This document shows, piece by piece, positions 1 through 53,694 of a stretch of DNA of 53,694 nt. The translations under genes and the position numbers were made by a program. How positions within the stretch are numbered: the first letter of the stretch is position 1; each line of letters starts with the position of its first letter. Under the pieces are notes generated by a model. The model searched no databases. It saw only the letters and a program-made list of their open reading frames with translations, and was not told the origin of the DNA. The stretch is taken from positions 1 to 53,694 of IMG/VR virus record IMGVR_UViG_3300026382_000022. The stretch is one strand, 5' to 3'. Source of the stretch: a virus. Its lineage: Duplodnaviria > Caudoviricetes.

Positions 1-1
1 C

Positions 2-310
2 GCTACTATAGCTAAAACATCCTGGGTAGGTACTAGATACACTCCTTTAATTAAAAAACATGTATCTAATAAGACTAATGACTTCACATTACATGCTGAA
101 CAAAACATCATAACATATTGTGCTAAAGAAGGTATTCCTACTAGGGATACAACTATGTACATAACAACTTCACCATGTAAAAACTGTGCTAAACTAATAG
201 CACAATCTGGAATTAAGCATATTTTATATAAAGAAAAATATAAAGATACTTCCGGTATAGATTTTCTAAAAGAAGTAGGTGTGGAAGTAAACCAATTAAC
301 TATAGACTAG
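2..310 (+). CDS. dCMP deaminase, C-terminal part (5' truncated by window edge)
   Basis: Manual translation of frame 2: ...FTLHAEQNIITYCAKEGIPTRDTTMYITTSPCKNCAKLIAQSGIK...; HAE and PCxxC zinc-deaminase motifs; TAG at 308-310. Not in the ORF track. Confidence 0.9.
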   Translation, partial: ATIAKTSWVGTRYTPLIKKHVSNKTNDFTLHAEQNIITYCAKEGIPTRDTTMYITTSPCKNCAKLIAQSGIKHILYKEKYKDTSGIDFLKEVGVEVNQLTID

Positions 311-334
311 TAGCTAATATGCTACTAGTCTATA
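301..334. terminator. Inverted repeat, probable bidirectional terminator
   Basis: TATAGACTAGTAGC-taatat-GCTACTAGTCTATA, perfect 14-bp stem between convergent genes. Confidence 0.7.
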
Positions 335-343
335 TAATATATT

Positions 344-1315
344 TTAATTTATTTCATTTGTACCATCATCTTGATCTTGATCAGCGCCATTATCGTCTAC
401 ATCATCATTATCATCTTGTGCATACTGTGTACTTTTAGTACTTATTTCTTTATATACTTTATCACTAACAGTACCATCTTCATATGTAGCTGTTATTTTA
501 AAATAATATTTTTCATATTCTCTTAAATCTCTAGCTGGTATGATAATAGTTCTTGGTTTACCTATTACATTAGTATAAGTTTTAAAATGTTTTAATCCTG
601 CTTCACTAACGCTATATACATCCCATTTAGTACTAACTATATCACAATTATAAGCTATAGTGAATTCATTATCAACACTTACATCTAAATCATAAATAGG
701 TCCATAAATCTCTAATTCATCTTTCTTAACATTTATAACTCTAGTAACCATTTGTGAAACATCACCACTACTAGAATGTAACATAGCTTTTATTTTATAA
801 ACACCGCCGTCTTTTAAAACTACTTCATCTATCAATATACCATCTTTATATATTTCAGAATTTAAAGTACTCCAAAGATGATTATCATATAGATCTGTTA
901 TAAAATAACTAGTAGCTACATGACTACCTGTTCCTGTTGTAGAGAATCCAGTAACACTAATATTGAATAATGTAGGTATATGATTTTTAACATCACTATC
1001 AGTAGTTATAACGGGTGGTGTTATAACACCTGGCATATCTAAGTTATCGTCAGTAGTGTATACATCATCAACTATAAATACATCTAAGTTACCCCAGATA
1101 GTCCAACCTGTGCTAAGTAGACTTCTTGCTCTAGCGTAATATTTATCATCAGGATCTAATATTTCATTAAAAATTATAGAAGTTAAATTAACTTCATCAT
1201 TCATAGATTGTAATATTACATTAGAAAATAAAGGATCTGTAGCTATTTGCCAATCAGTAGCATTATGTGTAACTCCTACTGGTAAGTCTAAATCTGTTAT
1301 TCTTATTACTACCAT
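344..1315 (-). CDS. Putative virion structural protein (two FN3/Ig-like repeats, acidic tail)
   Basis: Repeated HxATxW/Y motif (HNATDWQIA, HVATSYFIT) each followed by Y..rA/kA strands; beta-rich; structural operon context. Confidence 0.55.
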   Translation of the reverse strand: MVVIRITDLDLPVGVTHNATDWQIATDPLFSNVILQSMNDEVNLTSIIFNEILDPDDKYYARARSLLSTGWTIWGNLDVFIVDDVYTTDDNLDMPGVITPPVITTDSDVKNHIPTLFNISVTGFSTTGTGSHVATSYFITDLYDNHLWSTLNSEIYKDGILIDEVVLKDGGVYKIKAMLHSSSGDVSQMVTRVINVKKDELEIYGPIYDLDVSVDNEFTIAYNCDIVSTKWDVYSVSEAGLKHFKTYTNVIGKPRTIIIPARDLREYEKYYFKITATYEDGTVSDKVYKEISTKSTQYAQDDNDDVDDNGADQDQDDGTNEIN

Positions 1316-1324
1316 TATTTACTC

Positions 1325-1690
1325 CTAAGGCAATCTAGCATTTATTATTTTAAGCATTTTTAACATAGCATCATGTGTTGGTTTATCTGTTATATCTGAA
1401 AGATCTATTTCTTTATCAACATAACCACCCATTACAAATTTACCATAATAAGTATTATTATGCTCATCTTTCATTTCATATAGTAAATTATTATAATCAT
1501 CTATTCTAGACATATCTAAATTTAAAGTAGACCATAAATATATACCAGGAATAACTTTACTCTCTTTACACTTATATACTTGTAAAGGTATTTCTAAATC
1601 ATGATCAATATCTAGTATTTTAATAGTTACATTAGAACCTGGTTTGAACTGTCCAACTAATACAGCTGCTTCTTTATCAGAATATCTCAT
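1325..1690 (-). CDS. Hypothetical virion-associated protein
   Basis: 121-aa ORF in co-oriented operon; PGIY motif and short C-terminal helix shared with neighbours. Confidence 0.5.
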   Translation of the reverse strand: MRYSDKEAAVLVGQFKPGSNVTIKILDIDHDLEIPLQVYKCKESKVIPGIYLWSTLNLDMSRIDDYNNLLYEMKDEHNNTYYGKFVMGGYVDKEIDLSDITDKPTHDAMLKMLKIINARLP

Positions 1691-1693
1691 AAT

Positions 1694-2317
1694 TTACTCC
1701 CACTCTATATATCTAATAGAACTGTTATTATCATTAACCACGGTATCACCAACAGCTAAAACAAATTCTTTACTAGCATAAGCTGTTAACATACTTCCAA
1801 AAACAACATATCCAGTTATCATATATTCCCCAGAATGTGGGAAATTTAAAGTAAGAGTTTGTTTGTCTATCATAACTGATGATATCTCTTTATATTTACC
1901 TTCATATTTATAATATAATTTATATAATATATTTCTATATAAGTTAGTTATAAAATTTACAGTTACTTTAGATAAATTATTTTCATCTTTAATCACATTA
2001 ATAGCTACATTATAATTCCAATTTTTTATAAGATCAGCATTAAGTCTAGTAGTTGTAGTTAATACATTAATAATAAAATAAAGTCTAGTAAAGAAAACCT
2101 CTTCTCTAGTATTAGTATATTCAAATTCTAATGAAACTACATCACCATTATTAAATTCAGTTTCTGCAAAATTAGCTAAATTTAAACTATAAAATCCATC
2201 TATTGATTTCATAACAGTACTAACATAACCAGTAGTTAAATTTCTTAATGTATAATTAGCCGTTACTTTAGACTGATTAACTAATACATTACCATAAACA
2301 GTATACTGTGTAAGCAT
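1694..2317 (-). CDS. Hypothetical beta-rich (Ig-like) structural protein
   Basis: 207-aa ORF with GGAG RBS; beta-strand pattern, 'FPHSGEYMIT' Ig/PKD-like end. Confidence 0.5.
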   Translation of the reverse strand: MLTQYTVYGNVLVNQSKVTANYTLRNLTTGYVSTVMKSIDGFYSLNLANFAETEFNNGDVVSLEFEYTNTREEVFFTRLYFIINVLTTTTRLNADLIKNWNYNVAINVIKDENNLSKVTVNFITNLYRNILYKLYYKYEGKYKEISSVMIDKQTLTLNFPHSGEYMITGYVVFGSMLTAYASKEFVLAVGDTVVNDNNSSIRYIEWE

Positions 2318-2370
2318 AGTTTCTCCATATATATTTAAAAATAGTCCAGAACTATGCTATAAGCACAGTC

Positions 2371-3216
2371 CTAAACATTAGATTCCCATTCATAATTGAT
2401 AACTTCGTCATCAGGATAGTTAGAACCACTTAAATCAAAAGGTTTTGTTTTTACCCAGAAACCAGTAATTTCATAACTACCATTATCATTATACATTAAT
2501 TTAAAGTTATATTTAGAACCAGTAGGTGTTACTCCTGGTATGAAGTCTAACATCTCACCTTTTTGAGCATTACCTATAGATGGGTATGCTGAAAATACTC
2601 TAAATAGATCAGAACCTTCTAAACCATATTTACTTTCAACAGCAGATACAAAATCAGAAATTTTATAGCCGTCGATAGGTAATGATAGTAACATCCAACG
2701 ATCTGGTTCTAATCTAACTTTACCAGACATTTTAGTAGCTGATACATCTAATACATAGTTACTGTGTACTGCTTGTGGTGCGATACCCTCTACATCAAAA
2801 ATATATTCACCAGTATTAGCTAACTTATGTGCATAAAAACCATAACCAATTTCAGTTAATGTTGAATCAACAACTGTTGTTCCTTCAAAATCATATAATT
2901 TAAATGGTAAAGATAAGCCAGTATCTACTGCATATACAAATAATCTTGTTGTAGGTGAACCAACTCTAAAAAATTGTGGTAATCCATTAAGTTTAACTAC
3001 TAAATAACAATCTTCATTAGGTGCTGTAAGTGTATATTGTTCGAACGCACCATCAGCAATACTAGTTATAGTAGGATCACTTTCAGTAATGTCATAAATA
3101 ACTGCATCACCGTTATCATCTTCAGTTATTCTATATACAAATAATTCTTCACCAGTTGTATTACTAGTTACCTTTATATTAGATTGACCTTTCTCAACCA
3201 TTTCATATTTTAACAT
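2371..3216 (-). CDS. Hypothetical structural protein (start corrected to MLKYEM)
   Basis: AAAGGA RBS upstream of ATG at 3216; the track's extension to 3504 overlaps the upstream gene out of frame. Confidence 0.6.
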   Translation of the reverse strand: MLKYEMVEKGQSNIKVTSNTTGEELFVYRITEDDNGDAVIYDITESDPTITSIADGAFEQYTLTAPNEDCYLVVKLNGLPQFFRVGSPTTRLFVYAVDTGLSLPFKLYDFEGTTVVDSTLTEIGYGFYAHKLANTGEYIFDVEGIAPQAVHSNYVLDVSATKMSGKVRLEPDRWMLLSLPIDGYKISDFVSAVESKYGLEGSDLFRVFSAYPSIGNAQKGEMLDFIPGVTPTGSKYNFKLMYNDNGSYEITGFWVKTKPFDLSGSNYPDDEVINYEWESNV

Positions 3217-3286
3217 AAGTGTTCCTTTATATTTTGAAATATTCGTACAGCCCGAAGGCTGCACTGATAAAACAAAATCTATATCA

Positions 3287-4807
3287 CTATGCGAAGATAG
3301 AGAATTTAGATTCGTTTTTAAGAGATGCGATACTACCAAGTACCTCATCAAATCTACCATCAATATGTGTTGTTTGGTCATTAATAGCAGTAGCGAGTTG
3401 ATCAAGAGCAGTATCGATATCATCGATTCTAACTTCAATAGCACCACCATCTGCGAATAATCCAGCAACATTATCAAGAGCATTTTTAATAGCAGATAAA
3501 CCAAAACCAGAATCTTCTAGAGTTGTTTTATTAGCATCTACTACAGTTTTAACTGCATTGATTTTAGAAATTAATGAGTTTTCATCATCAGTATCTGTAA
3601 GTGCATCAATTTTAGATTCAATAGAAATACGTGCATTATCTACAGCAGTTCTAATTGCAGAGAAACCATAAGCAGCATCTTCAGCAAGTGTTCTGATTTC
3701 AGAAACATCATCTTTAGCAACAGCTAAATCATCAAAGATTTGAATTAAACCTTTACCAGCAGTAGGGTTATCAGTTGTACCATCAGCAAGTTTATCGTCA
3801 CCTTTAAGCATTGCTTCAATGTCAGCATTAATAGTTTTAAGTGCTTCTAGTGATGAACCACCTTCAGTAAGTGCTTCATTAATTTTCTTAACGAAATCAA
3901 TTACATTATTAACAATATCATTTACAATACTCTGGATAGTACCAGTAGTAGAGTTTGTTCCATCATTAAGAGTTTCACCAGTAACAAATGTACCGTCAAC
4001 ATTATTAACAGCGATAGTTGTAGTATCTGCATCAGAATCATAAGATGAAGAAGTTACTACACCAGTAGCACCAGAAGTATCACCAGTAACAGTAGCGTCT
4101 ACTACAAGAATACCTGTTTCATCACCATTAAGAGTAAGAACAACATCTTGTGCGTCATCTAAAAGTTCTTTAATATTTGTTACAGTGCTATCAACAGTTT
4201 CAATCTTACCAGCAAGAGAGTTAAGAGAATCTTCATCTAAAACATCTACTTGAGTTTTAATAGAAGATACTTCACTAGCAACAGAATCTAATAGTTGCTT
4301 AACATCATCAGTAGTAGCTGCTTCAATAGTTAGTGGGTAAGAAGTATGTCCCATATTCAATTCATAGTTAGAAACGAATACCACATAATCACCAACATTA
4401 TTAATAGTAACAGATGCTTTGTATGTACCTGTGTTACCACGTTTATCAACAGTATCACCAGATGCAGCAGCGCCTTCAAGACCATGATCAAGTGAGAATG
4501 TATTAGCGCCAGTATCGATCGCCATAATAACATAAAAAACACCATTAAGTAAAATAGTGTTACCTAGTTCAAATCCTGATGCATCATCAACAGAAATAGT
4601 TCTATCATCTTTAGATGCAGCTGCTGAAAGTGTTGTACTAGCAGCAGTAATTGTTTCGATTACCTCTGTAAATGAACTAGTAGCTACCTCAGAACCATCT
4701 GCGTTAGAAATAATTTTACCAGAAAACCCTGATGGTTTACCAAGTATATCTTTTGCGGTATCTACGAATATTTCAAATTCAACACCAGCTTTTTTAATAG
4801 AAGCCAT
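3287..4807 (-). CDS. Putative fibre/appendage protein: Ig-like domain plus long coiled coil
   Basis: Acidic, Ala/Gly/Thr-rich with heptad patterns; paralogous to 7126..8391 and 4840..5415. Confidence 0.6.
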   Translation of the reverse strand: MASIKKAGVEFEIFVDTAKDILGKPSGFSGKIISNADGSEVATSSFTEVIETITAASTTLSAAASKDDRTISVDDASGFELGNTILLNGVFYVIMAIDTGANTFSLDHGLEGAAASGDTVDKRGNTGTYKASVTINNVGDYVVFVSNYELNMGHTSYPLTIEAATTDDVKQLLDSVASEVSSIKTQVDVLDEDSLNSLAGKIETVDSTVTNIKELLDDAQDVVLTLNGDETGILVVDATVTGDTSGATGVVTSSSYDSDADTTTIAVNNVDGTFVTGETLNDGTNSTTGTIQSIVNDIVNNVIDFVKKINEALTEGGSSLEALKTINADIEAMLKGDDKLADGTTDNPTAGKGLIQIFDDLAVAKDDVSEIRTLAEDAAYGFSAIRTAVDNARISIESKIDALTDTDDENSLISKINAVKTVVDANKTTLEDSGFGLSAIKNALDNVAGLFADGGAIEVRIDDIDTALDQLATAINDQTTHIDGRFDEVLGSIASLKNESKFSIFA

Positions 4808-4839
4808 ATAAAATCCTTATTTTTGTTTATTTTTAAGTT

Positions 4840-5415
4840 TTAGATTACTATTCTAAAACTTGTTGTGTTATTGATATCTTCTACAACATTATCGACATCG
4901 TCCATAAGTTGATCGAATCTATCATCAACTAAATACGTTTTAACATCTACTGATTCAGTATATTGTAAACCATATTTACTATCTTTAGCTTGTACTAAAA
5001 AGAAACCTAGTTTAGTAACATATAATTCAACATAAAATACACTTAAATTACCAACTCTGTCTACAGATACACCAGCTGCAACTGCGTTAACTAATCCTCT
5101 GTTTAAAGTTAATATATTTTCATCAGTATCTATATTAACTATTCTATAGATATTATTATCTATACTAACTCTATCAGCTTTATTAAAGACTGATGCATCA
5201 GCTACTTTAACATTAACGGCATCTTTAGGTTGATCACCATCAGTAGTTGTGCTAGCATCATCAATTGGTTCAATACCCTCAGTCATTGTTGCGCTATCTA
5301 TAATTTTTGTATTAGTAGCCATATCAAAGATACTGACTTTAAAGTCAGCACCATATGCATCTTTCGCACTAAAAGCAATCATGTTACTTGTGTTAATTTT
5401 CATTACATTAGACAT
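4840..5415 (-). CDS. Structural protein paralogous to N-terminus of 3287..4807
   Basis: ASTT...V.DAS.F...I..IDT..N...L..GL..A.A.G..VD..GN shared with the 506-aa protein. Confidence 0.6.
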   Translation of the reverse strand: MSNVMKINTSNMIAFSAKDAYGADFKVSIFDMATNTKIIDSATMTEGIEPIDDASTTTDGDQPKDAVNVKVADASVFNKADRVSIDNNIYRIVNIDTDENILTLNRGLVNAVAAGVSVDRVGNLSVFYVELYVTKLGFFLVQAKDSKYGLQYTESVDVKTYLVDDRFDQLMDDVDNVVEDINNTTSFRIVI

Positions 5416-5435
5416 TTATTAATCTCCTATTTTTT

Positions 5436-6791
5436 CTATTTACAATTTGGTCTAAACATGAAGAACATGTCATTACCAATACTAATATCTGAACATGTAC
5501 CATCACCACTACATGTTATATCAAACTCTTTCTCAAAACTAGCTGACTCACCATAATCATCTGTTGCAGTAAGAACCATTCTATAATGACCTTCTGAATC
5601 AAAATCTATAGTTTGTTCATCGCCATCTACGTCTAGTATAGTTTTAGCTAATGTAAATTCACCATCACTAAACGGTACTAATACATAAAGTTCCCATCTA
5701 TATTTTTCTATAGTACCATCAATATCACTACAGTTTGGAATAAATTTAATAGTTTTATCAGAAATTACACTTAATGAAAAGTTAACTAATGGTAACCAGT
5801 TAGTTATATGTAATTCTTTACTATAAGTAAATTGTTGGTCATCAAAACCATCATTCCAAGAAATAACCTGTGTACCATAGTGTAGTTGTAGTACTTCAAT
5901 AGTTTTATCATAACTATAATCTAAAGTAGTATTAGTATCAACAGTATCATCTGAAATAAGACTATTGTCGTCTCTATCTCTAACAATCCAATGATGTTCT
6001 ATATTAGTTATTCTATTATCCTCATCTGTAATACCAGCAGTGATAGTATCAGTTTCAGTAGTATGTATTAATGTAGTAACGCCATCAGGATCAAATGTAA
6101 TATCACCAATTGGTACATTATATTTAATTCTAATATTTTTACTATTAGTATCATCAAGATTCCAAGCATTAGTTACATGTATCGTTGGTGAATAATCACC
6201 TATAGCAGTATATTGGTGTACATTATTACTTTCATAACCATCTACATTATCATTATCATCATTCCAATCATATTCTGTAGTTAAATTACCTACTGAATCG
6301 AATATTGTAACACCATAATATGTTTTTCTATGGAAGAAACTATGATCGTTATAATCCCAAGTCATCCAGTCATAAGAATCATTATCAGCAGTTATATCTC
6401 TATTGATAGTTCCTTCTGAAGGTATATTCCATTTTATAGTTGGTTTAACTTTAGGTTGCAATTGTACATCTATAGTGTAAGTAGATTCACTACCGTCATA
6501 AGTAATAGCATGAACAGCAAATCTATCAAAAATACCGTCTCTACTTTCTGATGTAGCACCACCACTACCATCACCTTGCCAGAATGTTAAAATTATAACA
6601 TCACCAGCATTTAATGTACCATCTTGTGTTAATGAATCATTGTCACCAGCATTAGCGCTGTAATATTCACTATCAGTATCACGTACATCATTCCAAACAT
6701 TTTGGGTAACATAATGTACTTGGTATTTACAATTTATAGCATTACCGTTTTCATCATATACGTTACCGTTAAAACCTACATTCAAGCCCAT
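5436..6791 (-). CDS. PKD/Ig-like domain virion protein
   Basis: PKD signatures: HQYTAIGDYSPTIHVTN and SDIDGTIEKYRW...FDSEGHYRMVLTATDDYG. Confidence 0.7.
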   Translation of the reverse strand: MGLNVGFNGNVYDENGNAINCKYQVHYVTQNVWNDVRDTDSEYYSANAGDNDSLTQDGTLNAGDVIILTFWQGDGSGGATSESRDGIFDRFAVHAITYDGSESTYTIDVQLQPKVKPTIKWNIPSEGTINRDITADNDSYDWMTWDYNDHSFFHRKTYYGVTIFDSVGNLTTEYDWNDDNDNVDGYESNNVHQYTAIGDYSPTIHVTNAWNLDDTNSKNIRIKYNVPIGDITFDPDGVTTLIHTTETDTITAGITDEDNRITNIEHHWIVRDRDDNSLISDDTVDTNTTLDYSYDKTIEVLQLHYGTQVISWNDGFDDQQFTYSKELHITNWLPLVNFSLSVISDKTIKFIPNCSDIDGTIEKYRWELYVLVPFSDGEFTLAKTILDVDGDEQTIDFDSEGHYRMVLTATDDYGESASFEKEFDITCSGDGTCSDISIGNDMFFMFRPNCK

Positions 6792-6800
6792 TTTAATTCC

Positions 6801-7115
6801 TTACGTAAAAATTCTTTTACTGTTAATTTGTTCTAATTTATTAAAATCTTTTTCAGATAAATCATTTTCAACAACTTGTACTCTATCCATAAGATACCTA
6901 TTAGTGTTTTTATTAACAACTCTTATTAGATATATATCAACAGCTACAAAAGTATGTGTGACGGTATAAACACCATCACCTATATCCAAAGGTTCAGACA
7001 TAGTATGCCATTCACCATTAGCAGTCATTGATTTATATTCCACTACTAAATCAGGATTTTCTTCAGCCCATAATATATTTATTATATTTTGCTTATCTTT
7101 ATACCATTTATTCAT
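6801..7115 (-). CDS. Small Ig-like (YtkA-like) structural protein
   Basis: Likely start MNKWYK (ATG 7115); GDGVYTVTHTF...Y motif like paralogs. Confidence 0.5.
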   Translation of the reverse strand: MNKWYKDKQNIINILWAEENPDLVVEYKSMTANGEWHTMSEPLDIGDGVYTVTHTFVAVDIYLIRVVNKNTNRYLMDRVQVVENDLSEKDFNKLEQINSKRIFT

Positions 7116-7125
7116 TATTAGACCC

Positions 7126-8391
7126 TTATACGAAGAGTCTAGATCCTGTAGCAACAGCTAAACCATCTATTTTATTATCAATGATATCTAGTTTATCCAT
7201 GATTGTTGTTTTTATAGCATCCAGACCACTAGTGGTATCATTAAGAATACCTATAACATCGTCGTTATTAATATTATCTACAGTAGTTTTTAACTCAATA
7301 AGTTTATCAGTTATAGTTGATAACCCAATATCAGCATCTTCTAATATATTTTTATTAGCAGACACTAATACATTAACAGAATTGATACTATCTAAAATAG
7401 TAGACTTAGCAGTATCAATATTAGTATTGACATTTTCCATAGCATCATCTATACTATTAGATAAATTACCTAACCTAATAATTAGATCATTATACTTATC
7501 AGATATATTATTATTAGTAACAGCAACCATATCAAAAATTTCTTTAAGACCATGACTATCTAAAGCACTAACAGCATTGCCTTCAGAATCTGTATACTCT
7601 TTACCTTCTAACATTAATCTCATATTGTCAATAGCACTATTTAAAATAGTAGTACTAGTCCCGCTATCTGAAATACCAGCATTAATCTCATTAATAAACT
7701 CCATTACAGAATCTATAGGACTCAATACTATTGAATCTATCGTACCAGTAGTAACAGTACCATCAGGCATTGTTAATGTTTCGCCAGTAATATATTTACC
7801 AATAACACCATCTACTATTACTTTAGTTAAATCAGTATTAGCGTCATAATTTGACTCAGTAATTTTACCTTTAGCACCACTATCAGTACCTGTTATTTCA
7901 ATACCAGCAGTTAATGCTGCAGTCTCATCACCAGTTACATAGATGATAGCTGTATTATTTATAATTAGTGTTTTAAGATTATCAACAGTTACATTAATAC
8001 CATTTATAGATTCTTGTAAATTAGCTAACGCGTCATTATCTAATGTATCTAATTGTGACTTAACAATATTGATATCTGTTTGTAAATTACTAATACCAGC
8101 ACTGATATCGTCTAAACTAGCATTTACTACTATTAAATTACCTACTAAAGTTTCTACTAATGGGTGAGTAGATTCTACAATAAAAATATAATCACCAACT
8201 GTATCGAATGTTACTGGTGCAGTATATACACCAGGATCTTCTTCTGTAAATGTTGTATCATATTCCTGAAATGTTATATCAGTACCTCTTAGTTTATATT
8301 TAATAGATAAGGTATCTTCTATACCTGACAAATTATGTTTAACCATTATACCAGGGTAAAATGGAACACCTGCTTTTCTTATAGTTGACAT
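7126..8391 (-). CDS. Putative fibre/appendage protein: Ig-like domain plus coiled coil, paralog of 3287..4807
   Basis: MSTIRKAGVPF vs MASIKKAGVEF; shared GDET...TG..SGA.G....Y......T....V.G...TGETL..GT..TTGTI.SIV insert. Confidence 0.6.
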   Translation of the reverse strand: MSTIRKAGVPFYPGIMVKHNLSGIEDTLSIKYKLRGTDITFQEYDTTFTEEDPGVYTAPVTFDTVGDYIFIVESTHPLVETLVGNLIVVNASLDDISAGISNLQTDINIVKSQLDTLDNDALANLQESINGINVTVDNLKTLIINNTAIIYVTGDETAALTAGIEITGTDSGAKGKITESNYDANTDLTKVIVDGVIGKYITGETLTMPDGTVTTGTIDSIVLSPIDSVMEFINEINAGISDSGTSTTILNSAIDNMRLMLEGKEYTDSEGNAVSALDSHGLKEIFDMVAVTNNNISDKYNDLIIRLGNLSNSIDDAMENVNTNIDTAKSTILDSINSVNVLVSANKNILEDADIGLSTITDKLIELKTTVDNINNDDVIGILNDTTSGLDAIKTTIMDKLDIIDNKIDGLAVATGSRLFV

Positions 8392-8411
8392 ATAGTTCTC
8401 CTGTTATTATA

Positions 8412-9692
8412 TTAAAGTATTAATCTGGTATTACCAGTATTACTTTCTATTATTGTTTGGTTTTCTTCTACTTCTTCACCTAATGTTATTAATACACTAG
8501 ATATATCCCTATTACCACTAACTACTTCATTTTTAATTTCATTTAGTTCATCAATAATTATATCTTTATTTTCAGTCATCATAGATCTTATTTTTTCATA
8601 GTCTATAACTGGACTAGGTTCTACTGTATTTTGTAGTATAATAGGAAATTTTTCTAAATTTCTATCTATATACAAAGTGAACTCTAATGATTTATTACCT
8701 TTAGTAATAGTAATATTATGTGGTGTTTTAATACCAGCATCACCATTAGCTTTATCTATATAGTAAGGCACCCATAAATCTATTTCACCATTACTATCAC
8801 TTAATTCATTAAAAACAATATCACCATTTTTATCTTTTATAAGAATATTAGCATGAGATATAATGCCACTATCATTATTTGTAACCACAGCATTAAATCT
8901 ATATGAATGTATTAGATCTACATTATCAGATTGTCTAAGTAATTTATAACCATCTAATAATTCAGAACCTCTAAACTCTATAGTGTTATGGCCTGGTGAA
9001 TCTAATACATTAGCTAAATGTTCATAACCACCGAATCTACCATAGTAAATAGTTAAATCACCTGTTAACTTAGGGTAATAATAAAAAGCACATCTTCTAT
9101 TATAAATTTCTAAAGTTTCTAAACAATTAATATTATTCATTTCTTTAATTTGCCCAGCTGGTATAATGATACCATATGTACCATTTGAATATCTAAAATT
9201 TATATTTTTTAATATAGAATCCATACCAGAAATTCTACCAAATCCTCTAATACTACAATCTATAATTTCTACTAAATTAGTACCTTCGAAAAATCCCCAA
9301 AAACACCAAATATCTATATGCGAATCATAAAGTAATAAATCACCACTATTATCTTTAGTCTTATGACCAAATCCATAAGTGTTATCAGGTTCAGTCATAC
9401 GTAATCTACAACCACCATAAGTTGAGCCATCTAATCGTTTTTTACCTAATTGTAATTTAGAATTTTTTTCTATCTGAAATACTTTACCAGTATGTTCAAT
9501 TATAACGTCAGAATCAACTATAGCGCCATTATTTATAATATATATGTCTAATGTTATTTTATAAAAATTATCTCTTTTAAATACTTGTCTAGCTTTACCA
9601 GAGCGTCTAGCTTTATCATAAATATCTTTAAAAGATACCACTGTGTCACTTATAGTTATTTTATTACTAGTGATACTTATACCCATAGACAC
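8412..9692 (-). CDS. Putative virion protein (beta-helix-like N-part, Ig-like domain, C-terminal coiled coil)
   Basis: Alternating Ile/Gly/Asn strands; 'ANILIKDKNG...SDSNGEI' carboxypeptidase-regulatory-like motif; GGAG RBS. Confidence 0.5.
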   Translation of the reverse strand: MSMGISITSNKITISDTVVSFKDIYDKARRSGKARQVFKRDNFYKITLDIYIINNGAIVDSDVIIEHTGKVFQIEKNSKLQLGKKRLDGSTYGGCRLRMTEPDNTYGFGHKTKDNSGDLLLYDSHIDIWCFWGFFEGTNLVEIIDCSIRGFGRISGMDSILKNINFRYSNGTYGIIIPAGQIKEMNNINCLETLEIYNRRCAFYYYPKLTGDLTIYYGRFGGYEHLANVLDSPGHNTIEFRGSELLDGYKLLRQSDNVDLIHSYRFNAVVTNNDSGIISHANILIKDKNGDIVFNELSDSNGEIDLWVPYYIDKANGDAGIKTPHNITITKGNKSLEFTLYIDRNLEKFPIILQNTVEPSPVIDYEKIRSMMTENKDIIIDELNEIKNEVVSGNRDISSVLITLGEEVEENQTIIESNTGNTRLIL

Positions 9693-9741
9693 TCCTTATA
9701 TATTAAAAATAAAAATTTCGATATTCAAGAAATACTAACGC

Positions 9742-10062
9742 TTACTCTTTTTGAGTAGCGTTAGTATCTTTTTTTAAAGCATCAATTATATTTTCTAACT
9801 TACTACAATATTCTTCTTTATTAATTATAGTAATAGTTAAATCAACAGCTTCATTTCTAGTAATCCCATAATAAATCTTATTATCAAAAGATATTTTTTT
9901 AAATTTAACTTTTGTAATAGATTTAGGTTTAATTGGTATTTCTGGAAGTTCTCGCTGTACATAAACTACTTTAGTAGGACCTGGTACTTTAACATACTGA
10001 ACTTTTTCAAAACAACCAGTTAAGAAAATAGTTATAGTAAATAATAATAAATATTTTAACAT
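9742..10062 (-). CDS. Outer-membrane spanin (Rz1-like lipoprotein)
   Basis: Signal peptide with lipobox FLTGC; Pro-rich linker; directly downstream of the i-spanin candidate. Confidence 0.7.
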   Translation of the reverse strand: MLKYLLLFTITIFLTGCFEKVQYVKVPGPTKVVYVQRELPEIPIKPKSITKVKFKKISFDNKIYYGITRNEAVDLTITIINKEEYCSKLENIIDALKKDTNATQKE

Positions 10063-10502
10063 TATAATCCTCCTAACTGTTTATTAAGATTAAACAATAT
10101 TTTATCATTATTGTCTTCTTCACTAATTATAACCTCACATTTTTTAAGCTTATAGACAGTCTTAACTTTAGGTTTAGTGTTAACTTTAAGTTTTAAAGAT
10201 TCTATAATATTTAATAATTCTATTTCTTTATGTTTAGTAACAGAATATTGTGATTTACAAAGTGCTACAGATTTATTAGCATCTCTTTTAATATCATCTA
10301 AAGTTTTTAAATTATCTAAATTCACTTTTGATAATCTTTCAACTTCTCTAGAAGATTTATCTAATTCAGTTTTATACATGTGTATATCTTCATTAAGATT
10401 ATTTATAGTGGATTTTAAATTTATTATATAAATACCAATAAATGCTATTATTAAAGCAACTAAAATAGTTTTCCAATTTTTTAATAAAAATGAAATACCC
10501 AT
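10062..10502 (-). CDS. Inner-membrane spanin (Rz-like)
   Basis: Single N-terminal TM helix followed by a coiled coil with two Cys; abuts the lipoprotein gene. Confidence 0.7.
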   Translation of the reverse strand: MGISFLLKNWKTILVALIIAFIGIYIINLKSTINNLNEDIHMYKTELDKSSREVERLSKVNLDNLKTLDDIKRDANKSVALCKSQYSVTKHKEIELLNIIESLKLKVNTKPKVKTVYKLKKCEVIISEEDNNDKILFNLNKQLGGL

Positions 10503-11194
10503 TATTTATCCTTTAGTACTTTACCAAATTCCCAAGAATATGCTGGTATCTTTTTACCGTCCATAACTATATAACCATGTTCCATCCAACCAAATATTCT
10601 ACCTTTTATAACAAAAGAAAATACTTTAGCAGGATCTAAAGTTTGGTTAAATTTATAATTAAAATTATATGCAGGGTTTCTTAAAGTCCACCAGAACACA
10701 CTCCAGAATTCATATAATGGACATCTAGATCTATTATCACCAAGATCAAATGTATTACCTTTTATATCGGAATTATCAGCATATTCAACTGCTTTTTTAA
10801 GTTTTTCAACTATGAATTCAGGCATCCATTTTTTTCTTTCTTTATTAATAATAGTTAAGTTAAAACCTTTACTATATGTATCCTCATTAGCATCATCATC
10901 TAACAATAGCCAAAATGGTAATAAGAAATAATATTGTAATGTATTAACTTTATTCTTTTTAACAAAACCATCAATATTACCATGTCCGTGATTAAATAAT
11001 ATCCAACCACCTAACACTCTCTTAGGTTCTCTTTCCCAAAGTCTTTTTAATATAATACCATTTTCTAAATGATAGTTATAAATTCTATTTCTAAGATATG
11101 CTCTAAAAGGTATAACTAAGAAAATGAATGGAAAAACTATACGTCTAATAATCACTGTAAATAATACAAATAAATAATATGAATACTTATACAT
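10502..11194 (-). CDS. Membrane-associated phage protein (W-x-x-RNPAYNF family)
   Basis: Hydrophobic N-terminus; WLLLDDD...DTY, FDLGD.R and FWWTLRNPAYNF motifs; paralog at 46666..47328. Confidence 0.55.
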   Translation of the reverse strand: MYKYSYYLFVLFTVIIRRIVFPFIFLVIPFRAYLRNRIYNYHLENGIILKRLWEREPKRVLGGWILFNHGHGNIDGFVKKNKVNTLQYYFLLPFWLLLDDDANEDTYSKGFNLTIINKERKKWMPEFIVEKLKKAVEYADNSDIKGNTFDLGDNRSRCPLYEFWSVFWWTLRNPAYNFNYKFNQTLDPAKVFSFVIKGRIFGWMEHGYIVMDGKKIPAYSWEFGKVLKDK

Positions 11195-11196
11195 AA

Positions 11197-11427
11197 TTAC
11201 TCCTCTACTTTAGTTTCGAAATGACTTTTTAAAATTAATGTTAACGCACCGAATACAGCACCAACTATCACATTTAATGTCATAGGATCAATACCTTTAA
11301 CATCATTAATCCAAGTAGGACTAACTATTAACCAAGCTAAATACATAAAAAATGCTAAAACTATATATCTAGCGCCTAATTTAATATTAGGTTTTTTACA
11401 ATCACATTTTTTCTTTTCTTCACTCAT
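11197..11427 (-). CDS. Holin-like small membrane protein
   Basis: 76 aa, two TM helices, charged termini, located in lysis cassette. Confidence 0.5.
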   Translation of the reverse strand: MSEEKKKCDCKKPNIKLGARYIVLAFFMYLAWLIVSPTWINDVKGIDPMTLNVIVGAVFGALTLILKSHFETKVEE

Positions 11428-12064
11428 GGTTTAACTCCTCTTTTAATTTGTCACAATCTATAATCATAGACTGTAATTTGTATATATTATTATCATTAGG
11501 TATTTTAAAACATTGTTGAAAATCTTTATATTTTAAAATCTTATAATAATCTTTTGGTATTTGTATATCTTTAAACTTTTCTTCAGTATATGTAATTATA
11601 GTTAAAACATCTATATAAGGGTACTCAGTAGCTAAAGTTCTAATATAGTCCTCTACTACCAGATAACTATATTTATTCGTTCTAGGGTACTGCAATGTAA
11701 CATTAGACATAACATATGTCTCTTTTAAAGATCTTATAGAAAAATCCTGACTAGCATCAGACACTATAGTATGTCCTAAATTAAAATTAGAATTTTTAAA
11801 TTTAGAAGAATACACTCTATATTTTCTAGGTATTCTAGTATCAGATCTAAAATAATATTTTGTTGTAATATTATATTTATTAACTTTATCATCTAACCTA
11901 ACATACCCAGCTATAGGTGATTTATAATTTAAATCATAACATACATTATAATACCTATTAACTAATAATACCTCACAATTATCTATATACTCTTTTTTTA
12001 AATCTGTGAACATACCAGCTATCAATAATACTGGTAACCAAACTAACACTAAAATCTTTCTCAT
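11420..12064 (-). CDS. Secreted DNA/RNA non-specific endonuclease (NucA/Endonuclease_NS family)
   Basis: Signal peptide MRKILVLVWLPVLLIA; F..D.RIP...R, xxGH (NLGH), TY.MSN...Q...N and IPK.YYK motifs. Confidence 0.8.
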   Translation of the reverse strand: MRKILVLVWLPVLLIAGMFTDLKKEYIDNCEVLLVNRYYNVCYDLNYKSPIAGYVRLDDKVNKYNITTKYYFRSDTRIPRKYRVYSSKFKNSNFNLGHTIVSDASQDFSIRSLKETYVMSNVTLQYPRTNKYSYLVVEDYIRTLATEYPYIDVLTIITYTEEKFKDIQIPKDYYKILKYKDFQQCFKIPNDNNIYKLQSMIIDCDKLKEELNHE

Positions 12065-12456
12065 GAATATTCTGTCCTTATTTTATTATTTTCTATATAA
12101 ATTTTCTTTATTAAACTAACACCATTAGGTACATCACCTGATAATGTAAAGATTATTAAATTCTCATTTCGCATATCAGTTATCTTAGTTATTACTTTAT
12201 CATCAGGTAATAAATACTTAGTAACATAGTAATCATCATTACTTGTATCTACAATATAAGGGAAACTTAATATATTTTGTGCTATGATTTCATATGTTGC
12301 TGGCAACACTACTGTTTTAATATTTTCAGTTATTTCATCGCCAGTTATGTTATCTTCATCACCATTACAATTATCTAAAAGATTACATAATGGATAGTTA
12401 TTAGTTGCTAATAATTTAAGATTATTTAATTTTTCTACTAATAATTCATTCATCAT
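12061..12456 (-). CDS. Hypothetical protein
   Basis: 131-aa ORF, translationally coupled to neighbours. Confidence 0.5.
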   Translation of the reverse strand: MMNELLVEKLNNLKLLATNNYPLCNLLDNCNGDEDNITGDEITENIKTVVLPATYEIIAQNILSFPYIVDTSNDDYYVTKYLLPDDKVITKITDMRNENLIIFTLSGDVPNGVSLIKKIYIENNKIRTEYS

Positions 12457-12946
12457 TATTATGTCCTAATCTATGTTTAGATAATCTATACATATCAGCA
12501 GGTGATAGATCAGATGGTGTAACATCAATATATTCATCTACTAATAATAGTTGTAAAATTTTACTAGCTATCTCACTACAGAACCATTTATTCTTATCAT
12601 CCATACCTAATTTAATAAATTGTGATAAAAATATACCACACATATCATATGGGTTACCATCTCTTTCAAATATAAATTTATAAATTTTATCATATTGTTC
12701 ATCAGTAACCAATATTTTACCAAAATCTATAATTGTCCATTTATCAGTTATATATGGTTTAAGTGGGTGTATGTAAATACCTTCTTTAGGATCTGCAGAG
12801 ATCCACATATTATCTAAAATTAATTCTACATGATAATGTATACCTTTAGTTCTAACTTGTATACCTTTAGCTATTATTTTATCTATCATAGTAGCATCAT
12901 CACTAACTTTATGTTTTAAAGCTATTTTAACTTCCATACTTTTCAT
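12446..12946 (-). CDS. Permuted papain-like NlpC/P60 enzyme (YiiX/YaeF-like)
   Basis: His-before-Cys order: HYHVEL ... G.PYD..G ... KWFCSEI ... SP.D; start MKSM with AAGGA RBS. Confidence 0.8.
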   Translation of the reverse strand: MKSMEVKIALKHKVSDDATMIDKIIAKGIQVRTKGIHYHVELILDNMWISADPKEGIYIHPLKPYITDKWTIIDFGKILVTDEQYDKIYKFIFERDGNPYDMCGIFLSQFIKLGMDDKNKWFCSEIASKILQLLLVDEYIDVTPSDLSPADMYRLSKHRLGHNNDE

Positions 12947-12983
12947 ATTGAATTCCTTATTTGTATTCAAAAAAAAGAGATAT

Positions 12984-13012
12984 ACACTACTAGCTATATT
13001 AGCTAGTAGTGT
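12984..13012 (-). terminator. Intrinsic terminator after endolysin
   Basis: ACACTACTAGCT-atatt-AGCTAGTAGTGT stem followed on the minus strand by a T-rich run. Confidence 0.7.
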
Positions 13013-13014
13013 GT

Positions 13015-13644
13015 TTAATACAGATTATCTAATCTATTATTCCAACCTTTTAAATATAAAAGATATTTATCAGGATTAGAAACAACTAAGTCAGCATAAT
13101 ATCTACGCATATTAGAAATAGTTTCAAACTTAAAAACATAAGTCATTAATGGTTTATTAAAATCTAAAGACTCTAAAGCATTTTTAGTTTTAGTACCATA
13201 CTGACCATCTACAGTTGAGAGTTGTTCTTTAGGTATATCTAAAATATTAGATTTTTGTAAATGTATCAATGTTCTTTGTATAGATTTCCAAGTACCTGTT
13301 ATAGAATTAGTATAGAGATTAAAAATCATTATTTGTAACTCTTTAGGAAATAGTTCTAAATGAGCACCATAAAGATACCTATCGTAAAATTCACTTAACA
13401 TGACTTTTATCATAGTTTTATCTAAATGTTGATCTACTAGATCTATTTCTTCTTTAGTCCATTCTGAAGAAGGTGTTTCTATATTTAAAGTAGAAGCAAC
13501 TGTATCTATATAACTAAATATAGCTGCATCACCATGTGCTTTTCTATATACACCACCTGGTGTGGTGATATCATCTTCAGTAGAATTTCTGTGTAAATAT
13601 TCACCTTCTACTTTTAAAATGTAATTCAATAACTCATCTGTCAT
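13015..13644 (-). CDS. Endolysin, GH108-like lysozyme with C-terminal PG_binding_3-like motif
   Basis: N-terminal ILKVEG.Y...T..GGV, 'VDGQYGTKT' and terminal 'YLKGWNNRL'; start MTDEL with AAGGA RBS. Confidence 0.75.
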   Translation of the reverse strand: MTDELLNYILKVEGEYLHRNSTEDDITTPGGVYRKAHGDAAIFSYIDTVASTLNIETPSSEWTKEEIDLVDQHLDKTMIKVMLSEFYDRYLYGAHLELFPKELQIMIFNLYTNSITGTWKSIQRTLIHLQKSNILDIPKEQLSTVDGQYGTKTKNALESLDFNKPLMTYVFKFETISNMRRYYADLVVSNPDKYLLYLKGWNNRLDNLY

Positions 13645-13697
13645 ATAAAATCCTTGTATGGAGTAGTGTGTGACCACTACTCTAAGTTTGTGATATA

Positions 13698-16600
13698 TTA
13701 GCTTAACATATCTAATTGTGTTGTTAATGGTTCAACAACAGTAGTATCTTTTTTAGAAGCTCTTATTTTACGTTGGATAGCTCTACCTTGTTTAGTAAGA
13801 GTATCGTATTTATTAATAAAATAAGTTCCGTCGAAAGTTTTAGAAACAACTGGTAATTTAACAGATTTATCTAAAATGTATGCTTCATCAGGAGCTTCTG
13901 TTAATTCATCAAATGATAAAGTGTATTGATTTAAATCTTTTCCTAATTTAAAAGTATAAACTTTACCAGCACCAGAAGCTGTAGTATCTTCACCATAAGC
14001 ACCTACTAGAGCCACTAGTCCATCACTAGATAATGCTACACCACTACCAAAATAATCACTAGCTTCTATATCACTAGATTGGAACATATTTACTTCAGTC
14101 CAATCATCATCTATAGTAGCTCTTTTATAAGTATATACTTTACCAGCATTAGTAGCTGTAGCATCTTCATTAAAAGCACCTACTAGAGCTACTAAACCAT
14201 CACCAGATAATGCTACTGATATACCAAAATAATCATCAGCTTCTACATCACTAGATTGGAACATATTTACTTCAGTCCAGTCATCATCTATACTATCTCT
14301 TTTATATGTATAAACTTTACCAGCATTAGATGCTGTGGTGTCTTCATATAAAGCACCTACTAAAGCCGTTAAACCATCACTAGATAATGCTACTGATATA
14401 CCAAAATTATCACCTTCTTCTATATCACTAGATTGGAACATATTGACTTCAGTCCAGTCATCATCTATAGTAGCTCTTTTATAAGTATATACTTTACCAG
14501 CACCATCAGCAGTAGTATCTTCAGCATGGGCACCTACTAAAGCTACTAGTCCATCACTAGATAACGCTACTGATGTACCAAATTTATCATCAGCTTCTAT
14601 ATCACTAGATTGGAACATATTAACTTCAGTCCAGTTATCATCTATAGTATCTCTTTTATAAGTATATACTTTACCAGCATTACCAACTGTAGTATCTTCA
14701 TAATATGCACCCACTAGTGCTACTAATCCATCACCAGATAGTGCTACCGATCTACCAAAATAATCATTAGCTTCTATATCACTAGATTGGAACATATTTA
14801 CTTCAGTCCAGTCATCATCTATAGTATCTCTTTTATAAGTATATACCTTACCAGCATCAGAAGCTGTGGTATCTTCTTGATAAGCACCTACTAAAGCTAC
14901 TAGTCCATCACCAGATAATGCTGTACTGATACCAAAATAATCACTAGCCTCTATATCACTAGATTGGAAACTATTGATTTCTTTAGGATGTTCTAAATCT
15001 AAATCATACACTATTTCAGATGTAACATTATTCACTGTAACTTCAGAACCATCTAAAATAACTTTATCATCTACCATTATAGGTAAATCTTTTTCAGTTT
15101 TACCAACATATTCAGTTGTTGTAGAACTTACTTTTTCTAATTCTACATTACCTTTATAATAAGCATCTATGATATTAGAAGTTAAATTATGGTTAGGTAG
15201 CATCATTTTATATTTAGTAACACCATTATCATCAATAGTAGTAATATCACCAGGCATTGCTTCTACACTATTAACTATTAATAATGAATTTTTAAGTGGA
15301 TTAACAGATACTAAATAAGAACCATCAGAAACTGTTAATGGATCTAGTTCAATATGTTCTTCTGGTAATGTTAACATTTTAGAAGGAGTATCTTCTAAAC
15401 TAATAGAAACTTCTACTTCATCACCATAGTAAAATGATACTGGTAATGTTGATACTGGAGTTTGAAGTTCCATTTTGAAACCATTTAATAGCTTATAAGT
15501 ATAAACCTTTCCCGCATTAGATACTGTAGTATCTTCATTAAAAGCACCTACTAGAGCTACTAACCCATCACTAGATAATGCTACTGATCTACCAAATCTA
15601 TCATCAGCTTCTATATCACTAGATTGGAACATATTTACTTCAGTCCAGTCATCATCTATAGTAGCTCTTTTATAAGTATATACCTTACCAGCATCAGTAG
15701 CTGTAGTATCTTCTCTTGTAGCACCTACTAGTACTACTAGACCATCACCAGATAATGCTACTGATACACCAAAATAATCACTAGCCTCTATATCACTAGA
15801 TTGGAAACTATTTACTTCAGTCCAGTCATCATCTATAGTAGCTCTCTTATAAGTATAAACTTTACCTGCATTAGAAGCTGTAGTGTCTTCAAGAAATGCG
15901 CCTACTAGAGCTACCAGACCATCATCGGATAATGCTACTGATACACCAAAATTATCATTCTCTCCCACATCACTAGATTGGAACATATTTACTTCAGTCC
16001 AATCATCATCTATAGTAACTCTTTTATAAGTATAAACTTTACCTGCACCAGGAGCGGTAGTATCTTCAGCATGGGTACCTACTAGAGCAACTAACCCATC
16101 ACTAGATAACGCTACTGATACACCAAAATAATCACCTTCTTCTATATCACTAGATTGAAAACTATTTACTTCAGTCCAGTTATCGTCTATAGTAGCTCTT
16201 TTATAAGTATAAACTTTACCAGCATTAGAAGCTGTAGTATCTTCATTACGAGCACCTACTATAGCCACTAGACCATCGCCAGATAATGCTACTGACCCGC
16301 CAAAATAGTCACCTTCTTCTACATCACTAGATTGAAAACTATTTACTTCAGTCCAGTTATCATCTATAGTAGCTCTTTTATAAGTATATACCTTACCAGC
16401 ATTAGAAGCTGTAGTGTCTTCATAATGAGCACCTACTAATGCTACTAACCCATCATTAGATAACGCTACTGATATACCAAAATGATCACCTTCTTCTACA
16501 TCACTAGATTGGAAACTATTGATTTCATCAGCTATTAAAATTGGTTCAGTATTTTCTACGATATTTCCTAATTTAAAAGTATAAACTTTACCAGCACCAG

Positions 16601-17882
16601 AAGCTGTAGTATCTTCACCATAAGCACCTACTAGAGCCACTAGTCCATCACTAGATAATGCTACACCATTACCAAAATAATCATCAGCTTCTACATCACT
16701 AGATTGGAACATATTTACTTCAGTCCAGTCATCATCTATACTATCTCTTTTATATGTATAAACTTTACCAGCATCAGTAGCTGTAGTATCTTTTTTACGT
16801 GCACCTACTAAAACCATTAAACCATCACCAGATAATGCTACTGATCTACCAAAATAATCACCTTCTTCTATATCACTAGATTGGAACATATTTACTTCAG
16901 TCCAGTCATCATCTATAGTATCTCTTTTATAAGTATAGACTTTTCCAGCATTAGTAGCTATGGTATCTTCAGTTTCAGCACCTACTAAAGCCACTAACCC
17001 ATCACCAGATAATGCTACTGATCTACCAAAATGATCACCTTCTTCTATATCACTAGATTGGAACATATTGACTTCAGTCCAGTCATCATCTATAGTAGCT
17101 CTTTTATAAGTATAGACTTTTCCAGCATTAGAAGCTGTAGTGTCTTCATCACGTGCACCTACTAGAGCCACTAATCCATTACTAGATAACGCTACCCCAG
17201 CACCAAATAAATCACTTTCTTCCACATCACTAGATTGAAAACTATTTACTTCAGTCCAGTCATCATCTATAGTAGCTCTCTTATAAGTATATACTTTACC
17301 AGCAGCAGTGGCTGTGGTGTTTTCAGAATCTGCACCCACTAGAGCTACTAACCCGTTACCAGATAATGCTACTGAACTACCAAAATGATCATCAGTTTCT
17401 ATATCACTAGATTGGAACATATTTACTTCAGTCCAGTCATCATCTATAGTAGATCTTTTATAAGTATATACTTTACCAGCATCAGAAGCTGTAGTGTCTT
17501 CAGCGTAAGCGCCTACTAGAGCAACTAATCCATCACCAGATAATGCTATTGCTGTACCAAAATGATCATTTTCTTGTATATCACTAGATTGGAACATATT
17601 GATTTCATCAGGTGTATCTAGTAATACTAATTTTTCATTAAATGCTTTACTAACAATATTAGACTCAACAGCACTACCATCAACACTTAATACTTTCTCA
17701 CCAGCTTTAGGCATTCTACCTAGAGTTTTAACTTCTATTTTATCATCTTTAGAACCAACTACTTCTATTACATTAGTAGCATACTTTAACTCTGTTTCTT
17801 TTGCAGCAACCCAATCTTTTTCACCACTATCTTGTTCTGTAATATTCTCTATATATACAGCATTATCTTTTATAGAAATCAT
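13698..17882 (-). CDS. Large FG-GAP repeat beta-propeller protein, putative tail fibre/receptor-binding adhesin
   Basis: 18 copies of a 59-aa unit (D.FG.SVALS.DG..ALVGA..ED.....AGKVY.YKR.....W) in three blocks of six. Confidence 0.85.
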   Translation of the reverse strand: MISIKDNAVYIENITEQDSGEKDWVAAKETELKYATNVIEVVGSKDDKIEVKTLGRMPKAGEKVLSVDGSAVESNIVSKAFNEKLVLLDTPDEINMFQSSDIQENDHFGTAIALSGDGLVALVGAYAEDTTASDAGKVYTYKRSTIDDDWTEVNMFQSSDIETDDHFGSSVALSGNGLVALVGADSENTTATAAGKVYTYKRATIDDDWTEVNSFQSSDVEESDLFGAGVALSSNGLVALVGARDEDTTASNAGKVYTYKRATIDDDWTEVNMFQSSDIEEGDHFGRSVALSGDGLVALVGAETEDTIATNAGKVYTYKRDTIDDDWTEVNMFQSSDIEEGDYFGRSVALSGDGLMVLVGARKKDTTATDAGKVYTYKRDSIDDDWTEVNMFQSSDVEADDYFGNGVALSSDGLVALVGAYGEDTTASGAGKVYTFKLGNIVENTEPILIADEINSFQSSDVEEGDHFGISVALSNDGLVALVGAHYEDTTASNAGKVYTYKRATIDDNWTEVNSFQSSDVEEGDYFGGSVALSGDGLVAIVGARNEDTTASNAGKVYTYKRATIDDNWTEVNSFQSSDIEEGDYFGVSVALSSDGLVALVGTHAEDTTAPGAGKVYTYKRVTIDDDWTEVNMFQSSDVGENDNFGVSVALSDDGLVALVGAFLEDTTASNAGKVYTYKRATIDDDWTEVNSFQSSDIEASDYFGVSVALSGDGLVVLVGATREDTTATDAGKVYTYKRATIDDDWTEVNMFQSSDIEADDRFGRSVALSSDGLVALVGAFNEDTTVSNAGKVYTYKLLNGFKMELQTPVSTLPVSFYYGDEVEVSISLEDTPSKMLTLPEEHIELDPLTVSDGSYLVSVNPLKNSLLIVNSVEAMPGDITTIDDNGVTKYKMMLPNHNLTSNIIDAYYKGNVELEKVSSTTTEYVGKTEKDLPIMVDDKVILDGSEVTVNNVTSEIVYDLDLEHPKEINSFQSSDIEASDYFGISTALSGDGLVALVGAYQEDTTASDAGKVYTYKRDTIDDDWTEVNMFQSSDIEANDYFGRSVALSGDGLVALVGAYYEDTTVGNAGKVYTYKRDTIDDNWTEVNMFQSSDIEADDKFGTSVALSSDGLVALVGAHAEDTTADGAGKVYTYKRATIDDDWTEVNMFQSSDIEEGDNFGISVALSSDGLTALVGALYEDTTASNAGKVYTYKRDSIDDDWTEVNMFQSSDVEADDYFGISVALSGDGLVALVGAFNEDATATNAGKVYTYKRATIDDDWTEVNMFQSSDIEASDYFGSGVALSSDGLVALVGAYGEDTTASGAGKVYTFKLGKDLNQYTLSFDELTEAPDEAYILDKSVKLPVVSKTFDGTYFINKYDTLTKQGRAIQRKIRASKKDTTVVEPLTTQLDMLS
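13945..17606 (-). repeat. 177-bp tandem coding repeats, 3 blocks x 6 units
   Basis: TCACTAGATTG(G/A)AA recurs at 177-bp spacing (e.g. 14071, 14248); blocks approx. 13945-14980, 15490-16527, 16570-17606. Confidence 0.95.
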
Positions 17883-17899
17883 TTATATCTTCCTTATTA

Positions 17900-18472
17900 T
17901 TAAAATTTAAAATTTGTACTAAAATATTTATTAGTATTAAAATCTGCATTACTTAAAGCAGTATCACCAATGATAGGTACATAAACTATATTTAAATTAT
18001 ATGTAACTAAATTACTTCTAACTTTACCAACAACACTACCATAAATAGTTATTGTATCTGTAGTGTCAACACCATCACTAATATCTGGTGCTCTATATTT
18101 AAAAGTACCATTAGTATTATTTATATTACTTATAGTGCCCTTATCTACAGTTATCTCATAAACTGTACCAGGTACATGATTAGTTATATTAACACTAATT
18201 TCTTCATTTTCATTTATACCAGTTGGTATATCTAAAACAGGACTAGGTGCAATAGGTAATAAATCTAAAATATTATCTACAGTAACCAACTCATTAGCAG
18301 GAACACCACCAACTTTTAAAGTATTGACAGCCTGTTGTACTAGTAATCCTACAGGAGTGCCGTCTATCAATGTAGCCATTCCATTAGAAGCTATTAAAAC
18401 TTCTCCAAAACTTAATTTTCTATTATTATAAACTAAATATCCATCTCTACTTAGTCTCCAAGTATCAGCCAT
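17900..18472 (-). CDS. Tail fibre-associated protein, paralog of 18491..19099
   Basis: Shared DG.LV, TLKVGGV.A....T and D.AL.N.D...NK.....F.F/Y motifs. Confidence 0.55.
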   Translation of the reverse strand: MADTWRLSRDGYLVYNNRKLSFGEVLIASNGMATLIDGTPVGLLVQQAVNTLKVGGVPANELVTVDNILDLLPIAPSPVLDIPTGINENEEISVNITNHVPGTVYEITVDKGTISNINNTNGTFKYRAPDISDGVDTTDTITIYGSVVGKVRSNLVTYNLNIVYVPIIGDTALSNADFNTNKYFSTNFKF

Positions 18473-18490
18473 AATTATTCCTTATATTTT

Positions 18491-19099
18491 TTAATATTCA
18501 AATCCATCATTATAATCTTTATTAGCTTTATAATCAGGATTAACTAATGCTTGATCTGCTCTAACATTATCAGTATATATGTTTATATTTTTACTAAATG
18601 TATCAGATCTAATACAGCCTTTATCTATAGCTATAACATTTAAAGTAGTTATTACATCAGAATCTAATTCTGGTGTAACTAATTTTATTTCACCAGCAGC
18701 AGTAATACTAACATCACCCACTACACTAGTAGCTTGGTATAAAAATTCACTATTATAATTTTCTATAGTACCAACTAATGTATCACCACCATTTACACCA
18801 TCACCAATAGTAATTATTGGTGTTTCAGTAACTGGTATAGTGTCTCTATAATTTAATTTAGTTAAAACATTTTCTGCTAAAACTCCACCTACTTTAAGTG
18901 TATCATCAGCTAGTAATGCTCTTTGAGCTATCTCGGTTTCATCATTAAAGATATCTCCTAATAGATTAGCAATATCTATAATATTATTATATCCATCTAT
19001 TAGTTTACCGTCATTATATCTTATAAATTCACCTAACTTTACTTTGGTATCTTGAAAAACAAGATTACCATCTTTATCAACTCTCATCTTTACAGACAT
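18491..19099 (-). CDS. Tail fibre-associated protein, paralog of 17900..18472
   Basis: Same shared motifs; AAGGAG RBS; first gene of the fibre operon. Confidence 0.55.
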   Translation of the reverse strand: MSVKMRVDKDGNLVFQDTKVKLGEFIRYNDGKLIDGYNNIIDIANLLGDIFNDETEIAQRALLADDTLKVGGVLAENVLTKLNYRDTIPVTETPIITIGDGVNGGDTLVGTIENYNSEFLYQATSVVGDVSITAAGEIKLVTPELDSDVITTLNVIAIDKGCIRSDTFSKNINIYTDNVRADQALVNPDYKANKDYNDGFEY

Positions 19100-19165
19100 A
19101 TAATCTCCTTGTGGATTACTCTATTACTACTTACATAACAGTATTTCAAGAAAAAGAAAAAAGAC

Positions 19166-19189
19166 CACAGTTAGCATAAGCTAACTATG
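19166..19189 (-). terminator. Intrinsic terminator after helicase
   Basis: Minus strand CATAGTTAGC-ttat-GCTAACTGTG followed by GTCTTTTTCTTTTT. Confidence 0.65.
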
Positions 19190-19194
19190 ATCTG

Positions 19195-20730
19195 TTACTT
19201 ACTAAGCAGTTGTTTTTGATATTCTAAATGATTATAACTTTTAGCTATACTATTAAAAATATCTATACGCTCTCTATTCACATCTAAATGGTTAGGTATA
19301 TCTTTACAATAAAAATAATAGTATCTCATCTCTTTACCTTTGAGATTTCTAAGCCTACCAATATTTTGCTTATTAGCTTGTATAGATTTTAAAGATACTG
19401 TTTGTAACACAGTTATAAGATTAGGTAAATCATAAGCTGTACCAGAAGAGAAGTGTGTTGATACTGTTATATCTGCTTCCATAATATTTTCATATGGATC
19501 ATCTTCTACATATCTATTAACTACTAAATTAGGATATAAATTTCTTATTTTATTAGTTAATAAAGTAGCCATATTTACACTAGCGACAAATATTAAACAT
19601 TTATCTTTTTCAACTCTACGTTTGATATAACCTTCTTTTAAATAATGTAATACCATTTCTATATAACTATGTAATAGTCTAGATCTTCTTAACATAGAAC
19701 TTTCAAACAGGTTATGATTATACCCTTGTGGTCTCTTATATTGTATAATTTTAGTATTAGAAATACTATATCTAACAGCATATACATTTATATACTTATC
19801 AATCTCTACAAGATTTGATATTCTAGCATCACCAGGGAACATTAAATCATACATTCGTTTTAAAGACTTATCTTTAGTTACTAATGTAGCAGTTAACCCT
19901 ATGAATTGTTTACCATCTAAAAATAACATAGATCTAAATATACTATGAAATTGTTGATGTGTTTCATCATTAACTATAGTACCCACACCTAATATTCTTG
20001 TTAAATCCATAGGTGTAATAGGGTATTTATAATCGTTCCTATAATTTTGTTCATAATCTTTAATGAAATTATACATAGTATTAGTAGTTAAAATAATAAA
20101 TTTATAAGGTAAATCTTCTACGCCAACTTCTTCTACTTCATCCAGAATCTTTAAAACTTTACTACTACCTTGTAATACAGCTATTTCATCTAATGTAGTA
20201 TCAGTCACTTCAGTTATCTCTTCTACCCATTTATCTACATATCTAGGTAAAATTAAAATAAGTGTACGTCTATTCATTTCCACCATAGCATGTATAGATA
20301 AAATACCTTTACCTTTACCAGTAGCTAAATCTACTAACTTATATTTTTTATTATCATTTTTAACAAGTATGTCATTACCTTGTTGCTGATAATCTCTAAG
20401 TTTTATATCAGGAGAAAACTCAGCATCTAAAGGCATAATTGGATAATCTCTATCTAGAGTAATATTTATATCCTCTCTAGTTATACCTTTATATGCTAAA
20501 GTTAGCATAAAATCTTTTAACATATTAATATTGAAATGATAAGTATCATCATGATTAATATGTGCTAAATAGACTTTATCTATTCTCTTCTGCATTTTTT
20601 TAATTCTAGGATTATAATCCCATCTATGTGTTGTTAACTTAAAAGTAGCTATATCTATACACGATGTAGCTAAACTGCTGTATGTCTTAACTATAAAATA
20701 CATATTTCTAACTGTTATAGCTACATGCAT
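19195..20730 (-). CDS. SF2 (DExH) helicase, phiKZ gp75-like
   Basis: LRDYQ, TGKGK, DETH, GLTAT and Q.IGRLR motifs; follows RNAP beta' as in phiKZ. Confidence 0.85.
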   Translation of the reverse strand: MHVAITVRNMYFIVKTYSSLATSCIDIATFKLTTHRWDYNPRIKKMQKRIDKVYLAHINHDDTYHFNINMLKDFMLTLAYKGITREDINITLDRDYPIMPLDAEFSPDIKLRDYQQQGNDILVKNDNKKYKLVDLATGKGKGILSIHAMVEMNRRTLILILPRYVDKWVEEITEVTDTTLDEIAVLQGSSKVLKILDEVEEVGVEDLPYKFIILTTNTMYNFIKDYEQNYRNDYKYPITPMDLTRILGVGTIVNDETHQQFHSIFRSMLFLDGKQFIGLTATLVTKDKSLKRMYDLMFPGDARISNLVEIDKYINVYAVRYSISNTKIIQYKRPQGYNHNLFESSMLRRSRLLHSYIEMVLHYLKEGYIKRRVEKDKCLIFVASVNMATLLTNKIRNLYPNLVVNRYVEDDPYENIMEADITVSTHFSSGTAYDLPNLITVLQTVSLKSIQANKQNIGRLRNLKGKEMRYYYFYCKDIPNHLDVNRERIDIFNSIAKSYNHLEYQKQLLSK

Positions 20731-20743
20731 ATTTGCTCCTTTG

Positions 20744-22780
20744 TTATTTTATAATTTCAGTACTTGTTAGACTACCATAGTAATCTAAAATAGTTTCGTT
20801 AGGCTTCACTAAAGTATCTAATAAGTGATCACTTCTCTTTTGATCAGAAAATGATCTAGGGTCAGCAATTTGTTTTGGTACTCTTTGGTAAGCATATCCT
20901 GAACCTAAACTTCTATTAGAGACAACATCCATAATACCAGCCATTTGTGGATTATCACAAAATCTACCTAATCTATAATCTCTTTCTTTTAAAGACACCA
21001 CTGTAAACGCATAGACTATAACTTCAATAACTGCTATATTAACTTCTAGTTTACTATTAACAGTATCGAATATTTTTTGTAATAAAGACTCTCTAGTCTC
21101 TATACTATATTCACCTTTTACAGTCTTTACAGATTTTAACATAGACTTAACTTGACTAGCTAAAACTATATAACTAAATTCTATTTGTGGTAGTTTTAAT
21201 ATAGGTAAATTAGACTTCCATTTATTTAGATTTATCACATATCTATCACGAGCATCTAAAGTATATCCTACTTGTACTATGTATTCTAGAAATTTATATG
21301 TGAACGAACCTTTTTTACTTCCATCTTTAACTACTATAGGATAATATTCAGTTTTACCATTTTTTTCTATAGATAAAATGAATGACTCTATTCTAGATAT
21401 TCTAGCTGGATCAAACTTTAGCATGTTTTTACCAGAAATTATATCTTTTAAACCAAATGCATTGGACTGTGATACTATTAAATTTATATTAACATCTTTA
21501 TTAATAATACCTTTTTTAAATGCATACCCATCGTTATCTTTAATGATGAAAAACTTATCAGCAGTGGCGTCTAAAGAGATGGTAGTAGAAGTAGCGGTAC
21601 CTGTTAAGTGTTTAGTAGATAAAATACTTTGTGTGAATTTTTGTGTTAATGTAGCTGCTGATATGTGACCTATGTTAGTATGTTCATGTATACTATAAAA
21701 TAATTCACCATAACAAGCTTTACATATTTTGTGTTTATTGTTATGTTTACAATGTAACACACTTCTAATTAAAATAGTTTTACCTATAAGATGTGTATCT
21801 GTAGATTTTATAAACCCACATTCCTCACTTTTAGGCATTTTATAATATTTACCAACTAAGTTATTTAAATCACTTTTACCAGAAACATTCTCCTCACCAG
21901 ATCTAACATACCATTCTAAATATTCTGTGTTACCACAATCACAGTCATCTACCTGTTCTACCTCCATACAAACTAATTGTAACTCTCTAGCAAAATATTC
22001 GCTATCCTGAATTGCTTTATCTGCTAGAAATAGTGCCTTAGCTGCTGATCTAGATTCAGCGCTAATATCATACATACTATTCATACCTAATGTAAATGAA
22101 GTAGCTAATGGTTTCTTAAAAATACTACCATCCATCTCAGAAACATAACCTCTAGATGCTAAAACTTGTTTAGCCTGGTTAGCATTAATCTGTCCAGAAA
22201 TATAACTTCTAGCTAATGGTGATGATTTTATTCTCTCATCACTATACATTATTTTATCTAAAATTTTATATGACTCTTCTATACTATCAGGAGTTTCTTC
22301 ATTAGATACTTTCTGCATAGCTTTTATTAATTCAGGATCTAATTGTATTTCCAAAAGATCTAAGATATTCATAGATGATGAAAAGTTCAAATTATAATAA
22401 ACAACTTCATTATAAATTAAATTTAATATCTGATACATTCTTTCATAAAGCTGATCTCTGAATGATAAATTATTACCAGGTATTAAAATATTTTGTATCA
22501 TATCTTTAAATATGACTTCAAATACTTTATTAATACTTTTAGATGTGAATATATTATTACTGTAATAATTAGAAATATTATATTCAGATTTAATGGGTAA
22601 CTCTGGTATTAATAAAATTAATTCCCACAAATATCTATTCATTATCATCTCTGATGATTTTACTTCACATACTTTATTATCCTCGAATAATATGTGATTA
22701 GTACTTCTATAACCACGTAACATCTCTAGTCTATCTATACCCATAAATTCTCTTACTGGTATCGCTTTTATTTTACCCAT
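20744..22780 (-). CDS. Non-virion RNA polymerase beta' subunit (C-terminal part), phiKZ gp74-like
   Basis: Q...RG, ESRSA.KAL, SEYFARELQL, DCG, RS...C...ICKACYG and TQSILSTKH motifs. Confidence 0.9.
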   Translation of the reverse strand: MGKIKAIPVREFMGIDRLEMLRGYRSTNHILFEDNKVCEVKSSEMIMNRYLWELILLIPELPIKSEYNISNYYSNNIFTSKSINKVFEVIFKDMIQNILIPGNNLSFRDQLYERMYQILNLIYNEVVYYNLNFSSSMNILDLLEIQLDPELIKAMQKVSNEETPDSIEESYKILDKIMYSDERIKSSPLARSYISGQINANQAKQVLASRGYVSEMDGSIFKKPLATSFTLGMNSMYDISAESRSAAKALFLADKAIQDSEYFARELQLVCMEVEQVDDCDCGNTEYLEWYVRSGEENVSGKSDLNNLVGKYYKMPKSEECGFIKSTDTHLIGKTILIRSVLHCKHNNKHKICKACYGELFYSIHEHTNIGHISAATLTQKFTQSILSTKHLTGTATSTTISLDATADKFFIIKDNDGYAFKKGIINKDVNINLIVSQSNAFGLKDIISGKNMLKFDPARISRIESFILSIEKNGKTEYYPIVVKDGSKKGSFTYKFLEYIVQVGYTLDARDRYVINLNKWKSNLPILKLPQIEFSYIVLASQVKSMLKSVKTVKGEYSIETRESLLQKIFDTVNSKLEVNIAVIEVIVYAFTVVSLKERDYRLGRFCDNPQMAGIMDVVSNRSLGSGYAYQRVPKQIADPRSFSDQKRSDHLLDTLVKPNETILDYYGSLTSTEIIK

Positions 22781-22853
22781 TACATACTCCTGCTCATAGT
22801 CAAATTCATTTAATATACGTATGTATAATTTTAATACACGGCATATCTCTATA

Positions 22854-22876
22854 TTAGTGATATATGGTTATAAAAT
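22854..22876 (-). promoter_or_regulatory. Early (virion-RNAP type) promoter motif
   Basis: Minus strand ATTTTATAACCATATATCACTAA upstream of the beta' gene; resembles phiKZ early consensus TATATTAC. Confidence 0.7.
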
Positions 22877-22933
22877 ACTCCAAACTAAAATTTTAAATAG
22901 TTTATTGAATTTAACTTTTTTAAGGAGTCTACC

Positions 22934-23557
22934 ATGCACGATAATAAAATAATTATAGACTCTATCAAAAATACTATAAATGATATATCATACGATAAAA
23001 AACGGCTTAATAAAATAATTGAGTCCATAAATAAAGGTGATGTGACTATAGATATAAATGATAGATTAATAAATAATTTAAATAATTTAGAAATTGAAGA
23101 TAGTGTTATAGAAACAGCATTTGAATACTTAACACTAATATTAAGTAATTTAGAATCACAAAAAATAAATAATACTAAAAATGTTACTAACGAAATGATC
23201 GTTATATTAACACATGTGCTTAATGGTGTTAGAAATTTAGAATACTGTGCATTACAACTAACTAATGAAATAGAAGAACATAAAATTAAACTATTAGAGT
23301 ATAAAGAAAAAAATAGTGTAGCTATAAAAGAACCATCTGTTGATAGTACAAAAAAAGAAAATAATAAATCTGATATGCTTAAATCTTTTTTACCTAATAA
23401 TAAGGTTTCTAATATAGTAGTATGGCTTATGGGTTTTATATTGTTTTTAGTTATTTTATTTAAAATTGATAATATAGCTACTTCTAAAAGTTTAGAATCA
23501 ACTTCCGAATTATTACATAATATTAAAGGAAAAGAAAATGTTACAAAAAATAGATAA
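22934..23557 (+). CDS. Coiled-coil protein with C-terminal TM helix, first gene of two-component module
   Basis: AAGGAG RBS; helical N-part; TM 'IVVWLMGFILFLVILF'; overlaps the response regulator gene. Confidence 0.65.
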   Translation: MHDNKIIIDSIKNTINDISYDKKRLNKIIESINKGDVTIDINDRLINNLNNLEIEDSVIETAFEYLTLILSNLESQKINNTKNVTNEMIVILTHVLNGVRNLEYCALQLTNEIEEHKIKLLEYKEKNSVAIKEPSVDSTKKENNKSDMLKSFLPNNKVSNIVVWLMGFILFLVILFKIDNIATSKSLESTSELLHNIKGKENVTKNR

Positions 23558-24104
23558 TATCGTATATAAATATCTAGATAAAGAGTATTTAGATACTATA
23601 GAAGGTTTAGATATAGATTATGATCCATCTAAACCTACCATAGTTATAGCTGATGATTTTTCATCTATAATTTCATTATTTAAAAAACTAATGAAAAGAG
23701 CTAAACTAATAGATAAATTTAATATTATTTATCTAGAAGGTACATTAGCTCCAGTTATTTTATTAAAAACATTATTAAAATATCCTGAAATTAAAATAGA
23801 TATTATAATAACTGATATAACGTTTGGGCTAATGGGTATTGATAAAGATAAGCATAAAAAATTTATAGATGGTATCTTTATAACTAAAATACTAAAAGAA
23901 TATAATGATGATATGGTGTATCTATTTGTAACAGGTCACATCATTAATAAAAGCTCTACTCATGAATATTACGATGAATATAAAGAATTTTCTAACGATG
24001 AACTTTTAGACCATGTAGTTTATAAAGATACACCAATTTCTACTAATCTTTCTTTAATAGAAAACTTATTTAAAGGAACAGAGTTTGAAAAATATATTAA
24101 ATAA
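23538..24104 (+). CDS. Single-domain response regulator (receiver domain)
   Basis: IVIADD acidic pocket, IDIIITDI phospho-Asp, 'DG', FVTG and VYK motifs; no output domain. Confidence 0.85.
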   Translation: MLQKIDNIVYKYLDKEYLDTIEGLDIDYDPSKPTIVIADDFSSIISLFKKLMKRAKLIDKFNIIYLEGTLAPVILLKTLLKYPEIKIDIIITDITFGLMGIDKDKHKKFIDGIFITKILKEYNDDMVYLFVTGHIINKSSTHEYYDEYKEFSNDELLDHVVYKDTPISTNLSLIENLFKGTEFEKYIK

Positions 24105-25425
24105 AATAAAATTTAAAAATCTAGAAAATTGGATAAAAGCATTTAAGATAACTTTCATGTATGCTAATATATTACTTATTCTGATCATTATAACTAACGG
24201 TATGCTCATGTACACTACTGATAAATTAATTTCTAAAACTGTCATATCTGCTATAGATACTTTTTATAGTATAAATGATGAAAAAATTAAAAATAATTTA
24301 TTAGACACATATTTAAAAGATCTTGGTGATACATTTTACATATTATATAAAGATGATAAAGTGGTAAAAAGCAATATAAGTAGTGATCTTTACTATAGTG
24401 AACATACAGATGATCATATTAAAAAATGTATATTTGTTAATAACGATATATATTTAAAAACAAGAACTAAAGATATGGTGCTGTATGTACCAATAGTTTC
24501 TATTAATAAAGATCATTTTATAATAATGATAATATTTTATTTTCTTTTTATAATTTTAATTACTGCAATGTTAAATAAGTTAGTTTTTAAAGAAAGAAAT
24601 AGTTATTTAGAAGCTATAACATCTAAAGAAAGAGAATTACATAGAGAGATATTAACTAACATAGCTCTTAATATTAATCATGAAATGAATAGTCCCTTAT
24701 TAGTAATAAGAAGCATTTTTGATGAAATAAGATATGTGTTACATGAAGAACTTAATAAAAAGAAACAATGTCCGTATAATGACAATGAATGCGTTAGTGA
24801 TTTTGTAGAAGTAATAAATGATGTTTTAAATGATATTGACTTAGGTGAAGATAGTTTAGAATCTATATACAGTATCATAAGACCTTTAGGTGATTATAAG
24901 AGTATCGAATATAGTAATGGTAATAAGAACTTCTATATGCTAATACAATCTGCCATAAATATGATTAAATATAATAAATCTTATTTAATAAATGATATAG
25001 CTATAGATGAAACATTAGAAAAATATTCTTTATACCATGATAATGGTATGACTAATGGAACATTCTTAACTATGGTTATCAACCATATAAAAAATAGTTT
25101 AGAAGCTAATGCTGACAAACTTAAATTCTATATACAAAAAATAGATGAAAAATATATTTATTTAGCTATAGAAGATAATGGTAACGGTATACCAAAAAAA
25201 ATAGTTAAAGATATATTTAATGTTAACATAACCAGTAAAGCTGATATTAGTAAATACGAACGAGGTGTTGGTATGTATATTAATAAAATTTTACTTAAAG
25301 AAAAATATGATGGTGATGTTTGGGTTGAATATACTGAAACTAATAAAGGAACTATATTTATATTAAAAATTAGATATGAACCTTTTAAATACTACAATGA
25401 TGGTGTAAACCATATTAAAAAATAA
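24085..25425 (+). CDS. Membrane sensor histidine kinase
   Basis: Two TM helices flanking an ~100-aa extracytoplasmic region; H-box NHEMNSPL, N-box NHIKNSLEA, G1 IEDNGNGI, F-box IFN, G2 GVGMYI. Confidence 0.92.
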   Translation: MKNILNKIKFKNLENWIKAFKITFMYANILLILIIITNGMLMYTTDKLISKTVISAIDTFYSINDEKIKNNLLDTYLKDLGDTFYILYKDDKVVKSNISSDLYYSEHTDDHIKKCIFVNNDIYLKTRTKDMVLYVPIVSINKDHFIIMIIFYFLFIILITAMLNKLVFKERNSYLEAITSKERELHREILTNIALNINHEMNSPLLVIRSIFDEIRYVLHEELNKKKQCPYNDNECVSDFVEVINDVLNDIDLGEDSLESIYSIIRPLGDYKSIEYSNGNKNFYMLIQSAINMIKYNKSYLINDIAIDETLEKYSLYHDNGMTNGTFLTMVINHIKNSLEANADKLKFYIQKIDEKYIYLAIEDNGNGIPKKIVKDIFNVNITSKADISKYERGVGMYINKILLKEKYDGDVWVEYTETNKGTIFILKIRYEPFKYYNDGVNHIKK

Positions 25426-25427
25426 CA

Positions 25428-25459
25428 TATACTAAGTAGCATATTAGCTACTTAGTATA
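25428..25459. terminator. Inverted repeat, probable bidirectional terminator
   Basis: TATACTAAGTAGC-atatta-GCTACTTAGTATA between convergent kinase and RNAP beta genes. Confidence 0.7.
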
Positions 25460-25464
25460 GTTAA

Positions 25465-27606
25465 TTAATCTTCTTTACTGTATACTATTTCAATACCAGA
25501 GGCATTGAAAATACTTTCTACTAACTTAAGACCAACATCACCACCATAAGGTAGTTTATTCCTATCAATAATAGTATCTATATTAGTAGGAGTATCTGAT
25601 CTAAGTATCGTGTTATAGATAGTCTCATGTGTTTTAGGACTACTAGCTCTATCTTTAAGTTCAGCAATAGCTTTACGACCACCATAGGCAGCTATTAACC
25701 TAACCTCAGTTTCACCAAGAACCCTAGTAGCACTATTTTTATAGTTTATATTTGGTCTATCGAATTTAGATACACCAACTGGTAACCCGTAATGGTTTGC
25801 TTTAGCTGATGCTGCTGATAAAAAGTTATCTGCATTTTTAGATAAACATATCATATACAATGGTGCTATCAGTATATCCTCTAGAGAAGTTTTAACTGTA
25901 CCATCAATATTAAATAGTAATTTACCTATCTTAGGTGCATAGATACTATTGTGTATTTCTGTAACAATACTATAAGCCTTTTTCTCATTAGATACTTTAT
26001 AATAGATATAGAATTCTTTTTCTATAATCTCTAAAAGTATAGTTCTTTTAACTTCTAATGAATTAACCGCAGAATAAGCTTCATATTGTTCATTACCAAT
26101 AATTCTTAATAAACCTAGAATATGGTCGAATAAAGTATTAATAGTATTATCATTAGCATTTTCTACTAATTCAATATTACTAATATTATCTTTATTATTA
26201 CCAATTAATGTTGTTTTAACATGGTGTTGTATTTCTCTAGAAGTTGCTGAGAAATATTGTATATATAATTTAGCTAAGTTCATACGACCAATAGTAGATG
26301 TACTATCTGCTATAATATCTGCTCTATTACCATATTCATCTATAGGCATCTGATCATCTGGTAATATACTAACAATAACACCTTTACCACCATTAAGACA
26401 ACTTAATTTAAGTCCTTTCTTACCTTTAATAACATGTTCCACAACAAATGTTACACGGAAAAGATCTAATTCTTGCTTCTTAAAAGTTTTCTTTAGCTTA
26501 ACTCCTTCTTTATTAACCATAGCATATGCCTCTACCATAAGTCTTGAAAGTTTTTCACTTGTAGGTAATTGCCAGTTACGAACTCTGTGATAATGTTCTT
26601 TCTGAACTTTTTCATAAACGTCTATCAATTTTTCATAATAGTTGATTAAACTTTTATTATATTTCTCAGCTATCTCATTAACACCTGTGTATATAGATTT
26701 TTTAAATCTATCGTTAGTATGTACTATTATGTCTACTACTTTACCTTTAGGATGTTTAGTATAGAAAGGTTTATCAAACACACTATCATATTCTAGAACA
26801 TCTTTCTTAGATATAAGTGCTGGTGCTAGTTCTGTATTATATTTTCTTAAAGCTATAATAACACCATCTTCATTAACATACTCACCTATCTCTGGAAATG
26901 GTTTATAATTATCCTCATCACCATATAAGTTTAAAGGAAAACTATCTGAACCATATTCAATAGTTATCGTTTCAAATGTTTTATGTTCTAGCTTTTCAGC
27001 ATATGATTCGGATATAACAAAACCATCTTCAGCAACCTCAGGCATAGTCATTAAAGCCAAGTTAGCATTTAATCCAAACCCGAATCCGTTATTTTCTTTA
27101 ACTGATGGTGAAGTAGCTAATACAGTTCCTGCTGGGATTACATAACCAGGTACTAATGATTCTAATAGTTCATAATTCCATTTATATTTAAAACCATAAT
27201 TTTGATGTATATTAAATTTATATGGTACTGAATAATAATCTATCTCCCCTGTAATTAAATCTTCATAAACTATAACTATTTCAGCTATAGCGTTAACTTC
27301 ATCAGCAGAAATACCACTATATCTATCTATAACAGCGATCACTCTAGAATCATGCTCAGCTTTAACATTCCATACATTATCAGCTAGTTGTCTCTCTAAC
27401 CCAGTTTGTACTATTGGTTCTTCACCATGCTCTAGTGTTACTGTTTGTGATAAATGTGCTGCCATCATAACATTTCTAGATGCACTATTATAATTAGTAA
27501 ATGGGTTAATAGCATGTATAGATAATAACTCCTCTTGTACTGGTAATCCTTCTAACTCTTTTTCTCTATCGAAAATATTTCCTGTCACTGGTATATTATA
27601 ACTCAT
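25465..27606 (-). CDS. Non-virion RNA polymerase beta subunit (C-terminal part), phiKZ gp71-73-like
   Basis: NPF...NSASR..M...HLSQ, EDGFVISES, KL....GGKGV, P.DE.GNRADII, RMN and RVLGETE motifs. Confidence 0.92.
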   Translation of the reverse strand: MSYNIPVTGNIFDREKELEGLPVQEELLSIHAINPFTNYNSASRNVMMAAHLSQTVTLEHGEEPIVQTGLERQLADNVWNVKAEHDSRVIAVIDRYSGISADEVNAIAEIVIVYEDLITGEIDYYSVPYKFNIHQNYGFKYKWNYELLESLVPGYVIPAGTVLATSPSVKENNGFGFGLNANLALMTMPEVAEDGFVISESYAEKLEHKTFETITIEYGSDSFPLNLYGDEDNYKPFPEIGEYVNEDGVIIALRKYNTELAPALISKKDVLEYDSVFDKPFYTKHPKGKVVDIIVHTNDRFKKSIYTGVNEIAEKYNKSLINYYEKLIDVYEKVQKEHYHRVRNWQLPTSEKLSRLMVEAYAMVNKEGVKLKKTFKKQELDLFRVTFVVEHVIKGKKGLKLSCLNGGKGVIVSILPDDQMPIDEYGNRADIIADSTSTIGRMNLAKLYIQYFSATSREIQHHVKTTLIGNNKDNISNIELVENANDNTINTLFDHILGLLRIIGNEQYEAYSAVNSLEVKRTILLEIIEKEFYIYYKVSNEKKAYSIVTEIHNSIYAPKIGKLLFNIDGTVKTSLEDILIAPLYMICLSKNADNFLSAASAKANHYGLPVGVSKFDRPNINYKNSATRVLGETEVRLIAAYGGRKAIAELKDRASSPKTHETIYNTILRSDTPTNIDTIIDRNKLPYGGDVGLKLVESIFNASGIEIVYSKED

Positions 27607-27919
27607 GTTTCATTTCCTCTAATTTTGATATTATTAACAATGCTAAATCATCTATAGTTTTTTCACTATATTTCCTAATTACTTTATTAGTGTTACCATA
27701 CGGGTTGTTAGACTCATTTCCCAGTAATAGTAAATCTTTGTTACCATAATGTACATTCACATACCTATAGTTACCTCCTGTTATTTTGTAATTAAACATT
27801 TCATTACCTAATGTTTTTGAATAATGTTGATTAAGATATTCAACTACATCAATAGCCTGTGTTACTAATAGTTCCCAATATGGTGATTCTATTACTCTTT
27901 GTTCCTCTGGTGACCACAT
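27596..27919 (-). CDS. Hypothetical protein
   Basis: 107-aa ORF with AAGGA RBS, downstream of an early promoter motif. Confidence 0.6.
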   Translation of the reverse strand: MWSPEEQRVIESPYWELLVTQAIDVVEYLNQHYSKTLGNEMFNYKITGGNYRYVNVHYGNKDLLLLGNESNNPYGNTNKVIRKYSEKTIDDLALLIISKLEEMKHEL

Positions 27920-27985
27920 ATAATTTCCTTTTTTTAAAATTTAATTTAATGTATGAATAGTGAACATTATTCCCATCATATTAAT

Positions 27986-28008
27986 TAAGTGATATATGTT
28001 TATATTTT
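27986..28008 (-). promoter_or_regulatory. Early promoter motif
   Basis: Minus strand AAAATATAAACATATATCACTTA upstream of the operon containing RNAP beta. Confidence 0.65.
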
Positions 28009-28029
28009 CACCCAAATTAAAGGACCAAC

Positions 28030-28341
28030 ATGATAACTGATATGATTAAGAATAATGAAATAAATAAAAAACTTATAAGTGATTGGTATAACTCTATAGA
28101 TGTAATATTACATAATAGTGATATTAAGACAATCAATATACCAGGTAACATTGGTGATAAATATAAAGGTGATCTATATGGGTTATTTTTAGAATTAGGT
28201 ATAGCTCCAGAATATATTTATCCACATATTTTAGCTAATGGATATGTTAATAGTCAAGATTATAATGGTAAAAAATTAGATATGGTTATTTTAGATAATA
28301 TGGTATTAAAAAATTATTTAAATTATTTTAAATCTGAATAA
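28030..28341 (+). CDS. Hypothetical protein resembling a conserved small phiKZ-like phage protein
   Basis: AAGGA RBS; KY.GD.YGL..ELGI......I..NG..N..DY.G pattern recalled from jumbo phages. Confidence 0.55.
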   Translation: MITDMIKNNEINKKLISDWYNSIDVILHNSDIKTINIPGNIGDKYKGDLYGLFLELGIAPEYIYPHILANGYVNSQDYNGKKLDMVILDNMVLKNYLNYFKSE

Positions 28342-28342
28342 C

Positions 28343-28376
28343 AACACTAGTAGAACTTATAAGTTCTACTAGTGTT
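28343..28376. terminator. Perfect 34-bp palindrome between convergent genes
   Basis: AACACTAGTAGAACTTA|TAAGTTCTACTAGTGTT. Confidence 0.7.
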
Positions 28377-28875
28377 AACTACGTCTATCAAATTCTTGTT
28401 TCTTATACCACTTTGCTTTTTCAGAAGATAATTTTTTACTAATATAAATCATAAGATCATCTTTAGTTTCATAATCTTTTAAATTAGCTATAGCAAAAAC
28501 ACACTGATCTATTTCATCAATATTTGGTTTATCTTTAGTAAATATAGCAAACTCATCACCGCCTATACGAAAATAATCACCCTTAGGAAATTGTTTTTTA
28601 ATTTCATTGGCTACATTAATTATTAGTTTATCGCCAGCAGTATAACCAAATTTATTATTTGTATAATGTAATCTATTAATATCAACTATAGTTAAATAGA
28701 TATCTTCAGTACTATTGTTATAATCTATAAATGCTAATTCATAATCTCTTCTTAATAACAATCCTGTTAATAAGTCATATTTATAAATTTCTAGTTGTTT
28801 TTCTAAATAATTTATTTTCTTTTTTAATAAGCTATTCTCTTCTGTGAGTAACGTGGACATATTAGTGATCTTCAT
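28375..28875 (-). CDS. GGDEF-domain protein (putative diguanylate cyclase) with N-terminal coiled coil
   Basis: DLLTGL, D.N.L...N..FG..AGD and RIGGDEF motifs; likely start MKITN with AGGA RBS. Confidence 0.88.
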   Translation of the reverse strand: MKITNMSTLLTEENSLLKKKINYLEKQLEIYKYDLLTGLLLRRDYELAFIDYNNSTEDIYLTIVDINRLHYTNNKFGYTAGDKLIINVANEIKKQFPKGDYFRIGGDEFAIFTKDKPNIDEIDQCVFAIANLKDYETKDDLMIYISKKLSSEKAKWYKKQEFDRRS

Positions 28876-28933
28876 TTTTATTCCTAGTTTGTATATATTC
28901 AATTAATTTAATGTTAAAAAAAAAAGGATACTT

Positions 28934-29674
28934 ATGTTATATACCTCTTATATGGGTAATTTAAAAAATATTAAAGAAAAGAAAATAGCTATAATGCGTT
29001 TTTTACCAGATTGGAGTAAACCATATATAGACTCTAATTATATTAAATTAGCACCTAGTAAAGACTTATTAACAAAATATAAAGATAAAATAGTGAACTA
29101 TGAAGAATTTAAATTAAAATATTTAGAAGAAATTAAAGATATTGATATTAAAAAACTTTATAAGAAATTTAAAAATACTACATTGTTATGCACTTGTAAA
29201 CCTGGTATTGGTTGTCATAGACATATATTAGCAGAACACTTAATAAACAATGGTTATATGGTTAAAGAAAAAGATATAGATCGTGTACTTAAAAATATTA
29301 AAGTTAAAATATTTAAAAAGGTAACACCGAATACTGTAAATAAAAATAAAGATATCTATTTTCTATACACCGATAGTTTATTAAAAGAAAAGAAAAATCA
29401 TTTTAGAGATTTAGATAACACATTACCTATTACGATTAAAAGAAGTGATAAGAACGTGTATAACAGATTTTTAAATGATAGTGAGTATCATAGTAGTATT
29501 TTAGAGAAAGATGTCTATATGGTACTTCTAAAAGCCATACAGGGATATGTTATAGGTATATCTGAAGATTTCTTTAATACAGATTTAAAAGATCTAAGAG
29601 ATCATGCTCCATTATTATATATAATGGTGTATACAAGAATAAGAAATAAAATAGAAAATAAAAAAATATACTAG
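28934..29674 (+). CDS. DUF488-like protein with additional C-terminal domain
   Basis: YTSY, LAPS..LL and LLC.CKP...CHRHILAE.L motifs. Confidence 0.75.
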   Translation: MLYTSYMGNLKNIKEKKIAIMRFLPDWSKPYIDSNYIKLAPSKDLLTKYKDKIVNYEEFKLKYLEEIKDIDIKKLYKKFKNTTLLCTCKPGIGCHRHILAEHLINNGYMVKEKDIDRVLKNIKVKIFKKVTPNTVNKNKDIYFLYTDSLLKEKKNHFRDLDNTLPITIKRSDKNVYNRFLNDSEYHSSILEKDVYMVLLKAIQGYVIGISEDFFNTDLKDLRDHAPLLYIMVYTRIRNKIENKKIY

Positions 29675-29706
29675 ATAACTAACCAACTTATAAGTTGGTT
29701 AGTTAT
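29675..29706. terminator. Perfect 32-bp palindrome between convergent genes
   Basis: ATAACTAACCAACTTA|TAAGTTGGTTAGTTAT. Confidence 0.7.
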
Positions 29707-29708
29707 AC

Positions 29709-29960
29709 TTACAATGACTCAATGAGCTCATCAACTTTTTTATCATAGTATTTTTTAATTTCTTCTTTGGACATGTTTGTTAAATCAACATCATCAGTTG
29801 TAACTACACCACCATCTTTAGGTCCATATACAGTGTATTCTAGTTCATCATTAGAATTAATGAATATTTCAACTACACGATCTTTTAATTTAACTACTAA
29901 ATCATCATCGAGAACATCTACATCATTAACTTTTACTATTTCACTTTTTTCTACTTCCAT
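29709..29960 (-). CDS. Small acidic hypothetical protein
   Basis: 83-aa ORF with AAAGGA RBS. Confidence 0.6.
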   Translation of the reverse strand: MEVEKSEIVKVNDVDVLDDDLVVKLKDRVVEIFINSNDELEYTVYGPKDGGVVTTDDVDLTNMSKEEIKKYYDKKVDELIESL

Positions 29961-29987
29961 TTTATTTCCTTTATTAATATACTAGCC

Positions 29988-30015
29988 TACTCCATACCTT
30001 ATAAGGTATGAAGTA
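29988..30015 (-). terminator. Palindromic hairpin after the gp68-70-like operon
   Basis: TACTCCATACCTTA|TAAGGTATGAAGTA (one mismatch). Confidence 0.55.
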
Positions 30016-30033
30016 ATGCGCTATCTGTATGCA

Positions 30034-31446
30034 CTATCTAAATCTATTTATACCACTAGGTCTAACTTGTTGTGGTTGTTGCTGATACATAGGTTGTTGT
30101 TGATACATAGGTTGTTGTTGCATCATAGGTTGCTGCATCATAGGCTGTTGCATCATAGGTTGCTGCATCATAGGTTGTTGTTGCATCATAGGTTGTTGTC
30201 TATTAACACCCATTGGTTGCGCTTGTTGTACCTGTTGTTGATATACAGGTTGCACCATTTGTTGTGGTTGCATTTGTGGCATTTGTTGTTGCACTGGTTG
30301 CACAGGAACACCACCACCATATAATAGTTTTTGCTCTAATGTTAACTCAGGAGGCTGTACTGCTTGTTGTGGTTGTGCTGTTTGTTGTTGTACCACTTGT
30401 TGTTGTCCCACAGGAGCTTGTTGTGTTACAGTTTTAACATCTTTAGTCATAGCATTAGCTAATGCTTGGTTAGTATTAGCATTATTAGCTGTAGCTTTCA
30501 TACGGTTAATATCTAAGTCACTAGGGATAGTTAAAAGTTCTGAAGAGAATTTAGATAACTCATTAAGTTCTTTTTGTGCTATTTTAAGATTAAACTTATT
30601 TTCATCAACAGTTTTCTCATCCACAAATTTTAGTAACTTTAATAGCGTGTTGAATCTATTAGCTACTTTAAGGAATAATGTAAATAGTGCTATGAATCCA
30701 GGAGACTCATTGTCATTACTACCTACAGTGATAGTGTTGTTTTCATCCATATCTTTAAAAACATATTTATAAAGAACTTTGAACACTTTGATATCTTTAG
30801 GTCTTAATCTAAAACCAGAAATCTTAGTTTCTTTATCAGCTTCTTCTAACGCTTCTAATAACGGGAATGTTAGCACTGCTAATCTGTTATATTTAACTCC
30901 TTTATAGTTACCAGTCTTTTTAAGATACAGTTTAACTAGTTTAGGATTAACAGATGACTCAAACGATTTAGCATATAGTTTAACCCAAGTATCTATAGAT
31001 TTAGGATCTATAATTTCTTTAGTTCTACCATTATCAGCTACGGATAAGCTAGAGATAAATTTATTCAACTCTAGAGGAGTTTTAGTTTGTAGCTCTTTTT
31101 TCATACCTAGTTCTAAAAGAAGTTCACCTATAGCCGAAAATGCATGTGCTATTTTAGCTTCAACTATATCTTTAGTTTTCTTTAAAGAAACTGTATCTCC
31201 TTTAATAACATCCTCATTAAGAGGATTATATAAAACTTTAGTAGTTTTAAGTTCACCATTTTCATCTGGTTCATTAAGAGTATCGATGTGTTCTTTTAGT
31301 GGTAACACCATTGGTTTACCATTAACTGTGAATAGTACAGATTTACCATTACCTGGATCAATCTTTATATAACCTTCTTCATCATACTCAATACCTAGTG
31401 ATGTTAAAACATCTTTATAAAAATCTATTAAATTATTATGTTGCAT
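30034..31446 (-). CDS. Conserved phiKZ gp70-like protein with Gln/Pro/Met-rich C-terminal tail
   Basis: GK..VLP, NPL.ED and LKK.G...G.KY.R motifs; position between gp69-like gene and RNAP beta. Confidence 0.6.
   Translation of the reverse strand: MQHNNLIDFYKDVLTSLGIEYDEEGYIKIDPGNGKSVLFTVNGKPMVLPLKEHIDTLNEPDENGELKTTKVLYNPLNEDVIKGDTVSLKKTKDIVEAKIAHAFSAIGELLLELGMKKELQTKTPLELNKFISSLSVADNGRTKEIIDPKSIDTWVKLYAKSFESSVNPKLVKLYLKKTGNYKGVKYNRLAVLTFPLLEALEEADKETKISGFRLRPKDIKVFKVLYKYVFKDMDENNTITVGSNDNESPGFIALFTLFLKVANRFNTLLKLLKFVDEKTVDENKFNLKIAQKELNELSKFSSELLTIPSDLDINRMKATANNANTNQALANAMTKDVKTVTQQAPVGQQQVVQQQTAQPQQAVQPPELTLEQKLLYGGGVPVQPVQQQMPQMQPQQMVQPVYQQQVQQAQPMGVNRQQPMMQQQPMMQQPMMQQPMMQQPMMQQQPMYQQQPMYQQQPQQVRPSGINRFR
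30070..30200 (-). repeat. 15/18-bp tandem repeats encoding (Q)QQPMM / QQQPMY
   Basis: GCATCATAGG(T/C)TG recurring on the + strand. Confidence 0.9.
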
Positions 31447-31455
31447 TTCATTTCC

Positions 31456-32889
31456 TTATATCATTATTGTTTCATTACCAGCTGTTACATTAGTAACTGT
31501 ATCTAATACTAACCCCATATCATCAGACATTCTAGAGCTATTTATTTCATCAGAAATAACAGGCACATATAGACTATCTGAAAAAGTAGGATATCTAAAA
31601 ACCACAGGCGGATTTCCATTTAAACTAACACTAACAGTAGTATCTACCAGTAATGAACTTGTTACTAGTATATCTACTATTAATGAATTATTTCTTGTTA
31701 TCTCAGGCATGAGTATAGTATCTATAGTACTCATAACTTTATTAGCATAAACTGTTGTGTTGATACCCTCTATTAAAGATCTTACATCAATGATAGATGT
31801 AATAGTTGGACCAGTAATATTAGTACTACTAAAACTTATTTCTGTTAATAAATTACTTACCAACATGTCATTCACACTGTGCGCTATAGTCATAGCTATA
31901 GTAGATTCATAATTTGGTTTATAATTCACTTCTGTAATATCACTATCTAAGATAGTAGGTGTTGTGTTAACCATACCAGCGTTATTGTCGATAAGCAATA
32001 TTTTATTAGCTATATCAGGATCTAATTTAGATAACTGATTTAAGGTAAAAGATACTGGTGGTGTTAAACCTGTAATACTTCTTAAATGTGCTATGAATGG
32101 TATTGCTAATAAATTAGTTTCACTAGCAACTTCACTAGCAGCAATTAATAAATTTTCATTATCCATATACCCAACACTATTAGTATTTCTAGTGTTAATA
32201 TAACTATTTACTGTTTTAGTAAAATGTTTAACAGCACTATTATTACCTCTTGCTGAAGTAAACACACCTCCTGATAAATTATCAGAAAATATATTAACAT
32301 TAGGATCATCACCAAATGTATGGATGTGTCCAATATTAGCTATAACATCAGTTGGTCTTATTAGTTTTAAATTATCATCTTGTACTTCTTGATAATGTGC
32401 ATTATTAAAACTATCTTTTACTATATTAAAATTGCTGTGAGGTGTAGCAATTATAGCACCTGTAACAGGATCAACCATTCTTGTAACAGTAGCGATACTG
32501 TTTATATTGAAAATCATATTAGGATCAATATGACCACTTAATGATGGATCATGATATTCTGAATATCCTTGTATATAAGATACCATAGATAAACCATTAA
32601 CATTAGATTCTACTTCTAATATAAATGTTAATCTTTGTGTTTGCCATCCATTAGCTATAGTAGCTGTACCTATTGGTGTTGCTGATAATGACATTATTTC
32701 AGGTATATTATTTACAACTGAAACATCATGCAATTTACCATTAAGACCACCACCTGTTCTAGAAAGAATATTTTCTAGATTATTCATAGTCTCATGTGTG
32801 GCATTTAAATTATAACTTCTCACATACATATCGTTAAAACCTGACTTTCTTGTAGGTATCATAAATGCTTTATTTATTCTTAAACTCAT
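31456..32889 (-). CDS. Probable phage-nucleus protein import factor (PicA/Imp1, phiKZ gp69-like)
   Basis: 477 aa, immediately downstream of the gp68-like gene; NGW...R..F.L.V, YIQGY.EY and IRP.DV motifs recalled from gp69 homologs; mainly synteny. Confidence 0.6.
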   Translation of the reverse strand: MSLRINKAFMIPTRKSGFNDMYVRSYNLNATHETMNNLENILSRTGGGLNGKLHDVSVVNNIPEIMSLSATPIGTATIANGWQTQRLTFILEVESNVNGLSMVSYIQGYSEYHDPSLSGHIDPNMIFNINSIATVTRMVDPVTGAIIATPHSNFNIVKDSFNNAHYQEVQDDNLKLIRPTDVIANIGHIHTFGDDPNVNIFSDNLSGGVFTSARGNNSAVKHFTKTVNSYINTRNTNSVGYMDNENLLIAASEVASETNLLAIPFIAHLRSITGLTPPVSFTLNQLSKLDPDIANKILLIDNNAGMVNTTPTILDSDITEVNYKPNYESTIAMTIAHSVNDMLVSNLLTEISFSSTNITGPTITSIIDVRSLIEGINTTVYANKVMSTIDTILMPEITRNNSLIVDILVTSSLLVDTTVSVSLNGNPPVVFRYPTFSDSLYVPVISDEINSSRMSDDMGLVLDTVTNVTAGNETIMI

Positions 32890-34427
32890 ACTTTTCTCCT
32901 TTTTTCTATATAAATAACCATTTTAGTTATTAATGTTTTTAAATCAGCTGGTAACCCAGATCTAGATCCATCTACAACATTAACATACTTATCCCCGCAT
33001 ATATAATGCCAATCCTGACCATACATTTCATTTGTTAATTTAGTTATAGCCTCCTCAGCTTCATTAGCTGTAGTTGTTTTATTAATAACTCTTTCATACG
33101 GAAACCAATACTGTAACTCTTCTTTAAGTTCAATAGGTAACCTACTTCTATTGACAGTTATGTTAACTTGTAAAACACCATCATCAGTATTAGTATTTAC
33201 TACTGAACCTAATAATAATGCTAAATAATTATGGTTATTCATCCATAACCATGTAAACCCTACTCGCATGAGATTATAAATACTTTCTATATTTAGATAT
33301 TTAATACCTAATGGTGTTATAACATCTTTAAATATATAAGTTAGTAATATCTCTTGTTCTATAGAAATAGATCTATCTAAAAATATTTTACAGAACTCTG
33401 TAGCATCTTCAAATATCTCTTTATCAGGATTCAAATTAAGTAATTTGAATATATCATCAGTGTCTTCTAATGACCAATTTAATTCTATAGGTATATTAGG
33501 TGCTACTGATACTGTCATCCTGTAACTTTCTACTATAGATTCCTTTTCACCTATTTCCGCATCCATATAACCATCTTTAGCTCTAATACTATTAGATGTA
33601 TCACCTTTAACAGAAAGTTTATTATTGATAAAGGTATATATCATAGTTATGATATTTTTAGAACTAGTATCATTAACAATAGATGCTATAGAAACTTTTT
33701 GTAACATGATCGCAGCTAATATATAATCAGCAGTTTCTTCTTTAGGAATACGTTTTTCTATAATCCTAACAGCAGTTACTGTAGATTCTTTTAAAGCAAT
33801 GGAAACTAATTTTTCCGTAAATGCTTTTAACCTTAATGTAGGTGGTAATTTAGAAACAGGGTGACCATCTATAAAGTTATATAAGATATACTCTTTATGA
33901 GCACCATTTATTTCTGAATTTTTAAGATAACCATAATGTGCTATAGGTCCTATAACCGATTTAATTATGATAGTTAGCGCCACTAATTCTAAATATTCAG
34001 ATTTTAAATAAGTTTGTGCTCTAGTAAACTCTGAATCATTAGCATCATCACTATCAAATTTATCTGCTAGATTAGGTAAAGTTGGTACTTTTCTTATATT
34101 TATAACCCAGTTTAATATATCATTATAATCAAACATATCTAGTATCTCATATACTATAGATACTGGTAACGGATATACTTCTGGCATAGTGATCGTACCC
34201 ATTAGTCTATCATCAGCATTTAAATATGCTATCATAAGTTTATTCTTAAACTCTGGTCCTTTATAATCTATATACTCCTCTAAGAGAGTAAATTGATTTT
34301 CTGGATCTAACTCCACTTTATTTCTCTTATTTAAAAGAGAACTAAGATTAAACTCGACATCTTTCCCATTATGTTCAATAGCCATAATTAAATTACTTTT
34401 ATTGTACACATTCAATAGTTTAAACAT
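32886..34427 (-). CDS. Non-virion RNAP promoter-specificity (sigma-like) subunit, phiKZ gp68-like
   Basis: ~513 aa; TR.QTYL..EY..L and S..ESYR motifs; synteny; start MFKLL with AAAGGA RBS. Confidence 0.7.
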   Translation of the reverse strand: MFKLLNVYNKSNLIMAIEHNGKDVEFNLSSLLNKRNKVELDPENQFTLLEEYIDYKGPEFKNKLMIAYLNADDRLMGTITMPEVYPLPVSIVYEILDMFDYNDILNWVINIRKVPTLPNLADKFDSDDANDSEFTRAQTYLKSEYLELVALTIIIKSVIGPIAHYGYLKNSEINGAHKEYILYNFIDGHPVSKLPPTLRLKAFTEKLVSIALKESTVTAVRIIEKRIPKEETADYILAAIMLQKVSIASIVNDTSSKNIITMIYTFINNKLSVKGDTSNSIRAKDGYMDAEIGEKESIVESYRMTVSVAPNIPIELNWSLEDTDDIFKLLNLNPDKEIFEDATEFCKIFLDRSISIEQEILLTYIFKDVITPLGIKYLNIESIYNLMRVGFTWLWMNNHNYLALLLGSVVNTNTDDGVLQVNITVNRSRLPIELKEELQYWFPYERVINKTTTANEAEEAITKLTNEMYGQDWHYICGDKYVNVVDGSRSGLPADLKTLITKMVIYIEKRRKV

Positions 34428-34495
34428 ATGTATCCTTTCTATGTTAGTACTCTGCAGTTGCACTAACTTTTAGATATACGTAGTATATCTCTATA

Positions 34496-34517
34496 TTAGT
34501 AATATATGGTTATAATT
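34496..34517 (-). promoter_or_regulatory. Early promoter motif
   Basis: Minus strand AATTATAACCATATATTACTAA upstream of the gp68-like gene. Confidence 0.75.
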
Positions 34518-34532
34518 AACCCCAAAAACAAA

Positions 34533-34562
34533 ATTACACACAGAGAATATCCTGTGTGTAAT
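34533..34562 (-). terminator. Intrinsic terminator
   Basis: ATTACACACAG-8nt-CTGTGTGTAAT, then TTTGTTTTTG on the minus strand. Confidence 0.65.
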
Positions 34563-34572
34563 GTAGTTTAAT

Positions 34573-35229
34573 TTAGAAAAGATCGTCGTCGCTAACACTA
34601 CTAGTGTCAATAGATTTACTAGGTGCTTCATTTAGTGTTGGTGCTTTTCTCTCGATAGCTTTACTTTTAACAGTATCAGCAACCATATAATGACCCATAA
34701 GTCTTCTAGCTTGTGCGAAATAAGCTTTAGCATAAATTCTAGAAATAACTCCTTGATCTGTTACTAAGTCACCTTTAATATAATACTTATGCCATTTACC
34801 ATCATCTTTAGGTTTTATATCGAATCTAACTTTTTTCTTACCGTCAGAAAGCACACCCATATAGATAACACCATTATCATCTTGACCAACTTCAACTGTA
34901 GCTTGTAAGACTACTTCATTAGTTCTAGCACCATCTACAAATTTAGTATTATAACAAGCAATTTGTTTATTAATACCCTTTTCACCAGAAATAATTTCAT
35001 CTGCTATGTTGAATAATGTTTCCATTGTAGTATAGTCAAATGGTGCGATAATCATAGAGTTATAATCAAACTCTTTATTATCTCTAACTTTACTCTTATC
35101 TGTAAATACTACCAATCTAGGATAACCACTTCTGATACTCCACGTCAATTGAGCGTACTTTGCTTCGTCTAACGATTTGTTAATCGTTAATGAACTTAAA
35201 CTTACCATTTTGATATTGTCTGCTGCCAT
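34573..35229 (-). CDS. Conserved phiKZ-like core protein (gp67-like by synteny)
   Basis: 218 aa, PRLVV.T motif, acidic C-terminus DDDLF; upstream of gp68-like gene. Confidence 0.5.
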   Translation of the reverse strand: MAADNIKMVSLSSLTINKSLDEAKYAQLTWSIRSGYPRLVVFTDKSKVRDNKEFDYNSMIIAPFDYTTMETLFNIADEIISGEKGINKQIACYNTKFVDGARTNEVVLQATVEVGQDDNGVIYMGVLSDGKKKVRFDIKPKDDGKWHKYYIKGDLVTDQGVISRIYAKAYFAQARRLMGHYMVADTVKSKAIERKAPTLNEAPSKSIDTSSVSDDDLF

Positions 35230-35262
35230 ATTTTTTCCTTTTATTATGATGTATATTCTCTA

Positions 35263-36117
35263 TTAATATACTCGTTTATAATTTTTAACTAGAGGTTCTA
35301 GTATACTATTTTTATACATATCCTGTAATACCTTTAACCTGTTGGTATAACTACTCCATTTGTTTTCTACTGCTAAATTATGTAACTCCCTCCTTATAGT
35401 TAGTTTCATAGGTTTAGAAATAATTTTATCCCCTAATATATAAAGTAATTCTTCTATAAAAGGAAACACATCTAATGTTCTTTTTCCTAAAGGATGATAC
35501 TTAGTATTAAAAAACTTTTTATCTTTTAATCTACCTGTATGTGACTCTAGTAAATATAGATTAGGTACTTTAAAATAGTTTAATAAATCTACATAAATAT
35601 GTGTTGTTATTATAACTTTTTTACTAGTAGGAGTTAACTTATAACCATTAGCTAACACATCTAATTCTAAATTATATTTCTTTTTCTTAAGATGGTATAA
35701 TACATACTGCATAAGTATATAGTTTTCATCAGATATAACCACATCCTTATCTTTATTTAAACCTTTATAAACCTTATCATAATTTGGAATGAATAAAACA
35801 GGTTTACAAGTAAAACCATCATAAAGTGTAGCTATTTGATTAACTTCATCTATAACTAAATCTAAAAGAGTGCTATCTTTCATCAAGAACATTTTGATAT
35901 TCTTTCTTTCCTGGTAAGGAAATGATGCTAGATAGTTCCTAGTTAATGTAAATAAATTATAATAATGAATACTATATTTATTCAAATCTACTTTATTAGG
36001 AATCTCTCTAGACTCATCATATCTTTTACCATTAGGAACAAATAGGGATTCGAGCATGATGTCAGTACCTATACTGACACCAAACCCACCTATTACTCTG
36101 TTATCTAAATCTAACAT
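35263..36117 (-). CDS. Conserved phiKZ-like core protein (gp66-like; possible PIN/5'-nuclease-like fold)
   Basis: R..G.F.VSIGT...LE, N..TL.RN, TH..VDLL, LLESHTG and LGD motifs. Confidence 0.55.
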   Translation of the reverse strand: MLDLDNRVIGGFGVSIGTDIMLESLFVPNGKRYDESREIPNKVDLNKYSIHYYNLFTLTRNYLASFPYQERKNIKMFLMKDSTLLDLVIDEVNQIATLYDGFTCKPVLFIPNYDKVYKGLNKDKDVVISDENYILMQYVLYHLKKKKYNLELDVLANGYKLTPTSKKVIITTHIYVDLLNYFKVPNLYLLESHTGRLKDKKFFNTKYHPLGKRTLDVFPFIEELLYILGDKIISKPMKLTIRRELHNLAVENKWSSYTNRLKVLQDMYKNSILEPLVKNYKRVY

Positions 36118-36126
36118 ATCATATCC

Positions 36127-36297
36127 CTATTTATTAGTTAACTTCCTGTTAGAATATTTTTCACCAATACCTCTAAGTTCATCGGGAAGATTATTATCGT
36201 CCATATTAGGATATACGTCTTTACCATAAAGAAATTTATCTTCATAGTTATGAAATTTAAACAAACTTAAAATATAATTGTAAATATAATTAAGCAT
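36127..36297 (-). CDS. Small hypothetical protein (56 aa)
   Basis: Manual ORF MLNYIYNYILSLFKF...RKLTNK; overlaps the upstream stop and fills the gap; below track cutoff. Confidence 0.45.
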   Translation of the reverse strand: MLNYIYNYILSLFKFHNYEDKFLYGKDVYPNMDDNNLPDELRGIGEKYSNRKLTNK

Positions 36298-37042
36298 TTT
36301 TTAGTTCCTCTCTTTTAGCTTCTATTTTAGCAAGAACTTCTTCTTTATTTTCTGTTGTAGATAGAGATTTTTTAAGTTCTTTAATTTCTCTTTTAAGTTG
36401 TGCTTTTTTTAACATAGACTCACGCTCTTCCTCAGATTGTGTTTCTTTCCAATGTTTATCTTTTTCTTGCATTTCTAACACCTTAGCAAGTTGTTGGTCT
36501 GGATTAGATTTTAAATCTTTTCTACCATTTAATTTAGTTTCTCTAATATGTTTACCAATATCTCCTGTAAAGTTTTTAATTTTCTCAATATCAAAATCAT
36601 CACCTTCCGCAACCCATTCATCGTATAAAGGATGGTCAGTCATTTTAATATTTTTAACATTATTATCTATAGCATACATAACCATTTGATTATAGATACC
36701 AATAGCTGGTGGATTAAGTTTAAAACCAAATCTTTTAGATTTATCAGGAGTAAGACAACTTTCAGGATGATCATATTGTGTTACAAAATTATATTTAGAA
36801 AAACTAGCTATAGCTAGCTCTTCGCCATCTGGTTTAACATCATCTAATGATTTTTTAAATTCACTAACAACACCAGCATTACATTCTTGACACAACATAT
36901 TTATTTTCTTAGAGTCACCCTCACCCATCATCTCTTTTAACGTTAGATTAGGTAATTCATCATTAGTGATAACCATATCTTCATCAACACCAAATAATGC
37001 TTCTTCTAATTCTCTACATTTGTTACAAACATATACATTCAT
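36290..37042 (-). CDS. Hypothetical protein with CxxC...CxxC zinc motif and C-terminal coiled coil
   Basis: CNKC and CQEC; Glu/Lys-rich tail; coupled to topA. Confidence 0.6.
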   Translation of the reverse strand: MNVYVCNKCRELEEALFGVDEDMVITNDELPNLTLKEMMGEGDSKKINMLCQECNAGVVSEFKKSLDDVKPDGEELAIASFSKYNFVTQYDHPESCLTPDKSKRFGFKLNPPAIGIYNQMVMYAIDNNVKNIKMTDHPLYDEWVAEGDDFDIEKIKNFTGDIGKHIRETKLNGRKDLKSNPDQQLAKVLEMQEKDKHWKETQSEEERESMLKKAQLKREIKELKKSLSTTENKEEVLAKIEAKREELKNA

Positions 37043-39363
37043 TATTTTTTCCTTTTAAATTTTTTATTTTTACCACTAGGAGGATTTTCTGCTATAAGAG
37101 CTTTTACTTCTTCAGTAGTTAACTTTTTAATAGCTTCTGTATCCTCTTTAAGTTTTTTAGGTAACTTATAATTTTTCTTACCAACTTTCATGTAGACACC
37201 ATATCTACCATTGATAAATTCAGCACCAGTTTTTTCGTCAGTGTGTATCTGGGCTTTTCTACGTTCTTCCTGTATTTGCTCTATAACTTCTTTAGCTCTA
37301 TCAAAAGTTATAGTATATGGATCATCTTCTTTTAAACCATAATACTTACCATTATGTGTTAACATAGGACCGAATCTACCAATAGTAACATTCACAACAT
37401 AACCATCTATCTCACCTAATTTTTTAGGTAATTCTAATAGATGTAAAGCATATTTTAAATCTACATCATCTTTAGAAACATCTTTAGGTACAGATGCTAC
37501 TCTTGGTTTGTGCTTTTTATCCTCAGGATCTTTCTCTCCTAATTGAACATAAGCTCCATACGCACCTGTTTTATAATAGATTGTTTTACCAGTAGCAGGA
37601 TCTTTACCTAATTCTTTTTCTTCAGAATAGTTAAATCTATCACCATCAGCTTTTTCTTCTATGTTTTTCATAAAAGGAATATAAAACTCTCTGATAACTT
37701 CTTGCCATTTTATTTTACCTTCATTTATAGCATCTAATTTCTCTTCCATATTAGCTGTGAATTTAACATCAATAATATCAGGGAAATTTTCTACTAAATA
37801 ATCTCTTACAGCTTTACCTATAACTGTTGGTTCTAATCTTTTATCTTTAGTTTTAATTACATATTCACGCATTAGAATAGTTGCGATCATACTAGCATAT
37901 GTAGATGGTCTACCAACACCTTCTGATTCTAGTTTTTTAACTAAAGAAGCTTCAGTATATCTAGCTGGTGGTTTAGTAAATAACTGTTCAGCTATAAGTT
38001 CAGTATCTTTAAAAACAGTATTAACAGGAACATCTGGTAAGAATTTCTCTTTATCATCTAGGGTAGCTTCTGGATCATCACTACCTTCAGTATAAGCTTT
38101 CATAAATCCAGGAAAAAGTATCTTAGTACCTTTAGCTACAAACTCATACTGTTTATTACTACCTCCATTGATATAATATGTAGTAGTAGCTACTTTAGCT
38201 TTAGCCATTTGAGTAGCCATAGTTCTTTTCCAAATTAAACTATAAAGTTTAAATTCATGTGGATCTAAATAACCTTTAACTTTTGATGGTTTAAGACTCA
38301 TGTTAGTTACACGGATAGCTTCATGAGCTTCTTGACTACCTTTACTTTTATTAGTATATTTTCTAGGATAATCTAAAGCATACTCTGAACCATATTCGGA
38401 TAAGATAACTTCCTTAGCTGCATCTGTAGCTACTTTAGAGAGATTTAAACTATCAGTACGCATATAAGTAATTAACCCACCAGAGTGGTTAGGAACTACC
38501 ATAGAACCTTCATAAAGTTTTTGTGCTACACTCATAGTTTGTTTAACACTAAAACCTAATTTTCTAGAAGCTTCTTGTTGTAATGTTGAAGTTGTAAATG
38601 GTGGAGGAGGTGTTCTAAAAGATTCTTTTTCTTCTATATTAACTAACACATAATCGTTTTTATCACAATCATTTTTAATAGCATTAGCTTCTTCTTCATT
38701 AGAAATTTTTATCTTTTTACCATTAGCTTTATTAAACTCTGCTCTAAATTTAGGATTAGATAAAATATCTAATTTAAGTTTCCAGTACTCTTCTGGTTTA
38801 AAAGCTTCAATCTCTCTTTCTCTATCAACAACTATACGTAATGCAACAGATTGTGTTCTACCTGCTGATAATCCATACTTTATCTTTTTCCATAATAGAG
38901 GAGAAAGTTTATATCCTAATAATCTATCTAAGATACGTCTAGCTTGTTGTGCATTAACTTTATTCATATCTACATCTCTAGGATTAGCTACAGCATGTAA
39001 GATAGCTGGTTTAGTTATTTCATGGAAAACTATACGTTTAAAAGTAACATCTTTTCTTTTTAAAACTTCTCTAAGGTGCCAGGCAATAGCTTCACCCTCT
39101 GAGTCATCATCACTAGCTAACCAAATTGTTGTACCTGGTCCTACTAGTTGTTTAAGTTCTTTAACAACTCTTCTTTTATCTGGATATACTTCATAGTTAG
39201 GTTGGAAATTATTCTCTGGATCAAAACCTAAATTATTTTTAGGTAAATCTCTAATATGTCCAAAACTAGCTTTTACTACATACCCATTACCAAGTATCTT
39301 AGTTATAGTTTTTGTTTTAGCTGGTGATTCAACTATAACTAAATTATCTACATATCTACTCAT
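37042..39363 (-). CDS. topA: DNA topoisomerase I (type IA)
   Basis: LVIVESPAK, ASFGHIRDL, D.D.EGEAI, RR.LDR..GY, SAGR.QS, LITYMRTDS (catalytic Tyr), QEAHEAIR, GRPSTY; C-terminal G.YG.Y repeats. Confidence 0.97.
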   Translation of the reverse strand: MSRYVDNLVIVESPAKTKTITKILGNGYVVKASFGHIRDLPKNNLGFDPENNFQPNYEVYPDKRRVVKELKQLVGPGTTIWLASDDDSEGEAIAWHLREVLKRKDVTFKRIVFHEITKPAILHAVANPRDVDMNKVNAQQARRILDRLLGYKLSPLLWKKIKYGLSAGRTQSVALRIVVDREREIEAFKPEEYWKLKLDILSNPKFRAEFNKANGKKIKISNEEEANAIKNDCDKNDYVLVNIEEKESFRTPPPPFTTSTLQQEASRKLGFSVKQTMSVAQKLYEGSMVVPNHSGGLITYMRTDSLNLSKVATDAAKEVILSEYGSEYALDYPRKYTNKSKGSQEAHEAIRVTNMSLKPSKVKGYLDPHEFKLYSLIWKRTMATQMAKAKVATTTYYINGGSNKQYEFVAKGTKILFPGFMKAYTEGSDDPEATLDDKEKFLPDVPVNTVFKDTELIAEQLFTKPPARYTEASLVKKLESEGVGRPSTYASMIATILMREYVIKTKDKRLEPTVIGKAVRDYLVENFPDIIDVKFTANMEEKLDAINEGKIKWQEVIREFYIPFMKNIEEKADGDRFNYSEEKELGKDPATGKTIYYKTGAYGAYVQLGEKDPEDKKHKPRVASVPKDVSKDDVDLKYALHLLELPKKLGEIDGYVVNVTIGRFGPMLTHNGKYYGLKEDDPYTITFDRAKEVIEQIQEERRKAQIHTDEKTGAEFINGRYGVYMKVGKKNYKLPKKLKEDTEAIKKLTTEEVKALIAENPPSGKNKKFKRKK

Positions 39364-39381
39364 TAAGTTTCCTTTTTAATA

Positions 39382-39546
39382 TCAACTTTTAAATCCGTCT
39401 CCCGTGGAAATAGATGCTGTGTTAAATATTCTGATCAATGTACTGTTACACTTTTCACATTTTTCTTCTCTAGAAGATACAGACATTGGTTTATCTATTA
39501 TTTGTATTGTTTTACATTTTTTGCATTCATATTGATATCTCATCAT
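39382..39546 (-). CDS. FmdB-family zinc-ribbon protein (54 aa)
   Basis: Manual ORF MMRYQYECKKC...CEKCNSTLIRIFNTASISTGDGFKS with AAAGGA RBS; Y.Y.C..C...C..C...G.GF pattern. Confidence 0.75.
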   Translation of the reverse strand: MMRYQYECKKCKTIQIIDKPMSVSSREEKCEKCNSTLIRIFNTASISTGDGFKS

Positions 39547-39555
39547 TTTTCCTTT

Positions 39556-40335
39556 TTATATATTTACATCAGGCATATATGTACCCATTAAACTACTGCT
39601 ATTATTATGATAATATCTAAGTTTACTTATGAAATCTATTGTGTATTCCTGTTTAATATTAGTTTCACATGCATGCACATTTTCATCAGGATTATCCCAA
39701 AAACTATAATCATGTAAGAATAGTACTTTTTTTATTTCATTATCTTGAATTCTTTCTGTTATTTCTAACATTAATTCTTTAGAAGCAGTAGTATCACCAC
39801 TTATCCAAATAGCTTCATTGTTAGGTATCATGAACAAAATACCATTACTGGGTAAATGATGTATACACTTTGTTGTACTTATGATTAAATTAGTTTCAGC
39901 ATCGATAGCATCTGCTATAAAATTTAGTTTATTAATATTAACTATGTTAGCATATTTAAATTTTATCTTACCTGAATCATCTTTACCATTTGCTGATTTA
40001 TTAAATTCTTTTACGTTTATATAATCACACATATCATTATATACATCAGAACCAACAAAAATTTCAGTAGTTTTTCCATATATAAAATATCTATAATACA
40101 TTAATGACTTAAGACCACCTATATGATCATCATCCATATGTGTTATGAAGATATAGTTTAGATCTTTAATAATATTATTATCTTCAATTTCTAATTCTTT
40201 TAATTTAGAAAATACATTATATCCACAATCTATTAACCATTTACTTATAGGTGTACTAACTATGAAACTACTATTAGTTAATTCTGTATCAAATGCACCG
40301 CCAGTGCCGATTATTTTTAAACTTAATTTATTCAT
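39556..40335 (-). CDS. Metallo-beta-lactamase-fold hydrolase, Apyc1 (anti-Pycsar)/RNase Z-like
   Basis: GTGGAF, LIDCG, ITHMDDDHIGGL, H, SGDT, HD, VHA and YH motifs. Confidence 0.8.
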   Translation of the reverse strand: MNKLSLKIIGTGGAFDTELTNSSFIVSTPISKWLIDCGYNVFSKLKELEIEDNNIIKDLNYIFITHMDDDHIGGLKSLMYYRYFIYGKTTEIFVGSDVYNDMCDYINVKEFNKSANGKDDSGKIKFKYANIVNINKLNFIADAIDAETNLIISTTKCIHHLPSNGILFMIPNNEAIWISGDTTASKELMLEITERIQDNEIKKVLFLHDYSFWDNPDENVHACETNIKQEYTIDFISKLRYYHNNSSSLMGTYMPDVNI

Positions 40336-40823
40336 TATATTTCCCTTTTTGTATAAATATCTATATATTTAGATATTATTCTATTTATTCTAGCTTCTTC
40401 TTCTAAACGAAGCTTTTCCTCTTTTTTAATCTTTTTAATTTTTCCATAACACACACGATTAATACTACCCCAGTATTCTTTAACATATGAATCTGGATGA
40501 TGTTTACTTATTATGTAAGCTGCAGATATAACATGTTCTACCCAATGTTTATTATTCAAATATTCTTTAATAAGAAAATTTACTACAACATTAACTCTAA
40601 CAACATCAGAACTCATATAGTTAAATTTCTTACCAAGATCTTTCTGGATTATATATCTAAACATTTTAGTTATCTTTTTAGATTCAATGCACGCACCATT
40701 ATCTTTATCTGTACCTCTTAATATTGAAAATAATGTTGATTGTAATCTAGGATCTATTTTGTTAACCCATGACCTAGTTGGTACTAACCTACCACATAGT
40801 TTCTCTTTTATACCTTCTAACAT
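40335..40823 (-). CDS. Hypothetical basic protein
   Basis: 162-aa ORF with AGGAG RBS after an early promoter motif. Confidence 0.6.
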   Translation of the reverse strand: MLEGIKEKLCGRLVPTRSWVNKIDPRLQSTLFSILRGTDKDNGACIESKKITKMFRYIIQKDLGKKFNYMSSDVVRVNVVVNFLIKEYLNNKHWVEHVISAAYIISKHHPDSYVKEYWGSINRVCYGKIKKIKKEEKLRLEEEARINRIISKYIDIYTKREI

Positions 40824-40847
40824 AACTACTCCTAACTTTGTTCTAAT

Positions 40848-40871
40848 TTAGTAATATATAGTTATAATTTT
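40848..40871 (-). promoter_or_regulatory. Early promoter motif
   Basis: Minus strand AAAATTATAACTATATATTACTAA. Confidence 0.75.
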
Positions 40872-40873
40872 GT

Positions 40874-42004
40874 TCAAGCTACAGTAGATAGTTCTTTTTT
40901 AAGTAATTTTAATTTATCTATATCTAAATCATATTTATTCATTACTTCAGTTATAACTAATTCCTCTATATTATCTTTAGTAATATTAAAACTATCTAAT
41001 TTATTAAATTCTAATGGTTTAGTAACCTGACTATAACCATCTTCCTTTTCTTTCTTATTTTCTATCTTGATAACATAATCTACATATTTATTAACAATTT
41101 CTTTTTTATTTTTATATAAACCTGAATCTTTACTAACCCATATCCTGACAGCACTTCCCTTAGGAATATTACCCATATCTTTTTCTAATTTTAAATTTAT
41201 ATCTTCTGTATCTATATCACTGTAATCTAATGTTATAAACTTCATAGCATTAGTATTTTCTAAAAACACATAACTACTATCCCCATATTTATTTAAAGTT
41301 AAAATAACACCACCTTTAGCTTCTTCTTCATTATGTGCTAATCTATCAAAACTACCTTGTGCTATAACTTTACCATTAACACTGTGTTTATGTATATGTC
41401 CTATAGCTATAAATTTATCTACTATATTTTCATACTCTTCTAGATCATGACTGCTATCTAATTTTATCATAGGTATTTGGTAATCAAATTGACCATGCAT
41501 TACAGCTAAATCAACTTTTGATAGATTAGCTTCTTGTAATTTAGCTTTAACTACTTCTAGAGTCTCACTAGCATTATGTTTATATTCATCAGGTATATAT
41601 AAAATGTTTATACCAAATTCTGTAATATGTTCTATAACTAGATCATTGATGTATTTAAAATCTATATCTATCTCTAACTCTTTTAATGCTGTATTTAAAA
41701 CACTTGCTTGTTTCCAATCATGAGATGGAGTTCCTTCTAGTATACGTAATTTAATATTATGTTTTTTACAATACATAGCTAGATTAGTTAACCATTGTAA
41801 ACTTATTAAAAAATCACTACTACCATTTACTAATAATGTATCATAGATATCACCAGCTATAACTATCATCTTACATTGTTTAATATATTTATTATATTTT
41901 ATAAAATATTTATTTAAATTATTAACTATGTTAGATGTTTTATTTATATTATGTCCTAAATGTATATCACTTAGAACTAAAATATTGAGTTGGTCTATAT
42001 TCAT
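40874..42004 (-). CDS. Mre11/SbcD-like metallophosphoesterase nuclease (phiKZ gp65-like)
   Basis: SDIHLG, AGDIYD, GTPSHD, MHG and GHIH motifs; start MNIDQ with AAAGGA RBS. Confidence 0.88.
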   Translation of the reverse strand: MNIDQLNILVLSDIHLGHNINKTSNIVNNLNKYFIKYNKYIKQCKMIVIAGDIYDTLLVNGSSDFLISLQWLTNLAMYCKKHNIKLRILEGTPSHDWKQASVLNTALKELEIDIDFKYINDLVIEHITEFGINILYIPDEYKHNASETLEVVKAKLQEANLSKVDLAVMHGQFDYQIPMIKLDSSHDLEEYENIVDKFIAIGHIHKHSVNGKVIAQGSFDRLAHNEEEAKGGVILTLNKYGDSSYVFLENTNAMKFITLDYSDIDTEDINLKLEKDMGNIPKGSAVRIWVSKDSGLYKNKKEIVNKYVDYVIKIENKKEKEDGYSQVTKPLEFNKLDSFNITKDNIEELVITEVMNKYDLDIDKLKLLKKELSTVA

Positions 42005-42074
42005 ATTATATCCTTTAATCACTAATTAATTATTAAATTTTCAATTTTAATGAAATACAAAATAAGGAGTATTC

Positions 42075-42284
42075 ATGTTTAATCATTTAGTAGCTACTGA
42101 AGATAGCAAAATTCACATAAAAAAAGAAAATGAAGGTAAATTCACGCAATATTGTAAAGATCATGGTTACACTAAAGTAACTAATGCATGTATTAAAGAA
42201 GGTTTAAAAGATCCAGATCCTACTGTTAGAAAAGAAGCTAACTTCGCTAGAAATAGTAGAAAATGGGATCACGACAAAAAATAA
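42075..42284 (+). CDS. Small basic protein with IHIK..N.GKFT...ANFA.N..KW motif, possible head cargo
   Basis: AAGGAG RBS; motif recalled from crAss-like phage proteins; N-terminal ATE. Confidence 0.7.
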   Translation: MFNHLVATEDSKIHIKKENEGKFTQYCKDHGYTKVTNACIKEGLKDPDPTVRKEANFARNSRKWDHDKK

Positions 42285-42290
42285 AATATA

Positions 42291-42316
42291 TACTAGTAGC
42301 TTATAAGCTACTAGTA
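42291..42316. terminator. Perfect 26-bp palindrome between convergent genes
   Basis: TACTAGTAGCTTA|TAAGCTACTAGTA. Confidence 0.7.
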
Positions 42317-42390
42317 CATATCACAATTTGAACATTCACATGGTTTAAGTACATTATCAATTATTAAAATAGCTGTATCAGACTTTTCTA

Positions 42391-42957
42391 CTATGTTAGA
42401 TATATTTCTTTCAAATGCTGGCATATATACGATATTAGAGCAGCTCTAAGTTTTCTATTCACATATTCACCATCTATACGCAGTGTACATCTAAGTTGAT
42501 CTGGTACATTAACATTAACTGTAGTTTCTACTTTAACACTCTGATGCAACATTGGTATCTCTTTAAGATTGTTATTGTAATTATTAGCAGCGACTAACAT
42601 CTCGTTGAATACTTCATTACACTTATCAGTATGTGTTGCATCGATATAACAATCACTAGAGCCCTCATGACCACCACAACTATACATAGTTTCAACACCC
42701 TCTATATCATTTAGGACTACTATTAAATCAACTATAATACTATCAATCGGTACAATTTGATATTTATTATTAGGATTAAAAAATTTTTTATCACACTCAT
42801 ATATATGCCATAATGTAACCATTTTATTAATATTTACATTATAAGCTATTTCTATATCATCCTTATACGACAAATTTCCAACAAAACACTCAAGTACCTT
42901 CGTTAGTTTATGAAAACAATCATTATTCTTTTTTGTGAATTTACTATCAAAACTCAT
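42391..42957 (-). CDS. Hypothetical protein with G..T..SC.GH motif (TYW3-like fold possible)
   Basis: 'PIDSII..L...LN...GVETMYSCGGH'; AAAGGA RBS. Confidence 0.6.
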   Translation of the reverse strand: MSFDSKFTKKNNDCFHKLTKVLECFVGNLSYKDDIEIAYNVNINKMVTLWHIYECDKKFFNPNNKYQIVPIDSIIVDLIVVLNDIEGVETMYSCGGHEGSSDCYIDATHTDKCNEVFNEMLVAANNYNNNLKEIPMLHQSVKVETTVNVNVPDQLRCTLRIDGEYVNRKLRAALISYICQHLKEIYLT

Positions 42958-43064
42958 CTTTTTTCCTTTTTGTTTATATTTGCTCTAGAAATCATTTTAA
43001 TACAGATACAAGTATCATATCCTGTTTCTGTTTAAAATAGCTTCTAGGTACCTTAAAATGATCT

Positions 43065-43280
43065 TCATCTACAGTTATGCAACTTTACATCATTAACTTT
43101 AGTTCTATATCTACCCAATATAGATGGTGCTAGTAATGTAGGAACTATTATTGCTAACATATTTAATCCTAACATTAAAAATATTTTAACCATAATACTT
43201 AAAGCTAATATTTCTAATAACAAATATACTCTAACTTTAGTTAAACTATATTTTCTACGATCTCTTTTCATCCTATTCAC
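43065..43280 (-). CDS. Small two-TM membrane protein
   Basis: GTG start after AGGAG; two hydrophobic segments. Confidence 0.55.
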   Translation of the reverse strand: MNRMKRDRRKYSLTKVRVYLLLEILALSIMVKIFLMLGLNMLAIIVPTLLAPSILGRYRTKVNDVKLHNCR

Positions 43281-43281
43281 A

Positions 43282-43662
43282 TTAACTCCTTAAGTCCACA
43301 TGCATACCTTTAGTTAGTTCTTTACTATCTAGTCTTTCTTTTCTACTAAGACTGATAGCATTACTAAGCTCTAGTTTTTCAACTACTTTATTATAGTCTT
43401 TTTCTAACTTATTAAAATTACTTTGTAACTTCAACATTTTGTTATAATAGTTTTTCTCTTTAGAGAGTTCTTTCTCTAAATCTTTTACCATACCAACTAG
43501 TTTCTTATTACTAGTGCTTAATTTACTAGTAACTTCTTTTAAGTTACTGTTATCTTCTTTTAATGCTTTATTCTCTAAGATTAAATCTCTTAACTCTAAA
43601 GCACCTACTGTTACTGTGTCATCTTTACTTAATTTCATTTTTAAGAATTTCTCTTTATTCAT
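43282..43662 (-). CDS. Coiled-coil hypothetical protein
   Basis: Heptad Leu/Lys/Glu pattern; ATGA-coupled to upstream gene. Confidence 0.6.
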   Translation of the reverse strand: MNKEKFLKMKLSKDDTVTVGALELRDLILENKALKEDNSNLKEVTSKLSTSNKKLVGMVKDLEKELSKEKNYYNKMLKLQSNFNKLEKDYNKVVEKLELSNAISLSRKERLDSKELTKGMHVDLRS

Positions 43663-44924
43663 CTTTTTTCCTTTTTATAATATTCATCTTCGTGTATAAC
43701 ACATTTAGATATCCAAACTTTTTTACCACTTTTATAGTGACGCCAATGTCCACTTCTAACATGACTACTTTTATGCTGTCTATACCCATCAGGTCTAACA
43801 CTATAAGTAACTAATATTTTACTTAATTCATCGATAACAGTTTTAACTACACGTTTTTTCTTTTTGCTAAGTTTAGCTTTTTTACGCACTGTTGTTAAGA
43901 ATCTAACTACTGCAGTTATCTTATCGAATCTTATACCCTCTTTTAAATACTCTTCTAGCATAGTATCAACATCATCAACTATATCATCAACTACTTTAAA
44001 TTTATTTAAAAATTCACTTTTAGTTAAATGTATGACCTTACGCACATTGACTATCTCTTTATCTTTAGGTTTAAACAAATAGTCTTTATCGATATTAATA
44101 ATAGTATCTTCAGTTATTTCATTATTACTATCATCACACATATCTTCAACAGTAGTTTCTGTTTCACTAATAAGTTTATTTAAAATATCTTTATTTACTT
44201 TTATAAAGACTTCTTTATTACTTATATCGATATAAGTGGATATTAATTTATTTAAAGTATGTTGTGTAATGTTATCTGGTACCATAGTAGATGGTATGGT
44301 ATATCTACTAGGAGTATCATCTATCATAGTAGTTATTTTTTTCATTTTCATTTTTTTAACACCAGGTAGATTAAAGAAACTTATACCTTCATTTATAATA
44401 GTTGGAAAATACTTCATAAGGATAGTACTTATTTTAGTTTCTCTAGGTATCTCAAGATCAACATAGTTACCTTTACCATAACCATTATCAAACACTATTC
44501 TAAATTTTATATAATTTAGATTTTGTTTTCTAGCTAATGCTAATGACATATTCCATAACTCGGATAAAATAAAGTTCATACTATGTTTCATAAAGAACTC
44601 TTTACTAATAACAGCTAATCTAGTTAACACACCAGGATCAAGTATACCGTTGTCTAGTGTCATAACATGTATAGAATCATTACGTACATTTATATATCTA
44701 CCATATTTACCTTCTAGTTTAAAATAATCGAATATAATATCATCTACATCTGGATCAGTATTAACAATAACAAATTCATCTTTTTCTAATTTACATATAT
44801 CTGGATTAGATATCATATATTTATCAGGTATTTTTTTAAACTCATTTACTAATGATGTATTGCCGTCTAGTACAATTACATTATCATCACTTATTTTAAT
44901 TTTGATTATGTGGTTCGTATTCAT
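43659..44924 (-). CDS. Hypothetical protein with C-terminal H.R.GHWR basic motif
   Basis: 'SHVRSGHWRHYKSGKKVWI', a recurrent phage motif; AAAGGA RBS. Confidence 0.65.
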   Translation of the reverse strand: MNTNHIIKIKISDDNVIVLDGNTSLVNEFKKIPDKYMISNPDICKLEKDEFVIVNTDPDVDDIIFDYFKLEGKYGRYINVRNDSIHVMTLDNGILDPGVLTRLAVISKEFFMKHSMNFILSELWNMSLALARKQNLNYIKFRIVFDNGYGKGNYVDLEIPRETKISTILMKYFPTIINEGISFFNLPGVKKMKMKKITTMIDDTPSRYTIPSTMVPDNITQHTLNKLISTYIDISNKEVFIKVNKDILNKLISETETTVEDMCDDSNNEITEDTIINIDKDYLFKPKDKEIVNVRKVIHLTKSEFLNKFKVVDDIVDDVDTMLEEYLKEGIRFDKITAVVRFLTTVRKKAKLSKKKKRVVKTVIDELSKILVTYSVRPDGYRQHKSSHVRSGHWRHYKSGKKVWISKCVIHEDEYYKKEKR

Positions 44925-45035
44925 CTTTTTTCCTTTTTCGATTTTGCATAACAGATTCTCCTGTGTTACAATATATTAACTAACTAGTGAACTAATGATG
45001 TATCTAGTTAGCAACTAACGATCGTTACTTCTATT

Positions 45036-45059
45036 TTAATAATATATGTTTATAATTTT
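45036..45059 (-). promoter_or_regulatory. Early promoter motif (variant)
   Basis: Minus strand AAAATTATAAACATATATTATTAA. Confidence 0.6.
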
Positions 45060-45761
45060 GTTCAATTAGAAATATATCAACCATATACCAGATAGCTAAT
45101 AAGCTACCTGATATATCATTCTAAGAAAAAAGAACCAAAAAAGAATATATTCTTATATTCTAATATTATTAGCTACTATATCCATTACTATTCTTTTATT
45201 ATATTATTATTAAATTATCTATGCTACTATAGCTATTACTATTCTTATTATATATTATTAAAATAATTATTTAAACTATTTACTATTATATGAACTATTA
45301 TAGTTTATCAATAATAATAGTACAGTCTTTTAACTACTACAAGTAGGTTCTATACTTCGTCACATTAGTGATACTATTCTCAATTGCAGTAATCATCTCT
45401 TAACAGAGATACCCATACCAGGACTAGATACCTTTTATCTAGGGGAGGGATAGTGAAGCATGAAGAGCAGCATCGAGATGGAAGAGAGAAGAAAAGAGAG
45501 AGCGCAACGCCTAGTATTACTACAATGAGTTATAGTCTGAAGGTGGAAATAAACTTTATATACATACATACTCACTAAAATGGTAATAGTTAAATTTTTA
45601 TTTATAATAATAATAGAAAGTAATATAATAGCTATATAGGCTATTAATAAGAAGATATATGAGATATAATATACATAGTAGTACATAGCTACTATGTATA
45701 TATTAATTTGTTTTAAAATGAAACATAGGATATTGTTTGATTAACAATATATAAAGGAATA
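45060..45761. other. Long AT-rich non-coding divergent region with direct repeats, a purine tract and hairpins
   Basis: Imperfect direct repeat at ~45172-45265; A/G-rich tract 45441-45503; hairpin 45670-45700. Confidence 0.6.
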
Positions 45762-46721
45762 ATGATGAATAACCCATTAGCTATACCATACAATACTACT
45801 TATGGTAGTTTAATAAATAATAAAAAGACTATTGATGCTATTATGAAATATCTAATAGAGAATGATACTAATTTAAATTATGAGTACATTAACTCTAGTG
45901 AAACTAAATTAGTTATCATTACAGGTAAGAATGAAAAAGAACAATCTTTACCTATATGGGAATTCCCTTTAGTATTTAAAGATATTAAAGATAACACTAT
46001 TATAGCAGTAGATGTCAGAATGTATGTAGATGTTAAAAAGAATCCATCTTTTTTAAATCTTTCAGAGATAGTAAAAGATAAATCAGCATTTACATTTAAA
46101 ATATTGAATGCTTTATTGGTAGGAGATATGTTATCAGAGTCTTATGATAAATTAATACCTACAGAACAACATGTAGTTACAGCAGCTACATTATGGTTAT
46201 CAGAATCTATAAATTCTATAGTTATGCTTAACCCTGTAGAGAAAGTTACTTTAGAAGTAATCTTAAGTGCATATTTTTATAAATTCTATCTTAATAGTCC
46301 TTTAGATAAATCTACAGAAGAAGTTATCAGAATGAAAGTTTCTAAAACTAAACTTTCTTTACCTGTTAATAATGCATTCATTACTGATGTATTTACTAAA
46401 TTAGATATGTCTATGTCTAATGTTAATGAATTAGTATCTAATATTAAAAATGTACTAAATAGTGATAAAGGTAATATGTTAACATCTGATGTAATAGTAT
46501 CTGCTGTATCTAATAGCTGGTATGGTCCTGGTACTAATGAAACTACATTAGTATCTTTAGAAAACTTACCAACATTGATTACCTTAGTATATGCTGCTTT
46601 AAGTGATAAAACATATAAGAGAAGTAGAATATCTACTATCCTAGATAAATATAAGAGAAAAATAGATGACAAAAAATTTATTAAATATATGGAGATCTAT
46701 CTTTCAGAGAGTATCTTTTAA
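45762..46721 (+). CDS. Conserved phiKZ-like hypothetical protein (gp62-like by position)
   Basis: PY.TT, P....P, VDVR, W.G and LE..PT...LVY.A motifs recalled from the Chimalliviridae core. Confidence 0.55.
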   Translation: MMNNPLAIPYNTTYGSLINNKKTIDAIMKYLIENDTNLNYEYINSSETKLVIITGKNEKEQSLPIWEFPLVFKDIKDNTIIAVDVRMYVDVKKNPSFLNLSEIVKDKSAFTFKILNALLVGDMLSESYDKLIPTEQHVVTAATLWLSESINSIVMLNPVEKVTLEVILSAYFYKFYLNSPLDKSTEEVIRMKVSKTKLSLPVNNAFITDVFTKLDMSMSNVNELVSNIKNVLNSDKGNMLTSDVIVSAVSNSWYGPGTNETTLVSLENLPTLITLVYAALSDKTYKRSRISTILDKYKRKIDDKKFIKYMEIYLSESIF

Positions 46722-47328
46722 AAACAAGTACGTTAAATTCATTTTAAGGGTGCTTATCATCGAGATAGGGATGTTGGTTAGGATAATGGTCTATTGGATG
46801 ATAAAAGTCCATAGAGCGCATGCTAGACATATTGTTTATAACTATATGTTACAAAATAATGTTTTTAATTATTATCTAAAAAAATATAATTTAAAAATAA
46901 CTGAAAAAAATAATGATGGGTATGTAGAATATGAAGAAGTTAGTTACTTAGATTATTTGTTATATAAATATTTAGTATGGATATGGTTAGACGATACAGC
47001 TGAATGTGATACATATCATGAAGTCATGTTATCAGATATTCTAAGTGATAGAAAATTAGTTAATAAATATGCTGATAGTAATATCATAGGACCTAGTTAT
47101 AATATAGGTGATTTAAGAATATCTGAACCTATGGAATGTTTAAAGTTAGAATTTAAAAATATTATAGAATATGAAAATTTTAATTTAACACATGAAATAT
47201 TCTATACCACTAATATACATGATGTTTTTAGTTTGAATATATTCGGTATAACTATAGGGTATAAATATATAAATACTGTTGATAAAAAAGATGTATATAA
47301 ATTAATAATAGAAAAAAATAAGGAGTAA
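46666..47328 (+). CDS. Diverged paralog of membrane protein 10502..11194 (start uncertain)
   Basis: R...R..IYNY.L.N, WIWLDD.A..DTY, ADS.I.G....IGD.R and VFS..I.G..IG shared. Confidence 0.6.
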   Translation: MTKNLLNIWRSIFQRVSFKNKYVKFILRVLIIEIGMLVRIMVYWMIKVHRAHARHIVYNYMLQNNVFNYYLKKYNLKITEKNNDGYVEYEEVSYLDYLLYKYLVWIWLDDTAECDTYHEVMLSDILSDRKLVNKYADSNIIGPSYNIGDLRISEPMECLKLEFKNIIEYENFNLTHEIFYTTNIHDVFSLNIFGITIGYKYINTVDKKDVYKLIIEKNKE

Positions 47329-47330
47329 GT

Positions 47331-47726
47331 ATGGCTAATGTATATACTGAAGAAGAACAGGACATACTGAATCTTACTAAAAAAATAAGAGTTGATGCTC
47401 TTAAGGAACTTAGTAAAGAAGGTCCTATTACTGATACAAGAGTATTGAGAATAGTTAATGAATTATCATCTTCATTAGAAACACATGTTAACAATACAGC
47501 TAATACTAGAATAAAATCTCAGGATAGTGAAAATAATAAAGCTAATGCTGAGATGATAGTAGCAGCTATCATGAGTAAACGTGATAATAATGTACAAGTT
47601 ACACCAGATCAAAGAGTTTTAAATGATGAAGATGTTATAGAGATAGAAGTAGTTGAGGGTCAAACAGATATTAATCCTGGACAATTGAATCCTAGTGATT
47701 TTATAGATGAGTATGAAGATGAATAA
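47331..47726 (+). CDS. Hypothetical helical protein (small terminase candidate, weak)
   Basis: AAGGAG RBS; 131 aa helical with acidic tail; lies upstream of the large terminase if the two intervening minus-strand genes are an insertion. Confidence 0.5.
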   Translation: MANVYTEEEQDILNLTKKIRVDALKELSKEGPITDTRVLRIVNELSSSLETHVNNTANTRIKSQDSENNKANAEMIVAAIMSKRDNNVQVTPDQRVLNDEDVIEIEVVEGQTDINPGQLNPSDFIDEYEDE

Positions 47727-47728
47727 GA

Positions 47729-47764
47729 TATAACTACAGTAGCTAATATGCTACTGTAGTTATA
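47729..47764. terminator. Inverted repeat, probable bidirectional terminator
   Basis: TATAACTACAGTAGC-taatat-GCTACTGTAGTTATA. Confidence 0.7.
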
Positions 47765-47797
47765 AAGTTGTTTTTGATATTAACTCTATGTGAACTA

Positions 47798-48343
47798 CTA
47801 ATCATTTAATCCACAATGCAATAGCTCATATAGATAATCACCATAATATGATCCGTCACACCAGTCATATTTTTCATCAGAGACATCTTCTTCATTAGTA
47901 AGATTATCTAAGTTATAATCTTCAATACAATTTTTATATTCAACTAGTGACTCTTTAATATTTTTGAATTCTAAATATATATCTGATGTCTCTTTAATAT
48001 CTACTTCCCTAGTTATATCTTCGTTATATAAGAAAATACTACCACTTTTAATATATGGTTTTAAAAGCAATATTAGATTTTCTATATCATTATCTTTATT
48101 CTTGTTACCAATACACACATCTAGTAGGACATCATTAACATTACTTATATCTATATTTTTTTTAAGATTATCTGTGAAAGTATTATCTAAGAAATCACAT
48201 CTAGAATTTTTAATCATACCATCTGGTAGGTTTAAAGTATCTAATTTCTCTTCTTTAACTTGTTTTAACCATTTAACTATATCTGGTCTATCACCAAGAT
48301 CTAATTTAAGATCTTTAAATCTACACTCATAATATGTACTCAT
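47798..48343 (-). CDS. Acidic hypothetical protein coupled to the nuclease gene
   Basis: ATGA overlap with 48340..51024; AAAGGA RBS. Confidence 0.6.
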   Translation of the reverse strand: MSTYYECRFKDLKLDLGDRPDIVKWLKQVKEEKLDTLNLPDGMIKNSRCDFLDNTFTDNLKKNIDISNVNDVLLDVCIGNKNKDNDIENLILLLKPYIKSGSIFLYNEDITREVDIKETSDIYLEFKNIKESLVEYKNCIEDYNLDNLTNEEDVSDEKYDWCDGSYYGDYLYELLHCGLND

Positions 48344-51024
48344 TTTTCATCCTTTTTATATATTAGATATTTTTCAACATCTTTTAATTTAGTATCTCCT
48401 GGCAAATTTTCTCCTCTACAAAGTTCTAAGAAGTCTTTATACCAATTGTTACCAACTCTGTATTTAAAATATTTAGATAATCTAAATAATAGGTATTCTT
48501 CTAACATATCAAATTTATCATATTTAATACGTATTAAATAATAACCATGTTGTTTAGCTAAATTATTCTTTAATTCATCACGATCCTTACTTGCTTGTAA
48601 TTCTTTATCACCACCCCATTTTTTTATAGATTTAAAATGTTGCTCACCATCATATTCTATTAAAATATTGAGTTCAGGTAGAAAGAAATCAAAACGAAGT
48701 CTTTTATTATCAGCTTCAGGCATCACATATTCTGGTATATTTTTAATATCGTTATCTTGTAGAAATCTATTAATTTTAATTATAGCTTCTGATGAAGAAC
48801 ATATTGGACACCCGTGTCCATCTAGGTGATCATTAGGTCTTTGTTTAAAATCACCATGTTCTTTACATGTAATAATAACTGGGGCTTTACTGTTATAGTA
48901 ATCAACCTTATCATAATTATATCTATTACCATGTATTACTTTAGCTTTCTTAACAAATTCTTCTGTATCAGAGACATGTAATCTAGAACATTTAGAACAT
49001 CCATGTTTTGATCTAATATGATGTTCTGGTGTTTGTTGGAATTTACCATGTAATGGACAAATTATAGTAGCATGTGAAGTATATCCAATATAGTTCATTT
49101 TACTATAGTCAAATTTATTACCAAATTTTTCTTTAGCTCTTTTTATGAACTCTTTTTCATCTATAGTCCTAACTGTGCTACATTTTAAACAACCACCACT
49201 AACTGTTGCTGCTAAATGGTTATTTGGTATTACAGAGAAATCACCATGCTCTTTACATGTAACCATAATAGGTGTGGTCATTTTTTTAAAATTTACTTTA
49301 TCATAACTAAATCTATCACTATGTACTTCTCTAGCTCGTTCTACGAATTCATCTTTAGTTATTCTAGTTGCCTCCATAGCACATTTCTTACACCCTCTAG
49401 CTTTGGCTCTGACGTGTTCACCAGCTATTTGCCAAAATGAACCATGTGTTGGACAAATGATTTCTACTTTAGTAGCTTTATTAATATAGTTAACTTTACT
49501 GTAATCGTATTTATCACCATGTAGTAATCTAGCTTTCGCAACCCATACATCTTTGCTACTAGTTTGTTTAGAGTCTGTTAATTCTCTACTACATTTAGGA
49601 CAACCTGTTTCTGATGTTAAATGGGATTTAGGTAGCATAGTTACTTCACCATGTTTAGGACAATCAAAAGTGATTTTTTTATACATACCAGCATATACTA
49701 CTTTGCTGTAATCGAATTTATCACCATGTTTAGCTTTAGCTTTTTCTATAAACTCTGAAGTACTTGTTTTAGGTATTCGTCTATTCTCTATAGAACATCT
49801 TGGACACCCAGTACCAGACAAATGTGTTGTTGTGTTTTGTTCGAATATACCATGTTTAGGGCATATGATTTTAACTTTATTGTTAGTACCACTACCTTTA
49901 TAATCCACTAATGAATAATCATATTTATCACCATGTTTAAATCTAGCTTTTTCTATAAATTCATTAGTATTTATTTTAGGCTTATGTACTTTTTCAACGC
50001 CACATTTAGGACAACCATATCCATATAAATGTGAATCTGCTCGTTGTTTAAAAATACCATGTTCAGAACATACTATATCTGTATAATCAGAACCAATAGT
50101 ATATACTACTTTGCTATAATCATATTTGTCACCATGTTTAGCTCTAGCTCTCTTTATGAATTCTTCAGTAGTAAGTTTTTTAGAATTACTCATATTTTCA
50201 ATAGCACATTGCTTGCATCCTTTATTACGTAAATGATTATGTGGCTTCTGTTCATACTCACCATGTTTTTTACATATAAGAGTAACTGGTGTATTACTAT
50301 CTACAAAATTTACTTTACTATAATCTACACTATCACCATACAGTTCTTTTGCCTTAGCTAAGAATATCTCTTTAGTTAAAGTGAAAGGTTTTTTTAATAC
50401 TTCTTTCTGGTGCTCAATACTGCACTTAGGACACCCAGTTACACTATTCACATGTGATACTGGTAACATTTGAAATTCACCATGTATAGGGCATATAATG
50501 TTCACTGGTTTATCTTTAGTAAAATAAATAACTTTATTATAATCATATTTGTCACCATGTTTAGCTTTAGCTTTTTCTATCCATCTATTTGTTTTAAATT
50601 CAGTTGGTATAGTATTTTTACCTATAGCACATTTAGGACACCCCATACCAGACATATGGTTACGCGCTAGTTGTTGAAAATCTCCATGTACAGGACAACC
50701 AATAGTAATATTTTCAGATCCTATAGTGTAATTAGATTTACTGTAGTCATATTTATCACCATGTACTTCTTTAGATTTTTTTATAAAATCAGCAGTTGTT
50801 AGCTTACGTGCATTTACTCTTTTTTCAATTGAACATTTAGGACACCCAGATCCTTCATAATGTGCTTTAGCTTGTTGCTGAAAATCTCCGTGTATTGGAC
50901 ATGTTATTGTTATAGGTTTTTTACTACCTTTATATATAGATTTAGCATAACTATATTTACCATCATGTGTTTTTCTAGATTTAATAATCCATTCCTCAGT
51001 TGTCATTTTTTTATTAGCCATCAC
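48340..51024 (-). CDS. Free-standing putative homing endonuclease: 11 DUF723-like C-x2-HG...C-x2-C zinc modules plus C-terminal DUF559/Vsr-like nuclease
   Basis: 11 copies of F..K....HGDKYDYS...Y......I.CP.HG.F.Q....H....GCP.C; C-terminus RFDFFLPELNILIEYDGEQHF...RD..KN..A......LIRI.Y. Confidence 0.85.
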   Translation of the reverse strand: MMANKKMTTEEWIIKSRKTHDGKYSYAKSIYKGSKKPITITCPIHGDFQQQAKAHYEGSGCPKCSIEKRVNARKLTTADFIKKSKEVHGDKYDYSKSNYTIGSENITIGCPVHGDFQQLARNHMSGMGCPKCAIGKNTIPTEFKTNRWIEKAKAKHGDKYDYNKVIYFTKDKPVNIICPIHGEFQMLPVSHVNSVTGCPKCSIEHQKEVLKKPFTLTKEIFLAKAKELYGDSVDYSKVNFVDSNTPVTLICKKHGEYEQKPHNHLRNKGCKQCAIENMSNSKKLTTEEFIKRARAKHGDKYDYSKVVYTIGSDYTDIVCSEHGIFKQRADSHLYGYGCPKCGVEKVHKPKINTNEFIEKARFKHGDKYDYSLVDYKGSGTNNKVKIICPKHGIFEQNTTTHLSGTGCPRCSIENRRIPKTSTSEFIEKAKAKHGDKFDYSKVVYAGMYKKITFDCPKHGEVTMLPKSHLTSETGCPKCSRELTDSKQTSSKDVWVAKARLLHGDKYDYSKVNYINKATKVEIICPTHGSFWQIAGEHVRAKARGCKKCAMEATRITKDEFVERAREVHSDRFSYDKVNFKKMTTPIMVTCKEHGDFSVIPNNHLAATVSGGCLKCSTVRTIDEKEFIKRAKEKFGNKFDYSKMNYIGYTSHATIICPLHGKFQQTPEHHIRSKHGCSKCSRLHVSDTEEFVKKAKVIHGNRYNYDKVDYYNSKAPVIITCKEHGDFKQRPNDHLDGHGCPICSSSEAIIKINRFLQDNDIKNIPEYVMPEADNKRLRFDFFLPELNILIEYDGEQHFKSIKKWGGDKELQASKDRDELKNNLAKQHGYYLIRIKYDKFDMLEEYLLFRLSKYFKYRVGNNWYKDFLELCRGENLPGDTKLKDVEKYLIYKKDEK

Positions 51025-51153
51025 AGACTCCTTAATTTTCTTTTCACTATTACATTAATTACTATTACTATAATGCTAAATAGGCTATTTTAATGACTAT
51101 ATTAAAGTTACCATATATAGCTATAGGAATGGTTGTTGTGAACTATTCCTATT

Positions 51154-51177
51154 TTAGTAATATATGTTTATAATTTT
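51154..51177 (-). promoter_or_regulatory. Early promoter motif
   Basis: Minus strand AAAATTATAAACATATATTACTAA upstream of the nuclease gene. Confidence 0.75.
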
Positions 51178-51363
51178 TTTCAAAACAAACATATTCATAT
51201 TAGTGGGCGAAGTTAAAAATTAATATAGGTGTTTATATTAAACAATTATTAAACAGATTAAAAACAAAAGATGTTTAAATGTAGATGGTGGCACTAGTGC
51301 AGCAATCTATTTACTGATGTTAATATACTAATTTTCTCTATAACTAATAATAAAGGATATTGA

Positions 51364-53484
51364 ATGATATTGTACAAAAGTGATTGGGATTTATATCCTG
51401 AAGCGATAATAGATACTAAGACTAGTAGTAAGACAGCTTTAGAATTAATGTCATTACTTAAAAAAATGGGTGTTGAAAATTGTTATTTCTTTTTAGCATT
51501 ACATGATCCAACATTACAAGGCGTTGATCCATATGATCCAAATCTTACGCAAGAACAAAAAATTAGAATAGCTTCAGAATGTTCTATTAATCCATGGTAT
51601 TTTTTTAGAGAGATAGCTAGAGGACCAGCATCTTCTGGTACTGAACCTATTAAGTTTAGATTCAATAGAGCTAACTTAGCATTATATTGGTTATTTTTTA
51701 ACCATATTACATCATTACTTATACAACCAAGACAAACTGGTAAATCATTTAGTACTGATATATTAATGACTGCACTAATGTCAACAGTTGTTAAAAATAC
51801 TAAAATACATTTATTAACAAAAGATGATAGTCTTAGAGTATCCAATATTACCAGACTAAAAGATATTTATAATGAGTTACCAGATTATCTACAGCTCAAA
51901 ACTAGAAAAGACACTAACAATACGGAAAAAATCACCATTTTAGCACTTGGGAATGAGTACATAACCTCAGTACCTCAGGCCTCAGTAAAGGGTGCATTAA
52001 ACCTCGGGAGGGGGCAAGTCTTGAGTATCCAACATGTGGATGAGTTGTTTTTCTTGAAAAACATACATATCACATTGCCAGCAATGTTAGCAGCTGGGGG
52101 TGCGGCTCGTGATGCCGCGGCTGCTAATGGTGAACCATATGGTAATATCTTTACATCTACAGCAGGATATCTAAATTCACCAGAGGGTAGATTTGGGTAT
52201 GAAGAAATTTATAAAAAATGTATGCCGTGGACTGAGAAACTTTATGATTGTAAAGATGAAGAAGAGTTAGTAGAAACCATTAAGAAAAATTCTCCTGGTA
52301 ATAAAGTAATGGTTCTTTTAGAATTCAACCATAGACAACTAGGTTATACTGATGATTGGTTACGTGGTAAAATAGCTGACGCTATGGCGTCTGGTGATGC
52401 TGTGTTAGCCGATTTTCTTAATATTTGGCCAGAGGGTAATGCAAGTTCACCTATTAGTAAAACATTACTTAAAGTAATGACCGATAGTAGAATAAATGAA
52501 CCATATACAGAAATTACTTCGTTCGGGTACGCCATCCGTTGGTATGTTACACAACGTGAATTAGAAACCATATTACCATCTAGAAAAATAGTTATAGCAC
52601 TAGATACATCTGATGCTGTTGGTAAAGATGATATAGCTATGATCATTAGAGATGTTAGGTCTGGTAAAACATTAGGTGTTGGTGTTTATAATGAAACTAA
52701 CTTAATAACATTCTCAGAGTGGTTAGGTTCACTATTCGATAGATTTGAAAATATGGTTATGATAATAGAGCGTAGAAGTAGTGGTGTTGCTATCATAGAT
52801 AATCTACTTAAAATATTACCAGCAAAAGGTTTAGATCCATTCGCTAAATTATTTAACTGGGTAGTAGATGAGAAAGAAGAATACCCTAAAAGATTTGAAG
52901 AAATAGCTAGAGGTGTTAAACATAGAGATTATAATGTCTATGTAAGGTATAGAAAACATTTTGGATATGCAACTGCTGGTAGTGGTAAATCTAGTAGAGA
53001 TGGTTTATACGGTGATAACTTATTAGCTGCTATAAAATATACTGGTAATGTTATGCATGATAAACAATTAATAGATCAAGTATCTGGGTTAACAGTTAAA
53101 AATGGTAGAATAGATCATAAATCTGGTAGTAACGATGACTTAGTTATAGCGTGGATGTTAAGTTATTGGTTCTTAGTAAAAGCTAGAAATAAAGAATTTT
53201 ATGGTATTAGGAATAATGAAGTATTGTCTATAGTTATAGATAATGAAATGCGTAAAGGTGAAACCAGAGATATGGTTGAACAAAAATATCAGTTAGCTCT
53301 TAAAGCTAAGATAGATGAGTTATTAGAGATGTTGAAGAATGAATCTAATCCATTTAAAATAGATATTTTAACTAATAAAATAAAAATGATGTATAGAGAT
53401 ATAGATACTAGTTATATACCATCGTTTAACATAGATGATGTTATAGAAAATATCATGATAGAAAAAAGAAAACGTTATAGATAA
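51364..53484 (+). CDS. Terminase large subunit, phiKZ gp25-like
   Basis: NPWYFFRE, PRQTGKS (Walker A), HVDE (Walker B), TSTAG, DTSDA.G.D, IERRSSG and RIDH.....DD.VIAW motifs. Confidence 0.93.
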   Translation: MILYKSDWDLYPEAIIDTKTSSKTALELMSLLKKMGVENCYFFLALHDPTLQGVDPYDPNLTQEQKIRIASECSINPWYFFREIARGPASSGTEPIKFRFNRANLALYWLFFNHITSLLIQPRQTGKSFSTDILMTALMSTVVKNTKIHLLTKDDSLRVSNITRLKDIYNELPDYLQLKTRKDTNNTEKITILALGNEYITSVPQASVKGALNLGRGQVLSIQHVDELFFLKNIHITLPAMLAAGGAARDAAAANGEPYGNIFTSTAGYLNSPEGRFGYEEIYKKCMPWTEKLYDCKDEEELVETIKKNSPGNKVMVLLEFNHRQLGYTDDWLRGKIADAMASGDAVLADFLNIWPEGNASSPISKTLLKVMTDSRINEPYTEITSFGYAIRWYVTQRELETILPSRKIVIALDTSDAVGKDDIAMIIRDVRSGKTLGVGVYNETNLITFSEWLGSLFDRFENMVMIIERRSSGVAIIDNLLKILPAKGLDPFAKLFNWVVDEKEEYPKRFEEIARGVKHRDYNVYVRYRKHFGYATAGSGKSSRDGLYGDNLLAAIKYTGNVMHDKQLIDQVSGLTVKNGRIDHKSGSNDDLVIAWMLSYWFLVKARNKEFYGIRNNEVLSIVIDNEMRKGETRDMVEQKYQLALKAKIDELLEMLKNESNPFKIDILTNKIKMMYRDIDTSYIPSFNIDDVIENIMIEKRKRYR

Positions 53485-53694
53485 TTTTTTTAAGTTATAT
53501 TATATTATGAGTAGATATATTACCTCCTGAATATAATATATCTACGTGTATTATAATGTTATATACATTATGTACTACATCCTATCAATATAGGTTAGTA
53601 ACTAACCTTAGGGATCTTATGATCTTCTAGAAATTCCATCTAGCATGGGTGGAGTAGTTCACGTGTTGTTTCCACTATGTGATATGTTTTCCTG

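Follow-up and report, generated by a model that had tools for sequence, protein, structure and literature searches.

The WD40 repeats in the Podospora anserina proteins HET-D and HET-E (HNWD) are reported to share very high internal identity and to group by genome rather than by position, being exchanged within and between paralogous loci. Four codons in each of these repeats are described as under positive diversifying selection, and they lie in pairs in the d-a loop and the b-c turn of the interaction face (Paoletti, Saupe and Clave 2007, PMC1805685). Among phages, gp131 of phiKZ is described as a tail fibre carrying one seven-bladed C-terminal propeller at its distal end, with a proposed role in host recognition (PMC13250141). 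Integrin propellers carry FG in strand 1 and GAP in strand 2 of the blade, and an N-terminal strand runs ahead of their first blade (Chouhan et al. 2011, PMC3192720). Finally, propellers with internal identity above 60% are reported to be widespread, including members of the FG-GAP/alpha-integrin lineage in archaea and bacteria, and are interpreted as recent amplifications (PMC9218822); the main text of that report does not use the terms 'phage', 'hypervariable' or 'variable positions'.

Here we compare these systems with P0001, a protein encoded in a window of 53,694 nucleotides (the whole stretch of DNA analysed), from a Caudoviricetes virus record estimated to be 22% complete. P0001 matches the Pfam family FG-GAP_2 (PF14312) over 18 stretches with an E-value of 4.2e-197 and 638.8 bits against a cut-off of 23, which places it in the family, and all 18 matches of a PF14312 search within its own genome lay above the cut-off. 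Tandem Repeats Finder reported arrays of period 177 at 13947-14969 and 15493-17607. With the repeat register set by anchoring on an invariant motif, the protein resolves into 18 repeats with a spacing of exactly 59 residues, arranged as three blocks of six, in agreement with the sequence-only reading, which had described near-identical 59-residue repeats differing at few positions and exactly six of them per block. Because the linker between propellers 1 and 2 is so short, there is no space for a seventh blade. The longer insert between propellers 2 and 3 aligns in its first half with the propeller 1/2 insert of relatives and in its second half with their 2/3 insert. The N-terminal domain, whose motif is kept in relatives, closes with a strand preceding the first FG strand of propeller 1.

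Table 1. Positions of the P0001 gene, its parts and its neighbours in the window
Feature	Position	Strand	Remark
CDS, FG-GAP_2 triple-propeller protein P0001	13698..17882	-	1394 aa, stop codon included
N-terminal domain, aa 1-93	17604..17882	-	consensus of family alignment
Propeller 1, repeats 1-6, aa 94-447	16542..17603	-	repeat anchoring
Blade 6, closes propeller 1	16564..16728	-	near-identical to blade 18
Linker of propellers 1 and 2, 6 aa, aa 448-453	16524..16541	-	repeat anchoring
Propeller 2, repeats 7-12, aa 454-807	15462..16523	-	block folded by AF2
Non-repeat insert, 161 aa, aa 808-968	14979..15461	-	alignment with relatives
Propeller 3, repeats 13-18, aa 969-1322	13917..14978	-	repeat anchoring
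Blade 18, closes propeller 3	13939..14103	-	partner copy of blade 6
C-terminal domain, aa 1323-1394	13701..13916	-	motif kept in relatives
190-aa ORF, upstream of the P0001 gene	17900..18472	-	homologous domain fused in relatives
202-aa ORF, second upstream	18491..19099	-	paralogue of the 190-aa ORF (28% identity, E 3e-19)
220-aa ORF, downstream, lysin-like	13015..13677	-	two weak matches
Terminator-like hairpin, 14-bp stem and T run	19162..19193	-	between helicase gene and 202-aa ORF
Terminator-like hairpin, 13-bp stem	12984..13012	-	just past 220-aa ORF

Variation among the repeats is concentrated in a few columns. Within columns 1-47, 22 of the 47 are invariant across the 18 repeats, and four (14, 17, 33 and 34) account for 33% of the 1575 pairwise amino-acid differences; adding columns 11, 12, 23, 40 and 41 brings the share to 65%. 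In motif terms, the four columns are the positions on either side of FG and the pair that follows VGA. The listed di-residues after VGA/VGT were recovered in all 18 repeats (YA DS RD ET RK YG / HY RN HA FL TR FN / YQ YY HA LY FN YG), and the residue preceding FG is indeed H, L, Y, N, R or K. Columns 12, 40 and 41 vary more weakly, and variability per blade is thus graded across columns and extends beyond the di-residue alone. The closing blade of each block diverges from the consensus from about column 48. Half of the 72 residues at the four columns are Tyr, Arg, His or Phe (17, 9, 7 and 3, respectively). In 232 other FG-GAP_2 proteins (3684 repeats), variability likewise peaks at these four columns, indicating that the pattern is family-wide rather than specific to P0001.

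We examined where these columns lie in a predicted fold. AF2 folded block 2 as a closed six-bladed propeller of 24 strands (pLDDT 91.3, pTM 0.90), with strands at columns 15-21, 27-32, 44-49 and 58-4 in all six repeats. Together with the 6-residue linker, this single folded block supports the earlier proposal of three independent six-bladed propellers. The best matches by Foldseek and VIA-align were integrin alpha-subunits and bacterial integrin-type propellers (Foldseek E 9.5e-16, TMq 0.57-0.63; VIA-align to integrin alpha4, Z 28.9, rmsd 5.3 A over 330 residues). The model superposed more tightly on the six-bladed chains NHL and PknD than on integrin alpha4, at 2.7-3.4 A (Lin41 NHL, Z 27.6, 3.3 A over 270; PknD, Z 25.9, 2.7 A over 250/254). 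That seven blades are the norm was also correct: repeat runs in 241 FG-GAP_2 proteins favour 7 (135 times, with 14 found 51 times and 6 found 88 times), and six blades rather than the usual seven are a mark of the phage clade of P0001. In the strand order of the model, loops at columns 5-14 and 33-43 alternate with loops at 22-26 and 50-57, and by this alternation one blade end holds columns 12, 14, 33, 34, 40 and 41 together with column 17, where strand 1 begins. The four variable columns are thereby predicted to lie at the FG/GA(P) end of each blade, so that the single variable face that had been suggested is upheld by modelled strand topology, not by measured geometry.

Next, we asked how substitutions are distributed between the scaffold and the variable columns. 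Pairwise Nei-Gojobori comparison of the 18 repeats gave a scaffold dS of 0.447 and dN of 0.068, and a dN of 1.07 at the four hypervariable columns and 1.47 at columns 33/34. Counted from a star consensus, the four columns carry 0.449 non-synonymous changes per site; the synonymous figure for the whole gene is 0.202 per site, which makes a ratio of 2.2 (Poisson 4e-10), and column 34 alone has a ratio of 3.3 (P 3e-7). As the four columns were picked post hoc, the Poisson test is inflated, and a 47-fold correction leaves only column 34 clearly significant. The star phylogeny is a simplification and dN/dS was obtained by crude counting; the AT-biased codon use (GC about 28-34%) may lower the synonymous rate and thereby lift the ratio. 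With these qualifications, dN/dS across repeats exceeds 1 at the variable columns, as a ligand-facing surface had led the sequence-only reading to expect.

The scaffold shows a different history. In a tree of 50 repeats, built with the variable columns left out and covering one other genome (the syntenic relative L009), all 18 P0001 repeats fell on one side of a branch with a single change, a value as low as which was reached in none of 500 shuffles, and the repeats of the two L009 paralogues intermixed. Scaffold dS was 0.447 within the gene compared with 0.937 against the L009 orthologue (0.866 for positional pairs), and scaffold dN was 0.068 compared with 0.292. The layout of P0001 recurs in the orthologue: N- and C-terminal domains, inserts and three blocks of six blades. 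The separate grouping of the 18 repeats points to a scaffold evolving in concert and to one face under diversifying selection. Blades 6 and 18 share 116 of 117 scaffold nucleotides, ranking first of 153 pairs, and their 3 codon differences within columns 1-47 (columns 9, 12 and 17) are all non-synonymous. Hypervariable residues are shared with the orthologue at 9 of 60 matching blade positions against an all-pair background of 169/1080, and a per-blade code conserved by position is not borne out.

By analogy, the closest known parallel to P0001 is the Podospora HET-D/HET-E WD40 system and not the TAL effectors. Both sets of repeats group by genome (for P0001, in comparison with one other genome), and both have four codons per repeat with a non-synonymous excess (for P0001, at columns chosen post hoc). 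The pairs would also fall alike, since in the modelled strand order columns 14/17 sit where the loop into strand 1 ends and columns 33/34 where the loop after strand 2 begins. However, the fungal blades are WD40 and number seven to eight whereas those of P0001 are FG-GAP_2 and number six; HET-D/HET-E are described as fused to NACHT in a fungal self/non-self system whereas P0001 is a phage protein; and the RIP mutagenesis described on the fungal side is without counterpart here. Neither WD40 nor NACHT is among the six Pfam families listed for P0001, and the tie is one of functional analogy, not of membership.

Likeness to integrin propellers lies in the type of blade. F15-G16 is invariant in 18 of 18 repeats and opens the strand at columns 15-21, G31 and A32 (18/18 and 17/18) end the second strand, and an N-terminal strand precedes the first blade as reported for integrins. 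A profile of the block aligned with the FG-GAP repeats of integrin alpha-L (E 4.4e-7), with column 33 opposite the Pro of GAP. By contrast, that Pro is found at column 33 in 0 of 18 repeats, a hypervariable residue taking its place; columns 22-26 read S-[GSND]-[DN]-G-L in place of a DxDxDG Ca2+ loop; and there are six blades rather than seven. Internal identity far above 60% aligns P0001 with the highly repetitive propellers, from which, as these are described, it differs in that its repeats group by genome despite a kept multi-domain layout. Like phiKZ as described, the phage of P0001 is of the jumbo type and has multisubunit RNA polymerases (the stretch encodes a terminase and two RNAP beta-like subunits) and paralogous genes, which in phiKZ are fibre genes. 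The single seven-bladed propeller of gp131 differs from three six-bladed FG-GAP_2 propellers in series, whose virion location is putative. The sequence of P0001 showed no similarity to gp131 or its paralogues: no Pseudomonas phage was among the 16 records retrieved with P0001 by tblastn from 50,697 phage records at E up to 1e-5.

Could the pattern have arisen by recent amplification from a single blade, with folding keeping the scaffold and the four columns drifting without ligand-driven selection? The reported fresh amplifications in the same lineage, the fact that these columns also vary most in the 232 other proteins and the place of P0001 in internal scaffold identity, no higher than 6th among 175 proteins, speak for it. 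Drift, however, predicts a ratio of at most 1, in contrast to the 2.2-fold and 3.3-fold excesses observed. Independent re-amplification to an identical 6+6+6 layout in L009, yet with a separate group of blades, is also less parsimonious than homogenisation, and near-invariant codons 30-32 and 35-36 flank saturated codons 33-34, a juxtaposition that, under homogenisation, requires selection against overwriting; we therefore consider amplification with drift unlikely. Hypermutation by a diversity-generating retroelement would fit the sharp localisation of the variation, but the reverse transcriptase family PF00078 had 0 matches in the window (22% of the genome). Moreover, differences at the variable codons of columns 33/34 involve every codon position and all base types rather than template adenines, and thousands of repeats in unrelated genomes vary at the variable columns too, making this origin extremely improbable. 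TAL effector repeats form an open solenoid that reads one DNA base per repeat through two adjacent hypervariable residues. The sequence-only reading had loosely likened P0001 to them, and a modular code, with one unit of a repetitive ligand recognised per blade through its di-residue, would account for near-identical tandem repeats with two adjacent hypervariable residues. Yet the repeats are predicted to close as a ring that has no linear register in which to read a polymer, so that residues of each blade would converge on one composite surface around the axis. At least four residues vary per blade rather than two, di-residues are not kept between positional blades of orthologues there is no homology, and none of the six listed Pfam families is a TAL effector family. 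A TALE-like code is accordingly very unlikely.

Other alternatives concern where the protein acts. P0001 may be a non-virion protein with a role within the infected cell, such as a scaffold that captures host or phage proteins on its variable faces. Consistent with this, its gene lies amid genes for RNA polymerase subunits, a helicase, a nuclease and a topoisomerase, and about 10 kb around it held no recognisable tail or baseplate gene. A known virion protein was matched by none of the neighbouring ORFs tested, with 0 matches for the 190-aa and 426-aa ORFs in the 50,697 phage records, and the N-terminus of P0001, judged by eye, is not signal peptide-like. Against it, the two hairpins in Table 1 (7 terminator-like sites were found against 1.4 expected from shuffles) bracket a four-gene unit and set it apart from the helicase and the downstream genes, and the unit ends in a lysin-like gene (phrog_315 endolysin, E 2e-9; PG_binding_3, E 7.6e-4, under the Pfam cut-off). 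Within the unit, the 190-aa ORF is homologous to a domain fused at the N-terminus of the FG-GAP proteins P0008 (38% identity to aa 14-194, E 5e-34) and P0002 (E 4e-12) of relatives, and L009 possesses two such pairs, each of a small ORF and an FG-GAP gene, in the same synteny. Residues ~75-168 of the 190-aa ORF are predicted by AF2 to form an Ig-like beta-sandwich weakly resembling phage tail/fibre domains (E about 1e-4 to 1e-5). Moreover, the block-2 model matched collagen-repeat proteins of Mimivirus (E 1.4e-36), an FG-GAP protein of an uncultured phage (TMq 0.83) and a protein of cyanophage S-TIM5 (E 2.9e-24) annotated as 'virion structural protein' in its record; viral FG-GAP propellers also occur fused to collagen-like fibre repeats. 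We judge an intracellular role improbable. A virion decoration that attaches the particle to biofilm, mineral-associated polymers or similar surfaces in the environment, rather than serving as the primary receptor binder, would suit the Ig-like partner domain, the three different faces on one chain and the hydrothermal-vent label of the metagenome runs (two runs from two studies, with 0.72 and 0.66 of sampled words). Strong diversification and only 9/60 positional matches are more in keeping with an arms race against a variable host surface than with binding to a generic polymer, and such decoration seems quite doubtful.

On balance, P0001 is probably a triple propeller of a phiKZ-like jumbo phage in which the scaffold is homogenised and four residues per blade are diversified to give a host-binding surface on the virion. 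In this phage, from a vent-type metagenome, recombination among the 18 blade units would homogenise the blades, holding the four strands and most loops of each near constant, and would also copy entire blades from propeller to propeller, while diversifying selection would keep the four residues different. These residues would lie in the loop into the innermost strand and the loop out of the second strand, at the FG/GAP end, opposite to the end that bears the Ca2+ loops in integrins. With four at one end of each blade, about 24 fast-evolving residues would ring each propeller axis and together form one asymmetric binding surface, so that three propellers would present three different surfaces. 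The variable residues are probably exposed and bind ligand. For P0001 itself the most likely site is the virion, where it would form a fibre or decoration that binds host-surface structures, the putative partner being the small upstream-encoded Ig-like protein; this placement draws on analogy and on the annotations of repeat proteins 25-34% identical to it among the 16 tblastn records.

The near-copy of blades 6 and 18 and the intermixed repeats of the two L009 paralogues hint, more tentatively, that the 18 blades (35-36 in relatives with two paralogues) might serve as a cassette pool, in which recombination, inside one propeller or gene or from one to another, shuffles blades together with the four specificity residues that each bears. 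We hold this to be a possibility of rather low probability. If true, the phage would re-assort its binding faces combinatorially, as a recombination-driven diversifier of host range, and the pool would be to viruses what the HNWD repertoire is to the fungus and would offer a natural scaffold for modular binders.

P0001, the FG-GAP protein of the window, is encoded by a single open reading frame (ORF) with 18 matches to Pfam FG-GAP_2 (E 4.2e-197). Its repeats are spaced exactly 59 residues apart and fall into three blocks of six. When columns of the repeat unit were compared, 22 of columns 1-47 were found to be invariant among all 18 copies, and many scaffold codons are identical in DNA throughout. 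Columns 14, 17, 33 and 34 account for 33% of the 1575 pairwise differences within columns 1-47, and nine columns account for 65%, with an entropy of 2.0-3.3 bits at the four hypervariable columns versus 0-1 bit at most other columns. The pattern is genuine and far exceeds chance, and the variable di-residues listed by the sequence-only reading proved correct throughout when checked against the repeats. The 72 hypervariable residues include 17 Tyr, 9 Arg, 7 His and 3 Phe. The Pro of 'GAP' is missing in all 18 repeats, in which no Ca2+ loop motif was found. As to layout, the two halves of the 161-aa insert align with different inserts of relatives, one after propeller 1 and the other after propeller 2 (compared with gene 7998-12155 of L009, the locus of a syntenic relative). 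Together with the 6-aa gap between propellers 1 and 2, this suggests a rearrangement in which one propeller was shifted relative to the spacer domains.

Features of the P0001 gene and of other ORFs in the window (nucleotide positions unless marked aa)
Feature	Position	Strand	Basis or remark
P0001, single ORF, 1394 aa	13698-17882	-	ORF call
N-terminal region, 93 aa	before the repeats	-	
Repeat block 1	aa 94-447	-	repeat anchoring
Linker, 6 aa	between blocks 1 and 2	-	
Repeat block 2	aa 454-807	-	repeat anchoring
Insert, 161 aa	14979-15461, between blocks 2 and 3	-	
Repeat block 3	aa 969-1322	-	repeat anchoring
C-terminal region, 72 aa	after the repeats	-	
190-aa ORF	17900-18472	-	upstream of P0001 gene
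202-aa ORF	18491-19099	-	paralogue of 190-aa ORF
220-aa ORF	13015-13677	-	directly downstream of P0001 gene; weak phrog_315 endolysin match (E 2e-9); PG_binding_3 E 7.6e-4, below cut-off
Terminator-like hairpin, 14-bp stem	19162-19193	-	
Terminator-like hairpin, 13-bp stem	12984-13012	-	
894-aa ORF	48340-51024	-	
phrog_9573 ORF	10502-11194	-	
phrog_9573 ORF	46666-47328	+	
773-aa ORF	37042-39363	-	

The fold was modelled by running AlphaFold2 on block 2 (repeats 7-12) with a 12-row alignment. The resulting model (pLDDT 91.3, pTM 0.90) has 24 strands, located at columns 15-21, 27-32, 44-49 and 58-4 in every repeat. Searching the PDB with this model by Foldseek gave integrin alpha propellers as the best matches (E ~1e-15, TMq 0.57-0.63), and integrin alpha4 was also at the top of an exhaustive VIA-align comparison (Z 28.9, rmsd 5.3 A over 330). 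In the latter, six-bladed NHL and PknD propellers superposed more tightly (Z 25.9-27.6, rmsd 2.7-3.4 A). Among PDB sequences, a single-sequence phmmer search with one block (E up to 0.01) matched no solved structure; integrin alpha chains were the only ones recovered with a family profile, alpha-L at E 4.4e-7 and with column 33 opposite the Pro of 'GAP'. Because the best matches are of integrin type and the NHL and PknD propellers fit more tightly, the model points to integrin-type blades arranged in a six-bladed ring, and a linker of only 6 residues leaves no room for a seventh blade between blocks 1 and 2. The initial proposal of six-bladed propellers is thus supported by strand number, linker length and superposition. 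Repeat runs in 241 related proteins, counted with a custom repeat HMM that may miss degenerate blades, peak at 7 repeats (135 runs) and at 14 (51 runs); the 88 runs of 6 are concentrated in the phage clade nearest P0001. FG-GAP_2 has been listed among families modelled without a known structure (PMC8078820), and prokaryotic FG-GAP repeat proteins have been described as lacking experimentally resolved structures (10.1101/2025.10.05.680483).

In the AlphaFold2 strand order, blade loops alternate between the two ends of the propeller, loops 5-14 and 33-43 sharing one end and loops 22-26 and 50-57 the opposite one. Columns 12, 14, 33, 34, 40 and 41 fall in loops 5-14 and 33-43, and column 17 comes third in the strand that loop 5-14 leads into; the mildly variable columns 23 and 51 sit at the opposite end. 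In integrins, ligands bind at the FG/GAP end, the 'top' of the propeller. In integrin-type blades the FG motif belongs to strand 1 and the GAP motif to strand 2 (Chouhan et al., PMC3192720). Strand topology therefore supports a shared blade end for the variable residues in the predicted fold, and with six blades about 24 hypervariable residues would surround the axis of each propeller.

We then compared substitution rates between column sets by pairwise Nei-Gojobori counts among the P0001 repeats. A dS of 0.379 and a dN of 1.07 were obtained for the four hypervariable columns, and the values for columns 33 and 34 were 0.321 and 1.47, versus a dS of 0.447 and a dN of 0.068 for the scaffold. When changes from the consensus were counted under an assumed star tree, the four columns, chosen after looking, showed 0.449 non-synonymous changes per site versus 0.202 synonymous changes per site gene-wide (ratio 2.2, Poisson 4e-10), and column 34 alone gave a ratio of 3.3 (P 3e-7), both being ratios whose synonymous rate may be depressed by AT-biased codon use. 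The claim that the variable residues lie on one face and evolve fast is supported by this non-synonymous excess and by the strand topology of the predicted fold.

Comparison with L009, located on a 75-kb IMG/VR contig, addresses how the scaffold is kept constant. Its genes are arranged in the order RNAP, helicase, 212-aa ORF, FG-GAP protein of 1385 aa, 129-aa ORF, 211-aa ORF, FG-GAP protein of 1610 aa and 229-aa ORF, and the 1385-aa protein is 46% identical to P0001 over its full length. In a tree of 50 repeats built with the variable columns removed (3 of 53 rows being dropped as too gappy), one branch separates all 18 window repeats from the rest, and 0 of 500 shuffles gave a value as low. 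Repeats of the two FG-GAP genes of L009 (7998-12155 and 13470-18302), which share one repeat scaffold, intermix in this tree, indicating that homogenisation also occurs between paralogous genes of one genome. Scaffold divergence from the L009 orthologue (dS 0.937 and dN 0.292 over all pairs; 0.866 and 0.288 over positional pairs) exceeds that within the window gene, and the hypervariable columns are saturated in every comparison, both within the gene and against the orthologue. Blades 6 and 18 of P0001 arose by recent copying, with agreement at 116 of 117 scaffold nucleotides, and all 3 of their codon differences are non-synonymous. Positional blades of the orthologues share hypervariable residues only at chance level (9 of 60, versus 169 of 1080 over all pairs), and the suggested TALE-like code of each blade is not supported.

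These results resemble the pattern found in the HET-D/HET-E WD40 repeats of Podospora, for which concerted evolution within and between loci has been reported, together with four positively selected codons per repeat, one pair in the d-a loop and another in the b-c turn of the interaction face (PMC1805685). The closest mechanism for P0001 would be concerted evolution combined with diversifying selection, on the model of HET-E. Alternatively, the repeats could represent a fresh amplification from a single blade, as described for repetitive propellers (PMC9218822), which would also yield a uniform scaffold; this is less parsimonious because the multi-domain layout is conserved between P0001 and L009, the one other genome compared.

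The family search returned 60,502 representative proteins matching a P0001 block at E up to 1e-3. The same four columns also have the highest entropy (3.6-3.9 bits) in 3684 repeats of 232 other proteins. Among 175 proteins with at least 6 well-aligned repeats, taken as best matches to the P0001 query and so biased to regular repeats, median identity was 62% for the scaffold and 13% for the four columns; P0001, with 84% and 14.5%, ranks sixth. Judged from these alignments, the variable-column pattern is not unique to P0001. A description of this protein type was not found in the FG-GAP phage, propeller, tail-fibre and virion literature covered, most subscription journals lying outside that coverage.

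The window, an IMG/VR virus record of 53,694 bases (GC ~24-34%, estimated completeness 22%), carries a terminase large subunit gene and two genes for RNA-polymerase beta-like subunits, most closely related to those of phiKZ-like jumbo phages (30-33% identity), indicating that it derives from part of an uncultured jumbo phage genome. When 12 kb of the window was compared with phage records by megablast, nothing matched; an exact-pattern scan of viral contigs with the P0001 protein alone found none, and a scan with the family alignment found one locus, L009. In two runs of separate studies, each labelled hydrothermal-vent metagenome, 0.72 and 0.66 of the words sampled from the P0001 gene are present, and either run may represent the sample of origin. 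Runs X1 and X2 agree fully in the gene flanks and in the non-repeat insert (0 other letters; records 1, 4, 8, 9, 13, 14, 16). Short-read contigs among those of four runs end within the repeats, and 142 of 296 X1 pieces fit two places, so that differences and joints in the repeat region are indistinguishable from cross-mapping. RNA-library contigs (X6) partly cover the gene at 85-95% likeness, which shows neither transcription nor identity. Elsewhere in the window, the internally repetitive 894-aa ORF has 5 stretches that match HNH and homing-endonuclease PHROGs and 11 that match phrog_4605. The two phrog_9573 ORFs (function unknown) are paralogous; the minus-strand copy shares 51% identity with an ORF in the syntenic position of L009 and 38-45% with hypothetical proteins from Vibrio phages, ICP1 included. 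The 773-aa ORF (phrog_13226, unnamed in PHROGs) is 43-46% identical to phage genes annotated as DNA topoisomerase I.

Whether P0001 belongs to the virion was approached through its neighbours. The 190-aa ORF domain is fused to the N-terminus of the propeller proteins of relatives (P0008, E 5e-34; P0002, E 4e-12), and by these fusions its product may pair with the propeller protein. Residues ~75-168 of this product are predicted by AlphaFold2 to form a beta-sandwich, which weakly resembles Big_2/PKD domains from tail and fibre proteins of phages (BFVD). For the upstream ORFs, ESM Atlas gave sub-threshold Ig/PKD-like leads only, and Pfam and NCBIfam gave nothing for the 190-aa and 202-aa ORFs. 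L009 has a separate small ORF (212 and 211 aa) for each FG-GAP gene, and the window has two small ORFs, both putative partners, and one FG-GAP gene, so a further propeller gene may be encoded beyond the fragment or may have disappeared. The 220-aa ORF could encode an endolysin or virion-associated lysin. Two strong hairpins bracket the 202-aa ORF, the 190-aa ORF, the FG-GAP gene and this lysin-like ORF, in a region with 7 terminator-like sites in 6.4 kb versus 1.4 expected. Matches to the propeller model include collagen-repeat proteins of giant viruses, the FG-GAP protein of an uncultured phage and one cyanophage protein that carries the annotation 'virion structural protein', and in phiKZ a tail fibre is capped by a propeller (PMC13250141). 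Against a virion location, the genes around P0001 are those of replication and transcription, and the neighbours tested against phage records, the 190-aa and 426-aa ORFs, had no match there, to a known virion protein or otherwise. From the fusions, the beta-sandwich, the lysin-ended unit, the model matches and the phiKZ parallel, we infer that P0001 is probably a virion protein.

FG-GAP_2 propellers are very abundant, yet solved structures are reached only via a profile to integrin alpha chains. P0001 is a very clean case of a constant FG-GAP_2 scaffold in which each blade carries four fast-evolving positions at one predicted end, from a giant-phage clade that uses the six-bladed propeller in triplicate. 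If its faces bind host surface molecules, the clade would provide a marker from which arms races between phage and host could be read in uncultured vent communities, a viral test case of concerted evolution plus diversifying selection, and a compact natural scaffold for engineered binders.

Follow-up and report, generated by a model that had tools for sequence, protein, structure and literature searches.

Positions 22934-25425 of the window, the whole stretch of 53,694 nucleotides that was analysed (IMG/VR record IMGVR_UViG_3300026382_000022), contain three genes which probably make up a two-component operon of phage lineage, selected for in large phages and used to detect a cue in the periplasm and to signal through protein contact. 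They code for a helical protein predicted to be tail-anchored (ORF1), a stand-alone receiver (ORF2) and a sensor histidine kinase (ORF3). The new element is that the receiver-kinase pair is shared by many large phages; it is not an isolated case, nor a recent capture from a host. The known sensing decisions of phages are mostly those made by peptide or quorum-signal receptors of temperate phages, and phage two-component genes have hitherto been regarded, to our knowledge, as host-derived auxiliary genes. The pair reported here forms a diverged family of its own, retains all catalytic residues, goes together with a fixed membrane partner, and occurs in complete genomes of unrelated large phages but hardly in cells, which points to a sensory function serving the phage itself. 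No published description of this three-gene system was found in the literature.

All three genes are on the plus strand, with an overlap of 20 nt between each gene and the one after it. The sequence-only reading had described them as overlapping, opposite in strand to their RNA polymerase flanks and interrupting a normally contiguous block, and the open reading frame coordinates agree with it. On the left lies a beta'-like subunit (678 aa, 20744..22780, minus strand; PHROG 3015, E 1e-142), on the right a beta-like one (713 aa, 25465..27606, minus strand; PHROG 3295, E 1e-172; Pfam RNA_pol_Rpb2_6). Matches of the left-hand gene are annotated as beta prime in the Ralstonia phages RP12, RP31 and FLC1-1B. 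The contiguity of the block holds, since in nine records of cultured phages no more than about 0.5 kb separates the two polymerase matches. Phage records matching the two genes number 314 and 311, the top ones being from Burkholderia, Ralstonia and Pseudomonas jumbo phages. The carrier is phiKZ-like by PHROGs 3015, 3295, 3520, 3141, 3209, 3229 and 3227, all matched by window genes, which we take to be typical of phiKZ-like phages. GC content is 22.0% in the module, versus 28.1% in the window and 27.8% and 29.9% in the flanking genes.

The divergent intergenic region between the beta'-like gene and ORF1 (22781..22933) carries AAGGAG at 22922-22927, 6 nt before the ORF1 ATG, and features AT-rich conserved blocks in an alignment with two syntenic relatives, three sequences only; promoter-like matches are not above the shuffled expectation (27 found, 34 expected). 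At the other end, a perfect hairpin with a 13-bp stem (25428..25459) separates the convergent kinase and polymerase genes. The module had been credited with its own terminator, which is right only in part: the hairpin is present, but it is common to the convergent polymerase gene and its T-run is on the minus-strand side.

ORF3 (446 aa, 24085-25425; TTG start, AAGGA upstream) matches Pfam HATPase_c with 50.5 bits (E 3.3e-13; cut-off 26.4) and contains two hydrophobic spans, at about residues 17-43 and 140-169. Along the plus strand, TM1 (nt ~24148-24213) is followed by a periplasmic segment of about 100 aa (nt 24214-24519), TM2 (nt 24520-24585), the DHp domain (nt 24592-24909, with H199 at 24679-24681) and the CA domain (nt 24931-25383). 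The expected boxes are found at H199-E200, N333/N337, D364-G366-G368, F378 and G394-G396; throughout the 59 members of the kinase family H199, E200, N337, D364, G394 and G396 are invariant, and the stretch H199-E200...P204, invariant or nearly so, aligns to the H-box of solved kinases. The family profile spans the DHp and CA domains of HK853 (2c2a, 3dge) and of other solved histidine kinases: 60 PDB chains are matched at E <= 1e-3, a few weak rows at the low end being MutL and topoisomerase VI-B. The CPY...C insert, already noticed beyond the H-box helix, is present as C229-P-Y...C236 in a hairpin loop (nt 24766-24795, plus strand) between the two DHp helices; this loop is long and variable in the family, ranging from 8 to 61 residues. 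In the structural model TM1 leads to a small alpha/beta periplasmic part, and TM2 is continuous with DHp helix 1; H199 lies in a long helix (137-227) and the CA domain has a pLDDT above 90. The periplasmic part is modelled with low confidence (pLDDT 47-70), and no ligand-binding fold is identified in it. Pfam HisKA is not matched at its gathering score by ORF3; one relative scores 17.3 bits (cut-off 26.9), and three database relatives carry PF00512 as a precomputed annotation.

ORF2 (188 aa, 23538-24104, plus strand) features the residues of a receiver: D39-D40, the putative phospho-acceptor D93 (nt 23814-23816), T132 and K163. Over an alignment of 46 sequences D40, D93 and K163 are invariant, while 90% or more of the sequences keep D39 and T132. 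The model (pLDDT 97, pTM 0.91) is a (beta-alpha)5 receiver fold, the five key residues lying where strands 1, 3, 4 and 5 end. All 40 PDB chains matched by the ORF2 profile are receiver-type (best RR468, E 5e-4): 39 are named response regulator, CheY, Spo0F, NtrC, RcsB or FixJ, and one "adenylate cyclase homolog". Foldseek, run with the model against the PDB, returns receivers as the top matches, with target TM-scores of 0.65-0.73 on isolated domains; the BFVD matches are receivers of viral kinases and regulators. Additional elements are a 33-aa N-terminal extension, a beta-hairpin (98-110) after D93 and short C-terminal helices. No Pfam family matches ORF2, Response_reg falling short of its gathering score (16.9 bits for a relative, cut-off 30.2); kinase and receiver are therefore both divergent. 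The regulator had been reported to lack a DNA-binding output and this is borne out: about 25 residues of short helices, devoid of Pfam matches, follow the receiver, and no OmpR, NarL, LytTR or similar domain is present. For a receiver of this kind signalling through protein-protein contact, as had been proposed, is the natural reading.

ORF1 (207 aa, 22934-23557, plus strand) is a helical protein. In its C-terminal part it has one membrane span (residues ~156-183, nt ~23399-23482), and a signal peptide is lacking, so that ORF1 is predicted to be tail-anchored, its N-terminal domain lying in the cytoplasm. It belongs to no family in Pfam, PHROG, NCBIfam or PADLOC. Five homologues are found among 5.8 billion proteins. 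ORF1 has an invariant core, EYLTLILSN.E.QKI; an Atlas search gave no lead (best score 0.81, structural TM below 0.5). The link to the equivalent proteins of other phages is weak (hhalign 47%, E 1.9e-4), and a leave-out HMM built from the tail-anchored proteins of the other phages does not find ORF1. Such weak homology indicates that the third component may be analogous across lineages, and the upstream tail-anchored protein of other phages may be a counterpart of ORF1 rather than the same protein. A role of ORF1 as histidine phosphotransfer protein was discarded: H94 is invariant only in seven close relatives, and the wider family has no invariant column. A complex prediction of the receiver with residues 1-130 of ORF1, run without controls, gave a score of 0.14 (mark 0.32). 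Profiles, models and conserved residues together confirm a complete module, composed of a kinase with H, N, G1, F and G2 boxes, a receiver and a membrane partner.

The pair is widespread in large phages: it is present in 24 of 26 other loci (25 from IMG/VR, plus L046), and in 22 of the 26 it is also preceded by a gene for a helical tail-anchored protein. In L046 and in 23 of the 25 IMG/VR loci the receiver comes immediately before the kinase; the tail-anchored protein is upstream of the receiver in L046 and in 21 of the 25. Start and stop codons of the module genes overlap or abut. Rather than being peculiar to a phiKZ-like phage, as the sequence-only reading had it, the module thus represents a family extending across several large-phage lineages. 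Two loci, L002 and L046, are syntenic relatives. There the three genes are intact, at the identical site, so that the decay in related phages, named earlier as a sign against the module, is not seen; module proteins are 36-47% identical to those of the window, and neighbouring phage genes 34-65%. In the window, L002, L046, L003, L004 and L026, polymerase genes occur close to the module; several carriers are complete genomes of 110-220 kb without the phiKZ-type polymerase beta subunit, and a link to RNA polymerase was therefore rejected. The carriers with complete genomes include L003, L005, L006 and L009. Also rejected was a link to ClpX, a ClpX-like gene being beside the module in only four related loci, taken as one lineage. 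The proposed signalling to the nearby GGDEF protein (28375-28902) is not conserved: no homologue is near the module in the 25 other loci.

Single-sequence scans of IMG/VR gave no matches, and the loci emerged only with alignments as query. INPHARED records of cultured phages show no DNA or protein match to module, kinase or receiver; PADLOC yields no match, NCBIfam nothing near any cut-off. A metagenome scan with the receiver alignment produced 597 pattern matches and no relatives. The search of phage and bacterial genomes suggested by the earlier reading thus yields many large-phage loci and, on the cellular side, two tiny contigs from metagenome-assembled genomes (MAGs). Scanning one genome for each of 185,579 species detected a single full-length relative, on a MAG contig of 2,032 bp with a receiver fragment upstream, and one further fragment, on a contig of 1,402 bp; 14 other loci match generic DHp/CA parts only. 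The receiver profile, which recovers the 2,032-bp MAG contig as positive control (7.8e-29), finds none of 401 genomes of Campylobacterota, the phylum of G011, at E <= 1e-8. A system shared by many large phages and almost absent from the searched bacterial genomes suggests that these phages sense the envelope or the surroundings for themselves.

A recent capture of host genes, or a chimeric assembly joining host DNA to a phage contig, could be imagined for a module which breaks up a conserved pair of genes and is encoded on the other strand from them, the more so as contigs of the sequencing runs X1 and X2 break at 22844-22870. Yet the left junction or its break is crossed by contigs of the runs X4 (22775-22943, no differences) and X1 (22448-22870), and the stretch from ORF1 into the polymerase gene is spanned by one contig of X1 (4,170 nt) and one of X2 (5,529 nt); chimerism, named as a refuting sign, is contradicted by these independent contigs, which cover both junctions. 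The three genes, moreover, occupy the identical site in two independent assemblies of diverged relatives, their 22% GC is below that of the phage and not host-like, and no cellular counterpart emerged from the searches made. The view that the module is not a recent capture, which the low GC had suggested, is reinforced by the intact syntenic relatives and by a divergence like that of neighbouring phage genes, and an origin by recent capture or chimerism is extremely improbable.

As a phage two-component operon, the module would work as follows. ORF3, in the inner membrane, would read a cue through the ~100-residue periplasmic segment which its topology places between the membrane helices. It would then autophosphorylate on H199 and pass the phosphoryl group to D93 of the co-translated ORF2, as the intact residues and the strict gene pairing suggest. 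Phosphorylated ORF2, having neither DNA-binding nor enzymatic output, would have to act by binding another protein; the best candidate, by gene linkage, is ORF1, which is encoded upstream, overlaps and accompanies the pair in most phages. A takeover of the host is the main competing scheme: the phage kinase would phosphorylate host regulators, or the receiver would drain phosphate from host kinases, reprogramming envelope or metabolic genes. Single-domain receivers can indeed act as phosphate sinks, and no output domain is found in this one. In PMC10987575, phages are reported to carry auxiliary phoR/phoB genes, and a model is proposed in which phage PhoR acts on host PhoB. Kinase and receiver families of the module are, however, phage-specific and strictly co-inherited, and no curated host kinase family of NCBIfam is reached by ORF3 (best 33 bits, cut-off 520). 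A closed cognate pair fits these features better than an interface tuned to many hosts, and a takeover is considered unlikely. That the folds have been kept and phosphorylation signalling lost, for example in a membrane scaffold or in an ATPase with another use, is less probable still. Both domains do score below the Pfam HisKA and Response_reg cut-offs, the acceptor Asp is directly followed by a beta-hairpin unusual for a receiver, and the kinases have a long, variable DHp loop. Against this, all the residues for ATP binding and for His and Asp phosphorylation show little or no variation across 59 kinases and 46 receivers that are otherwise only 20-45% identical, which is hard to explain without catalysis.

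The module, consisting of three small genes for which clear point mutants can be designed (H199, D93), provides a concrete and testable handle: such mutants could reveal which information on the environment or the envelope is used by a virulent jumbo phage in infection.

The operon is longer in some ten loci, one of them a syntenic relative, where genes for a small secreted protein and for a porin-like barrel of the outer membrane follow. The profile of the former matches 10 of the 25 IMG/VR loci; that of the latter matches 8 of the 25, as well as L046 (2.7e-28). The barrel matches Pfam DUF3373 (2.4e-6) and scores 0.98 with porin clusters. In its fuller form the system therefore reaches across the entire Gram-negative envelope; what this phage carries is the three-gene core. 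A Gram-negative host, perhaps one of the Campylobacterota, is weakly hinted at by the DUF3373-like porin, together with the spanin, the low GC and the vent label of the runs X1 and X2. The earlier proposal of a periplasmic or envelope cue fits both the two-TM topology and the secreted protein and porin downstream in relatives. In the Rcs, Cpx and QseE systems of Gram-negative bacteria an outer-membrane or periplasmic protein (RcsF, NlpE and QseG, respectively) feeds an inner-membrane kinase. The five-gene form, by encoding a barrel and a small periplasmic protein with the kinase, similarly suggests a sensor assisted by accessory proteins; no sequence relation to those systems was found, and the partner is a porin-like barrel, not a lipoprotein. 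The envelope-spanning form is not universal: the window, 22% of a genome, lacks the secreted-protein and porin genes, and the porin is absent from three complete carrier genomes, in a single-sequence search without positive control. It is conceivable, if rather doubtful, that several large-phage lineages install an envelope-spanning pathway of their own, made of porin, periplasmic protein, kinase, receiver and membrane-anchored effector. In that case a lytic phage might sense signals outside the cell or in the periplasm and tune its own development, for instance lysis timing, exclusion of other phages or replication pace, independently of any host regulator, and the family would form a branch of two-component signalling specific to viruses. 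Some of the outer-membrane proteins that were recently catalogued in huge phages might be explained by the porin link.

PhoB is a DNA-binding regulator; the family described here has no such output and maintains a conserved three-gene order of its own. Like phage phoR/phoB and the pelagiphage kinases, its members are kinase or regulator genes carried by phages. Pelagiphage curli (T8SS) clusters hold a histidine kinase beside an outer-membrane pore gene (PMC9599517, PMC10987575); according to PMC10987575 these kinases, like phage phoR/phoB, group with reference proteins of bacterial phyla, whereas for the present family no cellular counterpart was found in the searches made. Another divergent protein with a receiver fold in jumbo phages is cREC, which according to Iyer et al. 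2021 (PMC7824862) goes with NAD/ADP-ribose enzymes and is never found linked to a histidine kinase. ORF2 relatives, in contrast, adjoin a kinase in 24 of 26 loci, and ORF2 falls outside cREC by that definition. Orthodox two-component pairs whose receiver is a single domain, such as HK853-RR468 of Thermotoga (PDB 3dge), are close in architecture. Identity is only about 15-18%, ORF2 differs by its N-terminal extension, its beta-hairpin after the acceptor Asp and its extra C-terminal helices, and the phage kinase has no HAMP domain and a long, often Cys-bearing DHp loop; the present pair, in addition, is phage-encoded and joined to a tail-anchored protein. Both systems nonetheless combine a two-TM class I kinase (DHp and CA) and a receiver that stands alone. 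HK853 is matched by the kinase profile along DHp and CA, and RR468 is the best PDB match of the receiver profile and is also found among the fold matches of ORF2.

Three plus-strand ORFs fill positions 22934-25425, surrounded by minus-strand genes: ORF1 (22934-23557, 207 aa), ORF2 (23538-24104, 188 aa) and ORF3 (24085-25425, 446 aa, TTG start). Successive ORFs overlap by 20 nt at both joints; ribosome-binding motifs are found upstream of ORF1 and of ORF3. A hairpin with a perfect 13-bp stem (25428-25459), its T-run on the minus-strand side, lies between ORF3, the kinase gene, and the convergent polymerase gene. GC content is 22.0% in the module, against 27.8% and 29.9% in the flanking genes. 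These encode an RNA polymerase beta'-like subunit (20744-22780, minus strand; PHROG 3015), matching proteins annotated as beta prime in Ralstonia phages, and a beta-like subunit (25465-27606, minus strand; Pfam Rpb2 domain 6, PHROG 3295). In nine records with matches to both (RP12, RP31, FLC1-1B, FLC4-3B, FLC9, LucasX, AgentSmith, RSL2, RsoM3USA), the two genes lie on the same strand, 113-489 nt apart; the 2.7 kb separating them in the window thus count as an insertion by comparison with those phages.

The window is a 53.7-kb piece of a viral record (completeness estimate about 22%), with 28% GC. Among the PHROG families matched by its genes are those of multisubunit RNA polymerase subunits and several without a name; a terminase, an endolysin and an Rz-like spanin are also present. 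The closest cultured matches of the polymerase genes, at about 30% identity, are found in jumbo phages of Burkholderia, Ralstonia, Pseudomonas and Xanthomonas. From gene content and these matches, the phage is a distant member of the phiKZ-like group and its host is Gram-negative.

Profile, alignment and model establish the folds of kinase and receiver together with their catalytic and acceptor residues. ORF3 features two hydrophobic spans and a HATPase_c match exceeding the Pfam cut-off; no HisKA match reaches its cut-off, either in ORF3 or in the relative tested, and none of the curated NCBIfam kinase families is approached. The kinase family profile aligns to HK853 and other solved kinases across the DHp and CA domains. 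Across 59 aligned members, among them 48 of the 59 non-self database matches and ten locus proteins, H199-E200, N337, D364, G394 and G396 do not vary. The AlphaFold model (mean pLDDT 77; above 90 in the CA domain, 47-70 in a small alpha/beta periplasmic part) is ordered as TM1, periplasmic part, TM2 continuous with DHp helix 1, loop 228-237, DHp helix 2 and CA; membrane topology is thus predicted from hydrophobicity and model. The "CPY...C insert" pointed out by the sequence-only reading is present as the 228-237 loop (C229, C236), but is not a family signature: loop length varies from 8 to 61 residues across the family, and at least two cysteines occur in 20 of the 59 members.

ORF2 has no match in Pfam and no output domain. 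The PDB matches of its family profile are receiver proteins (best RR468, E 5e-4), and Foldseek, queried with the ORF2 model (pLDDT 97, pTM 0.91), returns receivers including HupR, Spo0F, RcsB, CheY, DesR and RR468. Among the window protein and 45 aligned relatives, D40, N62, D93, G112 and K163 do not vary, and at least 90% of the set retain D39 and T132. In the model, D39, D40, D93, T132 and K163 lie at the termini of strands 1, 3, 4 and 5. Additional elements are an extension at the N-terminus, short helices at the C-terminus and, following the acceptor Asp, a beta-hairpin (98-110). When 1.84 billion representatives were searched in full with HMMER, 88 relatives reached E <= 1e-3, and 87 of them are 179-308 aa long. 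BFVD receivers from giant viruses and some uncultured phages are at most 24% identical to ORF2. The N-terminal extension, short and Cys-free in the window, measures 49-103 aa in other lineages; it carries at least four cysteines in 6 of 22 locus proteins (L005, L007, L008, L013, L014, L019) and in 8 of 44 database proteins, and in this Cys-rich form may be a metal-binding module.

ORF1 is helical, lacks a signal peptide and has one membrane span, which is C-terminal (156-183); a tail-anchored protein with a cytoplasmic domain is inferred. It belongs to no family in Pfam, PHROG, NCBIfam or PADLOC; five homologues were found among 5.8 billion proteins, and the family core EYLTLILSN.E.QKI is invariant.

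Gene order and its conservation are established by searching every ORF with profiles, in 25 loci where an alignment-based scan of IMG/VR found kinase relatives and in L046, a locus obtained from a metagenome scan with the ORF1 alignment. A receiver relative lies immediately 5' of the kinase in 23 of the 25 loci and in L046; of the two loci missing it, L010 is cut by the contig end, the other being L026. A helical, C-terminally anchored protein precedes the receiver in 21 of the 25 and in L046; since its profile was built from these same loci, this count reflects architecture more than independent homology. L012 encodes a 172-aa protein of the same build, missed by the profile.

L046 (an 82-kb contig) and L002 (a 107-kb record) are true relatives of the window, sharing the order helicase, beta', ORF1, receiver, kinase; in L002 the beta gene is located farther along. 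Identities to the window, in L002 and L046 respectively, are 36% and 43% for ORF1, 47% and 42% for the receiver, 46% and 41% for the kinase, 65% and 56% for beta', and 54% and 49% for the helicase: the module has accordingly been passed down along with the phage and has stayed intact across deep divergence. The gap between kinase and beta genes appears to gather cargo; in L002 it also holds an NAD-dependent DNA ligase (11186-13138, minus strand; Pfam 5.6e-74) and a 481-aa gene.

None of the other carriers is closely related to the window. Among ten carrier records, the window beta subunit finds a strong match in that of L002 alone, and six records estimated 100% complete (110-223 kb) give a weak match or none. 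Module neighbours vary among these carriers: a family B DNA polymerase, a ClpX-like protein, or a fused beta-beta' protein of 1,437-1,453 aa (L003 3029-7390, L004 3174-7487; Rpb2 domains 3 and 6, Rpb1 domains 1 and 2), whose gene lies 1.6 kb 5' of the module in phage records that are complete or large. In the related loci L008, L012, L014 and L017, a divergently oriented gene lies directly 5' of the module, on the opposite strand, and encodes a ClpX-like ATPase that has a zinc-ribbon motif at its N-terminus. An extra protein of about 200 aa, hydrophobic at both ends and rich in Cys between them, is encoded between receiver and kinase genes in L006 (9182-9778) and L019 (8846-9457).

A longer form of the operon is also found. 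Located 3' of the kinase are a signal-peptide protein of about 90-135 aa with a K(G/S)W.R motif (10 of the 25 IMG/VR loci) and another of about 370-420 aa, ending in an aromatic residue (8 of 25). L046, from the window's own lineage, has both: its secreted protein measures 123 aa, and its barrel (barrel profile 2.7e-28) 402 aa. One barrel matches DUF3373 above the Pfam cut-off; in the Atlas, the L046 barrel scores 0.98 against porin clusters and 0.96 against a DUF3373 cluster, which offers a lead and does not amount to a test. A single-sequence search, run without a positive control, gave no barrel match in the window, the L002 record or three complete carriers; within the limits of that search, the core consists of the three genes, with the porin pair either added or lost.

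Within the cells searched, the distribution is phage-restricted. A pattern scan of one genome for each of 185,579 species yielded 16 loci: the only family kinase of full length lies on a 2,032-bp contig of one MAG, downstream of a receiver fragment, and a 1,402-bp contig of another carries a fragment, while the remaining 14 feature generic kinase parts alone, without a family receiver. The receiver profile detects the 2-kb MAG contig at 7.8e-29; at E <= 1e-8 it has no match among 401 sampled genomes of the Campylobacterota, the phylum of G011 (labelled Sulfurimonadaceae). The largest contig bearing any of 60 kinase relatives measures 291,556 bp. These searches being sampled and pattern-limited, the family is not found in the cells searched, rather than absent from cells. 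Chimerism, named beforehand as refuting, is not borne out by contigs from three runs labelled hydrothermal vent metagenomes: those of X1 and X2, which may be source samples, are identical to the window from 22844 into the polymerase gene, and that of X4 matches 22775-22943 without differences, spanning the assembly break at 22844-22870. At this break the X1 and X2 contigs both begin or stop, and several alternative joints and loose ends fall within 23060-24600; this suggests that related phage strains with variant module versions share samples.

The two-component module noticed between the polymerase genes is thus real and significant; its interpretation, contact signalling of an envelope cue in a phiKZ-like phage, was right in outline, but too narrow in scope. 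The periplasmic part of the kinase would sense a cue, and the kinase would phosphorylate receiver D93; the receiver would then work through protein contact. ORF1 would be its likeliest partner, because it is encoded directly 5' of the receiver, with stop and start codons often overlapping.

No phage-encoded histidine kinase family with an operon of this kind was found described in the literature searched. The available part of a jumbo-phage comparative review describes cREC alone, without a kinase link (PMC7824862); kinases are not mentioned in the main text of the 2020 huge-phage paper. A 2026 preprint on huge-phage envelope proteins catalogues 1,603 barrel proteins, and "histidine kinase", "two-component", "response regulator" and "sensor" do not occur in its main text (10.64898/2026.10.24.761521). 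Phage kinases are reported adjoining curli-secretion genes in pelagiphages (PMC9599517) and, as phoR, among the auxiliary genes of soil phages (PMC10987575). Together with the BFVD receivers, these indicate that viral two-component parts in general were already known; what is new is the conserved phage kinase-receiver family and its operon, a phage-specific variant of two-component signalling.

Several other window genes deserve mention. A 175-aa protein (28375-28902, minus strand) joins a coiled-coil N-terminus to a short GGDEF domain, with the GGDEF motif present (Pfam 2.6e-11, profile positions 3-104 of 161); no homologues were found near the module in other loci. It is followed by a DUF488-N3a and DUF7831 fusion (28934-29674, plus strand; Pfam 1.2e-11 and 2.5e-8), 40% identical to its L002 counterpart. 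A PHROG 3520 protein (30034-31446, minus strand) carries a long C-terminal Q/P/M-rich repeat (QQPMMQQ...), opposite which a spurious H/L/R-repeat ORF is read (30016-30324). Adjoining the terminase gene, an 894-aa protein (48340-51024, minus strand), with five stretches matching the HNH/homing-endonuclease PHROGs 559 and 681 and 11 matching PHROG 4605, looks like a repeat-rich endonuclease. Finally, two neighbouring minus-strand genes (17900-18472 and 18491-19099) encode paralogues of about 200 aa each, forming one all-against-all cluster, and are duplicated in L002 too.
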